Source: a virus
Taxonomy: Duplodnaviria > Heunggongvirae > Uroviricota > Caudoviricetes
Length of the DNA stretch: 64,000 bases
Direction: 5' to 3' (one strand)
Virus record (IMG/VR): IMGVR_UViG_3300029305_007758
Part shown: piece after piece, positions 1 through 64,000 of the stretch
Position numbering within the stretch: position 1 is the stretch's first letter
Layout: the number at the start of each line of letters is the position of its first letter
Translations under genes and position numbers: made by a program
The notes under the pieces: model-generated
Seen by the model: the letters and a program-made list of their open reading frames with translations, nothing else
What the model was told of the DNA's origin: nothing
Databases searched by the model: none

Positions 1-22
1 ATATGGAATTTTAGTTCGTTCC

Positions 23-205
23 ATGAAAGAAACGGCTATTATCAATTTCGATAGCAATATGGGTGGAATAGCAGTAAACATTGCACATGGTGATTATTCT
101 ATACTCCCATCTGATATGTATGAAATTAGAGATGGAAAAGTCTTTGTTTATGATTATGAGGAACACGGATATATTGATGCAGGATTAATGATATGGAGCG
201 ATTAA
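23..205 (+). CDS. hypothetical protein (60 aa; may be a window-edge fragment)
   Basis: ORF in the track. Same orientation and packing as downstream genes. No recognisable domain. Confidence 0.3.
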   Translation: MKETAIINFDSNMGGIAVNIAHGDYSILPSDMYEIRDGKVFVYDYEEHGYIDAGLMIWSD

Positions 206-207
206 AT

Positions 208-555
208 ATGAGTGATCAGAATAAATTTGAAGAATTAGTTAAATTGTTAGCAGAATTATCCTGCGACAGTGCATATGATGAAGAAATCAGTTTATTTGAA
301 GACAAGGTTGGCACAATTTGTAAAGCTTCAGGATTTGAAGGGCCATATTTTGGAATTGCACAGTCTGATTGGGAAGGAATTGATTGCCATACAAGATATT
401 CAAAAGCAAAGTTTTGTGCCGGATATTATGATGGGTCCCAAGCACCATTTTTAGTATGCGAATGGAACGATGATCTTGAGAAACTGGAAATGTTATTAAA
501 AGAAACTTCTGAAACATTGTATGAGATGTATCAGGAACGATTAAAAGAAGAATAA
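208..555 (+). CDS. hypothetical protein, tandem paralog 1 (about 116 aa)
   Basis: ATG at 208 is preceded by GGAG with a 9 nt spacer. Protein is about 60% identical to the 853..1230 product and shares its KFE(E/K)LVK(L/M)LAELS N-terminus. The last ~110 nt are near-identical at DNA level. Confidence 0.6.
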   Translation: MSDQNKFEELVKLLAELSCDSAYDEEISLFEDKVGTICKASGFEGPYFGIAQSDWEGIDCHTRYSKAKFCAGYYDGSQAPFLVCEWNDDLEKLEMLLKETSETLYEMYQERLKEE

Positions 556-627
556 GGAATAATTAAGATGTTACAAGTTTATCGAACATTAATAGTTCAA
601 TAAACATAAATTGTAGCATCTTTTTTT

Positions 628-658
628 CTACGTTTTAAGAGTGAATGAACCTTATATA
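628..658 (+). promoter_or_regulatory. motif-A promoter-like element (CTACGTTTT-N10-GAACCTTATATA)
   Basis: Exact motif. Preceded by hairpin plus T-run. About 43 nt upstream of ATG 701. Confidence 0.6.
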
Positions 659-700
659 TTTGTAACAGAAAAATGATATAAAAATAAAGGAGCAATATAT

Positions 701-841
701 ATGTCTTCAGAAAATAAGAAGCGTAAGGCTAAAAATTCACATTTGCATAATGGCGCTGATAAATTAGATGGAAAATTAAAAAGAAACATGTATTTTACGA
801 AACGTCTGAGAATGAAAAACAAAAAAATTGACTTAAATTAG
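701..841 (+). CDS. small basic protein (46 aa, K/R-rich)
   Basis: AAAGGAG RBS 8 nt upstream of ATG 701. Lies downstream of a motif-A promoter (628..658). Stop TAG at 839..841 overlaps the RBS of the next gene. Confidence 0.45.
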   Translation: MSSENKKRKAKNSHLHNGADKLDGKLKRNMYFTKRLRMKNKKIDLN

Positions 842-852
842 GAGGAATAATA

Positions 853-1230
853 ATGACTGATCAGTATAAGTTCGAGAAATTAGTAAAAATGTTAGCAGAA
901 TTGTCAGATGACCATAAATATGATGATGAAATTTATTTGTTTGCAGATAAAGTGGGTGCAATTTGCGAAGCATCAGGGCTTGAATCACCATGTTTTGGAA
1001 TTGCACGTTCACAATGGAGTTGTATTGATTTTTATCCAAACGTTCGTATGTATTCTAATCCTGGTTTGATTAAATTTCATGCAGAATACTACGATGGTAA
1101 TCAAGCACCGTTTATTGTGTGCGAATGGAATGATGATCTTGAGAAACTGGAAATGTTGTTAAAAGAAACATCTGAAACATTATATGAGATGTATCAGGAG
1201 CGATTGAATCGAAAAGGAGCATATTTATGA
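853..1230 (+). CDS. hypothetical protein, tandem paralog 2 (125 aa)
   Basis: AGGAGG RBS. Paralog of 208..555. Confidence 0.65.
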   Translation: MTDQYKFEKLVKMLAELSDDHKYDDEIYLFADKVGAICEASGLESPCFGIARSQWSCIDFYPNVRMYSNPGLIKFHAEYYDGNQAPFIVCEWNDDLEKLEMLLKETSETLYEMYQERLNRKGAYL

Positions 1231-1634
1231 AAAAATATTTGTTAACTTTAGTTATAATGGTTTGTTTGTTTAGTGGATGTGGAAAGTCGAACCAAGCAAC
1301 TATTGATGTGTTAGAAAGATGCAAAATAATTAACTCTACAATTACTGAAACTTCTATTTCTGCAAACAAAGAATATTTTACCATTACATTTGAAAATGGT
1401 TTATTTTATTGCGAAGATCATACAACCGGAAGTGCTGTATATACTATCAAAATTCCGAATAAATGTAATATTGATATGTATTCTGTTATCAAAAGTATTG
1501 CTTCAAATATTACAGAAGAAAACTTTGATAAATTAGAATCAGAAGGTGAAGTGTCCTTTTTCAAAGGATATCGAGAAAACTGGCATTGCTCCAAATCAAC
1601 AGAAGGTAACACTATTAAATATGTACTTAGATAA
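1227..1634 (+). CDS. putative lipoprotein
   Basis: AAAGGAG RBS. Signal peptide with lipobox (LFSGC). ATGA overlap with the upstream gene. Confidence 0.6.
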   Translation: MKKYLLTLVIMVCLFSGCGKSNQATIDVLERCKIINSTITETSISANKEYFTITFENGLFYCEDHTTGSAVYTIKIPNKCNIDMYSVIKSIASNITEENFDKLESEGEVSFFKGYRENWHCSKSTEGNTIKYVLR

Positions 1635-1647
1635 AGGAGATGAAGCG

Positions 1648-2067
1648 ATGGGTGTTTGTTTAAAAGCTAAAAATTCAACTTATACGTTTGATATGGGGTA
1701 TGGTGGATTTCATAATTTACGTTCCAATATTGCCTATGCATTTGATAAAGAATTTGGAGCAGCATATGATGATACAAAAATGTGTCTATTAGATCCGAAT
1801 AAATACAATGCTCGTTTTTGTTCTATTTTATCAGATGATCGATTCAAAAATGAAGACGTTGATATTGTTGATTTTCTTTTTGAATATGATGGTCATGGTA
1901 AATGTGGATATAAAACATGTGGCAAAATTTACAATCTCATCAAAGACATTGATTTTGGTGACAAGATTTTTACATATGCTGCACGTTCAGATGGAAAAGA
2001 TTATGAGAAGTTTAAACTGTTTCTACAAGAATGTTACTCAAAGCGTAGAAACATGGTTTGGGATTAA
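1648..2067 (+). CDS. hypothetical protein (Cys/His-containing, 139 aa)
   Basis: Track ORF 1546..2067 trimmed to the internal ATG at 1648, which has an AAAGGAGA RBS. The longer form would overlap the lipoprotein gene. Confidence 0.55.
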   Translation: MGVCLKAKNSTYTFDMGYGGFHNLRSNIAYAFDKEFGAAYDDTKMCLLDPNKYNARFCSILSDDRFKNEDVDIVDFLFEYDGHGKCGYKTCGKIYNLIKDIDFGDKIFTYAARSDGKDYEKFKLFLQECYSKRRNMVWD

Positions 2068-2235
2068 ATGAAAAAGAAGGTACAAAATATGAGTATTGTT
2101 TTATTGTTAGCGGTAACAGTTTTTGTATTTGTTGCGGGAACTTTAACAACAGATAATGATACATACAAATATAATCGTAAACGAAAATCTGATTTTAACT
2201 ATATTGATTTTAAAGATGAGCATCGATGGAGGTAA
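2068..2235 (+). CDS. small single-pass membrane protein (55 aa)
   Basis: Start overlaps the upstream stop (TAAATG). Hydrophobic core. Hand-translated, not in the track. Confidence 0.35.
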   Translation: MKKKVQNMSIVLLLAVTVFVFVAGTLTTDNDTYKYNRKRKSDFNYIDFKDEHRWR

Positions 2236-2238
2236 AAG

Positions 2239-2922
2239 ATGTTAAAAAGAGTTACATTTACTGGCGTAGATCAGAAAACAAAAGTAAAAGATTTGGAAGC
2301 GTTACAAGAGAAATATCCGTTTGTTGAATTCGGTATTTTAATTTCCGAAACAAACACCAACAAAAACGTATCAAATCGATATCCATCACTTGTTATGTTA
2401 AAAAGACTGAAAAATATCAAAAACCTTTCGTTACATATCTGTGGTCGTTTCGTAAGAGAAATTATGACAAAGAACGATTGGTCCGGTGTAAAATCACTTA
2501 TGGGTAATTATTGGGATATATTCTCCCGGGTCCAGCTTAATGCAGCAGGATATGAGAAGTTTTCAGATTCTGTAACATTTCCAGAAGAGAAACAAGTAAT
2601 TATTCAGATGAAATCTGATAAAACAGCTTTTTATGATACATATAAACAGGTTGCAAATGTGGTTGGATTTCAGGATAATTCTGGCGGTACTGGTGTTTTT
2701 ACAAATGAATGGATAGTGCCAGAAGATTTTGCTTTCGGATTTGCTGGTGGATTAAGTATTGATAACGTCGTAGATGTGGTTAAAACAATTGATGCACAAT
2801 ATGATGGTGCTTACTGGATTGATATGGAAACAAGTGTTAGAACGAATGATAAGTTTGATGTTAAGAAGTGTGAAGAAGTTTGTAAAGCATTGGTTGACGC
2901 GGGACTCATTGGAATGGAGTAG
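2239..2922 (+). CDS. TIM-barrel protein with TrpF/phosphoribosylanthranilate-isomerase-like motifs
   Basis: GGAGG RBS. Motifs DNSGGTGVFTNEW and FGFAGGLSIDNV resemble the PRAI phosphate-binding segments. Function unknown. Confidence 0.35.
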   Translation: MLKRVTFTGVDQKTKVKDLEALQEKYPFVEFGILISETNTNKNVSNRYPSLVMLKRLKNIKNLSLHICGRFVREIMTKNDWSGVKSLMGNYWDIFSRVQLNAAGYEKFSDSVTFPEEKQVIIQMKSDKTAFYDTYKQVANVVGFQDNSGGTGVFTNEWIVPEDFAFGFAGGLSIDNVVDVVKTIDAQYDGAYWIDMETSVRTNDKFDVKKCEEVCKALVDAGLIGME

Positions 2923-2927
2923 TAAAA

Positions 2928-3749
2928 ATGACAGTTAAAGAATTAGAAACAAGAAAAGTTATTACCGTGAGTGGTATTCCACCTTATAATACATGGCACA
3001 AACATTTATTGTGTCAAAAAGACGTTAAATGTGGATATTATGTAGAAATTCGAGATTTCGATGAACATATATTCATTGGTGTTGTAACAGAGATTTATGA
3101 CACAATTTTTGATGTGCCAGATATCCAAAAGATGTTGAAAAATGTATATCACGATTCTGTTGAAGAACTTGCTGCAAACATTGACGATTGTGAATCAAGG
3201 ATTGTTGCAATTCATGATAAAGATACATATGAATCACAGCAGCGTATATTAGCGGAACAAAAATTAATTGGAACAGGTAGAGTAGAAATTACAAAAGCAC
3301 TCACTAAAGCAATTGAATGTCATGTGAATCCAAATAATGACACAAGAATTTACACGGCAAAAGAGGTTACATTTGACTACGCTACTGGGCATTCGGTTCG
3401 AGTGGATTTTATGCGATTTAAGCCGTTAAATAACTCTGTTTCAGGTATTGAAAAGGGTGACTTCTATTGTTACGAAATCAAGTCCAGTGTCGAAGATTTT
3501 CACAGTAAAAATGGTCACAATTTCATTGGTGATTACAATTATTATGTGATGCCGGAAGATGTGTATGAAAAAGTAAGCAAGGAAATTCCTTGGGGCGTTG
3601 GGGTGTTTACATCTTCTATGAAAGAACGTAAAGGGTTTGTAGATTTAACACAAGTTAAAAATGCAAAACGTCGAGACAGAGAAAAGCCTGTATCAGAAAT
3701 GTTATTGATGATGTTCCGGTCCGCAGCAAGAGATTTGTACAAGAGATAA
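2928..3749 (+). CDS. hypothetical protein; possible PD-(D/E)xK nuclease fold
   Basis: GGAG RBS. Weak D..EIK signature (GDFYCYEIKS). Confidence 0.55.
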   Translation: MTVKELETRKVITVSGIPPYNTWHKHLLCQKDVKCGYYVEIRDFDEHIFIGVVTEIYDTIFDVPDIQKMLKNVYHDSVEELAANIDDCESRIVAIHDKDTYESQQRILAEQKLIGTGRVEITKALTKAIECHVNPNNDTRIYTAKEVTFDYATGHSVRVDFMRFKPLNNSVSGIEKGDFYCYEIKSSVEDFHSKNGHNFIGDYNYYVMPEDVYEKVSKEIPWGVGVFTSSMKERKGFVDLTQVKNAKRRDREKPVSEMLLMMFRSAARDLYKR

Positions 3750-3871
3750 TGAAACAAAAAGATGTTACGAGATTACTTGTAGCATCTTTTTTTTTGCAAT
3801 TTACTTCGTTTCAATAAAAAATGGACCTTATTTTATTTGTAACAAGTAGTTATACAGTTAAGGAGCTGGGA

Positions 3872-4108
3872 ATGAGAAATCAAGAAAATAACGTTAATGA
3901 TTCTATAGTCTTTGTCAATAAAGCTTTTTGCACAATGAATGAAGTTATCAGCTGGTTGAATAAAAATAAAAATAAGGTTATTGATTATAGTTTTTCATAT
4001 GAATCAATCTGTTCAATCCAATTAATTGCAAGAGTAAGAGAAGGAAATGGAAGAACAAGAACAAAAACAATAAAGGAGAAGATATATGAAAGTAAACGAT
4101 ATCGTTAG
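3872..4108 (+). CDS. hypothetical protein (78 aa)
   Basis: AAGGAG RBS before ATG 3872. Downstream of the promoter/terminator block at 3760..3840. Confidence 0.4.
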   Translation: MRNQENNVNDSIVFVNKAFCTMNEVISWLNKNKNKVIDYSFSYESICSIQLIARVREGNGRTRTKTIKEKIYESKRYR

Positions 4109-4649
4109 AAGCAAAGCGACAGACCGATTATATAAAGTTGTGGAAATAAAAGAAAATCGTGACGGTTTTCTTTGTGAACCATTAGATAACAGTAATAGTG
4201 GTTCTTATTGTTTCTTTGAAGATGAAGTATACCTTATTTCTAATGGTACCGAAACAAATAAGAATCTTAGTATTGGCAATATCAAACTTGAAACAAAAGA
4301 AGATATTTTAGCAGTAGATGCAGCGATGGATCAGATTGAAGAACGTGTAAAAGAAGCTGCAACATATTTAGGCTTCTTGGATAATACATGGGTTTTTGAA
4401 GATTTCGAAATTGGCAAAGAAAACATTCGCGTCATTGCATATGATTATTACTATGATTTACATGACACAAAGTCAACAAGCTTCCCAATCGAATGTATCT
4501 TAGATGAAGAGTTCTTAAAACGATACAAAGAAGAATGGGACGAAGCGATTCGTAAAAATGAAGAAAAGAAACGTTTAGCAGAACAGCAGCGCATCGAAGA
4601 TAAAGAAAAAGCCGAACTGGAACGTTTGAAAGCAAAATATGAGGCGTAA
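4086..4649 (+). CDS. hypothetical protein with charged coiled-coil C-terminus
   Basis: AAAGGAGA RBS. 187 aa. Confidence 0.6.
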   Translation: MKVNDIVRSKATDRLYKVVEIKENRDGFLCEPLDNSNSGSYCFFEDEVYLISNGTETNKNLSIGNIKLETKEDILAVDAAMDQIEERVKEAATYLGFLDNTWVFEDFEIGKENIRVIAYDYYYDLHDTKSTSFPIECILDEEFLKRYKEEWDEAIRKNEEKKRLAEQQRIEDKEKAELERLKAKYEA

Positions 4650-4687
4650 AAGAGTGATAAGATGTTAAAAAGGTAGGTGAAACAAAA

Positions 4688-4795
4688 ATGTTCTTTGAAG
4701 ATTTAGTAAAAGGAATTTTGAAATTGTGGATAACAATTATGCTTATAATGGTTATTGCTGTAATTGATAAATTAACACCAGGTGGTTTAATTTAA
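4688..4795 (+). CDS. small hydrophobic peptide (35 aa)
   Basis: Hand-translated ORF MFFEDLVKGILKLWITIMLIMVIAVIDKLTPGGLI. Weak GGTAGGTGA RBS. Confidence 0.3.
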   Translation: MFFEDLVKGILKLWITIMLIMVIAVIDKLTPGGLI

Positions 4796-4839
4796 AAAAT
4801 TAATATTAATTGAAGCAACAAATATTGTTGCTTCTTTTT

Positions 4840-4870
4840 CTACGTTTTAAGAACAAATGAGCCTTATATA
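4840..4870 (+). promoter_or_regulatory. motif-A promoter-like element
   Basis: ctacgtttt aagaacaaat gagccttatata. Follows terminator 4812..4839. Confidence 0.6.
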
Positions 4871-4901
4871 TATATGAAACAAACATTAGGAGAAAAAGAA
4901 T

Positions 4902-5114
4902 ATGAAAATTAAAATGAAAATGGTTACATGTCAGCATGAATCAAAATATGGAGTTGATAGTTATACGCGTTTTGTGAAAAAGAATGAAAGCGTAGATGAT
5001 GTTATTGAATCGATTAAAAAAGAATGTGATTACAATGAATCAAAATATGGCGAGTATTTTGACAGTAATGTTGAAGAATTAATCATTGATACAGATGATT
5101 TTGAAAAAGTATAA
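4902..5114 (+). CDS. hypothetical protein (70 aa)
   Basis: AGGAGA RBS. Downstream of motif A at 4840..4870. Confidence 0.5.
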   Translation: MKIKMKMVTCQHESKYGVDSYTRFVKKNESVDDVIESIKKECDYNESKYGEYFDSNVEELIIDTDDFEKV

Positions 5115-5150
5115 GAGTATCAGTTATTCATTGATGAAAGGAATAAATTC

Positions 5151-5666
5151 ATGAAAACAAAAGATATTTGTATCACAGCAATGGGTGTTGCATTATTTGT
5201 TGCTTTATCCATGTGTTTAAGGGTACCGGTGTTTGAAAATTATTATTTATGTCTCGGATATATTGTAATGGCAGTATATTGTTACATATTTGGTCCGGTT
5301 AAAGGAATAATCGTAGGCGTATTTGGAACAATTTTGTATTGTCTCTTAATTAATGGATTACGTGGCATGCCTGGATGGGCACTGGGGAACATTGTTATTG
5401 GTGCCATTATGGGCCTTTGGTTCAAATATACAAAGAAGCAGACATCTTTGCTGCATATTATTTTAAGCATCATTGTTATTGTAGCAGCAGTTGTGTTAGG
5501 AATCTTAGGTGTTAAGTCAGCAGTAGAATGCTTCTTATATGCGCAACCAATGATAATTCGCTTAGCAAATAATGTATACGCATTTGTTTCGGATGTTGTT
5601 GTATTAGTTGCAAGCTTGCCTATTTGCAAGCGTATAAGCACCATTAAAAAAGGAGTAGTAAGATGA
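5151..5666 (+). CDS. polytopic membrane protein, ECF-transporter S-component-like (about 5 TM, 171 aa)
   Basis: AAAGGAA RBS. Hydrophobicity pattern and size fit vitamin-uptake S components. No sequence-level assignment possible. Confidence 0.5.
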   Translation: MKTKDICITAMGVALFVALSMCLRVPVFENYYLCLGYIVMAVYCYIFGPVKGIIVGVFGTILYCLLINGLRGMPGWALGNIVIGAIMGLWFKYTKKQTSLLHIILSIIVIVAAVVLGILGVKSAVECFLYAQPMIIRLANNVYAFVSDVVVLVASLPICKRISTIKKGVVR

Positions 5667-5860
5667 TTATGGAACAAATAGATAGATTCTTAGATAATCT
5701 ATTTCAAACAGATGTAAACATAGACAATGTAATGTTTTGGGTATTTATTGGTGCAGGTATTTTTGCAACAATATTAATTGCAACAATTGGGTGTCAGTTA
5801 GAGTCAATTCTGTTGCATTTTAAAAGTAACAAGAAAAACAAAAAGAAGAAACGGAAATAG
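5663..5860 (+). CDS. small membrane protein
   Basis: AAGGAG RBS. ATGA overlap with the upstream gene. Confidence 0.45.
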   Translation: MIMEQIDRFLDNLFQTDVNIDNVMFWVFIGAGIFATILIATIGCQLESILLHFKSNKKNKKKKRK

Positions 5861-5864
5861 ACAA

Positions 5865-6335
5865 ATGATTATTGATATAATTGAGGAAAATATTCCTAGA
5901 AGCATTAGAAAAAGTATCTATCAACTTTTGGCTGAAATGTATGGCCTAAATTCACCTAATGAATTCGACCTCCCTGATTACAAAGACTTTGAATCATTTA
6001 TTGAAGGTGATATGGAATTAAACACACATATTTTGATTTATTGTCAGGATCAAAAGGCTGTTGGTTGCTTGTATCTTGGTAATTACGAATATGATAATGA
6101 AACATTTTATAAAGAAGGTTGCATGCATTTTAGCAACTTACATGTTTTAGCAGAGTATAGAAGACAAGGAATTGCTACGAAACTTATGAAATATGCAGAA
6201 GAACTTGCAAAGGAAGAAGGAATTCATGTCTTATCAAGTAGCTATGATGAAATGAACAAAAAAAGCGAAAGCGTACATAGAAAAAGTGGGTTCAAAGTGA
6301 TTGAAAAGACTATAAACGTGATTAAGGAAATTTAG
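5865..6335 (+). CDS. GNAT family N-acetyltransferase
   Basis: Acetyl-CoA-binding motif A, RRQGIATKLMKYAEELAKEEG (R/Q-x-x-G-x-A). Confidence 0.8.
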   Translation: MIIDIIEENIPRSIRKSIYQLLAEMYGLNSPNEFDLPDYKDFESFIEGDMELNTHILIYCQDQKAVGCLYLGNYEYDNETFYKEGCMHFSNLHVLAEYRRQGIATKLMKYAEELAKEEGIHVLSSSYDEMNKKSESVHRKSGFKVIEKTINVIKEI

Positions 6336-6351
6336 AAATGGAGATAAATAA

Positions 6352-7026
6352 ATGAGTAGAGAATATACGCCAGTAAAACCGGGAGATATTGTTTTTAAAG
6401 AACCAATGTCACAGGAAGATTGTATCAAAACTTTAGCAGCAAAAATAAGAGTCAAACAGAAAGAGCAATTAGACGAATTAAAATCAATATCTATGTGGAA
6501 ACTGATGTTTGATGAAGTTATATATGAGTTGCCGGGCATAATTGCTGCAGGTGTGATTTTTGGACTCTTTGCTTTTCTGTTTTTACCTGCTGTGACAACA
6601 CTTTCTAATTCTTTTTTATGTGCCATTGTTGTTGCATTAATATCTATGTTGGTTTTCATTGGACTTATTGCAATGATAGAATTTAGTAACACAAAAGATG
6701 AAATCAAAACTCGCGAAACTGAATACAAAGAAGCAATGTCTTTATCTGATAAAGAACTGATGGAATGCAATTTTGAATACAATCCTTTTGAGTATGAAGT
6801 TTCATTTGTAGATGGATTTTACAATGTAAAAAATAGAAATATCGTTGCAATGACACATGATGGTTGTTACAGATTTAAGCATGCATATGAAAACGGAGAT
6901 ATATCTGAAGTTTATCTTAGTTATGAAACTCTTATTGAAAACATCAATATTGAAAGCAAATTATTGATTGAACTTACAGAAGATTTTAAGATTGTAGTAA
7001 GAACAAAAGAATATTGTTTCGAATAA
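6352..7026 (+). CDS. membrane protein (2 TM)
   Basis: GGAGA RBS. Hydrophobic helices. Confidence 0.55.
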   Translation: MSREYTPVKPGDIVFKEPMSQEDCIKTLAAKIRVKQKEQLDELKSISMWKLMFDEVIYELPGIIAAGVIFGLFAFLFLPAVTTLSNSFLCAIVVALISMLVFIGLIAMIEFSNTKDEIKTRETEYKEAMSLSDKELMECNFEYNPFEYEVSFVDGFYNVKNRNIVAMTHDGCYRFKHAYENGDISEVYLSYETLIENINIESKLLIELTEDFKIVVRTKEYCFE

Positions 7027-7057
7027 CAATAAAGGGACGAGAAATCGTCTCTTTTTT

Positions 7058-7088
7058 CTACGTTTTAAGAGAAAATGATCCTTATATT
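7058..7088 (+). promoter_or_regulatory. motif-A promoter-like element
   Basis: ctacgtttt aagagaaaat gatccttatatt. Confidence 0.6.
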
Positions 7089-7124
7089 ATTTAAACATGA
7101 TATACTAAAAAAGGAGTGTTAATA

Positions 7125-7529
7125 ATGAGAACAACAGAAAAAGATATTTTAATGATTTGTAAAGGCCGATACAATCATGATAAGCACGAAACTTTTGAAG
7201 CAGCTTTAGATGCATATTATAGAGAACATTACTTGATTTCAAAAGAAGAAATTCCAACACTTAGTCACAGATTTATGTTGACACTTTGGTTTAATGATTG
7301 CGTGAAAGCATTTTTACAGACAGACACAATGAACAGTTTTTGGTGGCATGTAATTCAAAACGAATCAATGACTGAGCAACATTTTTTAAACAAAGATGGG
7401 TGTGCAGAATTTTACGATGTGTTATATCATAGAATCGTAACATGGTTGACACTTCTTAAGGTAAGAGACGATAATGGTAATTGGATCATTGATTTATCTG
7501 ATTACGAAGGCATTGATTACATAATTTAA
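7125..7529 (+). CDS. hypothetical protein
   Basis: AAGGAG RBS 8 nt upstream of ATG 7125. Downstream of motif A at 7058..7088. Confidence 0.6.
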   Translation: MRTTEKDILMICKGRYNHDKHETFEAALDAYYREHYLISKEEIPTLSHRFMLTLWFNDCVKAFLQTDTMNSFWWHVIQNESMTEQHFLNKDGCAEFYDVLYHRIVTWLTLLKVRDDNGNWIIDLSDYEGIDYII

Positions 7530-7546
7530 CTTTGAAAGGTATTATT

Positions 7547-8200
7547 ATGGAACAGAATAAATATGCTGCAGAGTTGCAGAAAATTGACAAATTGGATAAG
7601 AAGATTGCAATCAAAGAAGCGAGTGGTATTGATGCAAGCGCAGATGAACGTGAAAAAGAGATTGCGATGCTGGAATTGCTTGATAAATCAAAAGATGATG
7701 TACCAAAGCCAAAAGTTGTTTCAGCGGCAGAACTTGAAGCAAAACGCATGATTAACAATGCAAAGAAGCAGGTTGCAAATACTACATCAAAAGAATATTG
7801 TATCGCGTTATTAGATGTATTAAATGAATATCTGAATAAATGTGAAGATATGTTTGAAACAAATGATGTTGATGCAATTATTTATGCTTGTGACATGTTG
7901 GGTGAGTTTTTTGTTGAAGTTCATGGAGCATTCTTTGATTACGCAGAAAATGCAGAAAAACACGACAATGTACCAGATTTAAAAGCTACATATCCGGCAT
8001 TGGATCGGGATTATTATGAATTGAATAAAGAAGAAAGTATCGGATTGATACATACAATCTTTGATAAATTGAAAGTTTTGAACCAGAACCTTAAAGAAGC
8101 TCTGGATGGGACAGATTCATGGTTAATTATACATCTGTCGCAGTTGTATGGATGTTATTCTTTTGTATTTATTGATATGAGCGTTCAAATTTCTGAATAA
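7547..8200 (+). CDS. hypothetical protein
   Basis: GAAAGG RBS. 217 aa. Confidence 0.55.
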   Translation: MEQNKYAAELQKIDKLDKKIAIKEASGIDASADEREKEIAMLELLDKSKDDVPKPKVVSAAELEAKRMINNAKKQVANTTSKEYCIALLDVLNEYLNKCEDMFETNDVDAIIYACDMLGEFFVEVHGAFFDYAENAEKHDNVPDLKATYPALDRDYYELNKEESIGLIHTIFDKLKVLNQNLKEALDGTDSWLIIHLSQLYGCYSFVFIDMSVQISE

Positions 8201-8214
8201 AACGCAAACAAAAA

Positions 8215-8238
8215 GCCCCCGCAAAATACACGGGGGAC
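8215..8238 (-). terminator. GC hairpin terminator (gcccccg / cgggggac)
   Basis: Stem-loop. T-run on the minus strand. Follows the antisense gene 8252..8479. Confidence 0.55.
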
Positions 8239-8251
8239 AATTCGGTGGTTA

Positions 8252-8479
8252 CTACAGGGCTTTTAATTCTTCCCAGTCTTCCAATAGAGGATCCGCGCCA
8301 GTTAAAATCTTGTTACGGTCTAAAATTATACACGCTCTTCGGAACAGCTTTAATTGATCTTTTTCCGGCGTTTTGCTACTTTTTAGGATTTCCACCTTTT
8401 CATTCGCCGCTTTTTTCACAAGTTCGTACGCGTTTGGCTGGGTTTCTTTAAGTTTTTCCCATCTTTCTAAAATGACCAT
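8252..8479 (-). CDS. small protein on the opposite strand inside the plus arm (75 aa)
   Basis: Strong AAAGGAGGG RBS. Its own motif-B promoter at 8516..8526. Terminator hairpin at 8215..8238. Confidence 0.55.
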   Translation of the reverse strand: MVILERWEKLKETQPNAYELVKKAANEKVEILKSSKTPEKDQLKLFRRACIILDRNKILTGADPLLEDWEELKAL

Positions 8480-8565
8480 ATTTGCCCTCCTTTAAATAAT
8501 AGGTTAATAGTAACAATATAAATATGGTACATGACAAGTACATAAACGAAAGGAATGTAAAAACA

Positions 8566-9036
8566 ATGAATCAACTTTTAGACGATATTAGAAAAGATGC
8601 AATCAAGTGTGCAGATGTGGCAAGATGTAGTAATCCATCTTGGTATGATTCAGAATTTGATGTTTTTAAAGCAATTGGTACAATACTAACGTTAGCTGAA
8701 ATTGTTCAAAACGAAGGATTATTTGCTATGGATGATTTTCTTGACACTACAGATGATAGTTTACCGAATTGTAATTACTTCAAGAAAATTGGACATCTTG
8801 TAACAAAAGCGACAGAGCCGGAACTGATTGAAGAAATTGGAACAAATATATACTGGACCAATGGATATAGTAAATTCCATGCACTTGTAGCATATACATA
8901 TTTGCGCGGATTGCTTATGATTCAGACTGGCTATCATGTACATTATATTCAGGATGTATTACTTAGTGTATTAACCGATAAGGAATTAGAGTTATACAAC
9001 GAATCTGAATACAAATGGATTGAAACAGAAAAATAA
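8566..9036 (+). CDS. hypothetical protein
   Basis: AAAGGAA RBS. Start trimmed from 8524. Confidence 0.5.
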   Translation: MNQLLDDIRKDAIKCADVARCSNPSWYDSEFDVFKAIGTILTLAEIVQNEGLFAMDDFLDTTDDSLPNCNYFKKIGHLVTKATEPELIEEIGTNIYWTNGYSKFHALVAYTYLRGLLMIQTGYHVHYIQDVLLSVLTDKELELYNESEYKWIETEK

Positions 9037-9053
9037 TACAAAGATTAAAATGA

Positions 9054-9084
9054 AAGACGATACTTTTTGTATCGTCTTTTTCTT
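9054..9084 (+). terminator. Rho-independent terminator
   Basis: agacgatac tttttg gtatcgtct followed by ttttct. Confidence 0.6.
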
Positions 9085-9143
9085 CGTTTCAGACATTATT
9101 GAACCTAATATTATTTGTAATAAATGTAAATAGGAGCGAAAAT

Positions 9144-9335
9144 ATGAGAAAACCAAAAGTTGAAAACAAATATAATTTGAAACCAAAGGATATTGAGAGA
9201 GCAGTTGTTCTTGACCGTGAAAAATTAAGACAATCCCCATTTTGGAGAAATGATGTAATTGGAGCTTGGTGTTTAACTGGCGGTAGCGGTAAAGGATACT
9301 ACGGTGGACATATCAATTCTTATCTAAGATGTTAG
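9144..9335 (+). CDS. hypothetical protein (63 aa)
   Basis: AGGAG RBS. Motif A-like promoter upstream. Confidence 0.45.
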   Translation: MRKPKVENKYNLKPKDIERAVVLDREKLRQSPFWRNDVIGAWCLTGGSGKGYYGGHINSYLRC

Positions 9336-9480
9336 GTCTAATCCCCCGAATTATTCAACTTGTTATTTTTGTTCTTTAAGTTCGAAAACCTAACGATCTT
9401 AGATCAAAGGATTCACATTGTTTTACAATGTGAATTCAAACCCCTAATCTAAAGATTAGGGGACTTTGATTGGATTGGAT
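9336..9480 (+). other. structured non-coding region with three hairpins
   Basis: Long-range pairing atctaagatgttagg / cctaacgatcttagat. Perfect palindrome attcacattg tttt acaatgtgaat. Perfect palindrome cccctaatct aa agattagggg. Confidence 0.45.
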
Positions 9481-9697
9481 TTTATGATGAAAATGCAAAA
9501 TCATATGCCGGTAAAATCAGATTGAATTGCAGTGCATACGAAGATATGTGTAGCTATGATTTTGAAAAATTCTTTAATCCGGAAGAAATTGAAACAGAAA
9601 TTGATTTAGAATTACAGGAGAAATTACTCAGTAGAATCAATTGGTTAATTGATGAAGGTATTATTGAAATTTCGAAACAGTAAATGAGAAGTAGATT

Positions 9698-9730
9698 AGA
9701 CGATACGAATTTTGTATCGTCTTTTCTTTG
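9698..9730 (+). terminator. Rho-independent terminator
   Basis: agacgatac gaatttt gtatcgtct followed by tttctttg. Confidence 0.6.
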
Positions 9731-9844
9731 TTTCAAGAAAATAAATAACCTTACAATTCACTTCGTTTTTGTTAGAATTGAACCTTATATATGTATAACA
9801 AAAAAAACAACAAATACTAACATATAGTAGAAAGGAATTTAAAT

Positions 9845-10156
9845 ATGAAAATTAATATCACAGAAAAACCGGTTATGACAAAATTCGTCACAATTAATGG
9901 CGTTGAATTTGAATTGAGTCGCTTATATGGAAGCATTTATCAGATTATGAATGAAACAGAAGAAAATGATCACTATGGTGAATATTCACTTCGATCCTAT
10001 GAACTCAATGATAAAGAAACAATGGATAAGCTTGTTGCGATGGGTTATGTCAAAAATTACACCGGCAGCAGAATGGCGAATCTATATTGTATGGCAAACG
10101 AAAAGGGCTTAAAAGAGTTGTTGAACGCATTGAATGATGCAGAAAAAGAAAACTAA
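9845..10156 (+). CDS. hypothetical protein
   Basis: AAAGGAA RBS. Downstream of a double motif-A block at 9720..9800. Confidence 0.55.
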   Translation: MKINITEKPVMTKFVTINGVEFELSRLYGSIYQIMNETEENDHYGEYSLRSYELNDKETMDKLVAMGYVKNYTGSRMANLYCMANEKGLKELLNALNDAEKEN

Positions 10157-10173
10157 AGAAAGGACACAACGAT

Positions 10174-10503
10174 ATGGGTAAATACAACGCAAATTTATCA
10201 GATTGTGAAGAAATGATTTTATCAATCATTTTAGAATCAGACACAGATCCAACAATTTTAGATATTATGGCTGAAGCAAAAAGACGATTCAAAAAATCAT
10301 GGAAAATGCAGACTGCTGCAACATTTTTGACTCGAATGGAAGAAAAGGGCTATATCAGCCGATACAAACAGGGGCGTTACAGTCATTATGTATCAAAAAT
10401 GACATTGGATGAATTCCGAATTACAAAACTTGGTTACATGAAAGAATTGTTACTGTTTGAATCAACAAAAGAGATGCGAAAATATTTGAAAGAACATGTG
10501 TAA
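10174..10503 (+). CDS. BlaI/MecI/CopY-family winged-helix transcriptional repressor-like protein
   Basis: Matches the family N-terminal pattern (E..IL..IW.....T..EI......W...T..T.L.RL..KG.I). Paralog of 36016..36363. Confidence 0.5.
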   Translation: MGKYNANLSDCEEMILSIILESDTDPTILDIMAEAKRRFKKSWKMQTAATFLTRMEEKGYISRYKQGRYSHYVSKMTLDEFRITKLGYMKELLLFESTKEMRKYLKEHV

Positions 10504-10562
10504 TAAAATATCTTGTACCATATTTATTGATATAAATATAAAAGACACAAGGAGATAAACAA

Positions 10563-11291
10563 ATGACAAAAGAATACATTGATTCCATATTAAAAGAAAA
10601 CGAAGATATAGCGAATGATATCAAAAGAATTGCAGAACATTATACTTTATCAGATTTTGTCAAGGCACCACAAAATGTCTGGGACCATTTTGTAAAAAGT
10701 GAATTTTTCGACAATCATATTGGATGGTATATTTACGACAATAGAAATGATTATTTATGTATGTATTCAGAGAACACTGGATATAGATTAACATCTGAAT
10801 ATGCAAATTTTTTGCGTCATCTTTTAAATAATTACAAAGCTGTTGATACAGTGTTTTATATTGTTGCATATCATTATTTATCATTAGGTAAACAATTAGG
10901 ATACGATTTGACTGGAGATCATTATTCGCGGTTTCCATTTTTTGGTGATAAAATGTCACCATTGGCACAAAAACGTTATAAAAAATTACAAATTATTCAT
11001 AATGATAATGACTTGTATGATACTATAAAATCATTTGATGAAAAAGATTTAAACTATTATAATCATTTTCACAGGATTATTGATTGTTACCATCATGCTA
11101 CAAAATATTTTTCGTTGCTTAATTATTTAATTCATTTTGATTCTTTTACAAAAAAATATGAATTCCATCGAAGATTTGAAGACGCATTGGATTTGTTTAT
11201 ATTTCGATACAAAATTATTTTTACAGACCAATTAATACATAGTTATACAGAACGAGAAATCATTGATAGTTTGGTAGACTATAAAGAATAA
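10563..11291 (+). CDS. hypothetical protein
   Basis: AAGGAGA RBS. Confidence 0.6.
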   Translation: MTKEYIDSILKENEDIANDIKRIAEHYTLSDFVKAPQNVWDHFVKSEFFDNHIGWYIYDNRNDYLCMYSENTGYRLTSEYANFLRHLLNNYKAVDTVFYIVAYHYLSLGKQLGYDLTGDHYSRFPFFGDKMSPLAQKRYKKLQIIHNDNDLYDTIKSFDEKDLNYYNHFHRIIDCYHHATKYFSLLNYLIHFDSFTKKYEFHRRFEDALDLFIFRYKIIFTDQLIHSYTEREIIDSLVDYKE

Positions 11292-11336
11292 TACACATTA
11301 AACACTGTAGCAGAATTTCCTGTTGCAGTGTTTTTT

Positions 11337-11367
11337 CTACGTTTTCACTTAAATTGAACCTTATATC
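11337..11367 (+). promoter_or_regulatory. motif-A promoter-like element
   Basis: ctacgtttt cacttaaatt gaaccttatatc. Confidence 0.6.
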
Positions 11368-11405
11368 TGTAACAAATACATTTTGTACCAGAAAGGAATG
11401 TTATC

Positions 11406-12221
11406 ATGGAATTACGTAGAATAGAATTTGAAGCAGAATGTGGAGAAAACATTAAAGAATATGCAAACAGGGCGATTACTTGTTTGTTGGAGAAGCAAAA
11501 GAAACATAAGGATTTTGAATCATATTTTGTTTGTACTTTTAATGGCGTGAAAATTATTATTACAAAATCATCAACTGTTGACTCGATTTTAGATGATTAT
11601 CATGCACGTTTGGATAACAATGCATATGAGTATCGTCAGACAGATGAATACAAAGAAGCTGAAGCAAAAAGAGAAAAAGAACTTAAAGAATTAAATGAAA
11701 AAGCAACCCGGATGTTAATTCAATTTGAAAAACTCAATAAACAAAACAAATTAGCACTTATCAATTGGCTCGCATCGTTCCAGCCTTTATCGGATCATGT
11801 AGGTGTTGTATGTGACAAATCATTAATTGTTTCAGAATTACATAAGGCAGGTTATGTGGAAAATATGAACTGTGACATTAATCATGCCGGGCCACCAACA
11901 TCTGATGAATATGCTGGTTGGATTATTGGAAAGTGTCTTGCTGGATTAGAATCTGTTGGTGCAATTCATCAAATGATTCCGATTTTTGCTGACAGATATA
12001 GAGATTTGCTCAAATTAGATTATGCAAAATTAACTGGTTCATGGGCTGCGTTTAAAGTTCCTGGTATGGATCTGGTATTGCATGGAAAAGTATTAAAAGC
12101 ATATGTAGAAAGAAACGGATACTGTCTGGTCAAATGTAAAAATGGGCAAAAACGACATATATACATGGATGAAATAATACAATTTTGTGATTCAAAAGAA
12201 GAGTGTTACAAAATTAAATAA
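11406..12221 (+). CDS. hypothetical protein
   Basis: AAAGGAA RBS. Downstream of motif A at 11337..11367. Confidence 0.6.
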   Translation: MELRRIEFEAECGENIKEYANRAITCLLEKQKKHKDFESYFVCTFNGVKIIITKSSTVDSILDDYHARLDNNAYEYRQTDEYKEAEAKREKELKELNEKATRMLIQFEKLNKQNKLALINWLASFQPLSDHVGVVCDKSLIVSELHKAGYVENMNCDINHAGPPTSDEYAGWIIGKCLAGLESVGAIHQMIPIFADRYRDLLKLDYAKLTGSWAAFKVPGMDLVLHGKVLKAYVERNGYCLVKCKNGQKRHIYMDEIIQFCDSKEECYKIK

Positions 12222-12307
12222 GGAAATAAGAAATACTGTAGCAGAATTACCTGTTGCAGTGTTTTTTATGCATTGTGAAATTTGAAACCATATTTAATAT
12301 GATACTT

Positions 12308-12338
12308 CTACGTTTTAACATAAACTGATCCTTATAAA
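12308..12338 (+). promoter_or_regulatory. motif-A promoter-like element (a motif B lies about 40 nt upstream)
   Basis: ctacgtttt aacataaact gatccttataaa. aaaccatatttaa at about 12278. Confidence 0.55.
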
Positions 12339-12361
12339 TAGGATGAAAGGAAACAGTAACA

Positions 12362-12901
12362 TTGAATGAATTTATAAACAGCAGCATTATTCAAAAATTA
12401 TCGTCTGCTACAAATATGAAAATTGAATCAAAAGATGATGTATTACATGCAATAGATACACTGTTGGATAAATTAGAGGTTTCAGAAGCTATGAATCCAT
12501 CTAAAATTACGTCTGCAAAAAGCAAACTTGTATATTGTAAAAACTGTGGCAAGCAAATTTTGGCAAATGGCATTGAAACAATGTGTTATTTCTGCAAAGA
12601 TCAGGAACTGTTTGAAAGTGTAAAAGAATATATCCGCAACAATGATGTTAGAGAATATGAAGTTGCTACAAAATTTAAAATTCCTGTATCACGTGTTCGT
12701 AATTGGATTCGTGAAGGCCGAATTCAATATAAAGAAGCTGATACAACTAAAATTATTACACATTGCATTGTCTGTGGCGAGCCTATTCGCTTTGGTACCG
12801 TTTGTTCCAGATGCTTAAGAACACAAAATATGTCTGGTACAGAAACAGCACTTAAAGTATCAGATCCTGGAGGAATGTGGTTTTTAGGAAACAATGAATA
12901 A
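12362..12901 (+). CDS. zinc-ribbon protein (two CxxC pairs)
   Basis: TTG start with an AAAGGAAA RBS. The nearby ATG is out of frame. CKNCGK..CYFCKD and CIVCGE..CSRC motifs. Confidence 0.45.
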   Translation: MNEFINSSIIQKLSSATNMKIESKDDVLHAIDTLLDKLEVSEAMNPSKITSAKSKLVYCKNCGKQILANGIETMCYFCKDQELFESVKEYIRNNDVREYEVATKFKIPVSRVRNWIREGRIQYKEADTTKIITHCIVCGEPIRFGTVCSRCLRTQNMSGTETALKVSDPGGMWFLGNNE

Positions 12902-12918
12902 AGAAAGGATGAACAATT

Positions 12919-13122
12919 ATGATACGTTCAGAAATTAATCGTAGACAGTTTTCAAACAAAGGGCAATCTTGGTTCAGTTATCATATGGCAGGCTGGGCTT
13001 GTAATCATAGAGGTTGGCAGAAAATGAAGTTACGAAACAAACGACTGTTTAAAAGAAAGTTTCGTAACGAAATGAGACGAGAAATTGAAGATACATTAAA
13101 AGAAATAGAAAAATCATATTAA
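12919..13122 (+). CDS. small basic protein
   Basis: GAAAGGA RBS. Confidence 0.45.
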   Translation: MIRSEINRRQFSNKGQSWFSYHMAGWACNHRGWQKMKLRNKRLFKRKFRNEMRREIEDTLKEIEKSY

Positions 13123-13145
13123 CAAAATCATGGAGGATGAAACTT

Positions 13146-13751
13146 ATGCCAATAGTAGGTGAAGGTGATTATGTAAAAATAGAATATTCGATACCGAAAG
13201 AAATTAAGGAACTTGTAACATATGATTTCTTAAAAGAATTTCGAAATCAGTTATTCCGTATTCATAAACATTATGACTTAGGAACATTTGCAGATGTAGG
13301 TATTCCAATTAACACATCAACAGCTGGTTGGTATACGGCATTTGGGAAGGCCTGTTTGGTCACACATAATGAATCATTATTTGATTATTACAGAACACTT
13401 CCTTGGTACGATAGTGATTTGTTCGATAGTGAACTTGCAGAAATGTTAGTAGAACAGAAATTAATCCTTGACGATGCTGCAAAAGTAATTGGCGAACAAT
13501 TAGGAATTGACCCAGAGGATATTGTTAGATGTTGCGATTGCGGAAAAATATATACAAAAGATATGATAGAACTTGTTTCAAAAGATGACGATGATTTTGA
13601 TAACGAATATGAACAATATCGTTGTTTTTACTGTATCGATTACAAAAACAGAAGCAATAAAGAACATAATGTAACAGATTATTATCGAGAGGTTATAAAT
13701 GAATTGGATGAATATAAAGCATCTCATCCAATTTGTAACGAAGAGGAGTGA
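13146..13751 (+). CDS. hypothetical protein
   Basis: GGAGG RBS 9 nt upstream of ATG 13146. Confidence 0.55.
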   Translation: MPIVGEGDYVKIEYSIPKEIKELVTYDFLKEFRNQLFRIHKHYDLGTFADVGIPINTSTAGWYTAFGKACLVTHNESLFDYYRTLPWYDSDLFDSELAEMLVEQKLILDDAAKVIGEQLGIDPEDIVRCCDCGKIYTKDMIELVSKDDDDFDNEYEQYRCFYCIDYKNRSNKEHNVTDYYREVINELDEYKASHPICNEEE

Positions 13752-13756
13752 TAACA

Positions 13757-13996
13757 ATGGTATCAGGAATTAATATGATGACAAAACAGGTAAATGTAAC
13801 AGTTGATATTGATGTGGCCAGAGTAATGCTTGGAATTGCCGGATTTGATATAAAAGGCAAATCTGATGATGAAGTGTTTGAACAAGTGCTTGAAATGATG
13901 ACTGATTATGGCGGTACAGGAGAAGTTGTGGAGAATATTTCATTAACTGAAAAAGAATTCGATACATATGATGAACTAGATCCGGAATTAGGATAA
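13757..13996 (+). CDS. hypothetical acidic protein
   Basis: AGAGGAG RBS. Confidence 0.45.
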   Translation: MVSGINMMTKQVNVTVDIDVARVMLGIAGFDIKGKSDDEVFEQVLEMMTDYGGTGEVVENISLTEKEFDTYDELDPELG

Positions 13997-14012
13997 TAAC
14001 ATAATTATAGAG

Positions 14013-14041
14013 AAGATGATACACTTTTGTATCATCTTTTT
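14013..14041 (+). terminator. Rho-independent terminator
   Basis: agatgatac actttt gtatcatct followed by tttt. Confidence 0.6.
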
Positions 14042-14072
14042 CTACGTTTTAAGTATAAATGAACCTTATATA
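14042..14072 (+). promoter_or_regulatory. motif-A promoter-like element upstream of the alarmone-hydrolase gene
   Basis: ctacgtttt aagtataaat gaaccttatata. Confidence 0.6.
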
Positions 14073-14104
14073 CATATAAAACAGTTTAAGTGGAGGTAGA
14101 ATTG

Positions 14105-14767
14105 ATGAATGAAACAAAAGCTTATGTACCAAATGTTGAAAAAATGTACACATATTTACGAGGCTTTTTAGTTGGAGCACAGATGGCTGAATCAATTCAT
14201 GCGTTGCAGTTTGCCCGTGAGCAGCATAAAGACCAGCTACGTAAAAATAATGTCCCATATATTATTCACCCATTATCTATGGCTTGTTATGCTGTTGCAT
14301 TAGGAATTCGGGACGATAATATGATAGCAACAATTTTGCTGCATGATGTTGTAGAAGACTGCAATGTACCGGTGGAACAGTTGCCATTTAATGATGAAAT
14401 CAAACGCGGTGTCAAATATATGACTGTAACAAAGTTTGATACGGACCGGGATAAGGTTGAAACAAAAGCTCGTTACTATAGAAATCTGTTAGAAGATCGC
14501 AATGCTTTACTTTGTAAAGCATTTGACCGTTACAATAATCTTTGTGACATGCCGTTTGCATTGTCAGCAGATGCAATTGGTAAAAATGTGGCTGAAACAG
14601 AAGTATTTTTATTACCAATTCTTAAAGAAGCAAAAGAGAAGTGGGCAGATTTGTCGGACATTTTATTTGTGCTTCGGACAAATATCCGCAGCGTAAATGA
14701 TATTTTGAAACTACATAATCCAAAAGAAGCAGAGCATTGGATTAAATATTATTTGGGAGAAGAATAG
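14105..14767 (+). CDS. SpoT/Mesh1-like HD-domain small alarmone ((p)ppGpp) hydrolase
   Basis: The HPLSMACYAV...ATILLHDVVEDC segment matches the RelA/SpoT hydrolase HD motif (H..H...LLHDvvED). GGAGG RBS. Motif A at 14042..14072. Confidence 0.7.
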   Translation: MNETKAYVPNVEKMYTYLRGFLVGAQMAESIHALQFAREQHKDQLRKNNVPYIIHPLSMACYAVALGIRDDNMIATILLHDVVEDCNVPVEQLPFNDEIKRGVKYMTVTKFDTDRDKVETKARYYRNLLEDRNALLCKAFDRYNNLCDMPFALSADAIGKNVAETEVFLLPILKEAKEKWADLSDILFVLRTNIRSVNDILKLHNPKEAEHWIKYYLGEE

Positions 14768-14768
14768 T

Positions 14769-14951
14769 ATGTTAACAAAAAAGCAGAAAGAACGATTTGA
14801 TCGAAACGGATATACGTATCCAAAAGAAAAGGATACGCCAATTATTGATTTTTTTGATGATTTAACCGAACATATATTGTTTAAGCCTACTCTATTTCTC
14901 ATTATTCAATATCTGATTTTTGCAGGATATATAGGATATATAACAAATTAA
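14769..14951 (+). CDS. small membrane protein
   Basis: GGGAGAAG RBS. Confidence 0.35.
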   Translation: MLTKKQKERFDRNGYTYPKEKDTPIIDFFDDLTEHILFKPTLFLIIQYLIFAGYIGYITN

Positions 14952-14964
14952 GAAGGGATTAGTG

Positions 14965-15504
14965 ATGAATAGATTTTTTATAAGTGACACGCATTTTGGT
15001 CACTATGGCATGTTAAAACATGAATCATCGAGTCGTCCATTTAAAAGCATCGAAGAAATGGATGAAACAATGGTTCGTAACTGGAATTCTGTTGTCGGTA
15101 AAAATGATGAAGTATATATTTTAGGCGACTTTTCGTGGCATAAAAATCCGGAACGAACATTAGAGATTTTAAAGCAACTTCATGGCAAGAAATATTTGGT
15201 ACTTGGCAATCATGATGAACAGATTGTAAAGAACAAAGAACTTCGGGATCAGTTTATTTGGGTTAAGGATTATTATCGACTCAATGTTAATGGTTTGAAG
15301 ATTATTTTGTTCCATTACCCGATTCAGGATTGGGATTGCAAATTCCATGGGTCCATTCATTTATATGGCCATGTACATAGTAACAAGAATAACGCCATGC
15401 CGCTTGAAATTCCAGGCTCATACAATGTATGTGCCGATGTGAATGGGTTGACACCGGTAAGTTTGGAACAGATTAAGAAACGATTAGGAGTGTATGCAAC
15501 ATGA
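14965..15504 (+). CDS. calcineurin-like metallophosphoesterase
   Basis: Motifs DTHFGH, GDF, GNHD. Confidence 0.7.
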   Translation: MNRFFISDTHFGHYGMLKHESSSRPFKSIEEMDETMVRNWNSVVGKNDEVYILGDFSWHKNPERTLEILKQLHGKKYLVLGNHDEQIVKNKELRDQFIWVKDYYRLNVNGLKIILFHYPIQDWDCKFHGSIHLYGHVHSNKNNAMPLEIPGSYNVCADVNGLTPVSLEQIKKRLGVYAT

Positions 15505-16505
15505 AAGTTGTATTTTTAGATGTTTGTGGCGTTTTGTATAATTGCTATACGAAAGAACTGACGCCAAATAAAATGTGTGGGGTTGATAATTCATTAGTTA
15601 AACGCTTTTCTGAAATAGTAAAAGAACTTGATTTAACGATTGTCTTAATAGGATCATTTGGAAGAGATAATTTAACGGAGCAAGAATATCTTCAAGAAAA
15701 AATGGCGAAATATGGTATTGAATTTACAGATACTGCATATTCAGAATGGCTTGAAAAGTATGAAATTGGTGTTAGAAATTATTTATCTAAGCATGATGTT
15801 GAATCATATGTAATTCTTTACAGCAATTATGGTGGCCCACTCGACAAATATGAAAATGAACTTGAATATCATTTAGTGAACGTAAGTCGTTTAACAGGGT
15901 TAACGGATGCAGATGTTGATAAAATAAAAGAGATTATTAATGGTAGATTAGCAGTGCCAGCGGATACCGATGATAAAAAAGAGATTAAAAAAGAGACTGT
16001 TAAAGGAGAAACAAAAATGGCAGAACAGAAGAAAATTAAGCCAATGACAATTGCGGAATGTCAGGTTGAGACAATTAAGCATATTGACAGAGTCAGATAT
16101 TACATTCGTATTTTTACAGATAAACTCACTACAAGAGGTGTGGAACATGATAAAACGAAGCTTGAATCACCGGAAGTAGAGTTATTTGCAGAACATACAC
16201 CAAAGTTAGCAAGTTTAACTTATGGCACAGAAGAATATCAGCAGTCGTTAGATGAATTAAATATTGCATTGCAACATCATTATGCGCAGCATAGACATCA
16301 TCCGGAACATTTTAAACGTGGTATTAATGACATGAATCTTGTTGATATTGTTGAATTTTTCTGTGACATTAAAGCTGCTTCAGAACGTCAGCATGATGGG
16401 AATTTGTTAAAAAGTATCGAGTCGTGTGCGGAACGATTTGGTATCGATGATCAGTTGAAGCAGATTTTAATCAATACTGCAAAGATGATTGATGAACAGG
16501 GGTAA
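15501..16505 (+). CDS. fusion of a degenerate HAD-like phosphatase domain and a C-terminal HD-domain phosphohydrolase
   Basis: N-terminal FLDVCGVL is a degenerate DxDG motif. C-terminal H..HD..D pattern (KHIDRV..EHDK..FFCD). ATGA overlap with the upstream gene. Confidence 0.55.
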   Translation: MKVVFLDVCGVLYNCYTKELTPNKMCGVDNSLVKRFSEIVKELDLTIVLIGSFGRDNLTEQEYLQEKMAKYGIEFTDTAYSEWLEKYEIGVRNYLSKHDVESYVILYSNYGGPLDKYENELEYHLVNVSRLTGLTDADVDKIKEIINGRLAVPADTDDKKEIKKETVKGETKMAEQKKIKPMTIAECQVETIKHIDRVRYYIRIFTDKLTTRGVEHDKTKLESPEVELFAEHTPKLASLTYGTEEYQQSLDELNIALQHHYAQHRHHPEHFKRGINDMNLVDIVEFFCDIKAASERQHDGNLLKSIESCAERFGIDDQLKQILINTAKMIDEQG

Positions 16506-16511
16506 ATATAT

Positions 16512-16970
16512 ATGAAAGTATTGTTTTTGGACATTGATGGTGTTTTAAATAATGACGCCACAACAGAAAAGTCCCCAGATGGATATACAGGTATTGATGA
16601 TTCATTGGTAGAGCGTTTAGCAAAAGTTATTAAAGAATTGGAATTAACAATTGTATTAACATCTACATGGAAAGATGATTGGATCAACAAGAAGCCAGAT
16701 GGATTATATCTTGATGCAAAAATGGAGAAACATGATATCCAAATTTTAAATAGGACATTTGATACATCAGAAAGTAAACGTGGCTCTGGTATTCGAACAT
16801 ATCTGTCACAGAATGACATTGAATCATATGTAATCGTAGACGATAATGACTTTTCAGATTTTACAGATGAACTGTTGGATCATTTTGTAATGACAAATCC
16901 TGTAACGGGTTTATCTGATGCAGATATTGTTGCAATTAAAAAGATTGTGAAAAAGGAGAAAAACACATGA
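16512..16970 (+). CDS. HAD-like phosphatase (paralog of the N-terminal domain of 15501..16505)
   Basis: FLDIDGVLNN, an intact DxDG motif I. Confidence 0.6.
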   Translation: MKVLFLDIDGVLNNDATTEKSPDGYTGIDDSLVERLAKVIKELELTIVLTSTWKDDWINKKPDGLYLDAKMEKHDIQILNRTFDTSESKRGSGIRTYLSQNDIESYVIVDDNDFSDFTDELLDHFVMTNPVTGLSDADIVAIKKIVKKEKNT

Positions 16971-17084
16971 GTCATACACAGATTACTGCAACACTAATTG
17001 GAATTACCATATTGATTGCTTGGCTGCTTAAAGATCCAATTATCAATATGTTTCAGTGTTTGATGAATTAAAGGAGATAGGTTT

Positions 17085-17405
17085 ATGAAATTGTCGGATT
17101 GGACAGTAGTAACATACGAAAACGAAGGAAATTCAAAATCACATTATCTTTATGGACCAATTGAAGAATTTATAGAAAATGAAGAAGATAGGTACAATAT
17201 GAATATTGTACCACAAGAAGAGTGGTCTATCGAAAATATGATAGAAATTACCAGTAACTTGTTAGAAGATATCAATCATCATAAAACAGAGGCTGCGCCA
17301 CGATTTATTGTCGGCACAATGATTTCGGTGGGGATCAGTGATGATGATATCAAAAGTTTTATGCGGGAGTATATGGAACAAATTTATAATCGATACGGGT
17401 ATTGA
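17085..17405 (+). CDS. hypothetical protein
   Basis: AAAGGAGA RBS. Confidence 0.5.
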   Translation: MKLSDWTVVTYENEGNSKSHYLYGPIEEFIENEEDRYNMNIVPQEEWSIENMIEITSNLLEDINHHKTEAAPRFIVGTMISVGISDDDIKSFMREYMEQIYNRYGY

Positions 17406-17461
17406 AAGTATCGATATGAGAACGGTACAGTTTTGTATCGTTCTTTTTCTTTGTTCCAATT

Positions 17462-17476
17462 CAAACCATATTTATT
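17462..17476 (+). promoter_or_regulatory. motif-B promoter-like element (AACCATATTTAT)
   Basis: tcaaaccatatttatt, about 35 nt upstream of ATG 17508. Confidence 0.5.
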
Positions 17477-17507
17477 GTAACAAAACACAATAGAAAGGTT
17501 TGTTACA

Positions 17508-19721
17508 ATGCGTAAAGGACAAATTAAAATACTGGAACAAGCAAAGCAATACAATTTAATATCGGAACAAATGGCTATGTTATCAAAAGAAGACTTAACA
17601 CTTGATGAATTAGACGTCTTGTTAACATATTTTATATATCCAAAGGACATTAATCCAAAAGAATTAGTAAACGAAGCCGAGAAATGGGTCACATTTTTAC
17701 ATGAACATCGTAATGAATTCCCAAATACAGATGCGTACATTCGAGTGATGAGAGCATTGTTACGAAGTACTTGGACACTTTCCGATACATTAATTGGTAA
17801 CAAGAAAAAGATGCGTATTTATAAATGGTTTCTGTACTTGTATCGAAGATCTGTAAAAACAAATGAAGAATTTAACTGGGATTATTGGCGTGCATTTTAT
17901 GCGTATGAACATGCATTGTATGAAAATTTAACTGAGTGGCAGACATCTTTGTTTATACGAATTGAAGCAACAGATACTCATTATATTTGGCTGAATAATA
18001 TCTTTGAAAAATATCCAAGTATTTTGGATAACTTTTTACATGCTGAAAAAGATTCCTTATTATATTTCCTGTATCAAAAAGAAATCGTAGCAACATTTCA
18101 ACCAACAAAAGATGTATTAGACTCATTATATGATTATGATAACCATTGTTACAAATTTTCGTTTGATGAATTTGACACATATTTTATCAAACGAATCAAA
18201 GATTATCGTGGCGAATATGAATACAAAGAAAACTTTGATTTTCTTACAAAACAGGCTCTAAAATCTTATCCATTTGTAAATACAATCATTGATTATTGTG
18301 AACAAAATGGATTTACAAAAGATAAATACGTAAAAGGATATGTTACATATAAACAATCTGCATTAAAAGATCCATCGAATCAAGATAGAATTGATGCAGG
18401 CTATGCTGCATTAAGTCAAGGGTTTAATATAAATATTGATTCAACTTATTCAGAAGTTAATATTAGTAGTAAAGGATTTGTATCCATTATATACAATGAA
18501 TACAGTTCCATTTATGTTGGAGTGGATAAATCAAGCAAATGGAATGCTGTACCAAAGTCTGTTACAGTAAAACGAAGCCTTATGATTGCACCGGATGGAA
18601 GTTTGTATCGTAAAAATAAGTCTGGAAAAATATATCCCGTATCAATGAGTGAATTTATGTATTTATACAAACGAAACGATCTTGTTGGATACTTTGCAAA
18701 ATTAGTGCTTGATTATTGGGCTAAACAAAATCCGTTTTACAAAGATGTGTTCCAAGATTTTGAATCAGCCCACTGCACCATGCCATTATTGTTTAATGAA
18801 ATTCTGCAGTATCATAATCGTGCCGAGCTTCTTCGAAGCAAATACAAATTGGCAAATGAGCTTCATGTAAAATGGAATAAACAAAACATGATTCTTTCGT
18901 ACATGATTATCAAAGCATATAAAAAGGTTGAACCGGGAAAGAGTCAACAGATTTTGCTGCAGCAAAAAGATGAAAAAATACTTTGTGACAGTGTTTATGG
19001 TTTCAAAGTGAAGCAAAACATAGAGATTTTTTTAAGTAAATTGCTTAAAAAACTTACGATGCAAAGTAAATTCGTCAAAGAAACAGAGCGACAAATTAAT
19101 CAATTAAAAAAGAAGTATCAAAAAGAATTAGAAGACGAACTTAATACTTCAATGACACATGAAGAATTTGATGAATGGATTGAGGATCGTATCACTGATG
19201 AATTACAGTTAAATGATCTGAATCGTATTATTGAAGATTATTTAGATATGTGTCATCAAACTAAGGTGAAAATAAAGCTTGATGTAGGTTCCATTCGTCA
19301 ACTTATAAACATGCATGACAGATTTAATGAAAATCCAAATTATTATAGAGCACATACAAAAGAAGTTTCAGTACCGGATGATTCAAAGTTTAATGAATTA
19401 AGAGAACTACTGCCAAAAGAATTTGAATGGATTAAGACTCGTAAACGTTTAATTTTAGAAACAGAATTTCAGCATCATTGTGTATGGCGCTATGCAAATG
19501 GTATCACAAAAGATCGTTGTGCCATTTATTCATTTGTTAACAGTGAGGAAAATGGAACAAAAAAACGTTATACCATTGAATTTAGAGTCAATAAAAAGGG
19601 TGAATATGTTATTAATCAGGTACAAGGTCGATACAATCGTAGCAATACGGAATATATCAAATCCTACATTGAAGACGTTTTGAAAGAATCGTACGAAAAC
19701 AAATTTAGTCTCGGAGCTTAA
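17508..19721 (+). CDS. large hypothetical protein (737 aa)
   Basis: Long uninterrupted ORF. Motif-B promoter at 17462..17476. No recognisable domain. Confidence 0.7.
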   Translation: MRKGQIKILEQAKQYNLISEQMAMLSKEDLTLDELDVLLTYFIYPKDINPKELVNEAEKWVTFLHEHRNEFPNTDAYIRVMRALLRSTWTLSDTLIGNKKKMRIYKWFLYLYRRSVKTNEEFNWDYWRAFYAYEHALYENLTEWQTSLFIRIEATDTHYIWLNNIFEKYPSILDNFLHAEKDSLLYFLYQKEIVATFQPTKDVLDSLYDYDNHCYKFSFDEFDTYFIKRIKDYRGEYEYKENFDFLTKQALKSYPFVNTIIDYCEQNGFTKDKYVKGYVTYKQSALKDPSNQDRIDAGYAALSQGFNINIDSTYSEVNISSKGFVSIIYNEYSSIYVGVDKSSKWNAVPKSVTVKRSLMIAPDGSLYRKNKSGKIYPVSMSEFMYLYKRNDLVGYFAKLVLDYWAKQNPFYKDVFQDFESAHCTMPLLFNEILQYHNRAELLRSKYKLANELHVKWNKQNMILSYMIIKAYKKVEPGKSQQILLQQKDEKILCDSVYGFKVKQNIEIFLSKLLKKLTMQSKFVKETERQINQLKKKYQKELEDELNTSMTHEEFDEWIEDRITDELQLNDLNRIIEDYLDMCHQTKVKIKLDVGSIRQLINMHDRFNENPNYYRAHTKEVSVPDDSKFNELRELLPKEFEWIKTRKRLILETEFQHHCVWRYANGITKDRCAIYSFVNSEENGTKKRYTIEFRVNKKGEYVINQVQGRYNRSNTEYIKSYIEDVLKESYENKFSLGA

Positions 19722-19751
19722 TGGCTCCGGGATTTTTGTTTTGTAAAATTT

Positions 19752-19768
19752 GTGACCATATTTATTTA
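19752..19768 (+). promoter_or_regulatory. motif-B promoter-like element
   Basis: tgtgaccatatttattt, upstream of 19800. Confidence 0.5.
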
Positions 19769-19799
19769 TGAATAATAAATATGATTGTGAGGTTCTTAT

Positions 19800-21167
19800 A
19801 TGTCAACAAAAGCAAATGTTAAAAATAACGCAGTAGCACCGGCTCCAAATTCAATTATTTTATCAAAAAATCATTATCTCAACTTAGATCGTAGCATTAG
19901 TGGTTTAAATAGTAATGTTTTAGCAATTGGTTCTGCCGGGACTGGGAAATCGTACGCATTTGTTCGTCCAAATTTAAAACAAATGAATGGAAATTATGTT
20001 GTTACAGATTGTCGTAATGAATTATATAAGTATGTGGCAGATGATTTCAAGAAAAAAGGATATAAAGTTGAAATAATTGATTTCAAAAATGTAAGCGGTG
20101 CACATTACAATCCATTCCAATATTTGAATACAGAATCAATTGATACAATAAGTCATGATATTAAAGAGATTGTAGATATTATTATTACTGAAACAGAACT
20201 AAGAAATATAACAGCTCAAAAAGATACTGAATCAGATTCATATTTAACCAATTTCGAAAAGGTTATTTTAGAAATTCTTATGCTTCATACATATGTACAA
20301 CATGGAACATCTGCATCATTCGTATCTTTGATTCAAACTTTGAAACGATTGGCTGATGCGGAAGATCTTTATGCAGAATATAAATTGTTGCTTGATGAAA
20401 TTGAAGCAAAATATCCTTGTTCACAGATTGGAAAAACAGCATCAGAAAAACATGCATATGTAACAGTTGCTAATCTATCATTTAAAAATGTAATTGTTTC
20501 TTTAGCTGTACGATTAACGCCGTTTCAGTATTATTATGTAGACAAAAATCATGCTAGAAAAACACGAGACGAATTAGATTTGAAGCAGTTATTAACAAAG
20601 AAATATGCATTGTTTATTAATTTCTCTGATTACGATTTGATGATGCGTCCACTTGAAGCAGTATTGATGTATCAGATTATTCGAGTATTAATGACTGGCG
20701 GTAAGAATAATATGCCAGTACAGTTTGTTTTGGATGAGTTTTCAAACTTTGGTGAAATTCCTGATTTTGACAAAGTGATGTCTGTTTCAAGCTTTTATAA
20801 TATGTCATTTTTAGTTATGATTCAGAGCTTTGAGCAATTAAAACATGTATACAAAGAGAAGTTTGCAACAATTATGAATTGTTTTGATACTATTGTAAAT
20901 TTTGGCATATTTAGCCTTTATGATATAGATTATTTGCTTAAGCTATATGGAAATGAAATAATTGTTCCAGAACCATCACAAAAGTTAACACTAGGTATGA
21001 AACTTCGTTTATGGTTGAAAGAGAAAATAGTTGGAACAGAAAATATGCATTATGTTCGTGCTTTTAGAGCCGAGGAGTTACGACAAATGGATATGAAATA
21101 TTGTATCGTTTCCAAACGTGGCGAAAAACCGGTATTAGATGAAAAATATTGGCCAGATAAAAAATAG
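19800..21167 (+). CDS. VirD4/TraG-like (type IV coupling protein-type) P-loop ATPase domain protein, no TM anchor
   Basis: Walker A GSAGTGKS followed by NYVVTDCRNELY, and Walker B FVLDEFSNFG. These match the TraG/VirD4 signature. Confidence 0.5.
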   Translation: MSTKANVKNNAVAPAPNSIILSKNHYLNLDRSISGLNSNVLAIGSAGTGKSYAFVRPNLKQMNGNYVVTDCRNELYKYVADDFKKKGYKVEIIDFKNVSGAHYNPFQYLNTESIDTISHDIKEIVDIIITETELRNITAQKDTESDSYLTNFEKVILEILMLHTYVQHGTSASFVSLIQTLKRLADAEDLYAEYKLLLDEIEAKYPCSQIGKTASEKHAYVTVANLSFKNVIVSLAVRLTPFQYYYVDKNHARKTRDELDLKQLLTKKYALFINFSDYDLMMRPLEAVLMYQIIRVLMTGGKNNMPVQFVLDEFSNFGEIPDFDKVMSVSSFYNMSFLVMIQSFEQLKHVYKEKFATIMNCFDTIVNFGIFSLYDIDYLLKLYGNEIIVPEPSQKLTLGMKLRLWLKEKIVGTENMHYVRAFRAEELRQMDMKYCIVSKRGEKPVLDEKYWPDKK

Positions 21168-21275
21168 AATAACAAAAAGATTTTAGACAAAACGAAGTGA
21201 TTGTTATGAAATTACTTCGTTTTTCTTTTATTTGAACCTTATATATGTAATAAATAATGAAAGGTTGGACAAATA

Positions 21276-21692
21276 ATGCATAACAAAATCATTAAAGCAA
21301 TACTTGGTGGTATCATTATGTTTGGTGTATTAACGGGTTGTGGTAACGATAATGTGCCTGAAACAGAGGTTATTGAAACGGAAATTATTGACACAAATAA
21401 TATTGCAGAAAATGCTTGTCTTTCTTCAGTAACAGATGGCACAAACCTTGTTGTTGGAGAGGAATATTTGGTCATAGATGTTGAGCGCAACCATAATTAT
21501 TTTATCTTTTTATATTTAGAAAAAGATAAAGAACGATTCGCTGTGAAACTTGACATTAGTAATCCAGAGATTAATTCACTTTTTAAAACTGGTTACTCTC
21601 CAGTAACATTATCTGCCATTTATCCGGGTGATTATATAAAATATTTAGGTGACAGTAATTTTGAATGGATACCAAAGTATTGTGAGGAGTAA
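21276..21692 (+). CDS. putative lipoprotein
   Basis: Signal peptide with VLTGC lipobox. Confidence 0.6.
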   Translation: MHNKIIKAILGGIIMFGVLTGCGNDNVPETEVIETEIIDTNNIAENACLSSVTDGTNLVVGEEYLVIDVERNHNYFIFLYLEKDKERFAVKLDISNPEINSLFKTGYSPVTLSAIYPGDYIKYLGDSNFEWIPKYCEE

Positions 21693-21697
21693 ATATT

Positions 21698-22159
21698 ATG
21701 GCAGCAACAATCATTACAATTATTGCATCAATTTTAGCATATCAGTTATTAACAACACTTATCTTTATTATTTCTGATGAAAACGACGATGTATTAGTGA
21801 TGTTTGCATGTGGACCATGGAAATATGTAGCAATGTTTATTTGTACCGTTATTGGCCGAATCAGATTAAGCATGTATCGGAAATATAATGTATATGCATT
21901 TTATGGTAAATATAGCGAAAACAAACTTAAACATTGGCTTACAAATTACTACATGACACCAGAAGTAGCAGCACAGTTTAAACAAGTTGCAAAAGACGAT
22001 GTGCCGGTAGATTATTGCATCAGATTAATTCGCGTCGGTAAAGAATTCAAAAGCATTCCAATGAAAGAAGAAATACTGACGCAAGAGAAGATTGATGCAG
22101 GAGTACCTGGCATGAGTTCTGAGTTTTTCAAGAAATTTATGAAACAAGAAGGTGAATAG
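21698..22159 (+). CDS. membrane protein
   Basis: Two TM helices. Confidence 0.5.
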   Translation: MAATIITIIASILAYQLLTTLIFIISDENDDVLVMFACGPWKYVAMFICTVIGRIRLSMYRKYNVYAFYGKYSENKLKHWLTNYYMTPEVAAQFKQVAKDDVPVDYCIRLIRVGKEFKSIPMKEEILTQEKIDAGVPGMSSEFFKKFMKQEGE

Positions 22160-22160
22160 A

Positions 22161-22637
22161 ATGGCGATTATTTATGACACAAACAAAAAGATTTTAAGTC
22201 AAAACACGTTACAACATATAAAACTGGATGCAATGCGAGAAATACTACCAAAAGAAATGGTAATTATCGATCCAGAATCAGAATATGAAAATCTTGCAAA
22301 ACAACTTGGTGGAGAAATGATTCGTTTGGAAAAAGTAACACCGAGTCATATTAATCCTTTAGACAGTGAAGTGAAAAATATAAAAAAGTATATTTGCAAA
22401 GAAGATTTTATTATTAATGATGTTTTTGTTGGTCATAAAGGTGATGTATTAAAAGTAACTGATGCAACACCAAATGAAAACGAAACAACAGAAGATGTTG
22501 CTGGATATTGTGACATTTTAAATATTACAACAAATGAACAATTTGAAGCAACATGGATGGATATTGATGAAACAATATTAGTCACATCTGTTTTTGATGC
22601 ACTTGATGAATTTTCAACCATTAGAATGGAGCAATAA
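22161..22637 (+). CDS. hypothetical protein
   Basis: GAAGGTG RBS before ATG 22161. Confidence 0.45.
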   Translation: MAIIYDTNKKILSQNTLQHIKLDAMREILPKEMVIIDPESEYENLAKQLGGEMIRLEKVTPSHINPLDSEVKNIKKYICKEDFIINDVFVGHKGDVLKVTDATPNENETTEDVAGYCDILNITTNEQFEATWMDIDETILVTSVFDALDEFSTIRMEQ

Positions 22638-22639
22638 CC

Positions 22640-23014
22640 ATGAGTTTAGTTGGATTTTTGGCACCGGATGGCACATGGTCAGAATGTGAATGTTTCGGAC
22701 ATATGAGTTTTGCAAAAATAATTGCAAAAGCACGATACGATAAAGTTTTTGATAGTGGATATGATGCAGAACGATTTTTGTATGAAAACGGATATGTAGG
22801 GCTTTATGCACGTAATGCCGGACATACTTGGCTCAGTGAAGTTGATAAACGCATTATTACATTAACAGATGAACAACGAGACTTTATTATTACGCATTTA
22901 GAAGATGCAAACAATGATGACCAAAAGAAGTCTATGTTAGAAATGTTAGAATGGGACGATGCTTACAGAGAAGAAAGCATCTTGCATCATTATGAGACTG
23001 GAATCGGAGAATAA
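22640..23014 (+). CDS. hypothetical protein
   Basis: GGAG RBS. Confidence 0.5.
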   Translation: MSLVGFLAPDGTWSECECFGHMSFAKIIAKARYDKVFDSGYDAERFLYENGYVGLYARNAGHTWLSEVDKRIITLTDEQRDFIITHLEDANNDDQKKSMLEMLEWDDAYREESILHHYETGIGE

Positions 23015-23165
23015 AGATATATTCACTTGGATTCACATTGATGGAGATTCGAGAAGAATTTGCAACAGAATTAGACCATGATGATTTTGAAAGATAGTAA
23101 ACATTATTGAAACAAAACGCTATGTAGCAATATGTTATGCAGCGTTTTCTTTTGCACAAAATAAG

Positions 23166-23177
23166 AACCATATTTAT
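23166..23177 (+). promoter_or_regulatory. motif-B promoter-like element
   Basis: aaccatatttat, upstream of 23206. Confidence 0.5.
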
Positions 23178-23205
23178 CATTAAGCAAATGCGCAGGATAT
23201 AATTT

Positions 23206-24294
23206 ATGATTAAGAAGATTGACAAAAAAAATAAATTTGTTTCTGTATTTGATCCAGATACAGGCTTTTATATGAGAAGCGGTGTGATTGAAAATGGGAG
23301 CGACACAGGCATTGATCCTTTTATGACATCTTTTCCGGAACTACTTGATATCGGAATAATGGGACACTGCACGCATGGAGCAAAGGGTTTATGTATTAAA
23401 TCGGGTGTTCAATGTTATCAGGATGGATTACACACAAATGCTCCGAATATGTCTTTTAAAAATTTCAAAAGAATCGTAGATGAATGTAAAGGAAAAACAT
23501 TTCAATTCGCTCTTGGTGGCAGAGGGGATGTTGACCAGCATGAAGATTTTGAGGATATTCTTAAATACTGTAGAGCAAATAATATCGTGCCAAACTTTAC
23601 ATCTTCCGGTTTGGGGTTTACAGATGAAATCGTTTCACTTTGCAAAGAATTCTGTGGCGCAGTTGCAATTAGCTGGTATCGTCAAGACCATACCTATAGG
23701 GCGATTCAGATGTTACTTAATGCAGGTGTTAAAACGAATATCCATTATGTGTTAGGTAACAATTCTATTGATGAGGCAATTGAAAGATTAAAAAATAACG
23801 ATTTTCCGAAGGGTATCAATGCAATTATATTTTTGCTTCACAAACCTGTTGGATTGGGTCAAGAAAACAATGTATTGAATATTAATGATGAAAGAGTGAA
23901 AGAGTTCTTCAAAATTATTGATACCTATCAGTTTGATTTTAAGATTGGGTTTGATTCCTGTACAGTTCCGGCACTTGTTAATATGACATCTACAATTGAT
24001 AAAAATAGCTTTGATACTTGTGAAGGTGGACGCTGGTCGGCATACATTACATCTGATATGAAAATGTTACCGTGTAGTTTTGATAATCAAGATATGAAAT
24101 GGGCATATGATATTTCGAATGATACGATACAAAATGCTTGGAACAGTAATCAGTTTGAAGACTTTCGTAATTATTTTAGAAACTCTTGTAAAAAATGCGA
24201 CAAGCAAAATGAATGTATGGGTGGATGTCCGATTAGACGACAAATTGTTTTATGTAACAGAAAGGAGAAATCTTTGTATGAAGGTGCGAAATGA
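23206..24294 (+). CDS. Cys-rich protein with SPASM-like C-terminal motif; possible non-canonical radical-SAM/Fe-S enzyme
   Basis: CTHGAKGLC..C and FALGGRGD near the N-terminus. C-terminal CKKCDKQNECMGGCP. No canonical CxxxCxxC. Confidence 0.3.
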   Translation: MIKKIDKKNKFVSVFDPDTGFYMRSGVIENGSDTGIDPFMTSFPELLDIGIMGHCTHGAKGLCIKSGVQCYQDGLHTNAPNMSFKNFKRIVDECKGKTFQFALGGRGDVDQHEDFEDILKYCRANNIVPNFTSSGLGFTDEIVSLCKEFCGAVAISWYRQDHTYRAIQMLLNAGVKTNIHYVLGNNSIDEAIERLKNNDFPKGINAIIFLLHKPVGLGQENNVLNINDERVKEFFKIIDTYQFDFKIGFDSCTVPALVNMTSTIDKNSFDTCEGGRWSAYITSDMKMLPCSFDNQDMKWAYDISNDTIQNAWNSNQFEDFRNYFRNSCKKCDKQNECMGGCPIRRQIVLCNRKEKSLYEGAK

Positions 24295-24637
24295 TTTTGT
24301 AACAAATAGTAGTTCTTCAAGTTTTATCATTAGTAAACGAAACTTGACAGAAGCACAAATCGAAGCGATTCACAGACATTGGGAACTCGCTACGAAAATG
24401 GGAATGGTTGATACAAAATGGGATACTCCGTGGAGTATTGAAGAAAATGATCAATTCATTACTGGATACGTATTTATGGATAACTTTAGTATGAATGATT
24501 TTCTAAAGAGAATAAATGTGAACGAAAATTATGTAACATGGGACGAATATGAATTTGATTTATCCTCGTATGAAGAATCAAAAGAAGAATTCGAAGATGA
24601 TGAATATGACTGGGAAGATTTGTTACGTGAAGATTAG
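24278..24637 (+). CDS. hypothetical acidic protein
   Basis: AAAGGAGA RBS. Overlaps the upstream gene by 17 nt. Confidence 0.45.
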   Translation: MKVRNDFVTNSSSSSFIISKRNLTEAQIEAIHRHWELATKMGMVDTKWDTPWSIEENDQFITGYVFMDNFSMNDFLKRINVNENYVTWDEYEFDLSSYEESKEEFEDDEYDWEDLLRED

Positions 24638-24692
24638 AATTAATTGGAGGATTAAAATATGGGAAATTAATTAGAGGGTTAAAATATGAGAA
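24638..24692 (+). repeat. 27 bp tandem direct repeat (2 copies), each with an RBS-like GGAGG/GAGGG plus ATG
   Basis: aattaattggaggattaaaatatggga / aattaattagagggttaaaatatgaga. Confidence 0.5.
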
Positions 24693-24737
24693 AACATGGT
24701 GATGTCCATTGTTTAAAATAAGTGATGCAAATATCAA

Positions 24738-24769
24738 GAGCCGGTCTTAAATGAGACCGGTTTAATTTT
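24738..24769 (+). terminator. Rho-independent terminator
   Basis: ccggtct taaatg agaccgg followed by tttaatttt. Confidence 0.6.
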
Positions 24770-24846
24770 GTGTATCATTTATTTCATATACCATATTTAT
24801 TATAGAAGAAATTATGATATAATTGAATAAAAGGAGAGTGGACAAT

Positions 24847-25179
24847 ATGTCATTTGAATTAAATGTTATTTTAGATGAAAAAACATCAAATGCACGGCGT
24901 AAAGAGTATCTTGTAAAAAATGGGGAGAAACTGATGTACCTGTTTCGGATTATAACTCCACCACGAGGAATGGAAGACTTATCTCCAAGTTACAAATTTG
25001 AACCGGTGCTTAGTATTGGATTAGTTCCGGACATTTCACGGGTCAATAATGAGTTGTATATTTTTTATGAAGAAAATAAACTTGCATCAATGATTCGTGA
25101 TGAAAATATTGATCAATTTATTGAAGATACTGCATTTGCAAAAGAAGCAGTAAAATATATTATTGAAAATATACTGTAA
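24847..25179 (+). CDS. hypothetical protein
   Basis: AAGGAGAG RBS. Motif B at about 24790. Confidence 0.5.
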   Translation: MSFELNVILDEKTSNARRKEYLVKNGEKLMYLFRIITPPRGMEDLSPSYKFEPVLSIGLVPDISRVNNELYIFYEENKLASMIRDENIDQFIEDTAFAKEAVKYIIENIL

Positions 25180-25280
25180 CAAAACGAACGCTACCTATAT
25201 TAATGGGTAGTGTTTTTTTTTATTCATAAAAGTATTACATACCATATTTATACTGAAAAAAACAATTGGAGGTATAAATT

Positions 25281-25388
25281 ATGGCAACAATTAATGAATT
25301 AATTTCAGCTATCGCATCACGTAATTTTGAATTAGATTGTATTGATGAACAGTTTGATGGATATGATTTCAAACCAGGAGAAGATTAA
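25281..25388 (+). CDS. small protein (35 aa)
   Basis: GGAGG RBS 7 nt upstream. Motif B at about 25240. Hairpin terminator after the stop. Hand-translated. Confidence 0.4.
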   Translation: MATINELISAIASRNFELDCIDEQFDGYDFKPGED

Positions 25389-25484
25389 AACAATTACGCT
25401 ACGCGATCAATATGTTGCGTAGCTTTTGTTTTGCGCAAAATCAAACCATATTTAATGAAACAAATAAACTTGGAGGTTTAGAAC

Positions 25485-26495
25485 ATGGGTAGACATGGTG
25501 GTGGATCCAGAAGTGGTGGCAGCAGTAGAAGCAGCTCCAGAAGCTCTGGTGGTAGCAGAAATGGTGGTAATAGTGGACCAAGTATAAAAAATTCAACAAC
25601 ACCGTTTAGAGGGTGTTATAATCGTACCTATTATGATACACATGGTAATTGTCACGATTATTATACAAATGATAAAACATTTGGGACCCAAAAAGGTTGG
25701 AGTCCAGTTGTTTTATTTTCGTTACTGTTTGTAACTATACATATGTTAATAATGGTGTGTGCTTTTGGTTCATCATTTATTATATTTGGTAGTAAAGTAA
25801 ATGGTGACATTAATCGTATCATGATTATTGACAATGCAAATATAATGACACCATATGAAGAAGAAAAAACAATGCAATTGTTACATCAAGTGTATGACAA
25901 ATCAGGCATGCCTGTAACAATTTATACTGATTCATATGATTGGAAGTATCATTATAATAACTTGGAAACATATTCTGAAGAATTATATTATAGTATCGGA
26001 TATGATGAAGATGCAATGATTATTTTGTTTACAGCAGAAAATATAGACGGATTTTATGATTGGGAATATGATATGTATCTTGGTGATGATACATATGATT
26101 GTATGTCTGACGCAACATTTGATAAATTGCTTAATAGTTTTCAAAAAGGGATGTCGAATCAAAATTTATATGAAGCATTAAATTATTCATGGAATTTTGT
26201 AATAGATGATTTGGCAGAAACAGAAATTAACTGGAATGGTGTTCCGTTTATTATTATGATATTTGCTTTTTATTCTATCTTTTATGTAAGTATTTTAAAA
26301 GATGTTAGAAAAAAGAATCAAGCATATAAATATTTCCAAAGTAATCCGGATAAATTATCAAATGAACCGATGACATTGTATAGTAAATGCCCATCTTGTA
26401 ATGCACCTAATACAACACAATCTGAGATATGTGCGTATTGCGGAACATTACTTAAGATAAGTGATTCAAAGGTTCAATTTGTGGACCCTAAATAA
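25485..26495 (+). CDS. membrane protein with Gly/Ser-rich N-terminus and C-terminal zinc ribbon
   Basis: GGAGG RBS. TM helices. CPSCN..CAYCG. Confidence 0.6.
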   Translation: MGRHGGGSRSGGSSRSSSRSSGGSRNGGNSGPSIKNSTTPFRGCYNRTYYDTHGNCHDYYTNDKTFGTQKGWSPVVLFSLLFVTIHMLIMVCAFGSSFIIFGSKVNGDINRIMIIDNANIMTPYEEEKTMQLLHQVYDKSGMPVTIYTDSYDWKYHYNNLETYSEELYYSIGYDEDAMIILFTAENIDGFYDWEYDMYLGDDTYDCMSDATFDKLLNSFQKGMSNQNLYEALNYSWNFVIDDLAETEINWNGVPFIIMIFAFYSIFYVSILKDVRKKNQAYKYFQSNPDKLSNEPMTLYSKCPSCNAPNTTQSEICAYCGTLLKISDSKVQFVDPK

Positions 26496-26626
26496 GTATA
26501 ACAAATAGAGATACTACATGACTTTTTGTCTTGTAGTATTTTTTTTGTATAATTCACTTCGTTTTTTTGTAAATTGATCCTTATATTATTATGAATCAAA
26601 TTGATAAACATTAATAGGAGAAAAAA

Positions 26627-27013
26627 ATGAATGGAATAAATATTTTAGAAACAATTGAACTTGTAACAAGACCTTATGAAATGACTGGATTAATGATATC
26701 ATTTGTTGTAACATTATTTGTTTTTGCTGCATTAGGCATCATTATAGGTAAGAATGATATTGCAAAAGAAAATGGAGAAGAAAAACCTTTTGTTATATCA
26801 AAGAAAATGTGGATTGTTGGCATTATTGCATTTGTGTTTTTTAATGTTGCATGTTTCTTTGTTTCAATTTATTCAGAACCAACTGGCGAACATGAATACA
26901 TTTGTACATTAGATAATACTGTAACAGTAAATGAATTTTTAGAACATTATGAAATCTTAGAAATTGAAACAAATAAGAATGGTGTAACTAAGTATAGAAT
27001 TAAGGAGAAATAG
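26627..27013 (+). CDS. membrane protein
   Basis: AGGAGA RBS. Motif A-like at about 26560. Confidence 0.5.
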   Translation: MNGINILETIELVTRPYEMTGLMISFVVTLFVFAALGIIIGKNDIAKENGEEKPFVISKKMWIVGIIAFVFFNVACFFVSIYSEPTGEHEYICTLDNTVTVNEFLEHYEILEIETNKNGVTKYRIKEK

Positions 27014-27015
27014 TG

Positions 27016-27711
27016 ATGTCTCAATTTTTTATTACAGGTGATACTCATGGCAACTTTGAACACATTGAGTATTTCTGTACGGAAAATAAAACAACTAAAG
27101 ATGATGTGCTTATTATTTTAGGTGATGTATGCATCAATTATTACTGTGACAGACGTGATTATCGAATGAAACAGTATTTACAGTCATTGCCTATTACATT
27201 ATTTTGTATTCATGGTAATCATGAAGAACGACCATTCAATATTCCTTCGTACCAAGAAAAAGAATGGCACGGTGGTATTGTGTACGTAGAAGATGAGTTT
27301 CCAAATCTTTTGTTTGCAAAAGATGGTGAAATCTATAATATTGCAGACAAGAAAACAATCGCAATCGGTGGTGCTTATAGCGTTGATAAATCGGTCCGTT
27401 TATTACGTGGATACAAATGGTTTCCGGATGAACAGCCATCCGATACAATCAAATCGTATGTAGAAGCTCAGCTTGATACAGTAAATTGGAACGTTGATGT
27501 TGTGTTATCACATACTTGTCCAATGAAATACGAGCCAGTGGAAGTATTCTTGCCATTTGTGGATCAAAGTACAGTTGATAAGAGCACTGAAGAGTGGCTT
27601 GATGAAATTGAAGATAATTTGACGTATAAAAAGTGGTATTGTGGCCACTTTCATACGAAAAAAGTGATTGATGCTGTTGAATTTATGTTTACGAATTGGA
27701 AGGAGTTTTAA
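27016..27711 (+). CDS. calcineurin-like metallophosphoesterase (second copy)
   Basis: GDTHGN, LGDV, HGNHE motifs. Confidence 0.7.
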   Translation: MSQFFITGDTHGNFEHIEYFCTENKTTKDDVLIILGDVCINYYCDRRDYRMKQYLQSLPITLFCIHGNHEERPFNIPSYQEKEWHGGIVYVEDEFPNLLFAKDGEIYNIADKKTIAIGGAYSVDKSVRLLRGYKWFPDEQPSDTIKSYVEAQLDTVNWNVDVVLSHTCPMKYEPVEVFLPFVDQSTVDKSTEEWLDEIEDNLTYKKWYCGHFHTKKVIDAVEFMFTNWKEF

Positions 27712-28173
27712 ATGTTACAGAATAAAACGGAAAAAGATGAAATGTTAAAGGAATTGTTAAAAGAAAATAAGTCTACGATATGGTTTGCGGCATTCTTTTT
27801 TGGATTCATCATATTTGTGTTGTGGAGTTCTGTTGCATTTGATGCTGTGATCAAAGATCTTGATACTGGTACAATAATATTTGAAACATTTTTTTCTACG
27901 TTTATTACTGGCATGTATTTTTATATAGTAATTCGTTTTGTAATTGATAGTATCAAAATTAAAAAATGTATTGTAAATGATACATATATTTATCAATATG
28001 TACCAATCAATAAATACGATGCGATTAAAAGTACAATGTATGCAAACTATAGCTATAATGGGGAAAATAAGCGAGTTTCAACTTCTACGCATAAAGCAAA
28101 AATGATACATGTATTTGATTGTAACGGTATTATTGTTTCAAAAGTAGAAGAAACAAAAGATTTATTACAGTAA
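27712..28173 (+). CDS. membrane protein
   Basis: GGAGTT RBS. TM helices. Confidence 0.5.
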   Translation: MLQNKTEKDEMLKELLKENKSTIWFAAFFFGFIIFVLWSSVAFDAVIKDLDTGTIIFETFFSTFITGMYFYIVIRFVIDSIKIKKCIVNDTYIYQYVPINKYDAIKSTMYANYSYNGENKRVSTSTHKAKMIHVFDCNGIIVSKVEETKDLLQ

Positions 28174-28188
28174 AAGGAGAAATGTAAG

Positions 28189-28533
28189 ATGACAGTTTTA
28201 ATTGACGGTTTAACAGCAGAACAGTATGCAAAGCTTTATATAGGAACAAAATGCAATGATATGGGGAGTCTTGTCAGTGCAAGAACTGGTATCGAGTATA
28301 AAGGTTACATTATTGAGCCAATGATAATGTCTTTTGACATTCGATATGCTGTATTTGGAGAAGGCTTTGTATTCAAAAAGTATAAAACCATTGAAGATGC
28401 AAAGCGTGATATCGATAAATATTTGGCGCAGAAATATGTAAACAATTTATTGGAACAAATAAGTTTTGATGCAGGGATTTCGAAAGAAATGATGCTTGAA
28501 ACATTAAAAGAAATGTTAATAGAGGTGAAATAA
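28189..28533 (+). CDS. hypothetical protein
   Basis: AAGGAGA RBS. Confidence 0.5.
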   Translation: MTVLIDGLTAEQYAKLYIGTKCNDMGSLVSARTGIEYKGYIIEPMIMSFDIRYAVFGEGFVFKKYKTIEDAKRDIDKYLAQKYVNNLLEQISFDAGISKEMMLETLKEMLIEVK

Positions 28534-29189
28534 TGTTTGATATTGTTGCAATTTTAGGAACACTACTTGGACTTATTGTTGGATTGGGAATTATGCTATC
28601 GCCTTTATTCATTATCATGCGTTATATGAAGAAACATAACAAAGGTTGGAATGATCCTTTGTTTGAAAAAGGAGAATGTAAACCACAAACACAATCAGAA
28701 CAATATAATATTGAAAAAAAGATTGCAAAACAATCAAATATAACAGCATTTTTGACGCGCTTGATGATTATTTGTGGAATCCAATCAATTGTTTCAATGA
28801 TTTTAATGTTTGTATATATGTTTTTGTTCCATGATTTTGATACATATTTCCTAATACTGATGATTTTTATGGTACTAATGTTAGTTACAGGTATTAGTGG
28901 TGCGATAATGTTTAAAATCATGGAAGTGACGGCATATCGCGCCGATGTTTCGATTTTTGGAGCAGATATTGTTACAGCAACTGCGCAAAGAGATCAAACA
29001 AGAAGGTTTGTAGCAAAGACAGTTGGTACGGATTATGTGAATCCTGGATTAATTGGTATGATAATTCGTGTTTCAGAACACTATGCAGAAAAATCTGGAT
29101 TCAAAACAATTCCAAAATGGATATATATTGTTATTAACATATGTTGCTATGGAGTTCATGCGGCAATAGCTATTGTTACAATAATTTAA
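28533..29189 (+). CDS. polytopic membrane protein
   Basis: GAGGTG RBS. At least 4 TM. Confidence 0.55.
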   Translation: MFDIVAILGTLLGLIVGLGIMLSPLFIIMRYMKKHNKGWNDPLFEKGECKPQTQSEQYNIEKKIAKQSNITAFLTRLMIICGIQSIVSMILMFVYMFLFHDFDTYFLILMIFMVLMLVTGISGAIMFKIMEVTAYRADVSIFGADIVTATAQRDQTRRFVAKTVGTDYVNPGLIGMIIRVSEHYAEKSGFKTIPKWIYIVINICCYGVHAAIAIVTII

Positions 29190-29334
29190 CTCTTATAATT
29201 GCTCAAATAATTTGAGTGTATCTTTTTCTTTTAGAAGCTGGCACATTTGTGTCAGCTTTGTTTGCGTTTAAGTATATTGTTTTGCAAAACTTTTTTCCAT
29301 ATTTAATGTAACAAAATAATAAGGAGGTAACAAA

Positions 29335-29787
29335 ATGTTACGAAAATTAATGTTGTTAATGACAATAATGTGCTTATTGATTGGATCCGGATGTTCAAGC
29401 TCCACAAAGTCGTACACATTTAATGTTGAAACCGGTGATTCTATTCGTATTGAACTTGATACAACTGGCGGTGCATACGATTTAAAACAGGAAGGTGGAC
29501 GTTTTAGTATTGTATCTACAGAAGATAATGAAGTTTTGACACAAGGTATATTTATTTTACCTGAATACTATGAATCATATGTAGAATCTGCAAAGTTATT
29601 TGAATATGAATGGGGTTCAAAAGATAACAATGTTCATATTTTCTATGAATATTTTGATGATACACATTTTGAAAATAATTATATCGTCGATATCACTGAC
29701 GCTACAGTACATATTATTCTTGCATCAGTAGCAGAAAAAGATGTGGCACAAGAAATTTTCAATCTATTAACAATTACAGCAGAATAG
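29335..29787 (+). CDS. putative lipoprotein
   Basis: AGGAGG RBS. LIGSGC lipobox. Confidence 0.6.
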   Translation: MLRKLMLLMTIMCLLIGSGCSSSTKSYTFNVETGDSIRIELDTTGGAYDLKQEGGRFSIVSTEDNEVLTQGIFILPEYYESYVESAKLFEYEWGSKDNNVHIFYEYFDDTHFENNYIVDITDATVHIILASVAEKDVAQEIFNLLTITAE

Positions 29788-29891
29788 TAAGTCGTAAAAG
29801 CATTGGATAACATAATCTGATGCTTTTGTTTTTACAATAAATATATACCATATTTATTCTGAATGTAAAATTTACAAAGGAGATATACAAT

Positions 29892-30203
29892 ATGGCAAAA
29901 CGAAAAGTAGTTCATGCAAATGTGTTTGGAATCAAATGTGATAATTCAAAATGTAATTATACAGATCCTACTGTTACATATGAAGATTATCCAAATTGGT
30001 TAAATAAGCCATGCCCATTATGTGGATGCAACTTGTTAACACAAGCAGATTATGACATTTGCAAAAAGATGATGGATCTTGCAGAGATTGCAAACAGTAC
30101 CTATGAAGTTCCAGAGAATAATGATGACTTAAAAAATGTTACATATCATTTTGGATTCAACGGAACTGGTACATTGTTATTAAAAGGAGTGTCGCGTGAA
30201 TAA
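29892..30203 (+). CDS. zinc-ribbon protein
   Basis: CDNSKC...CPLCGC. Confidence 0.5.
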   Translation: MAKRKVVHANVFGIKCDNSKCNYTDPTVTYEDYPNWLNKPCPLCGCNLLTQADYDICKKMMDLAEIANSTYEVPENNDDLKNVTYHFGFNGTGTLLLKGVSRE

Positions 30204-30279
30204 CGTGACACTTTTTTTTCTTCGTTTTAAATAAAAATGATCCTTATATATTAAAACAAACAAAAGGAGAGTAAAATTA

Positions 30280-30645
30280 ATGAAATTTGAAAAAGATTTT
30301 AGAAACATTTCATTACAAAGTGGTGATTTAGTCATTATTGCTCATTATCAAAAAGGTTCAGCAGCAAGCGGATTTAATTACGGTATTATTTTGAATAACA
30401 AACTATACTATTATAATGGTTATCCGGAACATTTATTACGAACAGAATTGTTAACAGAGTTTACAATCAGTACATCCCGTCAATTAGATGAAGGACAAGT
30501 GATTAAACTTGAAACGCTAACAGAATATGAACGTAAAATCAAAACTGGATTATTAACAATTATTGCATCAGATCCTAGAGACAAAGTTCCATTTGTTTCA
30601 AATTTCAATTTGGATAAACAAATGGCAAAATCGATGCTTGTATGA
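30280..30645 (+). CDS. hypothetical protein
   Basis: AAGGAGAG RBS. Motif A at about 30222. Confidence 0.5.
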   Translation: MKFEKDFRNISLQSGDLVIIAHYQKGSAASGFNYGIILNNKLYYYNGYPEHLLRTELLTEFTISTSRQLDEGQVIKLETLTEYERKIKTGLLTIIASDPRDKVPFVSNFNLDKQMAKSMLV

Positions 30646-30654
30646 GGTGAAACA

Positions 30655-31143
30655 ATGATTACAATTGAATGCAGTGAAGAAGGGTTAATAACAAAAGCAA
30701 CCATCAACGCACATATTACACAAAAAGATTTTATGGAAGTATTTAATCGTTCCGGGTTAATAGGTATCTATAATCTTGGAATGAAGCATATGTTACAATA
30801 TATGACTGATAACAAAACAAAAGGAGAAGATAGTGAAATGTTAAGCATTGATCAAGCATTAGCAATTTATTCAGATAAAATCGCAACAGGAGAAGAAGTC
30901 AACATTGATGAAATCTGTAATCAGTTAGATAAATCAGATAGAAAAGAATTCATTAATCTTGCAGAAATGGTATTGATGACAATGGATCTGGAAACAAAAT
31001 CATTTGACGAATTTTTCGGCAAATTAAATACATATAAAGAATCTGTTTACCCAGTAATAGGTGAGATTACGCCTCAAGATTCATTAGAAACATACAAACT
31101 CGTAACACATCATGCATCTAAATACGATGATAAAAATATTTAA
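30655..31143 (+). CDS. hypothetical protein
   Basis: GAGGTG RBS. Confidence 0.5.
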   Translation: MITIECSEEGLITKATINAHITQKDFMEVFNRSGLIGIYNLGMKHMLQYMTDNKTKGEDSEMLSIDQALAIYSDKIATGEEVNIDEICNQLDKSDRKEFINLAEMVLMTMDLETKSFDEFFGKLNTYKESVYPVIGEITPQDSLETYKLVTHHASKYDDKNI

Positions 31144-31243
31144 AAAAAATGAAACTTTTACTACGTTTCTGTTTTAAATGAACCTATTGCATATATCACG
31201 TAAAAAATACGTAGAAAAATTCAAGTCAAAAGGAGACAAACAA

Positions 31244-32827
31244 ATGATTATTTTAATCGGTATCGTAGCAGCAATTGTATTAGTAGCAGCTGTAGCAGCA
31301 TGTACTTACAAGGTGGCAGATGTAGACAAAGCATTAATTATCACAGGTGGCAAAGAACCAATCATCAAAGTATCCGGTGGTGGATTTGTAATCCCTATCA
31401 TTCGTAAACATTCATATTTCGATCTTTGCATGTTAACAGTTCCTGCAGACAGTGATGAAATTAAAACAAAAACCGCTGTTCCAATTATTGTTGACTGGAC
31501 AGCACAGATTCGTCCAAATTCAAAGAATGTTGATTTATTAAAGAAAGCCGTTGTGTCATTCAAAGAACGTGGTCAGCAGGGTATTATCGATGACGTAAAA
31601 TTAACACTTATGGGTTCTGTAAGAAATATCGTTGCAACAATGACACCGGAACAGGTGCAGAACGATAAGGATACATTCAAGCAGAATATTGTAAAAGAAG
31701 TTACAGATGAATTAGAAGAAATGGGTCTCGAACTTGTTTCATTAAACATTCAGGACATTACCGATAGAAACGGTTACTATGACGATATTGCAGCAAAAGA
31801 CCGTGAAGAAAAACGTAAAGAAGCAGAACGTGTACGTGCAATCGCTGATCAGCAGATTCGTGAACAGAACGCTGCATCAAACAAGATTGCTCAGGAAAAG
31901 GAGCTTGAAACAGAGCTTCAGATTGCGGAAAAGAAACGTGACAATGATTTAAAGAAAGCAGAATTTAAAGCTGAAACAGACAAAGCGAATGCTGATGCTG
32001 CTGTATCAGGTAAATTGCAGGAAACAATCCGTGCGCAGGAAATTGCTGCACAGGAAGGTCGTGTTGCAGTTGTTAAGCAGGAACAGGCAAATTTAGCAGC
32101 ACAGAAGCGTCAGGAAGTTGTAAAGACAGAATCAGAAACAAATAAAATTCAGGCGGAAATTAAAGCATCAGAGGATGCAAAAGTAGCTGAAATCAATGCA
32201 GAAGCAAATGCAAAAGTAGCTGAAACAAAAGCGGCCGGTGAAGCAAGAGCTCTTGAAGCAGAAGCACTTGGTAAGGCAAAAGCAGCAGAAACAGAAGCAC
32301 TTGGTAAGGCGAGAGCAGTAGAAGCAGAAGCAACTGGTGAGGCAAGAGCAGTAGAAGCAAAAGCAACTGCAGAAGCGAATGCTATTAAGGCAAAAGGTGA
32401 TGCAGAAGCAGACATTATTGCTAAAAAAGGTACTGCAGAAGCGGAAGCAATTAGAGCAAAACTGTTAGCAGAAGCTGATGGTGAAAAGGAACTTGCTGCG
32501 GCTCGTGCTTCTAACGAAAAGGTTAACTTTGAAATTGAGAAGTTAAAAATTGAAACAGAAGCCCGCATTCAGATTGCTACAAACACTGCACAGATTATGG
32601 CAGAAGTTGGTAAGAATGCTGAATTCGTTAATATCGGTGGCGGTGCATTGCCGACAGGCGGTACCGGTAACGTATTAATGGATACAATGGCAAGTATTCC
32701 ACAGATGATGAAGCTTCTTGATGTGCAGAATCAGGCACTTAATGGTCGTGACTTCAAAGAGGAAGTTACGGGGTTGGTTGAAGCAGTAGCAGAACCAATC
32801 AAAGGCACTGGCAAGAAAGATAAATAA
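31244..32827 (+). CDS. flotillin-like SPFH/band-7 protein (FloT/YuaG-like) with long Ala/Glu-rich coiled-coil
   Basis: N-terminal TM followed by an SPFH core (LIITGG...VSGGGFVIPI...DLCMLTV). Repeated AEAxGKAxA(V/A)E heptads. AAGGAGA RBS at 31244. Confidence 0.7.
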   Translation: MIILIGIVAAIVLVAAVAACTYKVADVDKALIITGGKEPIIKVSGGGFVIPIIRKHSYFDLCMLTVPADSDEIKTKTAVPIIVDWTAQIRPNSKNVDLLKKAVVSFKERGQQGIIDDVKLTLMGSVRNIVATMTPEQVQNDKDTFKQNIVKEVTDELEEMGLELVSLNIQDITDRNGYYDDIAAKDREEKRKEAERVRAIADQQIREQNAASNKIAQEKELETELQIAEKKRDNDLKKAEFKAETDKANADAAVSGKLQETIRAQEIAAQEGRVAVVKQEQANLAAQKRQEVVKTESETNKIQAEIKASEDAKVAEINAEANAKVAETKAAGEARALEAEALGKAKAAETEALGKARAVEAEATGEARAVEAKATAEANAIKAKGDAEADIIAKKGTAEAEAIRAKLLAEADGEKELAAARASNEKVNFEIEKLKIETEARIQIATNTAQIMAEVGKNAEFVNIGGGALPTGGTGNVLMDTMASIPQMMKLLDVQNQALNGRDFKEEVTGLVEAVAEPIKGTGKKDK

Positions 32828-32924
32828 ATCATTTTTATATAACGCTCCGGGTTAATTCTCGGAGCGTTAAAAAAAACATCGCATCCCATATTTAAAACAT
32901 AAATAAAAAGAAGGGAGACAAACA

Positions 32925-33176
32925 ATGTTAAAAACTGTTTTAAAGACCATTGTATTAGTATTTGTATTTACTGTAACAATTGGTATCGATACTGCAATTT
33001 CACCGATCATTATGAATTCATTAGCAATGCAGCAAATGAACAATTCTATTGATTCATCAATGTGGATTCAGATGTATCAATATTTTAGTAATTACAAGTT
33101 TTTAGTAATGCTTGCAATTGCACTTGTAACTTACGCAAATGAAATTGAAACACTTGTTTTGAAGTTTAAGAAGTAG
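32925..33176 (+). CDS. small membrane protein
   Basis: GGGAGA RBS. Confidence 0.45.
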   Translation: MLKTVLKTIVLVFVFTVTIGIDTAISPIIMNSLAMQQMNNSIDSSMWIQMYQYFSNYKFLVMLAIALVTYANEIETLVLKFKK

Positions 33177-33196
33177 TTTCAAACATATCTTACATA

Positions 33197-33207
33197 CCAT
33201 ATTTATA
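33197..33207 (+). promoter_or_regulatory. motif-B promoter-like element
   Basis: accatatttat, upstream of 33242. Confidence 0.5.
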
Positions 33208-33241
33208 CAGTAAATATATGAAACAAAAGGAGAAAAACAAA

Positions 33242-34186
33242 ATGAAAAAGAAAATCTCACTTATTGCAATGACACTTATTATGATGTTTAGTATGACGGC
33301 TTGTATCAAACCGTATGATACACCAGAATTTATTACCATCGAAGCATCACAGACAGCATTCCTTATTCCGTTAGTAGGTAATACAGCAGATCAGGCATCG
33401 TTCGAATCAGAAGAACTTTTAGCAGAAGCTAAGGTTGCAGCAAAAGAAATTCAGATTCCACATCGTTGGGTGCAGACAGCTCGTTTCAGTTGGGTTGGTG
33501 AATGGAGAGATGCTGCTAAGCTGATTGTAGTTGAAAGAACACCGGTTACGCGTGAATGGAACTCCGGTAAAGATGCTGGTACATCAACTAAGAATCAGGC
33601 AATTTATGCTGAATCAAAAGAATCTATTGGATTCTCAGTTGGTATGAATATTTCGGCTCAGATTTACACAGAAGACGATGCTGTTAAATTCTTGTATTCA
33701 TATAATAACAAATCGTTAGAAGAAATTATGGATACAGAGATTCGTGCCAGAGTTGAGTCAAAATTCGTTGAAGAGTGTGCGAAATATACTCTAAATGACA
33801 TTCTTTCTGCAAAAGAAGATATCATGAAAGTCGTAAGAGACGATGTTACGACTTACTTTGAAGAAAAGGGTATCACCATCACCGTTCTTGGTATGAAAGA
33901 TGGTATCGAGTATGATGATCCGGAAATTCAGAAAGCAATTAATGAAAAGTTTTCTTCTGAACAGTTACTTGTAACACAGCAGAATAAAAATGCGGTTACT
34001 ATTTCTGAAGCAGAAGCAAATGCTCAGGCAAAATTAATTGAAGCAGAAGCAGAAGCGGAAGCAAACAGAAAGATTGCGTCATCTTTGACTCAGACATTAA
34101 TTGATAAAATGATGTATGAAAAATGGGATGGCAAGCTTCCTGAAGTGCAGGGGTCTGATGCAACAATCATTGACCTGACACCGTAA
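33242..34186 (+). CDS. SPFH/band-7-like lipoprotein
   Basis: Lipobox MTAC. C-terminal EAEAEAEANRKIA repeat typical of HflC/stomatin-like proteins. Confidence 0.55.
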   Translation: MKKKISLIAMTLIMMFSMTACIKPYDTPEFITIEASQTAFLIPLVGNTADQASFESEELLAEAKVAAKEIQIPHRWVQTARFSWVGEWRDAAKLIVVERTPVTREWNSGKDAGTSTKNQAIYAESKESIGFSVGMNISAQIYTEDDAVKFLYSYNNKSLEEIMDTEIRARVESKFVEECAKYTLNDILSAKEDIMKVVRDDVTTYFEEKGITITVLGMKDGIEYDDPEIQKAINEKFSSEQLLVTQQNKNAVTISEAEANAQAKLIEAEAEAEANRKIASSLTQTLIDKMMYEKWDGKLPEVQGSDATIIDLTP

Positions 34187-34203
34187 TTAATTGAAAAGAT
34201 TTT

Positions 34204-34233
34204 GACCGTTGCATATGCAGCGGTCTTTTCTTT
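34204..34233 (+). terminator. Rho-independent terminator closing the plus arm
   Basis: gaccgttgcat / atgcagcggtc followed by ttttcttt. Confidence 0.55.
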
Positions 34234-34390
34234 ATACAAAAATATACTGAATTGTATTTAAATTGCGCCAATATTTAGCGACTAACTTAGTTTTATAGAA
34301 AATTCATTGGCACTTTTTTGTCTGCTGCAAGCAATCCAGGCTCAATAAAAATCTATGCTAAGAGCTTGTAAACAAGATGATAGTAGTAAC

Positions 34391-34438
34391 AAAAACAAAA
34401 AGCCCGCATCATTTGTGCGAGCTAATTTGTTTGTTTTT
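34391..34438. terminator. bidirectional hairpin (A-run, stem, T-run) at the convergence point of the two arms
   Basis: aaaaacaaaa agcccgca..tgcgagct aatttgtttgttttt. Confidence 0.5.
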
Positions 34439-34661
34439 AATCATAATTGATTTCGTATTCCGTCTGTTCCGAAATTTCTGTAATAGTCTCATAATAACTT
34501 TTCATATGACAAATACCATAAGCATCTGTTGCAAATTCACCTGATACAAACTTTTTAGTTTCAGACATTTCTACAAACACATATTCATGGTCACATTCAT
34601 AACCATCCGAATTTTCATGTGTTTTTACAACGATACGTGTTTTAACCGGTATTAACTTCAT
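34437..34661 (-). CDS. hypothetical protein (74 aa)
   Basis: First gene of the minus arm. Confidence 0.45.
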   Translation of the reverse strand: MKLIPVKTRIVVKTHENSDGYECDHEYVFVEMSETKKFVSGEFATDAYGICHMKSYYETITEISEQTEYEINYD

Positions 34662-34664
34662 CTG

Positions 34665-35777
34665 TTACACCTCGTTTTCCATAGTATGATTATCAACCAT
34701 ATACTGGAACTCATCTAATTCGTAATGATTTACAGCAATCTGTAACATATCATATTTGAGACGATACTTAAGATTATCCAATGGAAAGTTAATTGGAATA
34801 TCTGTAACAATTGTTGCAAGATTCTTTGATAATAATGCAGCGTCACGTCCATCCATTAATTTCTGTAACGGATTACGTTTAATTCCATGAGTTTTCATAT
34901 CCTCCGCAAGCTGATTTAGCAATGTTTCATCACCTTTACATTTATCAATTGCTGCATAAATACCTTCTACAGAATGATAACGCTGCAATAACGGAACTGC
35001 AGTCCCTGGCCCGATGCCTTTTGCACCAGGAATATTGTCTGACGAATCACCTGCTAAACCTTTCAGGTCCGGAATTTGTTTCGGATATACGCCATCTTCA
35101 ATATACGTGATTTCTGCATTAAATGTAACGCATTTACGATATGTTTTTGGATTGAATGGGTCTGTTGCGTCATTGTTTTCCGGCGCAAATTTACCATATT
35201 CTACACGCATATTTGCCGCAACTTCTTCTGATTTTTGCATAATGATACCGGTAACATTCTGATCGATTAACTGAAGCCAATCATGGTCTTTTGTTACAAA
35301 TAATACCTTACCACATTCATGTTTAAAATGTGTAATAAGGGAACCGGCTAAATCATCTGCTTCATATTTATCGGCCCAAAATGATGGAATTCCGATATTT
35401 TTAAGAATCAAACGTGTTGTATCCATTTGTTCTTTTAATGCATCCGGTTTTGTAGCACGATTTGCTTTATAATCCGGATACATCATTTTACGAAATGTTG
35501 TTTTGCTACTTTTATCAAAACAAACTGCAACATGTGTTGGCTTGTAAAAATTAATCAAACCAAAAATTGTTGCCAATGTTGATGCTACAGAATTTGTATA
35601 TGTACCATCTTTCGTCTGGCGTAATTCTTTGCGACAAAGTTGATTTGCTTTATCTACATCCTTTTCATTTTGGATATAAATTGGAATGCTACCATAGAAA
35701 TTCGTCGCAACTAAAGATGCGCCATCAATGACCAGTAACAAATTATTATTTACAGGTTTTGTTACGTTAAACGCCAT
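34665..35777 (-). CDS. 5'-3' exonuclease / flap endonuclease (Pol I N-terminal-like)
   Basis: LLVIDGASL, HVAVCFD, YKANR. H3TH motif LAGDSSDNIPGAKGIGPGTA. Start trimmed to the second ATG, which follows an AAAGGAGG RBS. Confidence 0.8.
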   Translation of the reverse strand: MAFNVTKPVNNNLLLVIDGASLVATNFYGSIPIYIQNEKDVDKANQLCRKELRQTKDGTYTNSVASTLATIFGLINFYKPTHVAVCFDKSSKTTFRKMMYPDYKANRATKPDALKEQMDTTRLILKNIGIPSFWADKYEADDLAGSLITHFKHECGKVLFVTKDHDWLQLIDQNVTGIIMQKSEEVAANMRVEYGKFAPENNDATDPFNPKTYRKCVTFNAEITYIEDGVYPKQIPDLKGLAGDSSDNIPGAKGIGPGTAVPLLQRYHSVEGIYAAIDKCKGDETLLNQLAEDMKTHGIKRNPLQKLMDGRDAALLSKNLATIVTDIPINFPLDNLKYRLKYDMLQIAVNHYELDEFQYMVDNHTMENEV

Positions 35778-36015
35778 GTTTTTACCTCCTTTATTATTCA
35801 TTGTTATAGCTTTTAACGTATTAAATATGGTATCTAAGGTATACGAAACAAAAGGCTTCGGCTTGTTTACAAATTATGTAACTGATATATAATGATGCAG
35901 AAAAAACACACGAAGCTTTTTCTGTTATATAATGTGTGTCGTAAAATTGTTATTTAGCGACTAACCATGCGCAAAAACAAAACCCGAAACTGCTCTTTTG
36001 TTCCGGGCTTAATAT

Positions 36016-36363
36016 TTATAATGAATTAACAAACGTTTTGAAACATTTTTTATCGTTATTAAACAAAACTGTCACAATATCATTAACTTCTTGGTTAGCA
36101 TATGTTTCCATTTTTATAATTGCTTCATAATAATGATAACGTTCAATTTTATCAACGCTTATAAAACCTTTCTTTTTTAGTCTGGTCATAAATGTTGCAA
36201 TTGTTTGTATTTTCCATTTCTTGTTGTACCGTTTTCTTGCAATTTCATCCACTTCAAACAATGTTAACGGTCTCTTCGCGTCCCATAAAATTGACATAAT
36301 CAATCTTTCTGCTTCCGGCAATTTCATGTCAAAAATCTCCTTGTTTTCATTTCGTAATTTCAT
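36016..36363 (-). CDS. BlaI/MecI/CopY-family winged-helix repressor-like protein (second paralog)
   Basis: LIMSILWDAKRPLTLFEV...KKWKIQTIATFMTRLKKKGFIS. Terminator at 35966..36000. Confidence 0.5.
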   Translation of the reverse strand: MKLRNENKEIFDMKLPEAERLIMSILWDAKRPLTLFEVDEIARKRYNKKWKIQTIATFMTRLKKKGFISVDKIERYHYYEAIIKMETYANQEVNDIVTVLFNNDKKCFKTFVNSL

Positions 36364-36518
36364 TATATATCACATTTTCTTAAAAATAAAGAATTTTCTC
36401 GTTCCATTTTCTTCCGTTTTAAGAAAAATAATAAGGACAGGTCTAATCCTGTCCTCTATTGTTAGTAATCATGGCTTTTATAACATATTATATAGGAGCT
36501 AATTTCGCTATACATATT

Positions 36519-37430
36519 TTAACTAGCCATAGTTCTTTTTGCAACAATTTCTTTTTCCACACATGCTACCGCTTCTTCGAAATATTGCTCCAGATGTTTT
36601 AACTTATTTGTTTGTAACATTTGGTCCATTGATACAATTACTGCCGCCTCCATATCCTTTGCAATTAATCTTATGCATTGTTCAAAAAGTTGTTCCATTA
36701 CTTCTGGCTCCATAATAAATCCGGCCGCAAATTTACCAAACATTTTATTAAATTCTGATACAGTATATTCTGTTCCGGTATACAATTCTATACCTTCTGT
36801 TTCTGCATCAATTAATGTTAAATATAAACACGCTTCTGTTTTTTCATTTTGCTTATTAATTGGCAAATATAATAACTGTAACTGTAATTCAGTTGCTAAT
36901 GGACCGTTACAATTTGTTGCAGTATATTCATACACGCCTCTTAATTCGTCAATACATTGACATTTATTCATATATGCATATTTATTCGATTCTTGTCCAT
37001 ATTTAACAATAACTTCATTCAGCGATTTTCTTTTTGCGATACAATAATTGTTTTTAAACATGGATGAAAGTAATACTTGATTTGTATCAATCCCTTCTCT
37101 CATTGCAATTCCAATATCTGTAGCCATAAGTATTGCGATATTTTGTAAGATTTCAGGATGTTTTGTTGCAGATAAATCTGTTTCAAAATTCTCGTTTACA
37201 TTACAAATATTACAAATATCTTTTCCATCAAATTTATCATTATTTACAATAATTCCGTTACAAATAGCTGATACACTTGCCATGTCTCCATTTTTTATTG
37301 CAATCAATTTCATGCTGACAATCGTATCATATTCAACTTCTACAATCACAGTTGCTTTTGTTACAATTTCTTTTTGTGCTTTAACAACCGTACACTCTTT
37401 ATATGTTACTTCTGAGTTTACTGAACCCAT
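36519..37430 (-). CDS. hypothetical protein
   Basis: 303 aa. Confidence 0.6.
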   Translation of the reverse strand: MGSVNSEVTYKECTVVKAQKEIVTKATVIVEVEYDTIVSMKLIAIKNGDMASVSAICNGIIVNNDKFDGKDICNICNVNENFETDLSATKHPEILQNIAILMATDIGIAMREGIDTNQVLLSSMFKNNYCIAKRKSLNEVIVKYGQESNKYAYMNKCQCIDELRGVYEYTATNCNGPLATELQLQLLYLPINKQNEKTEACLYLTLIDAETEGIELYTGTEYTVSEFNKMFGKFAAGFIMEPEVMEQLFEQCIRLIAKDMEAAVIVSMDQMLQTNKLKHLEQYFEEAVACVEKEIVAKRTMAS

Positions 37431-37442
37431 AATATAACCTCT

Positions 37443-37739
37443 CTATTCAATTTTATTTTCCAATACCTGTTTTGCAGCATTTTCAATTGCATCAATTGCT
37501 GTCTGATTCAATGTTTCTACTGCTGTTACGTATTGCTCAAAAGTTAATTTTTCATCTTCAGTAATCTGATTTAAAAGAATAAATCTTTCAATCGTATCAT
37601 GAAGATTACTAAAGTGTCCAATTACTTTATCTACAAGTTTTTCGGCACCTTCTCTTGTGTGACCAATAGTTTCTTGTCGCAATACAAATTCGCGACTTTT
37701 AATGTCGACATAATATCCAGAAGTTAATTCAATTTTCAT
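37443..37739 (-). CDS. hypothetical protein
   Basis: 98 aa. Confidence 0.5.
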   Translation of the reverse strand: MKIELTSGYYVDIKSREFVLRQETIGHTREGAEKLVDKVIGHFSNLHDTIERFILLNQITEDEKLTFEQYVTAVETLNQTAIDAIENAAKQVLENKIE

Positions 37740-37796
37740 AATTCATATTCTCCATCAAAACAAATACCGGGACAAAACCAATTGCCCCGGCATCTT

Positions 37797-38522
37797 TTAA
37801 AACATGCGTTTTGGTTTCAAAGGTTTTTCAAACACTCTTTGCACTTCACCAATGATAGTTGTTTTTAATGAAATGATACGATATACACGTTTCTTAAATT
37901 CATCTCTATCAACTACTCTGTCATCAATGAATCCGGAACAATCAACCCATGTTCCCTCTGTATATTGTTTTGCCAATGTTTTTGCATTACCATTGCAACG
38001 AATTCCAATTGGAGTAATACTCTTGTAAGTTTCTGTAAGTTTCTTAATTTCTGAGTCTTCATTTGGATTTGGACGACTCTTTTCTGCTGCAGTTAATACA
38101 TTCATTAAAATGTAATTATCAGACATTGCTACAGCTGATGTAATTTTACCACGAATATTGACACGATTATGATCTGGAATCATTTTACCACGTACAAATT
38201 TAGGTCCCATTGATAATCCCCAAATTTCAACATAACTGGTACCATTGTAATGATCACGAATTGTTTGTGCAACAGCATTTACTGTTACAAAATCACCTTC
38301 GACAAAACGTTCTTTGTACTTTCTTGCAGCCTCATCAAAGAAAATTACTGCAATAAGGTCACGTTCAATTTTGCCATTTTTATCTTTTCGTTGTTTCTTT
38401 CCATGACCACAGGAAAGCATAAAACGAACTTCATTTTTCTTTGTAGATTCAATTCGAATAATTTTACCACAAAGATGCACACTATTATGTGCTACAAACA
38501 TACTTTTGTCGACGTTTGCCAT
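37797..38522 (-). CDS. hypothetical protein
   Basis: AAGAGGA RBS 9 nt before the trimmed start. Motif B at 38577..38588. Confidence 0.55.
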   Translation of the reverse strand: MANVDKSMFVAHNSVHLCGKIIRIESTKKNEVRFMLSCGHGKKQRKDKNGKIERDLIAVIFFDEAARKYKERFVEGDFVTVNAVAQTIRDHYNGTSYVEIWGLSMGPKFVRGKMIPDHNRVNIRGKITSAVAMSDNYILMNVLTAAEKSRPNPNEDSEIKKLTETYKSITPIGIRCNGNAKTLAKQYTEGTWVDCSGFIDDRVVDRDEFKKRVYRIISLKTTIIGEVQRVFEKPLKPKRMF

Positions 38523-38632
38523 AGTTTCATATCCTCTTGCTTTCATAATATTATGGAATAATAATCATCCCATATTATAAATATGGTTACAATTTTTACA
38601 AAGCAAAAGAAAAAGACAGACACAATGTCTGC

Positions 38633-39745
38633 CTAATTCCAATCAAATCCATCTTTTTTATTTCCGTCATCAGTTTTAATATCTGGCCGTTTTCTGATAC
38701 GTTCCAAAAATTGTTCATAAGATTTACGTTCCAAAAGTTCTATTTCATTTAAATCTCTCCAAGTATATGTTACATTATTATTTGTATCAATAGTAATCGT
38801 AAGTATTTTATCTTCTTCTTTTGTTTCCATTGCTTTTGCATAAGCTAATAAAACATTACTTCTTACAACGCTGTCAAATGTTCGGCATCCAAAATTACTG
38901 TTTGCAACTTTAAGTAACTCATCAGTCATACCCTCTGTTAATATAATATCACAGTTGAAGTTACGTTCAATTTCTGTAACAGTTTTTTTGATAATCCGTC
39001 TGATACTAACTTCTGTCAGTTTTCCATAATTTATAATTACTGGGAATCGACCTAATAATTCATATGTACCGCCACTTTCAATCATTGCTTCACGGTCAAC
39101 CGGTGTAAAATGTTCTATTGTTTCTTTATTATTTTCTGTTACAAACCCTAATGTTTTTGATACACTCTCTCGTTTCTTTCTAAAATCATCAAATGATCCA
39201 AGTCCAATAAACATGATATTTGATGTATCCACAACTCCACCAGTTCTACTGTTTAATATTGTGCCTTCCACAATTGTCAACATATTTGACTGAGCCTCTG
39301 CATTTGTATCAAATCCATTGCTATTAAAAGATGGCATCAATTTTTTATCAAATTCATCTAAAAAACAAATACCGATTGCGTCTTCCATATCCATATTAAA
39401 AAATGGAGCACAAATTTCATATGGTTCTGCACCTTTGTACCCAGATGCTGTAAGTAATGATGTGTCAAATGCATAAATTGGCATATCCGGAATTTTATCT
39501 TCAAAATAATCTCGAAGTGCACGATATGTTTCTGTTTTCCCTGATCCAGAAGGTGCGGCTAACAACATATTATTGTTAACCGGTCTTTGTGCAACAATAT
39601 TAATCAAATAATTATAAACATTTGCTACAACAATTTTTAAGTCCGGTTGTCCAATAATTCGTTTTTCCATTGCTGCTAAAAAATCTGTATACTTTGTACT
39701 CATGAGCCAGTTTTCAATCTGTGCTCTAACTTGTTCTGCTCTCAT
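38633..39745 (-). CDS. ClpX/HslU-like AAA+ unfoldase ATPase (no N-terminal zinc finger)
   Basis: Walker A AAPSGSGKTE. DTSLLTASGYKG, compare ClpX D.T.LTEAGYVG. Walker B ICFLDEFDK. Confidence 0.7.
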   Translation of the reverse strand: MRAEQVRAQIENWLMSTKYTDFLAAMEKRIIGQPDLKIVVANVYNYLINIVAQRPVNNNMLLAAPSGSGKTETYRALRDYFEDKIPDMPIYAFDTSLLTASGYKGAEPYEICAPFFNMDMEDAIGICFLDEFDKKLMPSFNSNGFDTNAEAQSNMLTIVEGTILNSRTGGVVDTSNIMFIGLGSFDDFRKKRESVSKTLGFVTENNKETIEHFTPVDREAMIESGGTYELLGRFPVIINYGKLTEVSIRRIIKKTVTEIERNFNCDIILTEGMTDELLKVANSNFGCRTFDSVVRSNVLLAYAKAMETKEEDKILTITIDTNNNVTYTWRDLNEIELLERKSYEQFLERIRKRPDIKTDDGNKKDGFDWN

Positions 39746-39810
39746 AAAATTCTGTCCTTTTACATATTTGTTTTAAATTGATAGTTACGGCCTAATGACC
39801 GTAACTATTA

Positions 39811-41139
39811 TTAATCTTCTTTTGGCAAAACATGTTCACTTTGATTACTTGTATCAGAAATGGATGTAATACTGTCAATGATTGTTAAAATGTCGTCATC
39901 ATCTTGCGACTTTGAAAATGTGAGACTACGATTTCGAAGCAATTTATCTTTTCTTTCTTCCGGCTCTGTTCCAGATATCTTTCTTAAAACTGCATTTTTA
40001 AGTTTCTGACCTGCGGAAAACTGTAATCGTCTCACCTCAATTGCATCAATATCTAATTGTTTTGCAACTTCATTTGGATTACATTTTTTATCCAAATCAA
40101 TAATCTCATGGTCATCAATTAATATTTTAAATCCATTAGATAATTCATACACTTTCTGTTCAATTTCTGTTAAACAACGAAAGGCTTCGATTAATTCTTC
40201 TACACGTTCTTGTGACATAATACGCTCTTCCGGCGTTTCAAATCGACTTTGTTTACGTTTGTTTGTAGCACTATTTTCATCATCAATTCGAGTCATTGTA
40301 TTTTCTGCTAAAATTCGAGCTGATGATAATTTAATCTGTTCCGGAGTTAATTCTTCTCCATGACGTTTGCAATAATTTGAAATCATATGAACTGTAGGTT
40401 TAAGTCCTTGTTCCAATAATGCTGTTTGCGCTTTACTTACAATGCGGTCAACTCTCATCGTAGTTTTAGATGCTCTAAAATTCTTCTTTGCTTCAAAATT
40501 ACTGATAGCGTCCTGAATTCTGGTTCGATAATAAGTTGTTAATTCTGCCTTGTTATAATCGTATTTGTCAATATCGTTCCAAATATATACCCAACAATAA
40601 GACATTGCATCTTGTATATCCTCATGCATTTTTGCAATATTTACATAATGATGCGCATGTTTTTTATAAAACTGTTCCACTTTTACTCGCACGAAGTTTC
40701 TAAAAAACATATAAAATGCTTCTTTTGTTCGATTCATGGCTTCTTCTGATGCACTTTTTTCGTAATTCTGAATTGCATCAATAATAAAATGTTGAGCCTC
40801 TAATACATGTTTTTTTGCAAAGAATTCTGCATATTTAATTGCTTCAATTTGTGTTTTTTCTGTCGCAATTCCATAGTATAAATCTTCTGCAATACTAAGA
40901 TCAAAATCACCTGTATATTCGGTCGTTTTTTGTTCTCTTACTTCATCGTTCGTAAATAAAGAATATTCGTTATCATCAAATTCTTCATAATCAACAAAAT
41001 CATCATCTTCCTCTTCGTCAAATAATTCATCTGTTGTATCAAACGTTTCGTCATATTCTTCATCACCAGGGCCATAATCAAACGCCCCAACATCATCAAT
41101 GTCATCATATAAATCGTCTTCTACATACTTTGTTCCCAT
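39811..41139 (-). CDS. divergent sigma-70-family-like factor with acidic N-terminus (tentative)
   Basis: Region-2-like EDIQDAMSYCWVYIWNDIDKYD...TYYRTRIQDAI. Region-4-like HTH NEVAKQLDIDAIEVRRLQFSAGQKLK. Confidence 0.4.
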   Translation of the reverse strand: MGTKYVEDDLYDDIDDVGAFDYGPGDEEYDETFDTTDELFDEEEDDDFVDYEEFDDNEYSLFTNDEVREQKTTEYTGDFDLSIAEDLYYGIATEKTQIEAIKYAEFFAKKHVLEAQHFIIDAIQNYEKSASEEAMNRTKEAFYMFFRNFVRVKVEQFYKKHAHHYVNIAKMHEDIQDAMSYCWVYIWNDIDKYDYNKAELTTYYRTRIQDAISNFEAKKNFRASKTTMRVDRIVSKAQTALLEQGLKPTVHMISNYCKRHGEELTPEQIKLSSARILAENTMTRIDDENSATNKRKQSRFETPEERIMSQERVEELIEAFRCLTEIEQKVYELSNGFKILIDDHEIIDLDKKCNPNEVAKQLDIDAIEVRRLQFSAGQKLKNAVLRKISGTEPEERKDKLLRNRSLTFSKSQDDDDILTIIDSITSISDTSNQSEHVLPKED

Positions 41140-41157
41140 TATATTTCCTCCAATTAA

Positions 41158-41487
41158 TTATTCTTCCTTATTATCGTAAACAAAACATCGTACCGGATAA
41201 TTTTGTTTCATTTGTTTTGAAATAATTACTATTGCTTCATTAATATCTGAAACATTTGTGAGTTTTGTATCAGATATTCTATTTACGTAATTAATAACTG
41301 CAGACTCACTGTCCCAGTTTTTACTTGCTAACGCTTTTTCAAGTGCCAACAACCATTCAACACTGATTCCGTTTCCCATAAATGCTCCTAAAAATACATA
41401 TAAACAAAATGCTACATATATATTAGGATTATTTTTATAAGAAACGAAGTGATTTTTACAGCAAAATAAGAATGACATTTCTGCCAC
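41158..41487 (-). CDS. hypothetical protein
   Basis: 109 aa. Confidence 0.45.
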   Translation of the reverse strand: MAEMSFLFCCKNHFVSYKNNPNIYVAFCLYVFLGAFMGNGISVEWLLALEKALASKNWDSESAVINYVNRISDTKLTNVSDINEAIVIISKQMKQNYPVRCFVYDNKEE

Positions 41488-41489
41488 TC

Positions 41490-41867
41490 TTATTCATTGT
41501 TCCAAATATTTACTGTTTCTTCATCCTTTGTATTTTCTACTACAACTTCTGCCGCAAAGATAACCATGTTTGTATATTTGCTTCCTTTTACTACTACTCC
41601 TGTAGAACCAAGAGATCCTTTTACGGTAATATAGTCACCTGGATTAATCTGCGACGTATCTACAAATTTTGTAGGTGTTTTTGCATTTTTAGTAAACACA
41701 TTTATGTCAAAATCAAGAATTGGATTATAATCACCGTTTTGATTTTTACCTGTGTTTAAATATGCACTGATACAAATCATTTTATCCGAAACTTTTCGAA
41801 CGGCCTTACGTTTTTCTGTATCATTTGATACACGAAGCGTAAGTGTAACTTCATTCTGTCTATTCAT
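41490..41867 (-). CDS. single-stranded DNA-binding protein-like (OB fold)
   Basis: DFDINVFTKNAK...GDYITVKGSL...MVIFAAEVVV follows the SSB pattern (DF..C..W...AE....KG..V.V.G.L). Confidence 0.45.
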   Translation of the reverse strand: MNRQNEVTLTLRVSNDTEKRKAVRKVSDKMICISAYLNTGKNQNGDYNPILDFDINVFTKNAKTPTKFVDTSQINPGDYITVKGSLGSTGVVVKGSKYTNMVIFAAEVVVENTKDEETVNIWNNE

Positions 41868-41884
41868 TGTCTTTGTCTCCTGTT

Positions 41885-42601
41885 TTATTTTTCTATATAC
41901 ACCAATACATCATTTTCTACACAATATACATGTTCATTATTCACAACGATTTCAACTGTGTTATAAACGCTTAAATCTGTTACAGAAAATGCTATAAATA
42001 CTTCTTCTGCGGCAATAGAAGCTTCATCAAGTGTTGCATGTGGATTAATTCCCACACTGATATATAAGTTGTTGTCTTTTACGAGCACAGAACCACTATC
42101 TGTCTGATATTTGTTTGGTAAATACTGATACATATTTTTTGTTTCGACTGATTGTATTACGTCAGATTCTGTAAATGTTACCGTCATTCCGTTTACTAAA
42201 ATTTGACCTAATTCCTGCGTTACAATACCAAATTCATTTACCTCTCCATATATTGCTACCTTACCAATATCAGAACCCGGGTAATAAATACCTGTTCCAT
42301 CTCCCAACAAAATTGTGGTATACTGTTTATCAGAATATCCATTTAAAATTGGTGATATTGTTTCAATAAACTTATGTGCGTCAATATTTGTTAACTGTGT
42401 TTTTTCAATAGTTACAATTGCATACGAATTAATTGTATTCACATCTGTTTCGTACATCGTTGATGTATCAGTATTATGAATCCAACCATTTTCATCTTTG
42501 TAGCCTTCAAAATTAAAATTCTTTGCAGCGATAGATACTACAAGTAAAAGAATACAAAGACTCGCGATCACACCAATAATAATTTTGGTCGACTTTTCCA
42601 T
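41885..42601 (-). CDS. membrane-anchored protein (N-terminal TM, extracytoplasmic domain)
   Basis: TM segment IIIGVIASLCILLLVVSIA. Confidence 0.55.
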   Translation of the reverse strand: MEKSTKIIIGVIASLCILLLVVSIAAKNFNFEGYKDENGWIHNTDTSTMYETDVNTINSYAIVTIEKTQLTNIDAHKFIETISPILNGYSDKQYTTILLGDGTGIYYPGSDIGKVAIYGEVNEFGIVTQELGQILVNGMTVTFTESDVIQSVETKNMYQYLPNKYQTDSGSVLVKDNNLYISVGINPHATLDEASIAAEEVFIAFSVTDLSVYNTVEIVVNNEHVYCVENDVLVYIEK

Positions 42602-42625
42602 ATGATGTTTTTACTCCTGTTTTAA

Positions 42626-42778
42626 TTATTTTGCCAAAACATAATCTTTTGCAACGATATATAAATCAACTGCAATTACTGCTGAAAAAAATAAAGTAAC
42701 AACTACATTTGCAAACATAGCTTCTGGTGTTCCAGCAATAACTGTATAATTTCTCATTTCAACTAATGCGTTTAACAT
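42626..42778 (-). CDS. small hydrophobic protein (50 aa)
   Basis: Hand-translated MLNALVEMRNYTVIAGTPEAMFANVVVTLFFSAVIAVDLYIVAKDYVLAK. Strong GAAAGGAGA RBS. Motif A at 42838..42868. Confidence 0.45.
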   Translation of the reverse strand: MLNALVEMRNYTVIAGTPEAMFANVVVTLFFSAVIAVDLYIVAKDYVLAK

Positions 42779-42837
42779 TTTTATTCTCCTTTCTGATGTG
42801 ACATTTTTTTTGATTCGTCACTTTTATCTTCTCGTAG

Positions 42838-42868
42838 TATAATAGGTTCACGAAAAATCAAAACGTAG
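42838..42868 (-). promoter_or_regulatory. motif-A promoter-like element (minus orientation)
   Basis: Reverse complement reads ctacgtttt gatttttcgt gaacctattat. Confidence 0.55.
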
Positions 42869-42938
42869 TAAAAGTTTTAAAATTAGCATATCGCACAAAT
42901 TTGTACATTCTATATTATTGATATTGTACAAATCATTA

Positions 42939-42985
42939 AAAAAAAAAGACCTGCACGGCGCATAGCTCGTACAGATCTTTTCTTA
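42939..42985 (-). terminator. bidirectional-type terminator hairpin
   Basis: aaaaaaaaaa gacctgcacg..cgtacagatc ttttctt. Confidence 0.5.
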
Positions 42986-42992
42986 TTACACT

Positions 42993-43325
42993 TTAAAAGT
43001 CCCAAAGCATATTGGATTCTGGTGTATCAGATGCTAATATTTTGCTAACATTTCTTTTCGAAAAATATAAGCATGTGGGAATCATCCATACCAAATTTAC
43101 AAAAAATGCATCAATGTATAAAAAGATACATTCATATGGTTGGTATGATCTGCCTGCCAATGCAGCTCCGGCTTGAGCATTTGGGAATAAAATCATTGTT
43201 ATAATAAGTGCAACGATACTTGTTCCTAAAATGATCATTTTTGCAGTTCTCGTTCTTTTCTGATACACATTTTTTTTGTACCAACGTGATGTTAAAACAT
43301 CACTTTCAAAACACTGTTTCGGCAT
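42993..43325 (-). CDS. membrane protein
   Basis: Two TM. Motif B at about 43362. Confidence 0.5.
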   Translation of the reverse strand: MPKQCFESDVLTSRWYKKNVYQKRTRTAKMIILGTSIVALIITMILFPNAQAGAALAGRSYQPYECIFLYIDAFFVNLVWMIPTCLYFSKRNVSKILASDTPESNMLWDF

Positions 43326-43441
43326 TGGTTTCCTCCTTTATATGTGGTTTGTGTATATAAATATGGTACATAGCATTTACATCAAATTTGTAAAAAAAAT
43401 AGGCACATGCTTTTTCAATGTACCTATTTATATATTCGTTT

Positions 43442-43732
43442 TTATTCGGCTACAAGATCTTCGTAACGAACTTCTTCGTTTTTCTTAATATTGCGTTTTA
43501 CAATAATATCACCACAATTAATACTGGTACGACCAAGACTTGTTTTATATGTTTTTGTAGCACGCGGCATTGTTGGAATAACTTCAACCACAATGTGATG
43601 TCTGTAAATTTCACGAACTACACATTTCTTGAAACGATCTTGTTTTGAACTTTTTGAGGATTCACAGAAATACACTGTATCACCTACATTTAATTCGTGC
43701 GCTAATAAACCATCTACTTTTTTTTCACCCAT
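43442..43732 (-). CDS. hypothetical basic protein
   Basis: Motif A at 43784..43814. Confidence 0.5.
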   Translation of the reverse strand: MGEKKVDGLLAHELNVGDTVYFCESSKSSKQDRFKKCVVREIYRHHIVVEVIPTMPRATKTYKTSLGRTSINCGDIIVKRNIKKNEEVRYEDLVAE

Positions 43733-43902
43733 TTTATTTATCTCCTATTCAAATTCGTGACATATGCAATTTTTGCACTTGTAGTTAATAGGCTCATTTC
43801 GAAACAAAACGTAGTAAAAAGTTTATCTTTTGTGAATCAAAATTTACTGTAAAACGAAGAAAGCGTAACGAAAAATCGCTACGCTTTGTTTTTGTCCGTT
43901 AA

Positions 43903-44577
43903 TTATTCTTCATCGAATAATGCTCCGCCTGTTCCGCCTTCCATTTCACGAAGAATATCCGCTGTTATTTCAGCTTCAGTTTCTTCATCAATGTCTATTT
44001 TCATAAACTGAACATTATTCATATGGAACATCATATGCATACAAACATTTAATCCTGCATCATCTAATGTTCTAAAATATGATACTGGGAACGAAATTTG
44101 CATTAAACCTTTGCCATTTAATGCTTTTGGCATAAATGCTAATGTAAACACTGCCATTCTATCATTTGCATCCGGATTTGAAGCAATATCATCTTGCATC
44201 AAACGATAACGGTCTAACAATCGTTTCAATTCCTGTAAATATGCATTTCTGTCCGAATTAAATGTAAATACAGCATTTACTAATTCTCCATCCATTGTGT
44301 ACAAATCAACGGAACAATCTTCAATCTGCATATCATCAACGATATTCTTGTTTTCTTCCGGAACATCCATTAGTGTCATATCACTTGTAATATCTTTATA
44401 CAATTCCAAAGATACTATCATATAACATGGACAATAACCATCTTTGTCTACAGAATTAATTAATCCCAAAATAGTATCCTGATCAAATTCTTCAATTGTT
44501 TCTTCTGCTACCGCTTCTACTTTTTCCGGTACCGGTACTGATTCCAAACTAATTGTATTTTCATCAAATTGTGCCAT
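43903..44577 (-). CDS. hypothetical acidic protein
   Basis: 224 aa. Confidence 0.55.
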   Translation of the reverse strand: MAQFDENTISLESVPVPEKVEAVAEETIEEFDQDTILGLINSVDKDGYCPCYMIVSLELYKDITSDMTLMDVPEENKNIVDDMQIEDCSVDLYTMDGELVNAVFTFNSDRNAYLQELKRLLDRYRLMQDDIASNPDANDRMAVFTLAFMPKALNGKGLMQISFPVSYFRTLDDAGLNVCMHMMFHMNNVQFMKIDIDEETEAEITADILREMEGGTGGALFDEE

Positions 44578-44592
44578 AATATGTTTCCTTTC

Positions 44593-45498
44593 TTACATTA
44601 ATTCTTGTTCACTCAATAATTTTTCGTAATCATCTACACTTAAAATTGATTCATCTTTTTCCGGCCATTCAACGTCTCTTTCAAATAAACGAGAATTACC
44701 AAGCATTTCAACTTCATGTGGTTCTGCAACGATTGTTCCTTTGTCAGATAAAACGGCTATTACCTTTTTATGGTTATAAACAATATAATTTGGATTATGT
44801 GTGATTTCTAAACTTCTTTCGTTCAAATGATATTTTAAAGCCACATAATTAAATGATAATTGTTCATAGTTCTGTCGTTTATTAGCATCAACATATTTAC
44901 CATTACTTTTTGTAATTTCAGGATATTTCTCCCACATAGCTTGAAAGTCAGCAAGAGTTTCTGGATCCAAAATCTTTGATTCAATTGTATTATTTAGCGC
45001 ACTTGCTGGCTCACTCATTGTTTTATATGCTCTTTCTAAACGATTAGCGCTGTAAATATCACACACTGCAACCATCTGCGTTAATTCATCAACTTTTGAA
45101 GAATCTAAATGATGTGTTAATGCTACAAGCTGAATTAGTTCGTCGCAATTTCTTAACACACTTAATGCTTTATCAGAATGTTGTGTTATTAAATCACGTT
45201 CAGCCATTGTTAATTTACCAGGTTTATTGATAATTTCATATGGAACTTCTAATTTCCCAGCATCATGTAACAATGCTGCAACAGAACCCATAATTATATC
45301 TTCTTTTGCATAATGTCTATATTCCATAAGTTGTTTTGTGAGCATTGCGACATGAACACTATGTAAAAAAGTATTTATATCATATTGTCTAATAGAATCA
45401 ATTACTTTTCGTTCTTCTTTTGATAACGACAATCGATTAACAAATTGCATAGCATCGGATATTGTTATTACTTCTGAATTCATGTTAACACTCACCAC
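44593..45498 (-). CDS. HD-domain phosphohydrolase, HD-GYP-like (GYP portion degenerate)
   Basis: HSVHVA...LLHDAGKLEVPYEIINKPGKLT..E..I.QH matches HD-GYP (LHDIGK..iP..IL.KPGkLt.eE...m..H). A THHLDSS segment replaces the HHE..DGSGYP motif. Confidence 0.55.
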   Translation of the reverse strand: MVSVNMNSEVITISDAMQFVNRLSLSKEERKVIDSIRQYDINTFLHSVHVAMLTKQLMEYRHYAKEDIIMGSVAALLHDAGKLEVPYEIINKPGKLTMAERDLITQHSDKALSVLRNCDELIQLVALTHHLDSSKVDELTQMVAVCDIYSANRLERAYKTMSEPASALNNTIESKILDPETLADFQAMWEKYPEITKSNGKYVDANKRQNYEQLSFNYVALKYHLNERSLEITHNPNYIVYNHKKVIAVLSDKGTIVAEPHEVEMLGNSRLFERDVEWPEKDESILSVDDYEKLLSEQELM

Positions 45499-45559
45499 CT
45501 TTTACAGAATCTTTTTATCTGTATAAATATGGTTCGTAAGTTTGCAAAGTTAAAATATG

Positions 45560-46030
45560 CTACATAAAATTCTTACAACCCCAGTTTGAACCACACATTG
45601 CATAACCATATGTTAAACAAATACCATTTTGATACTGTTTACAACTTCTACACACTTTTACATACGGCTCAATTTGTTTTGTCATATAAAACAAGATATA
45701 ATCTGAAACAGTTAAAAATCCGTATCGTTTATAATGATCATTGATACGCTCTAAATCACTTTCTTCTTTGATTTTAATGTTTGTTTCAAGTTCAATATGT
45801 GTCACAACTTCCAGACTTACATCTCTATCTAAAAAGTCTATAAATTGTTCATTATCTGTTTTAACTACAAACAACGATGATGCGGGTTGTTTTTGATACA
45901 TTGATTTTGTTGCAGCTTTTGCTGATACTTTTTTGTAAAGGTCAACATATGATACAGGAATAACTGCTACAATAACTCCTGTTTTTGATTTAATTTCATA
46001 CAAGTCTCTGTTTTTATCCATAATCTTCAC
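45560..46030 (-). CDS. hypothetical protein with C-terminal Cys cluster
   Basis: CRSCKQ..C...C..C. Motif A at 46062..46091. Confidence 0.5.
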   Translation of the reverse strand: MKIMDKNRDLYEIKSKTGVIVAVIPVSYVDLYKKVSAKAATKSMYQKQPASSLFVVKTDNEQFIDFLDRDVSLEVVTHIELETNIKIKEESDLERINDHYKRYGFLTVSDYILFYMTKQIEPYVKVCRSCKQYQNGICLTYGYAMCGSNWGCKNFM

Positions 46031-46139
46031 CTCATTTTTAACAAAGATTTATTTGATACATATAATAGGTTCATAGTCTATCAAAACGTAGTAAAAAAAA
46101 ATCGTCCGCTATTTGCTAACGAACGATTTTTGTTACGAT

Positions 46140-46973
46140 TTAATTCTCTGCCCAACTATCACCGGTTGCATAATCAATCACAATACCCGGAGCAACATTG
46201 TGACAATAAACATTAAAACAAACACCAGCGCCATCATCTTCTACGCTATAAGCTTCCATCAAAACACCTCTTGCAACAAGTTCATTGTTAACAAATATAG
46301 GCGTTACACGATATAATACATGATTATCTGGGTTATCTTTAAGATAATACAAAACTGTTTCTTCAAACTGCCACATACCTTCAATATTCATGTAACGGGT
46401 CCCCGTAATTAAATTGCATTCGTTTGCATTTTCTCCTGCCAAAGAATATGCAATCAGATGACATCTGTTGTAAAGCCAATCCTGATCCACTAAACCTTCA
46501 TATTTTTTCTGTTCCCAACCACTTGGGTATACAGAACTAATGTCTCCACGATCTTCTGTTGGCATTAATTCGGTGCAAAGATTTGCGTATGCAGTTTGAC
46601 ATCGTCCCAAATAATCTAACGGCATATAAAATTCAAACTTTTCTGTACATTCTCTTTCCGTATATGTAAAATATGGAACATTATTATTCATGTAAGAATA
46701 TGCGTCACCGGTATATTCTGGAATCTGAATATTAGTAAGTTCATATTTTTCGTATCCTACCACAGATTCATCAAACATCATTAAGATATCTGTTTCTGAT
46801 ACAATATCTTTTATGGTATCTGTAACAACTGTTACATTTTCGGGTGTTACAAGTTTTCCATCCGGAATTAATGTTTCAATAATATCTGAAACCACATTTT
46901 CATTTGCAAATAAACCTGTAATAACTATAATTATTGCAAGCCATTTGATAGCGCGTTTGATTTTTCTAATCAT
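46140..46973 (-). CDS. membrane-anchored DNA/RNA non-specific endonuclease (EndA/NucA family)-like
   Basis: N-terminal TM. NRCHLIAYSLAGENANECNLITGTRYMN resembles the (D/N)RGHLIA...N active-site region. Confidence 0.5.
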   Translation of the reverse strand: MIRKIKRAIKWLAIIIVITGLFANENVVSDIIETLIPDGKLVTPENVTVVTDTIKDIVSETDILMMFDESVVGYEKYELTNIQIPEYTGDAYSYMNNNVPYFTYTERECTEKFEFYMPLDYLGRCQTAYANLCTELMPTEDRGDISSVYPSGWEQKKYEGLVDQDWLYNRCHLIAYSLAGENANECNLITGTRYMNIEGMWQFEETVLYYLKDNPDNHVLYRVTPIFVNNELVARGVLMEAYSVEDDGAGVCFNVYCHNVAPGIVIDYATGDSWAEN

Positions 46974-47048
46974 ATGTACATCTCCTTTTAACTATTATTT
47001 TGTTATATAGTTAAATATGGGATGCCATTAAAGCAGTTAGCAAATGTG

Positions 47049-47264
47049 TTATTTTTTATCTTTTCTATATACGACCAGATTCCATGGATGAACATCTAAA
47101 ACATTAGCAATTTTATCTAATGACTTTAAATCCGGTAAATGTACTCCTCGTTCCCATTTTGAAATATTTCCAGATGATATACCTGCACGTTTGGCAACTT
47201 CTCGACCTGTTAATCCTTTTTCTTCTCGTATACGTTTCCCAACATATTTAATCATTTCAATCAT
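47049..47264 (-). CDS. XRE-family helix-turn-helix transcriptional regulator
   Basis: LTGREVAKRAGISSGNISKWERGVHLPDLKSL. Motif A at 47303..47333. Confidence 0.75.
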   Translation of the reverse strand: MIEMIKYVGKRIREEKGLTGREVAKRAGISSGNISKWERGVHLPDLKSLDKIANVLDVHPWNLVVYRKDKK

Positions 47265-47302
47265 TCCTTACAAAATTAAATATAGTTTTTTTTTGTAACA
47301 AA

Positions 47303-47333
47303 AATATAAGGTTCAATTTGTGTTAAAACGAAG
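47303..47333 (-). promoter_or_regulatory. motif-A promoter-like element upstream of the XRE regulator
   Basis: Reverse complement reads cttcgtttt aacacaaatt gaaccttatat. Confidence 0.55.
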
Positions 47334-47377
47334 AAAAAAAAGATGCTACAGATTTCTCTGTAACATCTCTTTGTTGT

Positions 47378-48118
47378 TTATAATTTTGGCTCAAATATTG
47401 CTCTTGGCTTCAATTTAAATTTGTTATCATGATGACGTTTCATAATTGCTTGTTTAACTCTTATATCGCTACATAATCCGGTGCGAATAAAACGATCTAA
47501 GTCTTTATAACTGAATCCAAAGTTGTCTTCATCTGTTTTACCACAAAGACCATCGGACGGAGTTTTGTCGACCAAATAATCTGGCAATCCTAAGTAATGT
47601 CCGATTGCAATTACCTCTGTCGCAGTTAATCCGCCAAGTGGAGCAAAATCACCTTCACCATCTCCGCCAATTGTAAAATATCCAATATAATCTTCGGATA
47701 AATTACATGTGTTTACCATGCGACCATTTTCACATTGGCAAATGGCGCGAATTACTTTGGTACGTTCACGTGGTGGCAAGTTTTCTCGGGCCTGTTTTGT
47801 GATTTCGATGCCGCATTTTTCAAGCTCACGATAAGTAGCTTCTACACCGTCTTTAATGTTTACAGTGTAATTTTTGATACCTAAGTATTCGCAAACAGCA
47901 ATTGAGTCTGCAATATCTGCCTGTTCGCCATTTGGCAACATTACACCGATGACTCGTTCTTTTCCTAATGCACGAACGCATAATGCTGCTGCAATGGTGG
48001 AGTCTTTGCCACCCGAGATGCCTAACGCAGCATTGCAATCTGACCCATTTTTCTTGAACCATGCCTGGATCCAACTAACCAGATCATTTGTTGTTTGTTC
48101 TACGTTGAAATTGTACAT
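47378..48118 (-). CDS. nadE: NH3-dependent NAD+ synthetase
   Basis: PP-loop LGISGGKDSTIAAALC (SGGxDS). Size and overall layout fit NadE. Start trimmed to MYNF, which has a GAGGAAG RBS. Confidence 0.85.
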   Translation of the reverse strand: MYNFNVEQTTNDLVSWIQAWFKKNGSDCNAALGISGGKDSTIAAALCVRALGKERVIGVMLPNGEQADIADSIAVCEYLGIKNYTVNIKDGVEATYRELEKCGIEITKQARENLPPRERTKVIRAICQCENGRMVNTCNLSEDYIGYFTIGGDGEGDFAPLGGLTATEVIAIGHYLGLPDYLVDKTPSDGLCGKTDEDNFGFSYKDLDRFIRTGLCSDIRVKQAIMKRHHDNKFKLKPRAIFEPKL

Positions 48119-48263
48119 ATTTCTTCCTCGCTTCTTAATCAATCTGTTTTGCACCTAACAGGTTCAATAACCCCGTTTCAAATGCAGTTGTTACACATTT
48201 TTCTGCGTTATCAACTTCATAGTTTACTGAATCAACTCTAACTTCGAAACACTAGGATAAATC

Positions 48264-49469
48264 CTAGTGTTCCATTCTCCAATTGATACAACGCTGTAAG
48301 TAATCAACATATGCATCATTTTTACACATACCTTTACCTGGAGTATCACTGATTTTTGCACAATCACTACCATTCACATTTGTTACTTTCATAACAATGT
48401 TTAAAGCTGGCGCAAATGTATCATTTGAGATATAAGTTCCAATTCCAAATGCAACTTTTGCTCTGCCACAGAAGTGACGCGCAATTTTATCTGCCTTTTC
48501 AAAGTTTAAACTGTCACTAAATAACAGTGTCTTTGTTTTTGGATCGATACCAAGTGATTCATAATGACGAATCATTTTTTCGCCCCATTCAATTGGATCA
48601 CCACTATCATGGCGTACACCGCTAAAAAGTGATGCAAATGTTAACTGAAAATCTTTTAAGAATACATCAGTTGTAATTGTGTCAGTTAACATGATTCCAT
48701 TTAATACTCCGTATTCTTTAACCCATGCTTCCATTGTGTACCAATTTGAATAAGCAGGATTGTGTTTCGGATTACCCTGACCAATTGCCATATTGAGCTC
48801 ATGCGCCATGGTTCCGACAGCAGTCAGTCCAAATTTCTTTGCCAGATATACATTACTTGTTCCAACAAAATTGCTGCAACCATACTTTGTTTCAGCTAAG
48901 CGTTTTACAGCATATTCCTGTGCCTCAGCTGATAAACGTCTACGAAGACCAAATTCACTGAAATTTGCTAAGTAAAGTGGACCACCAACAGCAATCTTCT
49001 TTAACTTTTCTTCGAAATGTTCTTTGAAGCTAATAAGCAATTCATCATAATCATACATCATACGGAAATATACTTCATTTACGATTGCAAGCACCGGAAT
49101 TTCATACATAGATGTATTGAGCCAAGCGCCTTTTGCTTCAATGGATAAACCACATTCAGCATCTGTTGTGATTGTAAAATCTTCGAAACGAGGACTCCAG
49201 AGACGTAAGAAATCAATGTATGACTTTTTGAGCCATTTAATTGATGCAAGATACTGTAATTCTTCTTCAATAAATCGAAGATCGCAGTACGCTTTAATCT
49301 GTTCAGTAATCTCTTCCACAATTGCTGGTGTGAAATATACATCCTTGTTACGACATTTAAATGTCCATGTTGTTTCATAATCAGAAAACTGATGGAAGAT
49401 ACACTGACCCATGCTAAGTTTGTACAAATCTGTCTCTAAGAGACTTGTAATAATTGGATTGAGTTTCAT
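48264..49469 (-). CDS. pncB: nicotinate phosphoribosyltransferase
   Basis: SLLETDLYKLSMGQCIFHQF, GTSNVYLAKKFGLTAVGTMAHE, GVRHDSGDPIEWGEKMIRHYESLGIDPKTKTLLFSD and NIVMKV..NG...AKISDTPGK are collinear with the conserved blocks of class-I PncB. 401 aa. AAGGAG RBS. Motif B at 49516..49525. Confidence 0.9.
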   Translation of the reverse strand: MKLNPIITSLLETDLYKLSMGQCIFHQFSDYETTWTFKCRNKDVYFTPAIVEEITEQIKAYCDLRFIEEELQYLASIKWLKKSYIDFLRLWSPRFEDFTITTDAECGLSIEAKGAWLNTSMYEIPVLAIVNEVYFRMMYDYDELLISFKEHFEEKLKKIAVGGPLYLANFSEFGLRRRLSAEAQEYAVKRLAETKYGCSNFVGTSNVYLAKKFGLTAVGTMAHELNMAIGQGNPKHNPAYSNWYTMEAWVKEYGVLNGIMLTDTITTDVFLKDFQLTFASLFSGVRHDSGDPIEWGEKMIRHYESLGIDPKTKTLLFSDSLNFEKADKIARHFCGRAKVAFGIGTYISNDTFAPALNIVMKVTNVNGSDCAKISDTPGKGMCKNDAYVDYLQRCINWRMEH

Positions 49470-49515
49470 TGTTTGTTACTCCTTTTCTTTGTTTATTTTG
49501 TATTTGTTACGATAT

Positions 49516-49525
49516 TAAATATGGT
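49516..49525 (-). promoter_or_regulatory. motif-B promoter-like element upstream of pncB
   Basis: taaatatggt on plus strand, which is accatattta on the gene strand. Confidence 0.5.
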
Positions 49526-49590
49526 ACATATATAAGAAACGAAGTTATTTGTAACAACTTTTGTCACAAATAATCTCGTTTCATTATGTA

Positions 49591-50730
49591 TTACACAGCC
49601 GGTTTACTCATTTCAATCAGTTTCTGTCTCATATCTGCTTCAATTTTCTGTAATTCAGCTTCTGCTGCAACACGTTTCTTGCGACCATCTTCCTGAATTT
49701 TCATTACTTCATCCAATGTTGAAATCAATGTCTGATTTGTGGCCTGTAATGTTTCAATATCTACAATGCCTCTTTCTGCTTCCTTTGCAGTTTCAATTGT
49801 TGCAAGTTTTAACTGTTCCGCGTTTTTCTTAAGTAAGGCATTTGTCATATCACTTACCTGTCGCTGAGCTGCTGCAGCTTCATTTGCATGGTCAACACCA
49901 ATTGCAATTACCATCTGACTCTTCCATAAAGGAATCGTATTCATTAATGTTGATTGGATTTTATCAGACATAATCGTATCATTATTTTGAATTAAACGAA
50001 TCTGTGACGCCATTTGTAACGATACAGTTCTGGAAAGTTCAAGATCGTATATTTTCTTTTCGAATCGATTACACATTTCTGCAAAATCTTTTGCTCTCTG
50101 TGTATCTTCCGGCAAACCACTCTGTTCTGCTTTTTTAAGTAACTCCGGTAATTCTACAGTACGTGCCTGTTCCAATTTTGTTTTGCCAGCAAGGATGTAC
50201 ATAGATAACTCTTTGAAGTATAACAGATTCAAATCATACATCTTATCGAGCATAGCCGCATCTTCTATCAATTCTTCTCGATGCGATTCCATGACGGCAC
50301 AAATTTTGCTAATGTTTTCTTCTGCTTTTGCATACTTTGTTTTAATCATAGCAAGTTTGTTACTATTCCTTCTAAAGAAACCTAAGAATCCGCGGGCTGG
50401 TTCGTTGAATTCCTTTAATTCTGTTACAACATCTGTCAATAACTCTCCAATTTCACCCATATCTTTGGTACGAACGCTACTTAATGCTGTTTCAGAGAAA
50501 TCAGCCATCTTTTTCTGACTGGTAGAACCATACTGCATCACCAATTTTGTATCATTTAAATTAATTTTCTGGGCAAATTCATCCACCATTTTCTGTTCCT
50601 CGGGTGTTAAATTCACTTCTTTTGGAACTTCCACTGGTGTAGCTATTACAACTTCTTCTTTTGTTCTCACATCATTAACTGTATCAAATGTTAATGTTGG
50701 CATTTCTGTTAACATTTTTTCTAATTCCAT
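49591..50730 (-). CDS. telA: TelA-like (toxic anion resistance / KlaA family) protein
   Basis: EEQKMVDEFAQKINLNDTKLVMQYGSTSQKKMADFSETALSSVRTKDMGEIGELLTDVVTELKEF is the TelA signature region. GGAGG RBS. Confidence 0.75.
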   Translation of the reverse strand: MELEKMLTEMPTLTFDTVNDVRTKEEVVIATPVEVPKEVNLTPEEQKMVDEFAQKINLNDTKLVMQYGSTSQKKMADFSETALSSVRTKDMGEIGELLTDVVTELKEFNEPARGFLGFFRRNSNKLAMIKTKYAKAEENISKICAVMESHREELIEDAAMLDKMYDLNLLYFKELSMYILAGKTKLEQARTVELPELLKKAEQSGLPEDTQRAKDFAEMCNRFEKKIYDLELSRTVSLQMASQIRLIQNNDTIMSDKIQSTLMNTIPLWKSQMVIAIGVDHANEAAAAQRQVSDMTNALLKKNAEQLKLATIETAKEAERGIVDIETLQATNQTLISTLDEVMKIQEDGRKKRVAAEAELQKIEADMRQKLIEMSKPAV

Positions 50731-50732
50731 TT

Positions 50733-51371
50733 TTATACCTCCGAAAAATCACTTTTTGTCAAACCATCTTTTGCAAGCACTGTTTTAAGCACCTGTGCGT
50801 CTGTTGTAATATCAATGACATCTACCTGAAATAACTGATTCAAAAGTTCTGTAAACGCTTCATTGACTACATCCATTGTCTTTTCAATTTCTATTTTTGC
50901 AGCAACAACTTCTGTCCCAGGATTTCGAACTTCATTAAATTTCAAATATCCCTGCAGCAATTTAATTGTCATTGGTAAATAATGATTCATTAATTTATAC
51001 ATCTTTGATATTTGGTCCGGGGATTCTTTCAATCTTGCAAAAATCTCTGTCAAAAGATTTTCTGTACAATTCATTTTTTCAGAAATTAATTCTCCTGGAA
51101 TCATATCATTAAGATTATGAATTTTATGAATATATTCGTTCCCTTTTTGAATCATAGATTCGATTTCGCTTAAAGTTTGTTCCATTGGTTTCGTTTCAGC
51201 TTTGAGCTTTGTCTCAGAAACGCAAATTACATTTGCATATGGATCAATTACATCTGTTTCACTATTATTTAATAACGTATTAAGTTGTTTAAAGTTGTTA
51301 TTATCAATTGCTTCTGCTACAGCATTTTTGAATTCTTTACTTGGTTTAAACGGATACCTATTTTTGCTCAT
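50733..51371 (-). CDS. hypothetical protein, possibly XpaC-like (the usual TelA partner in Firmicutes)
   Basis: Immediately upstream of telA with a 2 nt gap. About 210 aa. Assignment is from context and size only. Motif A at 51411..51441. Confidence 0.3.
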   Translation of the reverse strand: MSKNRYPFKPSKEFKNAVAEAIDNNNFKQLNTLLNNSETDVIDPYANVICVSETKLKAETKPMEQTLSEIESMIQKGNEYIHKIHNLNDMIPGELISEKMNCTENLLTEIFARLKESPDQISKMYKLMNHYLPMTIKLLQGYLKFNEVRNPGTEVVAAKIEIEKTMDVVNEAFTELLNQLFQVDVIDITTDAQVLKTVLAKDGLTKSDFSEV

Positions 51372-51410
51372 AATGACTCCTTGTTTGTTACAAACTTTTA
51401 TTTTTCTTTA

Positions 51411-51441
51411 TATATTAGGATCAAACTTTCTTAAAACGTAG
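51411..51441 (-). promoter_or_regulatory. motif-A promoter-like element upstream of the XpaC-like/telA pair
   Basis: Reverse complement reads ctacgtttt aagaaagttt gatcctaatata. Confidence 0.55.
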
Positions 51442-51474
51442 CAAAACCCACGGATTTCCCATGGGTTTGTTGTT

Positions 51475-51924
51475 TTAATTATAATTGTAAAATTCTTGCA
51501 ACGAATATAAATCCTCATAGACACATGGCGTTCCATCAGAATTTGTAAGTGGAGTCATTGAACCACCATCATCGCTATATACCGTATATAAATAAGTATT
51601 CCCTGTTTCAAGATCAACAAGTGTGTACATATATGCGTATCCTTTTGCATATATTGTTTCCTTTTCTACCGGCACAAAACGTACATTGCCTCGGAGTTCT
51701 ACAGAATATCCATCAGGATCTTTTAAATGAAATTCTCTTGTTGTGTTCGTATCATCTGAATTGTAACTATTATTACTTGAATCGTAGTTGTTTGATTCAT
51801 AACCATTACTTGCTGCATAGTCCGAATAGTTTTCATGACTAATTGATGATGTCTGACCACAACCTGTTACGGTAATTATTGTTACAATCACTAATAATGT
51901 CGTTATTACACGTTTTGTATTCAT
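51475..51924 (-). CDS. putative lipoprotein, Asn/Ser/Tyr-rich
   Basis: Lipobox VTGC. Motif B at 51971..51981. Confidence 0.55.
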   Translation of the reverse strand: MNTKRVITTLLVIVTIITVTGCGQTSSISHENYSDYAASNGYESNNYDSSNNSYNSDDTNTTREFHLKDPDGYSVELRGNVRFVPVEKETIYAKGYAYMYTLVDLETGNTYLYTVYSDDGGSMTPLTNSDGTPCVYEDLYSLQEFYNYN

Positions 51925-52041
51925 ATTTATATTCTCCTTTATAATTAATAGATGTATTTTATTGCATTCTTAAATATGGTTCATCAGATAACTCTTTAAA
52001 AAAAATACGAAGCAGGTTAATCTGCTCCGTATTCATTTGTT

Positions 52042-52935
52042 TTAGAAAATCAATGATGCTTTTGTATCCCATTTACTGTATAAATGCCCGTCCGGACGAA
52101 GAATGAGATACTTCACACTGTTTTTACATTCTTTGGACTGTGCCATAGAATCTTCATCAATTACTGTTGAGAAACCTTCCCAATCATAACGGTCTGCACC
52201 ATATTCAAGTGTATCTAAATATTTTCCCTCTGACTTAACTTTATTCTTAAAATACGAAATAAAGTCATGTGTTAAAGATGTAACATTTTCTTTAATCCAA
52301 TCAGCCTGGGGAGTACCATCTTCTGATGTCCATAATGCACGGCACGTAATCTGATCTGCACCAAGTGTTTTGCAACGATTAATAACGGTCTCCAATGCTA
52401 CTGGTGCATCTTCTAACCCTGCAACCATTTTATCATTCATATTAAGACAGATTCGAAGATTCATATTGTGCGCTTTGATTTTGTAACAAAGACCTTCGAT
52501 ACACAAGTTTCCGTCTGGAGTCTGAATCATCTCTTTGTTAAGTAGGTCATCATCAAGACATGCAACCGAAATTGCCATTGTTGTTACACCAATTTCCTGT
52601 AAGAAATCTAACATGTCATCATCGATAAATGCTCCGGATGTCTGCATTTCAATATTAAGAAATGGGTCTTTTAATGATTTGTTTACAACACCAAGTACGC
52701 GTAAGAAATCTTTGTTCTGCTGTGGTTCATTGTTACCTGTAAGCATCAATGTATTGCAGCCATTATCTCTGGCGTACTGTAATCGTTTTTTCATATCTTC
52801 AATGTAACTCATAGTTGTTGCAATTGGTGTGAAGCGGTCTTCATATTCGCCACCATGCATTTTGCTGCAACAGAATTCGCAGTCATTAATGCAACGTTTT
52901 GCTGGAACGCAAATACTTAAGCTCTGAATATTCAT
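52042..52935 (-). CDS. radical SAM enzyme of unknown specificity
   Basis: CINDCEFC (Cx3Cx2C) near the N-terminus, then LTGNNEP (a GGEP-like SAM motif). Start is 1 nt from the pncA stop. Terminator at about 52001..52050. Confidence 0.7.
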   Translation of the reverse strand: MNIQSLSICVPAKRCINDCEFCCSKMHGGEYEDRFTPIATTMSYIEDMKKRLQYARDNGCNTLMLTGNNEPQQNKDFLRVLGVVNKSLKDPFLNIEMQTSGAFIDDDMLDFLQEIGVTTMAISVACLDDDLLNKEMIQTPDGNLCIEGLCYKIKAHNMNLRICLNMNDKMVAGLEDAPVALETVINRCKTLGADQITCRALWTSEDGTPQADWIKENVTSLTHDFISYFKNKVKSEGKYLDTLEYGADRYDWEGFSTVIDEDSMAQSKECKNSVKYLILRPDGHLYSKWDTKASLIF

Positions 52936-52936
52936 C

Positions 52937-53494
52937 TTATCGCACCTCCACCTGACACATCTTCATTGCTTCAATAGCTGTTTTGTGTGACTCTGGAGTT
53001 ACGCATGCGCATGCTTTTTCGATAACGCAAATCTTTGTTTCCGGCACCGCTGCTTTCGCAATAAGTACGTTACTGATAACACAGATTCCGGTACAAACGC
53101 CACAGAAATGAATTTCGTCATAATCAGAAAATTCAAATTTAAGTTTATGTGCCAAAATTTCAGAACCAAATGTTGGTTTCTCAAGAACTATTCCTTTTAT
53201 ATATTTAGACGCAGATGTTAATTTTGAAGTCTGATTTACAATTGCTTCTTTAATATCTTTCTGAATCTCATGACCTTTTGTACCTCTGATACAATGTGGA
53301 ACCGGTAAATTTCTACCTTCCTGTGTTTCCATGTAATTTTCGCCATGAGTATCCTGAGTCGTAATAATTGCATCATACTCACCTGATTCAATAAGCTTAA
53401 TTACTTCCGGTACTGTTGCTGCGCATTCAGCGTTTCCCAATGGTCCTGTTAAAAAGTCGTTCTGCATGTCCACGATTACTAATGCTTTTTTCAT
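52937..53494 (-). CDS. pncA: nicotinamidase (isochorismatase-fold)
   Basis: ALVIVDMQNDF (catalytic Asp). PHCIRGTKGHEI, compare PncA PHCVSGTPGADF (metal site). FCGVCTGICV, compare ATDHCV (catalytic Cys). Confidence 0.8.
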   Translation of the reverse strand: MKKALVIVDMQNDFLTGPLGNAECAATVPEVIKLIESGEYDAIITTQDTHGENYMETQEGRNLPVPHCIRGTKGHEIQKDIKEAIVNQTSKLTSASKYIKGIVLEKPTFGSEILAHKLKFEFSDYDEIHFCGVCTGICVISNVLIAKAAVPETKICVIEKACACVTPESHKTAIEAMKMCQVEVR

Positions 53495-53522
53495 AATTTT
53501 TGTTTCCTTTCATTTACATAGA

Positions 53523-54095
53523 TTAATTGTTATTATTTATCATGTTTCGATAAAACGGCACCGACATTAACTCGGCACGAAGTCTATCGTACATTTTATG
53601 AAGTCTCGGATTTACAAGTGCCATCCATTCTTCGCGGCGATCTTCAACCATGAGCTGTCTTAACATTGTTGCAGAAATTGGAAGTTCCGCTCTGTTAATA
53701 ATAAGCTCAGTTGTGTTTTTAAGATCTTCTTTCGCAAACCAGCTGGAGCGACTCTCATCGTTTCCGTAAATCATGATTTCCGGGTTCTTATAGATATAAC
53801 GATGCACGTTATCTAATAAATAGCGCCCCCATTCTGGACGAATATCATCTTCATTTGTCATATCAGCAAGTCCGTAAATCATAATGTTTGGCGAATCACC
53901 GTAGATTTCCTTTAACATTTCGGTTCGGGTGTTGATGTTAAGTGGATTTCTTTCGGTACCACATTCCTGTGAACTACCTACTAAAATAATCAAACGATCA
54001 CACAACAATAAACCTGTATCAACAAGTTTTTCATGTCCCTTATGAAACGTCTGAAATCTACCAACAATTAATCCTGTATCGTATGGTTTTCCCAT
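53523..54095 (-). CDS. nadM: NadM/NadR-type nicotinamide/nicotinate mononucleotide adenylyltransferase
   Basis: GRFQTFHKGH is identical in pattern to archaeal/bacterial NMNAT GRFQPFHKGH ((H/T)xGH nucleotidyltransferase). IILVGSS. AAAGGAG RBS. Motif B at 54140..54150. Confidence 0.85.
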   Translation of the reverse strand: MGKPYDTGLIVGRFQTFHKGHEKLVDTGLLLCDRLIILVGSSQECGTERNPLNINTRTEMLKEIYGDSPNIMIYGLADMTNEDDIRPEWGRYLLDNVHRYIYKNPEIMIYGNDESRSSWFAKEDLKNTTELIINRAELPISATMLRQLMVEDRREEWMALVNPRLHKMYDRLRAELMSVPFYRNMINNNN

Positions 54096-54139
54096 ATTTT
54101 TACTCCTTTCGTTTGTTTATTATGTGTTTTGTAACAATT

Positions 54140-54150
54140 TAAATATGGTT
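54140..54150 (-). promoter_or_regulatory. motif-B promoter-like element upstream of the nadM-pncA-radical SAM operon
   Basis: taaatatggtt on plus strand. Confidence 0.5.
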
Positions 54151-54179
54151 TCCAGCTTCCGTTTCATAATTGATGCTTC

Positions 54180-55121
54180 TTATCTATGTGAGCATGGGTA
54201 TGGATCCCAACACTCTTCCTCGCAAGGGTCATACTCTTCTTTTAAATATGAAGTGGCTGCATCAATAGCTTTATTATATGCATCTCTAAAATCATCATAT
54301 TTATCACCAGTTAACGATAATTTACATGAATTTAAATTGGTTGAAATGTCATTATCATTTGTTTTTTCTTTCATTTCTGCATATCTACGTTTACGTTTTT
54401 CGTTTAACTGTTGTATCCGTTCATTTCTTTGTTTCTGCAGTTCTTCTTCTGATATAAATGTTGTAACGGTTTTACCTGTAGAACCAAAATTTTCTAAGTC
54501 CTTAGATTTTGAAACACTTTCTACAGGAGCGATTTTTGTCCAGTTTATACCAAAAATAACATCACATTCCTTTGACACTAAAGGGTTAATCATTGTATTT
54601 AATGCTTCTGAATCTCCAGTATCATCCCAGTTTATGAATAGGTTGCCATTGTAATCATTTTGCTTGATTTTAAAACTTTCATTTTGAATTTTATGTAACA
54701 AAAGCAAACGATCATGCGAATTGTAAATATAATCCGTATCAAGCAATTCTGTTACATCCATGTATCGAATTTTATTTTCTAAAACATCACAAAGCCAGTA
54801 AAAATGTTCCAAACCTTCTTTTAATTCACAAAGATTTTCTGTGCTTGTGGGGTCTGTAAAAAATATAGTAACAATCATCAATAAACTTGACACCGCGAAA
54901 TTACACATCCCAAATATTGTTAAAAATATTGAAATTAGTGACACCCCAAGAAACCCTATGTAAAATATCGTTTTAATCTTTTCAAATGCATAGGACTTAG
55001 GTGTATATACTTTGTCTTTATATGCATTTAAAAACACTTTTACAATTTCTTCTTTTGTAACATCAATTTTCACTTCATTAATTGTTAATTTTTGTTCTGT
55101 ATGAATATCGTAACTTGTCAT
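54180..55121 (-). CDS. membrane protein with Cys/Trp-rich C-terminus
   Basis: AAGGAGA RBS before MTSYDI. Motif A at 55140..55170. Confidence 0.5.
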   Translation of the reverse strand: MTSYDIHTEQKLTINEVKIDVTKEEIVKVFLNAYKDKVYTPKSYAFEKIKTIFYIGFLGVSLISIFLTIFGMCNFAVSSLLMIVTIFFTDPTSTENLCELKEGLEHFYWLCDVLENKIRYMDVTELLDTDYIYNSHDRLLLLHKIQNESFKIKQNDYNGNLFINWDDTGDSEALNTMINPLVSKECDVIFGINWTKIAPVESVSKSKDLENFGSTGKTVTTFISEEELQKQRNERIQQLNEKRKRRYAEMKEKTNDNDISTNLNSCKLSLTGDKYDDFRDAYNKAIDAATSYLKEEYDPCEEECWDPYPCSHR

Positions 55122-55261
55122 AAAAATCTCCTTATTACAATTAATAAGGTGCAACTTTTACTAAAACGTAGTAAAACTTACTTCTAACGAATGTAAATAT
55201 TTTTAAAACATAGTAAAAAAAACTGTCACAAGTATTTTTGTAACAGTTTTTGTATATCCAA

Positions 55262-56434
55262 CTATTCAATTTCTGTAATAATACCAACGCTTACTGTAAT
55301 ATCAACTTCTTGATTCAATTCATATTGTTCCCAAATAAACTGATTGTCACAATAATATGTATACGTTTTATCTTTTGATTCTACATATACATCGAAACAA
55401 TAAGATTCATTTTCATTTTTGACACGTTCATTACTGTCTAGTTCATAATCCGGCCAATATGGAACATTATTAATACCTGCGCTTTCTTCGGTACGGTCAT
55501 ATACCCATCGCTCTATCTCGTAATAATACTTTGTATCATATACCGGAACATCTTTGTAAACAGCTTCTTCATAATATTCGGTATGATATTCAGTTCGATA
55601 CTTTGGTGTTTGTGTTACATGTTCAGTAAATGTTCCATTTCCATTGTCACTATATGAAACATGTTCGTCATATCCATCAAATACTTGTTCTGCAACCTGA
55701 CGGGACTTTGTTTCATAATGACTGAAAACTGATTCATATTTCCTAATTTCATTATTAGTATATTTTAGCCGTCCGCCGCTAGGAACCCTGTCCCATGCAC
55801 TTTCTGTTACAGTTTTGTATTCTTCAATACTTATTTCTCGTTCCCATGTTTTTTCTGAGACAACACCTTCGTACTGTCGTGGCGATAGTAACCAAATAAG
55901 TCCTGCAATTATAAGTGCAACTAACGTAGTAACACCTAAAACTGCACCAATTTTTATACTCCATTCACGCAACTTTGAATTATGTGTTTTTGATGTAGTT
56001 TTCTTTTGTTCAGCTAATGTATACGGAAATTCATCAATTGGATTTGTAACAAATGATGATTCAATATCTTTTGTTTCATAAATATCCGAATCATATGAAT
56101 TTGTAACAAAAGTTTCTTTTTCTTCTTTTCTTGTTTCAGCTTCTCTCAACTCAAAATAATCTTTTGTTTCTTTTTCTCTTGAAGCTCCGCAATTTTTACA
56201 ATACTTAAACTGTGCATTATTTAGTGTGGTGCAATAATCACAGGTCCAATCCGGATCGGTTCCAACTTTTTTGATTTCATCTTCTAAAAGATACCGTTTC
56301 TTTTGTCCCAGATAAAATTTTGTATCTTTATCCTGCGGATGACCACAATTTGGGCAATACTTCTGTAATCCACCAATAGCATCTGCACTACAGTATTTAC
56401 AATTCCATAATCCTTCTACAATTCGTTCTGACAT
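55262..56434 (-). CDS. double zinc-ribbon single-pass membrane protein
   Basis: CKYCS...CPNCG and CDYC...CKNCG. One TM. Confidence 0.55.
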   Translation of the reverse strand: MSERIVEGLWNCKYCSADAIGGLQKYCPNCGHPQDKDTKFYLGQKKRYLLEDEIKKVGTDPDWTCDYCTTLNNAQFKYCKNCGASREKETKDYFELREAETRKEEKETFVTNSYDSDIYETKDIESSFVTNPIDEFPYTLAEQKKTTSKTHNSKLREWSIKIGAVLGVTTLVALIIAGLIWLLSPRQYEGVVSEKTWEREISIEEYKTVTESAWDRVPSGGRLKYTNNEIRKYESVFSHYETKSRQVAEQVFDGYDEHVSYSDNGNGTFTEHVTQTPKYRTEYHTEYYEEAVYKDVPVYDTKYYYEIERWVYDRTEESAGINNVPYWPDYELDSNERVKNENESYCFDVYVESKDKTYTYYCDNQFIWEQYELNQEVDITVSVGIITEIE

Positions 56435-56445
56435 AATTACTCCTA

Positions 56446-56667
56446 TTACTGGATCTCACCATAACTTGTTACGTCACAAAAACCTCTTCTTGCAAGTTCG
56501 TAACAAATTTGATTACAAGTTTCAATTGACAAATTCGAAATATACCAATTATTGTCATCTGTATCAACGAATTTAATACCTTCATAATCATCATCATAAC
56601 ATGCTGATACAATTTCTAATGTTACAAACTCGTTTGTGTCTTCATATGCTAATGCTACAATTCTCAT
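56446..56667 (-). CDS. hypothetical protein (73 aa)
   Basis: Motif A at 56695..56725. Confidence 0.45.
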   Translation of the reverse strand: MRIVALAYEDTNEFVTLEIVSACYDDDYEGIKFVDTDDNNWYISNLSIETCNQICYELARRGFCDVTSYGEIQ

Positions 56668-56770
56668 CTATAAACCTCCTAATTTTTCATATATAATATT
56701 AGGTACAAAAATATTTGAAACGTAGTAAAATTTAAAACAAAAATAAGAGCCAAAAAGCTGGCCCTTATCT

Positions 56771-58405
56771 TCAACCATTCGATTTTAAAAATGCTTTATT
56801 GATATACATTTCCTTATCAGCTCTATCAATAATATCATCTATTGATACATCTTTTTTTGAACCAAATGCATACCCTGATGCAATACTAATTTTAACCTTA
56901 TCTGATTTTGCATTAAATTTATCACAAATATCATTCAATCGATTTCTCAATTGTTCCTGTTCTTCTGGGGTTGACATTGAAAAACATGCAGCAAATTCGT
57001 CACCGCCAAAACGGAATACATTATTTTTCCCATATATACTTGACAACACCTTTGCTGAATCACATAATAATTTATCACCAATTTGATGCCCATATGTATC
57101 ATTGTGATATTTTAAATTATTGATGTCAAATGATACGACACATAGATTTTGTAACGGAAGTTTTCCAATTGCATTCATAAATGCAAAACGATTACCAAGT
57201 CCCGTTAATGAATCTTTTAATGCAATCTTCTTATACATTTCCATATTGTGACTTTCATTTATTGTTGCAGAAAAAATCTTAATTTCATTAAAAACTACAG
57301 CAAAAACAGAACATAACAAACTAAGTTCTGTAACAAAACTTGCCATTTTATATTGAACTCCACAGAATGACATGATGACACCAAAGATTGTTACAAATAA
57401 TAGCGCTAGTGCAATTGTTGTTATATAATCATTGTTATCCAATAATTGAAAAATAGCCTGGCAAATAATATATCCTACTATAATAAATACGAACCAAGAA
57501 TATATCGTAACACTAATTTCTGGTAATGGTAATTTAATATCCCAATATATTGAAACAAATTGTGAAGCAATGATTATTATTGCCATTACAAAGTGTGTGC
57601 ATATAAATCCGATACTGGATATTCTTGTCAAATCAGTTATATGTAAGCATAAAAATAATGGTAACAAATAAACCGAAATGTAATACAAAAAATAAAGTAA
57701 TGTATTGTTTTTAACAAACATTTGACCAATATATGTATTACTAATATGCATTATAAAAAATGTAATGCAAAGTAATCCTAAAAACAAAGTAGGCCTTTTT
57801 ACATTTGATGACGCTGTATGTATTAAATGAAATATACATAATATGCTACCAAATGATAAAATTACTACACAAATTAATGTATCAAATAGCTCAGTTCGCA
57901 ATATATAAGATGATATATCATTCGCATATCCACTGTATACATCCAATACGCAAGCATTATCCGAAGTTTGTATCGAAAGTGTTATGCTTTTTGTATCTTT
58001 AGGAATATTTATCACATTCCAAGTAATTTCCGGTAATCGACTTTTTATTTTATCATAAGCATAGTGATAAATAATATTTTCATTCTCGTTGGTTACTGTT
58101 ATAATTGCGTTTTGAGACTGAAATGCAATTGCAGAAATATTGGAAACATCTTTGGTTGTAACAAATTTTTCCTCTTCGCATATTAATTGCCATTCTTCTT
58201 TTATTACAGAACGATTTGCAGCATATACAATTGAATCAGTTTTTTCATTTGATATAAATGCTAAAATCATCATCAATAGTAAAAAACTAAACGTTGTACA
58301 AAACAATATTAAATTTTGTGGTATTTTAATGTCACAACCAAATATTTTATTTGTTTTTTTATTTAAATGTAGATTGTGACCGATTTGTGATATGGTTCTC
58401 ATCAT
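56771..58405 (-). CDS. membrane-bound diguanylate cyclase (multi-TM N-terminus plus GGDEF domain)
   Basis: LTGLGNR, DINNLKYHNDTYGHQIGDKLL, RFGGDEFAACF (intact GGDEF). No RxxD I-site. Start overlaps the upstream stop (TAATG). Confidence 0.8.
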   Translation of the reverse strand: MMRTISQIGHNLHLNKKTNKIFGCDIKIPQNLILFCTTFSFLLLMMILAFISNEKTDSIVYAANRSVIKEEWQLICEEEKFVTTKDVSNISAIAFQSQNAIITVTNENENIIYHYAYDKIKSRLPEITWNVINIPKDTKSITLSIQTSDNACVLDVYSGYANDISSYILRTELFDTLICVVILSFGSILCIFHLIHTASSNVKRPTLFLGLLCITFFIMHISNTYIGQMFVKNNTLLYFLYYISVYLLPLFLCLHITDLTRISSIGFICTHFVMAIIIIASQFVSIYWDIKLPLPEISVTIYSWFVFIIVGYIICQAIFQLLDNNDYITTIALALLFVTIFGVIMSFCGVQYKMASFVTELSLLCSVFAVVFNEIKIFSATINESHNMEMYKKIALKDSLTGLGNRFAFMNAIGKLPLQNLCVVSFDINNLKYHNDTYGHQIGDKLLCDSAKVLSSIYGKNNVFRFGGDEFAACFSMSTPEEQEQLRNRLNDICDKFNAKSDKVKISIASGYAFGSKKDVSIDDIIDRADKEMYINKAFLKSNG

Positions 58406-60291
58406 TAATCTATTCCGTTTTGTTCTCTTACAAATTCGATAAACTCATTTATTGGTAACGCTTTTGAAAAATAAAAACCTTGAATGTAATCAACTCCAAT
58501 ATTTTGCATCTGTTTTAACATATCTTCTGTTTCAACACCTTCTGCTACAGTTTTTAATCCAAGATCATGTGCCATGTTAACAGCCGCTTTCATAACAATA
58601 GATGCTTTATCATTCAAAAAGAATGCACGTGTAATGTTCATATCAAATTTTAAAAATTCAATTGGCATATCAATTACATAGTTTAAGTTACTCTCACCAC
58701 TACCAAAATCATCTAAACTAAAAGATACGCCACGAGAAATTAAAGCATTCATGTTTTCAAGCAAATGTTGTTTTTGTGACAAAACTGCTGTTTCAGTAAT
58801 TTCCAAATTCACGCAATCGGTTGGAACATTATATTTATCTGCAAGTTCATCGTAACGTCCAACAAAAGATTTATTCTCACCATTTTTAATCGATAAATTA
58901 ATTTCAATGTATTCAAGTCCTAAACTTTTAATATCTGTTTGATTTAAAAATTCAAAGGTTTTATCCATGATTACTTCTTCAAGCTCATATATTAATCCGG
59001 TACTTTCTGCAACACCAATAAATGACCCAGGGGGGATAATATTTCCGTTTCTATCTACAATTCTGGTTAAAACTTCCGCAGCAGTGAATTTTTTACGTTT
59101 ATTGGACCAAATTGGTTGTAAATAAATAACAACACGATTTTCTGCAATTGCATCCGTAATCATTTGTTTTGTAGTTTCAATTTTGCATAACTGTTCATAC
59201 TCTTCGTTGCTTACTGTTTTTATAATTCCTGGTACCTTGTTTGTCATTTCATCACTGTATTTTTCATACTCTTTTTCACCAGCATCTTTAATAATTGTAT
59301 AAGCAATTTTTGAAGCAGGTTTATTGCTTTCAAGTGTCTTTTTGATTTCATTTGTTACTTTTTCTGCAAGATTTTCTGTATCCTCAACAAGAAAAACAAG
59401 ATCATCATCTGAATCTCTAAATCCGTATCCATCTTTAGACGCATTCATTCTGTCTGTTACTTTCTTATTGAGAATTGCTTGACTTGCTGCATCAAGCTCT
59501 TCATTTGCCATATGCACTATAATCATGTTGTATCTAATTCCTTTCTTTTTCAAAAAGCGTGCATACATATTTAATGCGTCTTTATTGAATAATCCTGTTT
59601 CACTGTCTATTAACATTTTGGGGTTTTCTAATTCAAGAAACATAACTAAAATTCCTAACGTGGCAGCATAACTTACGATTAATAATCGTGGAAAACACAA
59701 TTGAATCAATGCTGCTATAATCCAAATTGTTATCCAAAAAATAATAACGTTTCTGTATTTTTTTGTTGTAATATCTTTATATCGTATTAATAAATATATG
59801 GTACTGATAATAAATACAAAAGCATATGCATATGTTGCGTATGGTGCTGGACCATAACTATATATTTCATTATTTTCGTTATGTATATATAATGGAACAA
59901 TTGTAATGACGCATATTGCTGATATTGTAATTATCTTTACGTACCATTTAACTATTTTTGTATTTTTTTCATTGCATAATTCTGTATTTTTATCATTTAT
60001 TGCAAAAATTGTATATCCCGTATACGAAAATAACAAAACACACATTGTAACAAGTGTTAACAAGTATAACCTGCAAACAATTTCTGTTAACATTGATTCC
60101 GGATTACTCTGTATTAAATGTATAGAAACAACATCTAATATTAGTCCAAGCATATTGTTAACAAGAAATAAAAAGAACAAGTGATGTTTATCCATATTAA
60201 GCCGTTTGTTAGAAATTGTTGCGTAAATAATGACAAACAACATAACAAATGCACATCCTTGAGTCATTATATTTATCATTTCTATATTCAC
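58405..60291 (-). CDS. membrane-bound c-di-GMP phosphodiesterase (TM, degenerate GGDEF, EAL)
   Basis: EAL-domain residues EVLTR, EITE, DDFGSG, KFD, EGVE, QGFYFSKALP all present. The GGDEF position reads GFRDSDD, so it is degenerate. Confidence 0.8.
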   Translation of the reverse strand: MNIEMINIMTQGCAFVMLFVIIYATISNKRLNMDKHHLFFLFLVNNMLGLILDVVSIHLIQSNPESMLTEIVCRLYLLTLVTMCVLLFSYTGYTIFAINDKNTELCNEKNTKIVKWYVKIITISAICVITIVPLYIHNENNEIYSYGPAPYATYAYAFVFIISTIYLLIRYKDITTKKYRNVIIFWITIWIIAALIQLCFPRLLIVSYAATLGILVMFLELENPKMLIDSETGLFNKDALNMYARFLKKKGIRYNMIIVHMANEELDAASQAILNKKVTDRMNASKDGYGFRDSDDDLVFLVEDTENLAEKVTNEIKKTLESNKPASKIAYTIIKDAGEKEYEKYSDEMTNKVPGIIKTVSNEEYEQLCKIETTKQMITDAIAENRVVIYLQPIWSNKRKKFTAAEVLTRIVDRNGNIIPPGSFIGVAESTGLIYELEEVIMDKTFEFLNQTDIKSLGLEYIEINLSIKNGENKSFVGRYDELADKYNVPTDCVNLEITETAVLSQKQHLLENMNALISRGVSFSLDDFGSGESNLNYVIDMPIEFLKFDMNITRAFFLNDKASIVMKAAVNMAHDLGLKTVAEGVETEDMLKQMQNIGVDYIQGFYFSKALPINEFIEFVREQNGID

Positions 60292-60302
60292 TTCCCTTCG
60301 GC

Positions 60303-61550
60303 TTATTTTTTGTCTGGCATATCACATAACCGTAATTGATATTTTGCCTCAGTTGGCAACACCCCATTCATTAAGTTCATTGCGTGTTTATCAATGATAC
60401 GGTCTAATAAATTTCGTACTGTACGCGCATTACCAAAATTAGGTACTAGACTCAATCTTTGAATTTCTATTCCAAATGCGTCTAACAATTCTTGTGATAC
60501 GGATAATGACCTTTCATGTGCCATTGATTTAAATATCCGTTTTAAATCATTATTACTATAATTGCCAAAATACATATAATATTTCACACGTGATTCGATA
60601 CCAGGATTACTGTTTATTAAATCCTGCATCTCCTTTTCATATCCTGCAAAAATGAATATTAATTCGTCTTTGTAATCTTCCATTGCTTTTACAATAGTTG
60701 CAATTACTTCTTGTCCCCCACCACCAGATAACAATGCATACGCTTCATCGATAAAAATGACACCACCGAGACTTTTTTGAATTAGCATTGCTGCACGTTT
60801 ACTGCTTTCACCAACAGATAACCCATTAAAAAAGTTACCATCGATTTCAACACATTGATTTTTTTTAATGTAACCATATTGATACAATAATCCGGCCATA
60901 ATGCGAGCAACCGTGGTTTTACCGGTTCCGGGAGCACCCGAAAACACCATACTCATAGAACTTAATGTTTCAGTTGTTCTTTCATTCGAATTTTTATTTT
61001 TACGATTCTTTTTCTGGTCATCTCGTACACTTTGTTCATATCGCATTCTTGCTTCCATTTGCTTAATATCCTCTTTTACGTTATTAAGACCAATGAGACG
61101 GTTTATTTCTGCTTTCGGATTTTCTGAACCTTGATGTGTAATCTTTTTTAATGTTGGTGCGTCTAAAATACGTTCTGCATCCATCATTTTTTGCTGTTCA
61201 ATCGCTTCACGTTCTTTTTTTGATAACTGTGAAAAATTACCACGTTTTCTGTTTATACCAAATTCGTCATATTCAACCTCGTCACGAAGTTCTTGTCGTT
61301 TCTTTGTTAAATATGGAGAAAGAATTGCACATCCGGCACACAATATTAACCAAATAAATGCTGGAACACTATTAATTGTAAATATTTGTGTTTGTATTCC
61401 AAAAGATTGCGTGACTTGATTATTTCCCATATTTTCTGATAAAACACGCATGAAAAACAACATGCCGAATACAATAATTCCTACCATATCAAGCACAGAT
61501 GCTGCGATAATTGCATAATAATTAATTGTCTTTGAACTTTGATTATTCAT
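60303..61550 (-). CDS. CbbX/SpoVK-type AAA+ ATPase with N-terminal TM helices
   Basis: Walker A GAPGTGKTTVARIMA. Walker B GVIFIDEAYAL. Confidence 0.75.
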   Translation of the reverse strand: MNNQSSKTINYYAIIAASVLDMVGIIVFGMLFFMRVLSENMGNNQVTQSFGIQTQIFTINSVPAFIWLILCAGCAILSPYLTKKRQELRDEVEYDEFGINRKRGNFSQLSKKEREAIEQQKMMDAERILDAPTLKKITHQGSENPKAEINRLIGLNNVKEDIKQMEARMRYEQSVRDDQKKNRKNKNSNERTTETLSSMSMVFSGAPGTGKTTVARIMAGLLYQYGYIKKNQCVEIDGNFFNGLSVGESSKRAAMLIQKSLGGVIFIDEAYALLSGGGGQEVIATIVKAMEDYKDELIFIFAGYEKEMQDLINSNPGIESRVKYYMYFGNYSNNDLKRIFKSMAHERSLSVSQELLDAFGIEIQRLSLVPNFGNARTVRNLLDRIIDKHAMNLMNGVLPTEAKYQLRLCDMPDKK

Positions 61551-61553
61551 AAA

Positions 61554-62216
61554 TTACCACCTTAATGCTTCATATTCCTTTTGCATCCGAAGAAACATTG
61601 TTTCATCTCCGCCTTTGCTGTCCGGATGAAATGCTTTTGCTAGACTTCTATATCTAACGTCTGCTTCTTCTTTCGTTTTACATCCAATAAAAAACTGAAA
61701 CGGTGCATTTGTTTCAGTTGTTTTTGTATCAATATCTGATTGTTTATGAAATTGATACTCATTATGTTTTGGCGTAATATTATTTAAAGATGAAATAATA
61801 TTATCCATTGATGTTAAAACTGATAATAGTTGTTCCATACAATAACCGGATCCGGCAAAATCTTTTTGTTCAATACAAGTTCGACACCGATTAATGTATT
61901 CATTTGCTTCATTACAAGTTCTTTCATACTCAAAAGTAATTGTTTCAAATTGTTTTTGTGCATCAAAATCATTACACATGACAATTTTGCGTTCTGTTTT
62001 TTGTAACTCCATTAAATATCGATTATTTGTTTGATTATATTGCTTAATCAATTCATTAAAACGATTGATATAATTTGCTGCAGTATTATAATTATTTCGT
62101 TTAGTTTTTGCATTCGGATTTGGCTTAACAAATAAAAACACACAAATCGTTACAATAATTACGGCAACTATAATAAAAAACGAAAGCATAAATACCTCCA
62201 AGTTTAATTTCATCAA
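61554..62216 (-). CDS. J-domain (DnaJ-like) membrane-anchored protein
   Basis: C-terminal J domain with HPD (YRSLAKAFHPDSKGGDE). N-terminal TM. Motif B at 62219..62230. Confidence 0.7.
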   Translation of the reverse strand: MMKLNLEVFMLSFFIIVAVIIVTICVFLFVKPNPNAKTKRNNYNTAANYINRFNELIKQYNQTNNRYLMELQKTERKIVMCNDFDAQKQFETITFEYERTCNEANEYINRCRTCIEQKDFAGSGYCMEQLLSVLTSMDNIISSLNNITPKHNEYQFHKQSDIDTKTTETNAPFQFFIGCKTKEEADVRYRSLAKAFHPDSKGGDETMFLRMQKEYEALRW

Positions 62217-62285
62217 ATTAAATATGGTTTTAAGTTCTGCAAAGTAAACAAAAAGGACTGACTTTCGTCAATCCTCTTTGCTTCA

Positions 62286-64000
62286 TTATTTTTCAATTTT
62301 ATACTGAATTTCGTTAGCTTCTAAATCTGCAACAATGCTATCTGAAATAGGCATTACTACATCTCGAAGATCACCATTCCAGTCAAAAATTCTGACCATA
62401 ATTCCATTGTTTACTTTATGAAGCAATAATAACTGCTCCACTTTTGCAAACATTGGCATCGACGGTACCACGATTGTTAAGAAATCAACCTTTGCTGATA
62501 ACATTTTAATATTATCAACAACTAACTGTTTCTCATCATCCTCGTCTTCACCATTACTGTTACGATAATTAATGGTTCCTTTAATTTCAACAACTGCATT
62601 GTCACGAAGTACTGATTTCAGTTCTTCATACTGATTCGGAAATACTACTGCATTAATTGCGATAGATTCTTTATCTAACAATGTAAATGTTGCCATTTCT
62701 GTACCGGTTTTTGTTTTAAACGAACGATAACCGGTAATAACACCTGCAACAGTCGCTCTACCTGACATAATTTCTTCCAAACTCTTGTATTTTGTAAGGT
62801 CATAATCTTCTAATGGTGATCCTGTCGTCCACATACCAAGATATTCACTTTCAAATGCAAGATTGCGTTCCGCGCCAAGTGGCATTGCTGGAGCTTCAAA
62901 ACAATTGTTAAATGCAAACTGTGCTGCATCTAATTTGTTTTCCCACTGCATCTTCATATTCTGCTGTTTTTTAATACCAGCTGGTGTATCAGGAATTTCT
63001 GATTCGATTTCTTCTAAACGATTTTTACATTTTAACACATCATCATAAATAACAGATAATTCTTCTACGAAATTTACTGCACATACACGATGTTTTGTAA
63101 AATCATCACATGCACCAGATAAGATTACAGCTTTTAAACTGTTGCTCTTAATGTTGGCACGAATCATAAAATCACGAATCGATGTAAATGGTCCATCTTC
63201 TCTTGCAGCTACAATATTTGCAGCTTCATTTTTAAGACCTTTAATTGCAGCAAATCCAATACGGATCACATTTTCTGACTCAACTGTAAAATCTACATCA
63301 GATTTGTTGATATCAACTCTTCTAACTTCAATTCCAAATTTTTTACAATCAGAAATAAACTGTAACGTTTTCTTACCCTGTTCAGTCATTGCTGCACAAA
63401 GATAATCTGCAGGATAATAACATTTTGCCCAAGCTGTTACATATGCAATGAATGCATATACTGCTGCATGAGATTTGTTAAAACCATACTTAGCAAATGG
63501 CATCAACTGATCAAATAACCAGTCTGCATCTTCTGCTTTGAATCCATTTGCTTCGGCTCCGGAAATAAACTCCGGTCTCATTTCAGCAAGTGCATGTTCA
63601 TTCTTTTTGCTCATGTAACGACGAAGAATATCTGCCTTACCAAGTGTCCAACCTGCAATTACCTGAGCAATCTTCATTACCTGTTCCTGGAACACTGGAT
63701 ATCCATAAGTTTCATCCAAGACATCTGCTAAACATTCAAATTTCTGCAAGAATTCAGATTTGTCACCAGTGTTTTTGCAACGAATGATATCTGGAATAAA
63801 ATCCATTGGACCAGGTCTATATACAGAAACTGCAAGTACCAAGTCAATGAATGTTGTTGGTTTAAGGTCTAATAACATTTTTTTCATACCGTCCGATTCG
63901 AACTGAAAAATGAAGTTTGTCATACCTTTTGCAAAAATTTCTTCGTATACTTTTGCATCGTCTAATGGCAAATGATACGGATTTACTGTAACACCAAGAC
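62286..64000 (-). CDS. dnaE: DNA polymerase III alpha subunit (DnaE family), C-terminal part; N-terminus lies beyond the window end
   Basis: FQFESDGMKKMLLDLKPTTFIDLVLAVSVYRPGPM matches the DnaE finger/HhH segment (FQLES.GM......L.P..F.D..A..AL.RPGP). OB-like C-terminus. Confidence 0.85.
   Translation of the reverse strand, partial: LGVTVNPYHLPLDDAKVYEEIFAKGMTNFIFQFESDGMKKMLLDLKPTTFIDLVLAVSVYRPGPMDFIPDIIRCKNTGDKSEFLQKFECLADVLDETYGYPVFQEQVMKIAQVIAGWTLGKADILRRYMSKKNEHALAEMRPEFISGAEANGFKAEDADWLFDQLMPFAKYGFNKSHAAVYAFIAYVTAWAKCYYPADYLCAAMTEQGKKTLQFISDCKKFGIEVRRVDINKSDVDFTVESENVIRIGFAAIKGLKNEAANIVAAREDGPFTSIRDFMIRANIKSNSLKAVILSGACDDFTKHRVCAVNFVEELSVIYDDVLKCKNRLEEIESEIPDTPAGIKKQQNMKMQWENKLDAAQFAFNNCFEAPAMPLGAERNLAFESEYLGMWTTGSPLEDYDLTKYKSLEEIMSGRATVAGVITGYRSFKTKTGTEMATFTLLDKESIAINAVVFPNQYEELKSVLRDNAVVEIKGTINYRNSNGEDEDDEKQLVVDNIKMLSAKVDFLTIVVPSMPMFAKVEQLLLLHKVNNGIMVRIFDWNGDLRDVVMPISDSIVADLEANEIQYKIEK

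Follow-up and report, generated by a model that had tools for sequence, protein, structure and literature searches.

The 64,000-nucleotide stretch of DNA analysed here (the window) probably carries a host-derived set of Preiss-Handler salvage genes that has been captured by a plasmid-like element of about 106 kb, organized into two operons, and put to use in maintaining the NAD+ pool for the element. The carrier is a large mobile element that comes from a member of the Lachnospiraceae living in the rumen or gut. Four minus-strand genes with intact open reading frames, pncA, pncB, nadM and nadE, jointly cover the route from nicotinamide to NAD+, as proposed in a preliminary description of this DNA; the assignments are well supported, and the route follows from family membership. 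PncA is predicted to deamidate nicotinamide to nicotinate and ammonia, and PncB to combine nicotinate and PRPP into NaMN. NadM would then adenylylate NaMN to NaAD, which would be converted to NAD+ by an ammonia-type NadE, although the order of these last two steps is not fixed by sequence.

The first two enzymes are assigned as originally described. The nicotinamidase PncA (52937..53494, minus strand; 185 aa) matches PF00857 (5.4e-19; 69 bits against a cut-off of 27) and is under the PRK11609 equivalog cut-off. Its closest solved structures are nicotinamidases (1ILW/1IM5, 3PL1). Both the catalytic triad (D9/K106/C138) and the metal ligands (D48, H50, H67) are invariant among 104 distinct pncB-linked homologues. 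PncB (48264..49469, minus strand; 401 aa) is a class-I nicotinate phosphoribosyltransferase with matches to PF04095 and PF17767. It passes the curated NCBIfam cut-offs of TIGR01514 (400.6 bits; cut-off 269.6) and NF003704 (472.9 bits; cut-off 379), aligns with PDB 1YIR over residues 6-394 (4e-87), and contains the expected motifs TDLYKL, GTSN, GTMAHE, RHDSGDP and DTPGK.

Of the two adenylyltransferase types named in the preliminary description, NadM and NadR, the third protein is of the NadM type (53523..54095, minus strand; 190 aa, single-domain). It matches PF01467 (2.1e-10; 41 bits, cut-off 21) and carries GRFQTFHKGH at residues 12-21, including H18-x-G-H21, as well as an ISxTxxR motif (ISATMLR, I140-R146). 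Its top NCBIfam matches are the NadM and archaeal NMNAT models, every one under cut-off (56 vs 127 bits for NadM), and its top PDB matches are 9X6F, F. tularensis NadM 2QJT and the archaeal NMNATs 1EJ2/1F9A; NadR-type enzymes are also among the best matches. A protein 75% identical to it occupies the NadD slot, between PncB and NadE, in one IMG/VR locus (L011), and Agathobacter chromosomes (L101, L105) show the order nadM-pncA-pncB-nadE. These arrangements suggest that the adenylyltransferase belongs to the same NAD pathway, with either NaMN or NMN as its likely substrate. NadE (47378..48118, minus strand; 246 aa) belongs to the single-domain ammonia-type NAD synthetase family, as claimed, with PF02540 at 4.3e-46 and TIGR00552 at 150 bits (cut-off 64). 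Its SGGKDS motif spans residues 35-40, of which S35, G36, G37, D39 and S40 are invariant and position 38 is variable in 79 homologues. Single-sequence AlphaFold models were unusable (pLDDT 36 and 42).

NadE is predicted to amidate NaAD, giving NAD+; NaMN, giving NMN, is a possible alternative substrate. NMN is generally the favoured substrate of NadM enzymes, and its efficient use by this family speaks for a reversal of the last two steps, in which NadE would make NMN from NaMN and NadM would make NAD+ from NMN. There is a precedent in F. tularensis, where NadM replaces NadD and is paired with a NadE that acts as an NMN synthetase (PMC3376133). The window NadM is near the F. tularensis enzyme, and the window NadE matches its F. 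tularensis counterpart (3FIU, 105 bits) better than that of B. subtilis (77 bits). However, its top structural match is P. horikoshii 2E18 (115 bits), and the archaeal short NadE that has been characterised, from M. jannaschii, acts as a genuine NAD synthetase, shows no NMN synthetase activity and is paired with a bifunctional NadM. Furthermore, NadE proteins about 51% identical to that of the window follow NadD in sister operons; since NadD makes NaAD, this type of NadE would use NaAD. A Francisella-like order is therefore unlikely, and the conventional order is retained here.

The four genes are arranged in two operons, each led by a promoter-like motif, CCATATTTAW, that is found throughout the element. 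The window contains 47 sites with at most one mismatch compared with 14.3 expected, a count equalled by 0 of 100 shuffles. Minus-strand copies (CCATATTTAA) are located 43 nt upstream of the nadM start codon (54139..54148) and 45 nt upstream of the pncB start codon (49515..49524), confirming the “motif B” reported earlier. The first operon comprises nadM, pncA and, 1 nt from the pncA stop, a radical SAM gene (52042..52935, minus strand; PF04055, 1.3e-10). It is closed by an intrinsic-terminator-like hairpin and T-run on the same strand (52003..52034), with a 13-bp stem followed by TTTTTTAAAGA. The radical SAM protein has no PADLOC (viperin) match, its gene accompanies PncA in no related locus, and we know of no connection between it and NAD.

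In the second operon, pncB is followed by a 166-nt spacer of strong predicted folding (-39.7 kcal/mol, z = -3.7) in which no promoter motif is found. As nadE lacks a promoter motif of its own, it is probably co-transcribed with pncB, leaving two NAD transcription units. The three units of the preliminary description are hence reduced by one: those led by nadM and pncB stand, whereas a separate nadE unit does not. The palindrome noted before nadE is real, being a 12-bp hairpin without a U-tract that spans the pncB stop codon (48246..48273, minus strand). This spacer hairpin matches no Rfam family and is possibly an attenuator or processing site within the pncB-nadE transcript. A second intrinsic-terminator-like hairpin is present downstream of nadE (47337..47372, minus strand), in which a 16-bp stem precedes TTTCTTCGTT. 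Between the two operons is a non-pathway unit (49591..51979, minus strand) with its own promoter motif (51970-51979) and genes for a DUF6440 lipoprotein (PF20037), an XpaC-like protein (PF10112) and TelA (PF05816, 2.5e-116). Pfam matches thus agree with the interleaved genes first listed, including the radical SAM gene. This unit occurs in none of the related NAD loci, which elsewhere form compact operons.

While the genes were initially described as phage-encoded, the carrier looks closer to a plasmid or phage-derived plasmid than to an autonomous tailed phage. No capsid, portal, terminase, tail or lysis gene was detected by precomputed Pfam and PHROGs matches in the 104.4 kb read of the 106.2-kb source contig, though virion genes may be too divergent for recognition. 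The contig instead encodes a plasmid-like actin-like partition (ALP) protein (PF17989, phrog_691), a CD1115-type VirD4-like coupling protein and PcfJ, and its lineage has no match in IMG/VR. It also encodes a full replication set. The contig measures 106,228 bp in one assembly and 106,235 bp in a second, and this extrachromosomal carrier probably represents the whole replicon. Its two strand-pure arms hold about 100 ORFans and meet at record position ~52.5 kb, not far from the middle of the 106,228-bp version (53.1 kb). The element also has a phage-like side: dozens of its ORFs match PHROG families, it has its own promoter motif, its products include ribosomal protein L9, Pth2, DnaE, primase and helicases, and NrdD and T5orf172 are present in more distant relatives.

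The four genes themselves appear to derive from Lachnospiraceae hosts, whose chromosomes cluster pncA-pncB(-nadE), and would now be driven by the promoters of the element. PncB is 71-76% identical to chromosomal PncB of Butyrivibrio, Agathobacter and Roseburia. PncA homologues adjoin pncB in 44 of 80 Lachnospiraceae-type genome loci, and pncB is linked to pncA and/or nadE in 58 of the 80. Among 72 genes ranked by GC content, NadE is 1st, NadM 3rd, PncA 4th and PncB 11th. Such similarity (about 75% for PncB) and clustering might also be expected of a host chromosome or a chimeric assembly. This explanation is very improbable, as the gene order is repeated in independent contigs from several samples, GC content is 32% against a mean of 44% for the genome loci, and the backbone has no match among 185,579 species-representative genomes. 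The ORFans, strand-pure arms, private promoter motif, and replication and partition genes likewise identify the region as a mobile element.

A host origin also raises the prospect that the module is an ordinary accessory trait of benefit to the host: a large plasmid would help a rumen bacterium to salvage niacin or nicotinamide, and the module would take part neither in conflict nor in the element's own replication. This fits the host-derived, GC-rich NAD genes and the plasmid-like partition and coupling proteins. The element also carries other genes of cell physiology, c-di-GMP genes among them (GGDEF, EAL, PilZ, TelA, SPFH, an ECF transporter S component and an acetyltransferase). Yet, with pncB already linked to pncA and/or nadE in most of the related genome loci, such a trait would frequently duplicate what the host has. 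The pncA-pncB pair of likely hosts is also a weakness of the preferred reading below, since a second copy brings no obvious gain. The NAD genes are also under the element's own promoter motif, and the same module recurs in large viral contigs, which points to a benefit to the mobile element itself. We consider a purely host-directed trait improbable.

It is instead most likely that the module would raise or buffer the cellular NAD+ pool to the advantage of the element. One use would be to supply NAD+ for replication and for the element's NAD+-dependent DNA ligase, LigA (phrog_3869 1.6e-75; NF005932 3.2e-75; PF03120 and BRCT), whose presence provides a simpler, housekeeping reason for the module. 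The module could also blunt NAD+ depletion by host defences. Nicotinamide, on which PncA acts, is what defence NADases (Thoeris, DSR, SIR2- and TIR-type) release, making a counter-defence role plausible. In its strong form, this proposal holds that the element is a phage with a dedicated module for rebuilding NAD+ from the released nicotinamide, the four-step deamidated route being a further reconstitution pathway beside NARP1, NARP2 and NARP3. It is favoured by the recurrence of one promoter motif across the element and by the many matches to PHROG families, and also by a family of ~160-kb phages whose NAD operon lies among DNA methyltransferases and RNA-repair genes, a typical counter-defence neighbourhood. 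Complete modules are also strongly enriched in IMG/VR contigs (69/80) compared with bacterial loci (3/80). Against it are the lack of detectable virion genes, the plasmid-like proteins and the lineage's absence from IMG/VR. Moreover, the deamidated route would be slower than NARP1 or NARP2 because its four steps cost several ATP equivalents and PRPP. A dedicated phage module is hence doubtful, though slightly less so than the other functional alternatives, and general support of the NAD+ pool is preferred.

The NARP papers make no mention of the deamidated four-step route, which was first presented as a distinct architecture. However, Li et al. 2024 reported that gut jumbo phages carry the whole Preiss-Handler cluster (pncB-nadD-nadE), as well as pncA genes of their own, and also suggested a counter-defence role (PMC11662467). 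Modules with all four functions are common in IMG/VR as well: among loci with related PncB, the four are located inside 6 kb in 69 of 80, with the operon PncA-DUF5662-PncB-NadD-NadE in 61. What is distinctive here is the use of NadM in place of NadD, without NadV, on a carrier that looks plasmid-like.

The preliminary description read four minus-strand genes as a pathway from nicotinamide to NAD+, and all four open reading frames are intact. The product of pncB (48264-49469, minus strand) has the two-domain architecture PF17767 plus PF04095, exceeds the cut-offs of TIGR01514 (400.6 bits; cut-off 269.6) and NF003704 (472.9 bits; cut-off 379), aligns across its full length with PncB2 of P. aeruginosa (PDB 1YIR; 4e-87), and has all of the conserved blocks previously attributed to it. 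Its GTMAHE sequence (residues 219-224) aligns to GTMAHE of 1YIR; the conserved histidine of this GTxAHE motif is presumably the autophosphorylation site of the ATP-coupled enzyme. The predicted assignment to the class-I nicotinate phosphoribosyltransferases is unambiguous. The nadE gene (47378-48118, minus strand) matches TIGR00552 at 150 bits (cut-off 64) and encodes 246 residues with a single PF02540 domain and no glutaminase domain. The Pfam list of the locus includes no nitrilase-like gene beside nadE, and the protein is predicted to be a single-domain, ammonia-type synthetase. In its PP-loop SGGKDS (residues 35-40), S35, G36, G37, D39, and S40 are invariant among 79 homologues, and position 38 is variable (K in 65, V in 12).

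The pncA product (52937-53494, minus strand) scores 69 bits against PF00857 (cut-off 27) and 26 bits against the PncA equivalog PRK11609 (cut-off 174), the latter at the N-terminus only. Its closest solved structures are nicotinamidases from P. horikoshii (1ILW, 1IM5) and M. tuberculosis (3PL1). D9, K106, and C138 align to D10, K94, and C133 of the P. horikoshii enzyme or to their equivalents in 5ZN8, and D48, H50, and H67 align to the metal-site residues D52, H54, and H71 of 1ILW; all six are invariant in an alignment of 104 distinct homologues adjoining pncB (60 viral, 43 bacterial). K91 was rejected as the catalytic lysine because, unlike the invariant K106, it lies within an insertion unique to the window’s protein. 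An Asp/His/His metal site sets nicotinamidases apart from other isochorismatase-like hydrolases, and the window’s PncA, with this site and an Asp-Lys-Cys triad, is a predicted nicotinamidase. The fourth protein, encoded by nadM (53523-54095, minus strand), has H18-K-G-H21 within GRFQTFHKGH (GRFQPFHKGH in F. tularensis NadM) and I140-SATML-R146, and its top NCBIfam and PDB matches are all NadM, archaeal NMNAT, or NadR-type proteins. As all of its NadM matches fall below the curated NCBIfam cut-offs (NF002243, 56 versus 127 bits; TIGR01527, 52 versus 181 bits), it is assigned at family level only, as a probable divergent single-domain relative of NadM. AlphaFold2 single-sequence models of PncA (pLDDT 36) and NadM (pLDDT 42) are unusable; profiles and alignments locate the expected catalytic motifs in all four enzymes.

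The promoter motif previously described for this region is real and is spread over the entire element. There are 24 exact copies of CCATATTTAW in the window, of which 22 are intergenic; at least 20 of these lie 1-64 nt upstream of a same-strand gene start, usually at 20-46 nt, on both arms of the element, and the other two are approximately 30-40 nt upstream of small JGI-called ORFs. Examples are found at 17466-17475, 25446-25455, and 29297-29306 on the plus strand and at 38577-38586, 45523-45532, and 62218-62227 on the minus strand. If one mismatch is permitted, the count rises to 47 sites (14.3 expected), and none of 100 shuffles reached 47. Many copies have TTGYTT 17 nt upstream, giving a sigma-70-like layout. 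The copies preceding the NAD genes do not have this upstream element and may represent a second promoter class. Candidate sigma-like proteins are encoded at window positions 39811-41139 (weak Sigma70_r2 match) and at L172:15976-16848 (Sigma70_r4), on a stretch of the source contig outside the window. Another sequence, TGTTACAAA, is enriched (20 copies versus 2.4 expected) but has many copies within genes, and CCATATTTAW was preferred. A generic sigma-70 consensus scan yielded fewer sites than shuffled sequence (36 versus 49) and is uninformative.

These signals suggest two NAD units. Copies of CCATATTTAW precede nadM (54139-54148) and pncB (49515-49524), none is present in the 145-nt pncB-nadE spacer, and hairpins of terminator type lie 3’ of the radical SAM gene and 3’ of nadE. 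The units are therefore read as nadM-pncA-radical SAM and pncB-nadE, with an unrelated DUF6440-xpaC-telA unit in between; further copies precede the DUF6440 gene (51970-51979) and an endonuclease gene (47011-47020). Of the three units first proposed, the motifs before nadM and pncB and the hairpin before nadE are borne out, whereas the separate nadE unit is not, given the lack of a motif in the spacer. The interleaved TelA, XpaC-like, DUF6440 lipoprotein, and radical SAM genes are all confirmed. A 12-bp hairpin without a U-tract spans the pncB stop codon, and the spacer fold has a z of -3.7, with no matching Rfam family. The Rfam scan of the window likewise returned no family and hence no known NAD+ riboswitch, and no tRNAs were found. 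Only 1 nt separates the radical SAM gene (52042-52935, minus strand) from pncA, and this gene lacks a counterpart elsewhere. Its product was rejected as a viperin, since PADLOC detects no viperin likeness; on the neighboring genes, PADLOC reports generic AAA similarity only and no defence-related genes.

The NAD genes were probably acquired from bacteria. PncB shares 71-76% identity with its chromosomal counterparts in Butyrivibrio, Agathobacter, Roseburia, and many ruminant-gut Lachnospiraceae MAGs. In GC content, nadE ranks first, nadM third, pncA fourth, and pncB eleventh among the 72 window genes, which average 32.7% compared with 44% for bacterial loci. The NAD genes are thus among the most GC-rich of the window, which points to capture from a host, with Lachnospiraceae-type chromosomal operons as the likely source. 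In 80 bacterial genome loci scored for arrangement within 6 kb, pncA-pncB occurs in 33, pncB alone in 22, pncB-nadE in eight, pncA-pncB-nadE in six, nadM-pncB-nadE in five, and nadM-pncA-pncB-nadE in three (among them the Agathobacter chromosomes L101 and L105); the other three have different arrangements.

Complete modules are common in viral databases. There are 158 IMG/VR contigs that encode a PncB 72-77% identical to that of the window. Of the 80 retrieved and scored within 6 kb, 69 contain all four functions, and 61 of these share the operon PncA-DUF5662-PncB-NadD-NadE, which is complete in none of the 80 bacterial loci. Clustered at 95% nucleotide identity of pncB, the 80 viral loci form about 18 lineages, the largest with 55 contigs. 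In the dominant family (contigs of about 100-185 kb), the operon is flanked by genes for a CCA-adding enzyme, an RNA ligase, a polynucleotide kinase, and methyltransferases, which are the surroundings of a large lytic phage. PncB is also already annotated in GenBank phages (Atu_ph07, Phosso, and huge-phage records), at 32-41% identity to the window’s. The fifth gene, DUF5662 (PF18907, 1.2e-32), lies between PncA and PncB at L045:9433-9999, on one IMG/VR locus, and in 63 others, and has conserved HD and HH motifs. DUF5662 also occurs in the window, in a fusion protein with a HAD_SAK_2 (“Swiss Army Knife RNA repair”) phosphatase domain (15501-16505, plus strand). This fusion gene is about 30 kb away from the NAD genes and is followed by another HAD_SAK_2 gene (16512-16970).

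Two further patterns among the IMG/VR loci deserve mention. Locus L011 has a NadM 75% identical to that of the window in the operon slot between PncB and NadE. This is a non-orthologous replacement in a conserved operon position, at which NadD and NadM are interchangeable. The same locus encodes a SPASM-type radical SAM protein 86% identical to that of the window (23206-24294, plus strand), and together the two genes point to exchange between the element and a viral contig. Five IMG/VR contigs (L009, L012-L015) have the nadM-pncA-pncB-nadE arrangement of the Agathobacter chromosomes L101 and L105. Three of them (L009, L013, L015) also match Agathobacter in their NadE, which is approximately 27% identical to the window’s and located at about +2.3 kb. 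On the basis of this shared arrangement and NadE type, some module-bearing “viral” contigs may be host-derived or prophage-flanking DNA.

These comparisons bear on the likely reaction order. PncA would convert nicotinamide to nicotinate, PncB would produce NaMN from nicotinate while consuming PRPP and ATP, NadM would convert NaMN to NaAD, and NadE would produce NAD+ from NaAD while consuming ATP and ammonia. The replacement in the L011 slot is the best available evidence that the window’s NadM performs the adenylyl-transfer step and, as NadM there occupies the position of NadD, this context favors NaMN as its substrate. The final two steps are documented in either order, in archaeal NadM/NadE and in Francisella (PMC3376133). 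A Francisella-type order, in which NadE would act as an NMN synthetase on NaMN and NadM would then convert NMN to NAD+, hence has precedent. NMN is a good substrate of NadM enzymes, and the window’s NadE matches F. tularensis NadE (3FIU, 105 bits) nearly as well as P. horikoshii NadE (2E18, 115 bits). However, the same type of NadE follows NadD in the sister operons, and archaeal NadM is bifunctional and paired with a genuine NAD synthetase. The classical order NaMN to NaAD to NAD+ is therefore judged most likely.

While the genes are real, their carrier is not demonstrably a phage. The source contig (Ga0318466_10004279) is 106,228 bp long, and 104.4 of its 106.2 kb (record positions 161-104,553) were read by anchoring on the window proteins and two proteins recovered by homology search. 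Precomputed Pfam and four PHROGs scans of essentially all ORFs of at least 60 aa in this span detected no capsid, portal, terminase, tail, or lysis families, a result that could miss highly divergent genes. Only four proteins of at least 400 aa (435, 442, 503, and 1486 aa) are still unexplained, too few for a tailed virion. The contig encodes DnaE, a DnaQ-like exonuclease, a DnaG/DUF3854 primase, a flap endonuclease, RecD2-like and SNF2-type helicases, two BlaI-type regulators, and sigma-like proteins. The contig stretch L178 also encodes, at positions outside the window, the C-terminal two-thirds of the NAD+-dependent DNA ligase LigA (L178:1-1191, record positions 161-1351), a gene truncated at the end of the contig. 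For a circular replicon, the N-terminal portion of LigA would be expected in the 1.7 kb at the opposite end. LigA is an NAD+ consumer on the element that bears the NAD genes.

Several genes are of types associated with plasmids. An actin-like (ALP/ParM-type) partition protein (L178:5271-6287; PF17989 ALP_N; phrog_691, 4.5e-36) is conserved in a related 136-kb element of the same sample (L181). A PcfJ-like gene (17508-19721, plus strand) is followed by one for a VirD4-like type IV coupling protein (19800-21167, plus strand; PF02534, 5.9e-31), which is 27-30% identical to VirD4-like proteins of plasmids and whose best NCBIfam model is conju_CD1115 (212.6 bits; cut-off 250). The Pfam matches in 104.4 of 106.2 kb include no VirB4-type ATPase or relaxase family, and the element may therefore be mobilisable yet not self-transmissible. 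The coupling protein was rejected as a classifier of element type because plasmid proteins and homologues from uncultured “Bacteriophage sp.” are equally distant. There is also a c-di-GMP gene set, an unusual cargo in phage, comprising a membrane GGDEF cyclase (56771-58405) and an EAL phosphodiesterase (58405-60291) on the minus strand, completed by a PilZ receptor (L178:8258-8926). Genes for ribosomal protein L9 (L172:5969-6412; TIGR00158, 115.7 bits, cut-off 58.6) and peptidyl-tRNA hydrolase Pth2 (L172:1628-2080) are located on another stretch outside the window.

The organization of the contig suggests that it is a complete replicon, given that two gene arms, each on one strand, meet near 34.3 kb of the window (about 52.5 kb in the record), no more than 0.6 kb from the middle of the contig, and that a second assembly yielded a contig of 106,235 bp. 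Related contigs of 130-158 kb are present in the same and similar samples. At the DNA level, neither the region nor L045 has a megablast match among INPHARED phages or PLSDB plasmids. At the protein level, searches of IMG/VR, the JGI metagenome collection, and GTDB genomes (185,579 species representatives) found no relatives of the 1486-aa protein, the coupling protein, or DnaE. The 1486-aa protein also matches nothing in PLSDB or INPHARED, and the IMG/VR sequences matched by a helicase profile are at most 34% identical and share no synteny. Phage-like traits are nonetheless evident, namely many ORFs of PHROG families, a private promoter motif, and translation genes; more distant relatives of the element carry NrdD and T5orf172. 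On balance, we consider that the element is probably a virion-less plasmid or phage-derived plasmid. A phage whose structural genes are undetected or off the contig is a less probable but serious alternative, and it is very improbable that the region is chromosomal.

Other genes on the element merit brief description. The 1486-aa protein (L178:14175-18635, partly past the window end) is encoded between the RecD2 helicase and primase and belongs to no Pfam or PHROG family, with few relatives. It has an N-terminal coiled coil, a membrane segment, and an NlpC/P60-like DCSGFV...GHTEIF motif seen by eye, and shows weak partial similarity to phage-tail-lysozyme, amidase, or peptidase-domain proteins (P0005, P0006). 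Two paralogous ORFs of 120 and 125 aa (193-555 and 853-1230, plus strand), with nearly identical C-terminal ends (...APF(L/I)VCEWNDDLEKLEMLLKETSETLYEMYQERL), have the appearance of a recent tandem duplication. An ECF transporter S component (5151-5666, plus strand) was rejected as the niacin importer NiaX, as its best matches are folate and riboflavin types under cut-offs. Two SPFH/Band-7 proteins are encoded at the end of the plus-strand arm (31178-32827 and 33218-34186). At 40.4%, the GC content of the first is among the highest of the window, which suggests another recent host acquisition. Each arm also encodes one BlaI/Penicillinase_R-type winged-helix repressor (phrog_1077; 10174-10503, plus strand; 36016-36363, minus strand).

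NAD+ depletion is the mode of action of several bacterial defences, and SPARTA and SPARSA are NAD+-depleting systems triggered by plasmids. The element’s own LigA would offer a direct use for additional NAD+; buffering against NADase defences is a plausible predicted role for the module. A broader reading is that the deamidated PncA-PncB-(NadD/NadM)-NadE route is a fourth, widespread NAD+ reconstitution counter-defence, shared by gut phages of about 100-200 kb and a virion-less, plasmid-like 106-kb element of rumen Lachnospiraceae. We regard this joint reading as unlikely at present. If it were true, DUF5662 may be an unrecognised counter-defence component in gut phages, and the element would be the first plasmid-type replicon with an NAD+ rebuilding pathway against NAD+-depleting immunity. 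The findings define constructs that could separate NADase counter-immunity from NAD+ self-sufficiency of a mobile replicon. For the window itself, the outcome is mostly a correction, in that the novelty and phage label of the preliminary description were overstated; the compact five-gene DUF5662 operon of large gut phage contigs is the stronger experimental lead.

The phage Preiss-Handler concept is already published at annotation level. Li et al. (2024, Microbiome 12:268; PMC11662467) found NAD+ synthesis to be complete, by the salvage or Preiss-Handler pathway, in 174 of 668 jumbo phages from animal guts. They described a pncB-nadD-nadE cluster in Kuafu_71, phage-encoded pncA, and LigA among the NAD+ consumers, and suggested a possible counter-defence role. 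The window’s element resembles these phages in its animal gut setting, in having clustered pncB, adenylyltransferase, and nadE genes on a mobile genome for the conversion of nicotinate to NAD+, and in encoding pncA and LigA; PncA, PncB, NadM, NadE, and LigA are all present on the contig. It differs in that a single-domain NadM takes the adenylyl step of the Kuafu_71 NadD, the module is split between two operons, and the carrier is a 106-kb Lachnospiraceae element with no virion genes detected, in contrast to genomes above 200 kb called as phages, with Bacteroidota as hosts of Kuafu. Given these clusters and the complete modules in 69 of 80 IMG/VR loci, the claim of a distinct architecture is not supported. 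The IMG/VR five-gene operon (for example, in IMGVR_UViG_3300045988_123311, on gut contigs of about 100-200 kb) shares the four functions, their order, and a GC content of about 32% with the window, and its PncB, PncA, and NadE are 72-77%, about 45%, and about 51% identical to the window’s. Unlike the window’s module, it is compact and single, with DUF5662 and usually NadD, and no backbone genes are common to its contigs and the window’s element.

NARP1, NARP2, and NARP3 are the three phage NAD+ rebuilding pathways with experimental proof; the deamidated four-enzyme route is known to date from annotation only. Like the window’s route, NARP2 and the NadV-NatV pathway of KVP40 start from nicotinamide and rebuild NAD+ with a NadM-family adenylyltransferase. 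They use an amidated two-step route through NMN that needs NadV, whereas the window’s deamidated route needs PncA, PncB, and NadE. No NadV/Nampt is present in the contig Pfam lists, in which the sole NAPRTase-family protein is PncB, a nicotinate phosphoribosyltransferase equivalog. The window’s NadM lacks a Nudix domain, and its identity to phage NadM-Nudix proteins does not exceed 29%. This NadM would be an exception to the rule of Iyer et al. that viral NadM is always partnered with NadV. NARP1 (Adps plus Namat) and NARP3 (PnuC plus NadR) also restore NAD+ through phage-borne genes, from ADP-ribose and nicotinamide and from imported nicotinamide riboside, respectively; the contig Pfam lists contain no PRPS-like protein (Adps), Namat, second PRTase-family protein, PnuC, or NadR kinase.

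Cellular systems provide the remaining comparisons. The chromosomal pncA-pncB(-nadE) operons of Lachnospiraceae and the pncA-pncB1-nadE operon of P. aeruginosa share enzymes and gene adjacency with the window, and Agathobacter chromosomes share the nadM-pncA-pncB-nadE set. These operons are under host regulation, and 77 of 80 loci have no adenylyltransferase in the cluster, whereas the window’s copies are mobile and have their own promoters. Jumbo phage PA5oct induces the P. aeruginosa operon, which shows that the route matters in infection by large phages. Archaeal NadM with short NadE, and Francisella NadM with an NMN-synthetase NadE, likewise combine NadM in place of NadD with a single-domain NadE, but these are cellular housekeeping pathways with low identity to the window’s proteins. 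To the published picture, the present analysis adds that the route is frequent in large viral contigs, where it is compact and accompanied by DUF5662, that NadD and NadM exchange in one slot, and that the route is also found on a carrier in which no virion genes were detected and which encodes a partition protein, a coupling protein, and an NAD+-dependent ligase of its own. The window thus contains a real NAD+ salvage set with all four functions, carried on a mobile element; the set is not the first of its kind, and what distinguishes it from known systems is the use of NadM for NadD without NadV, the split into two operons, and the plasmid-like carrier.
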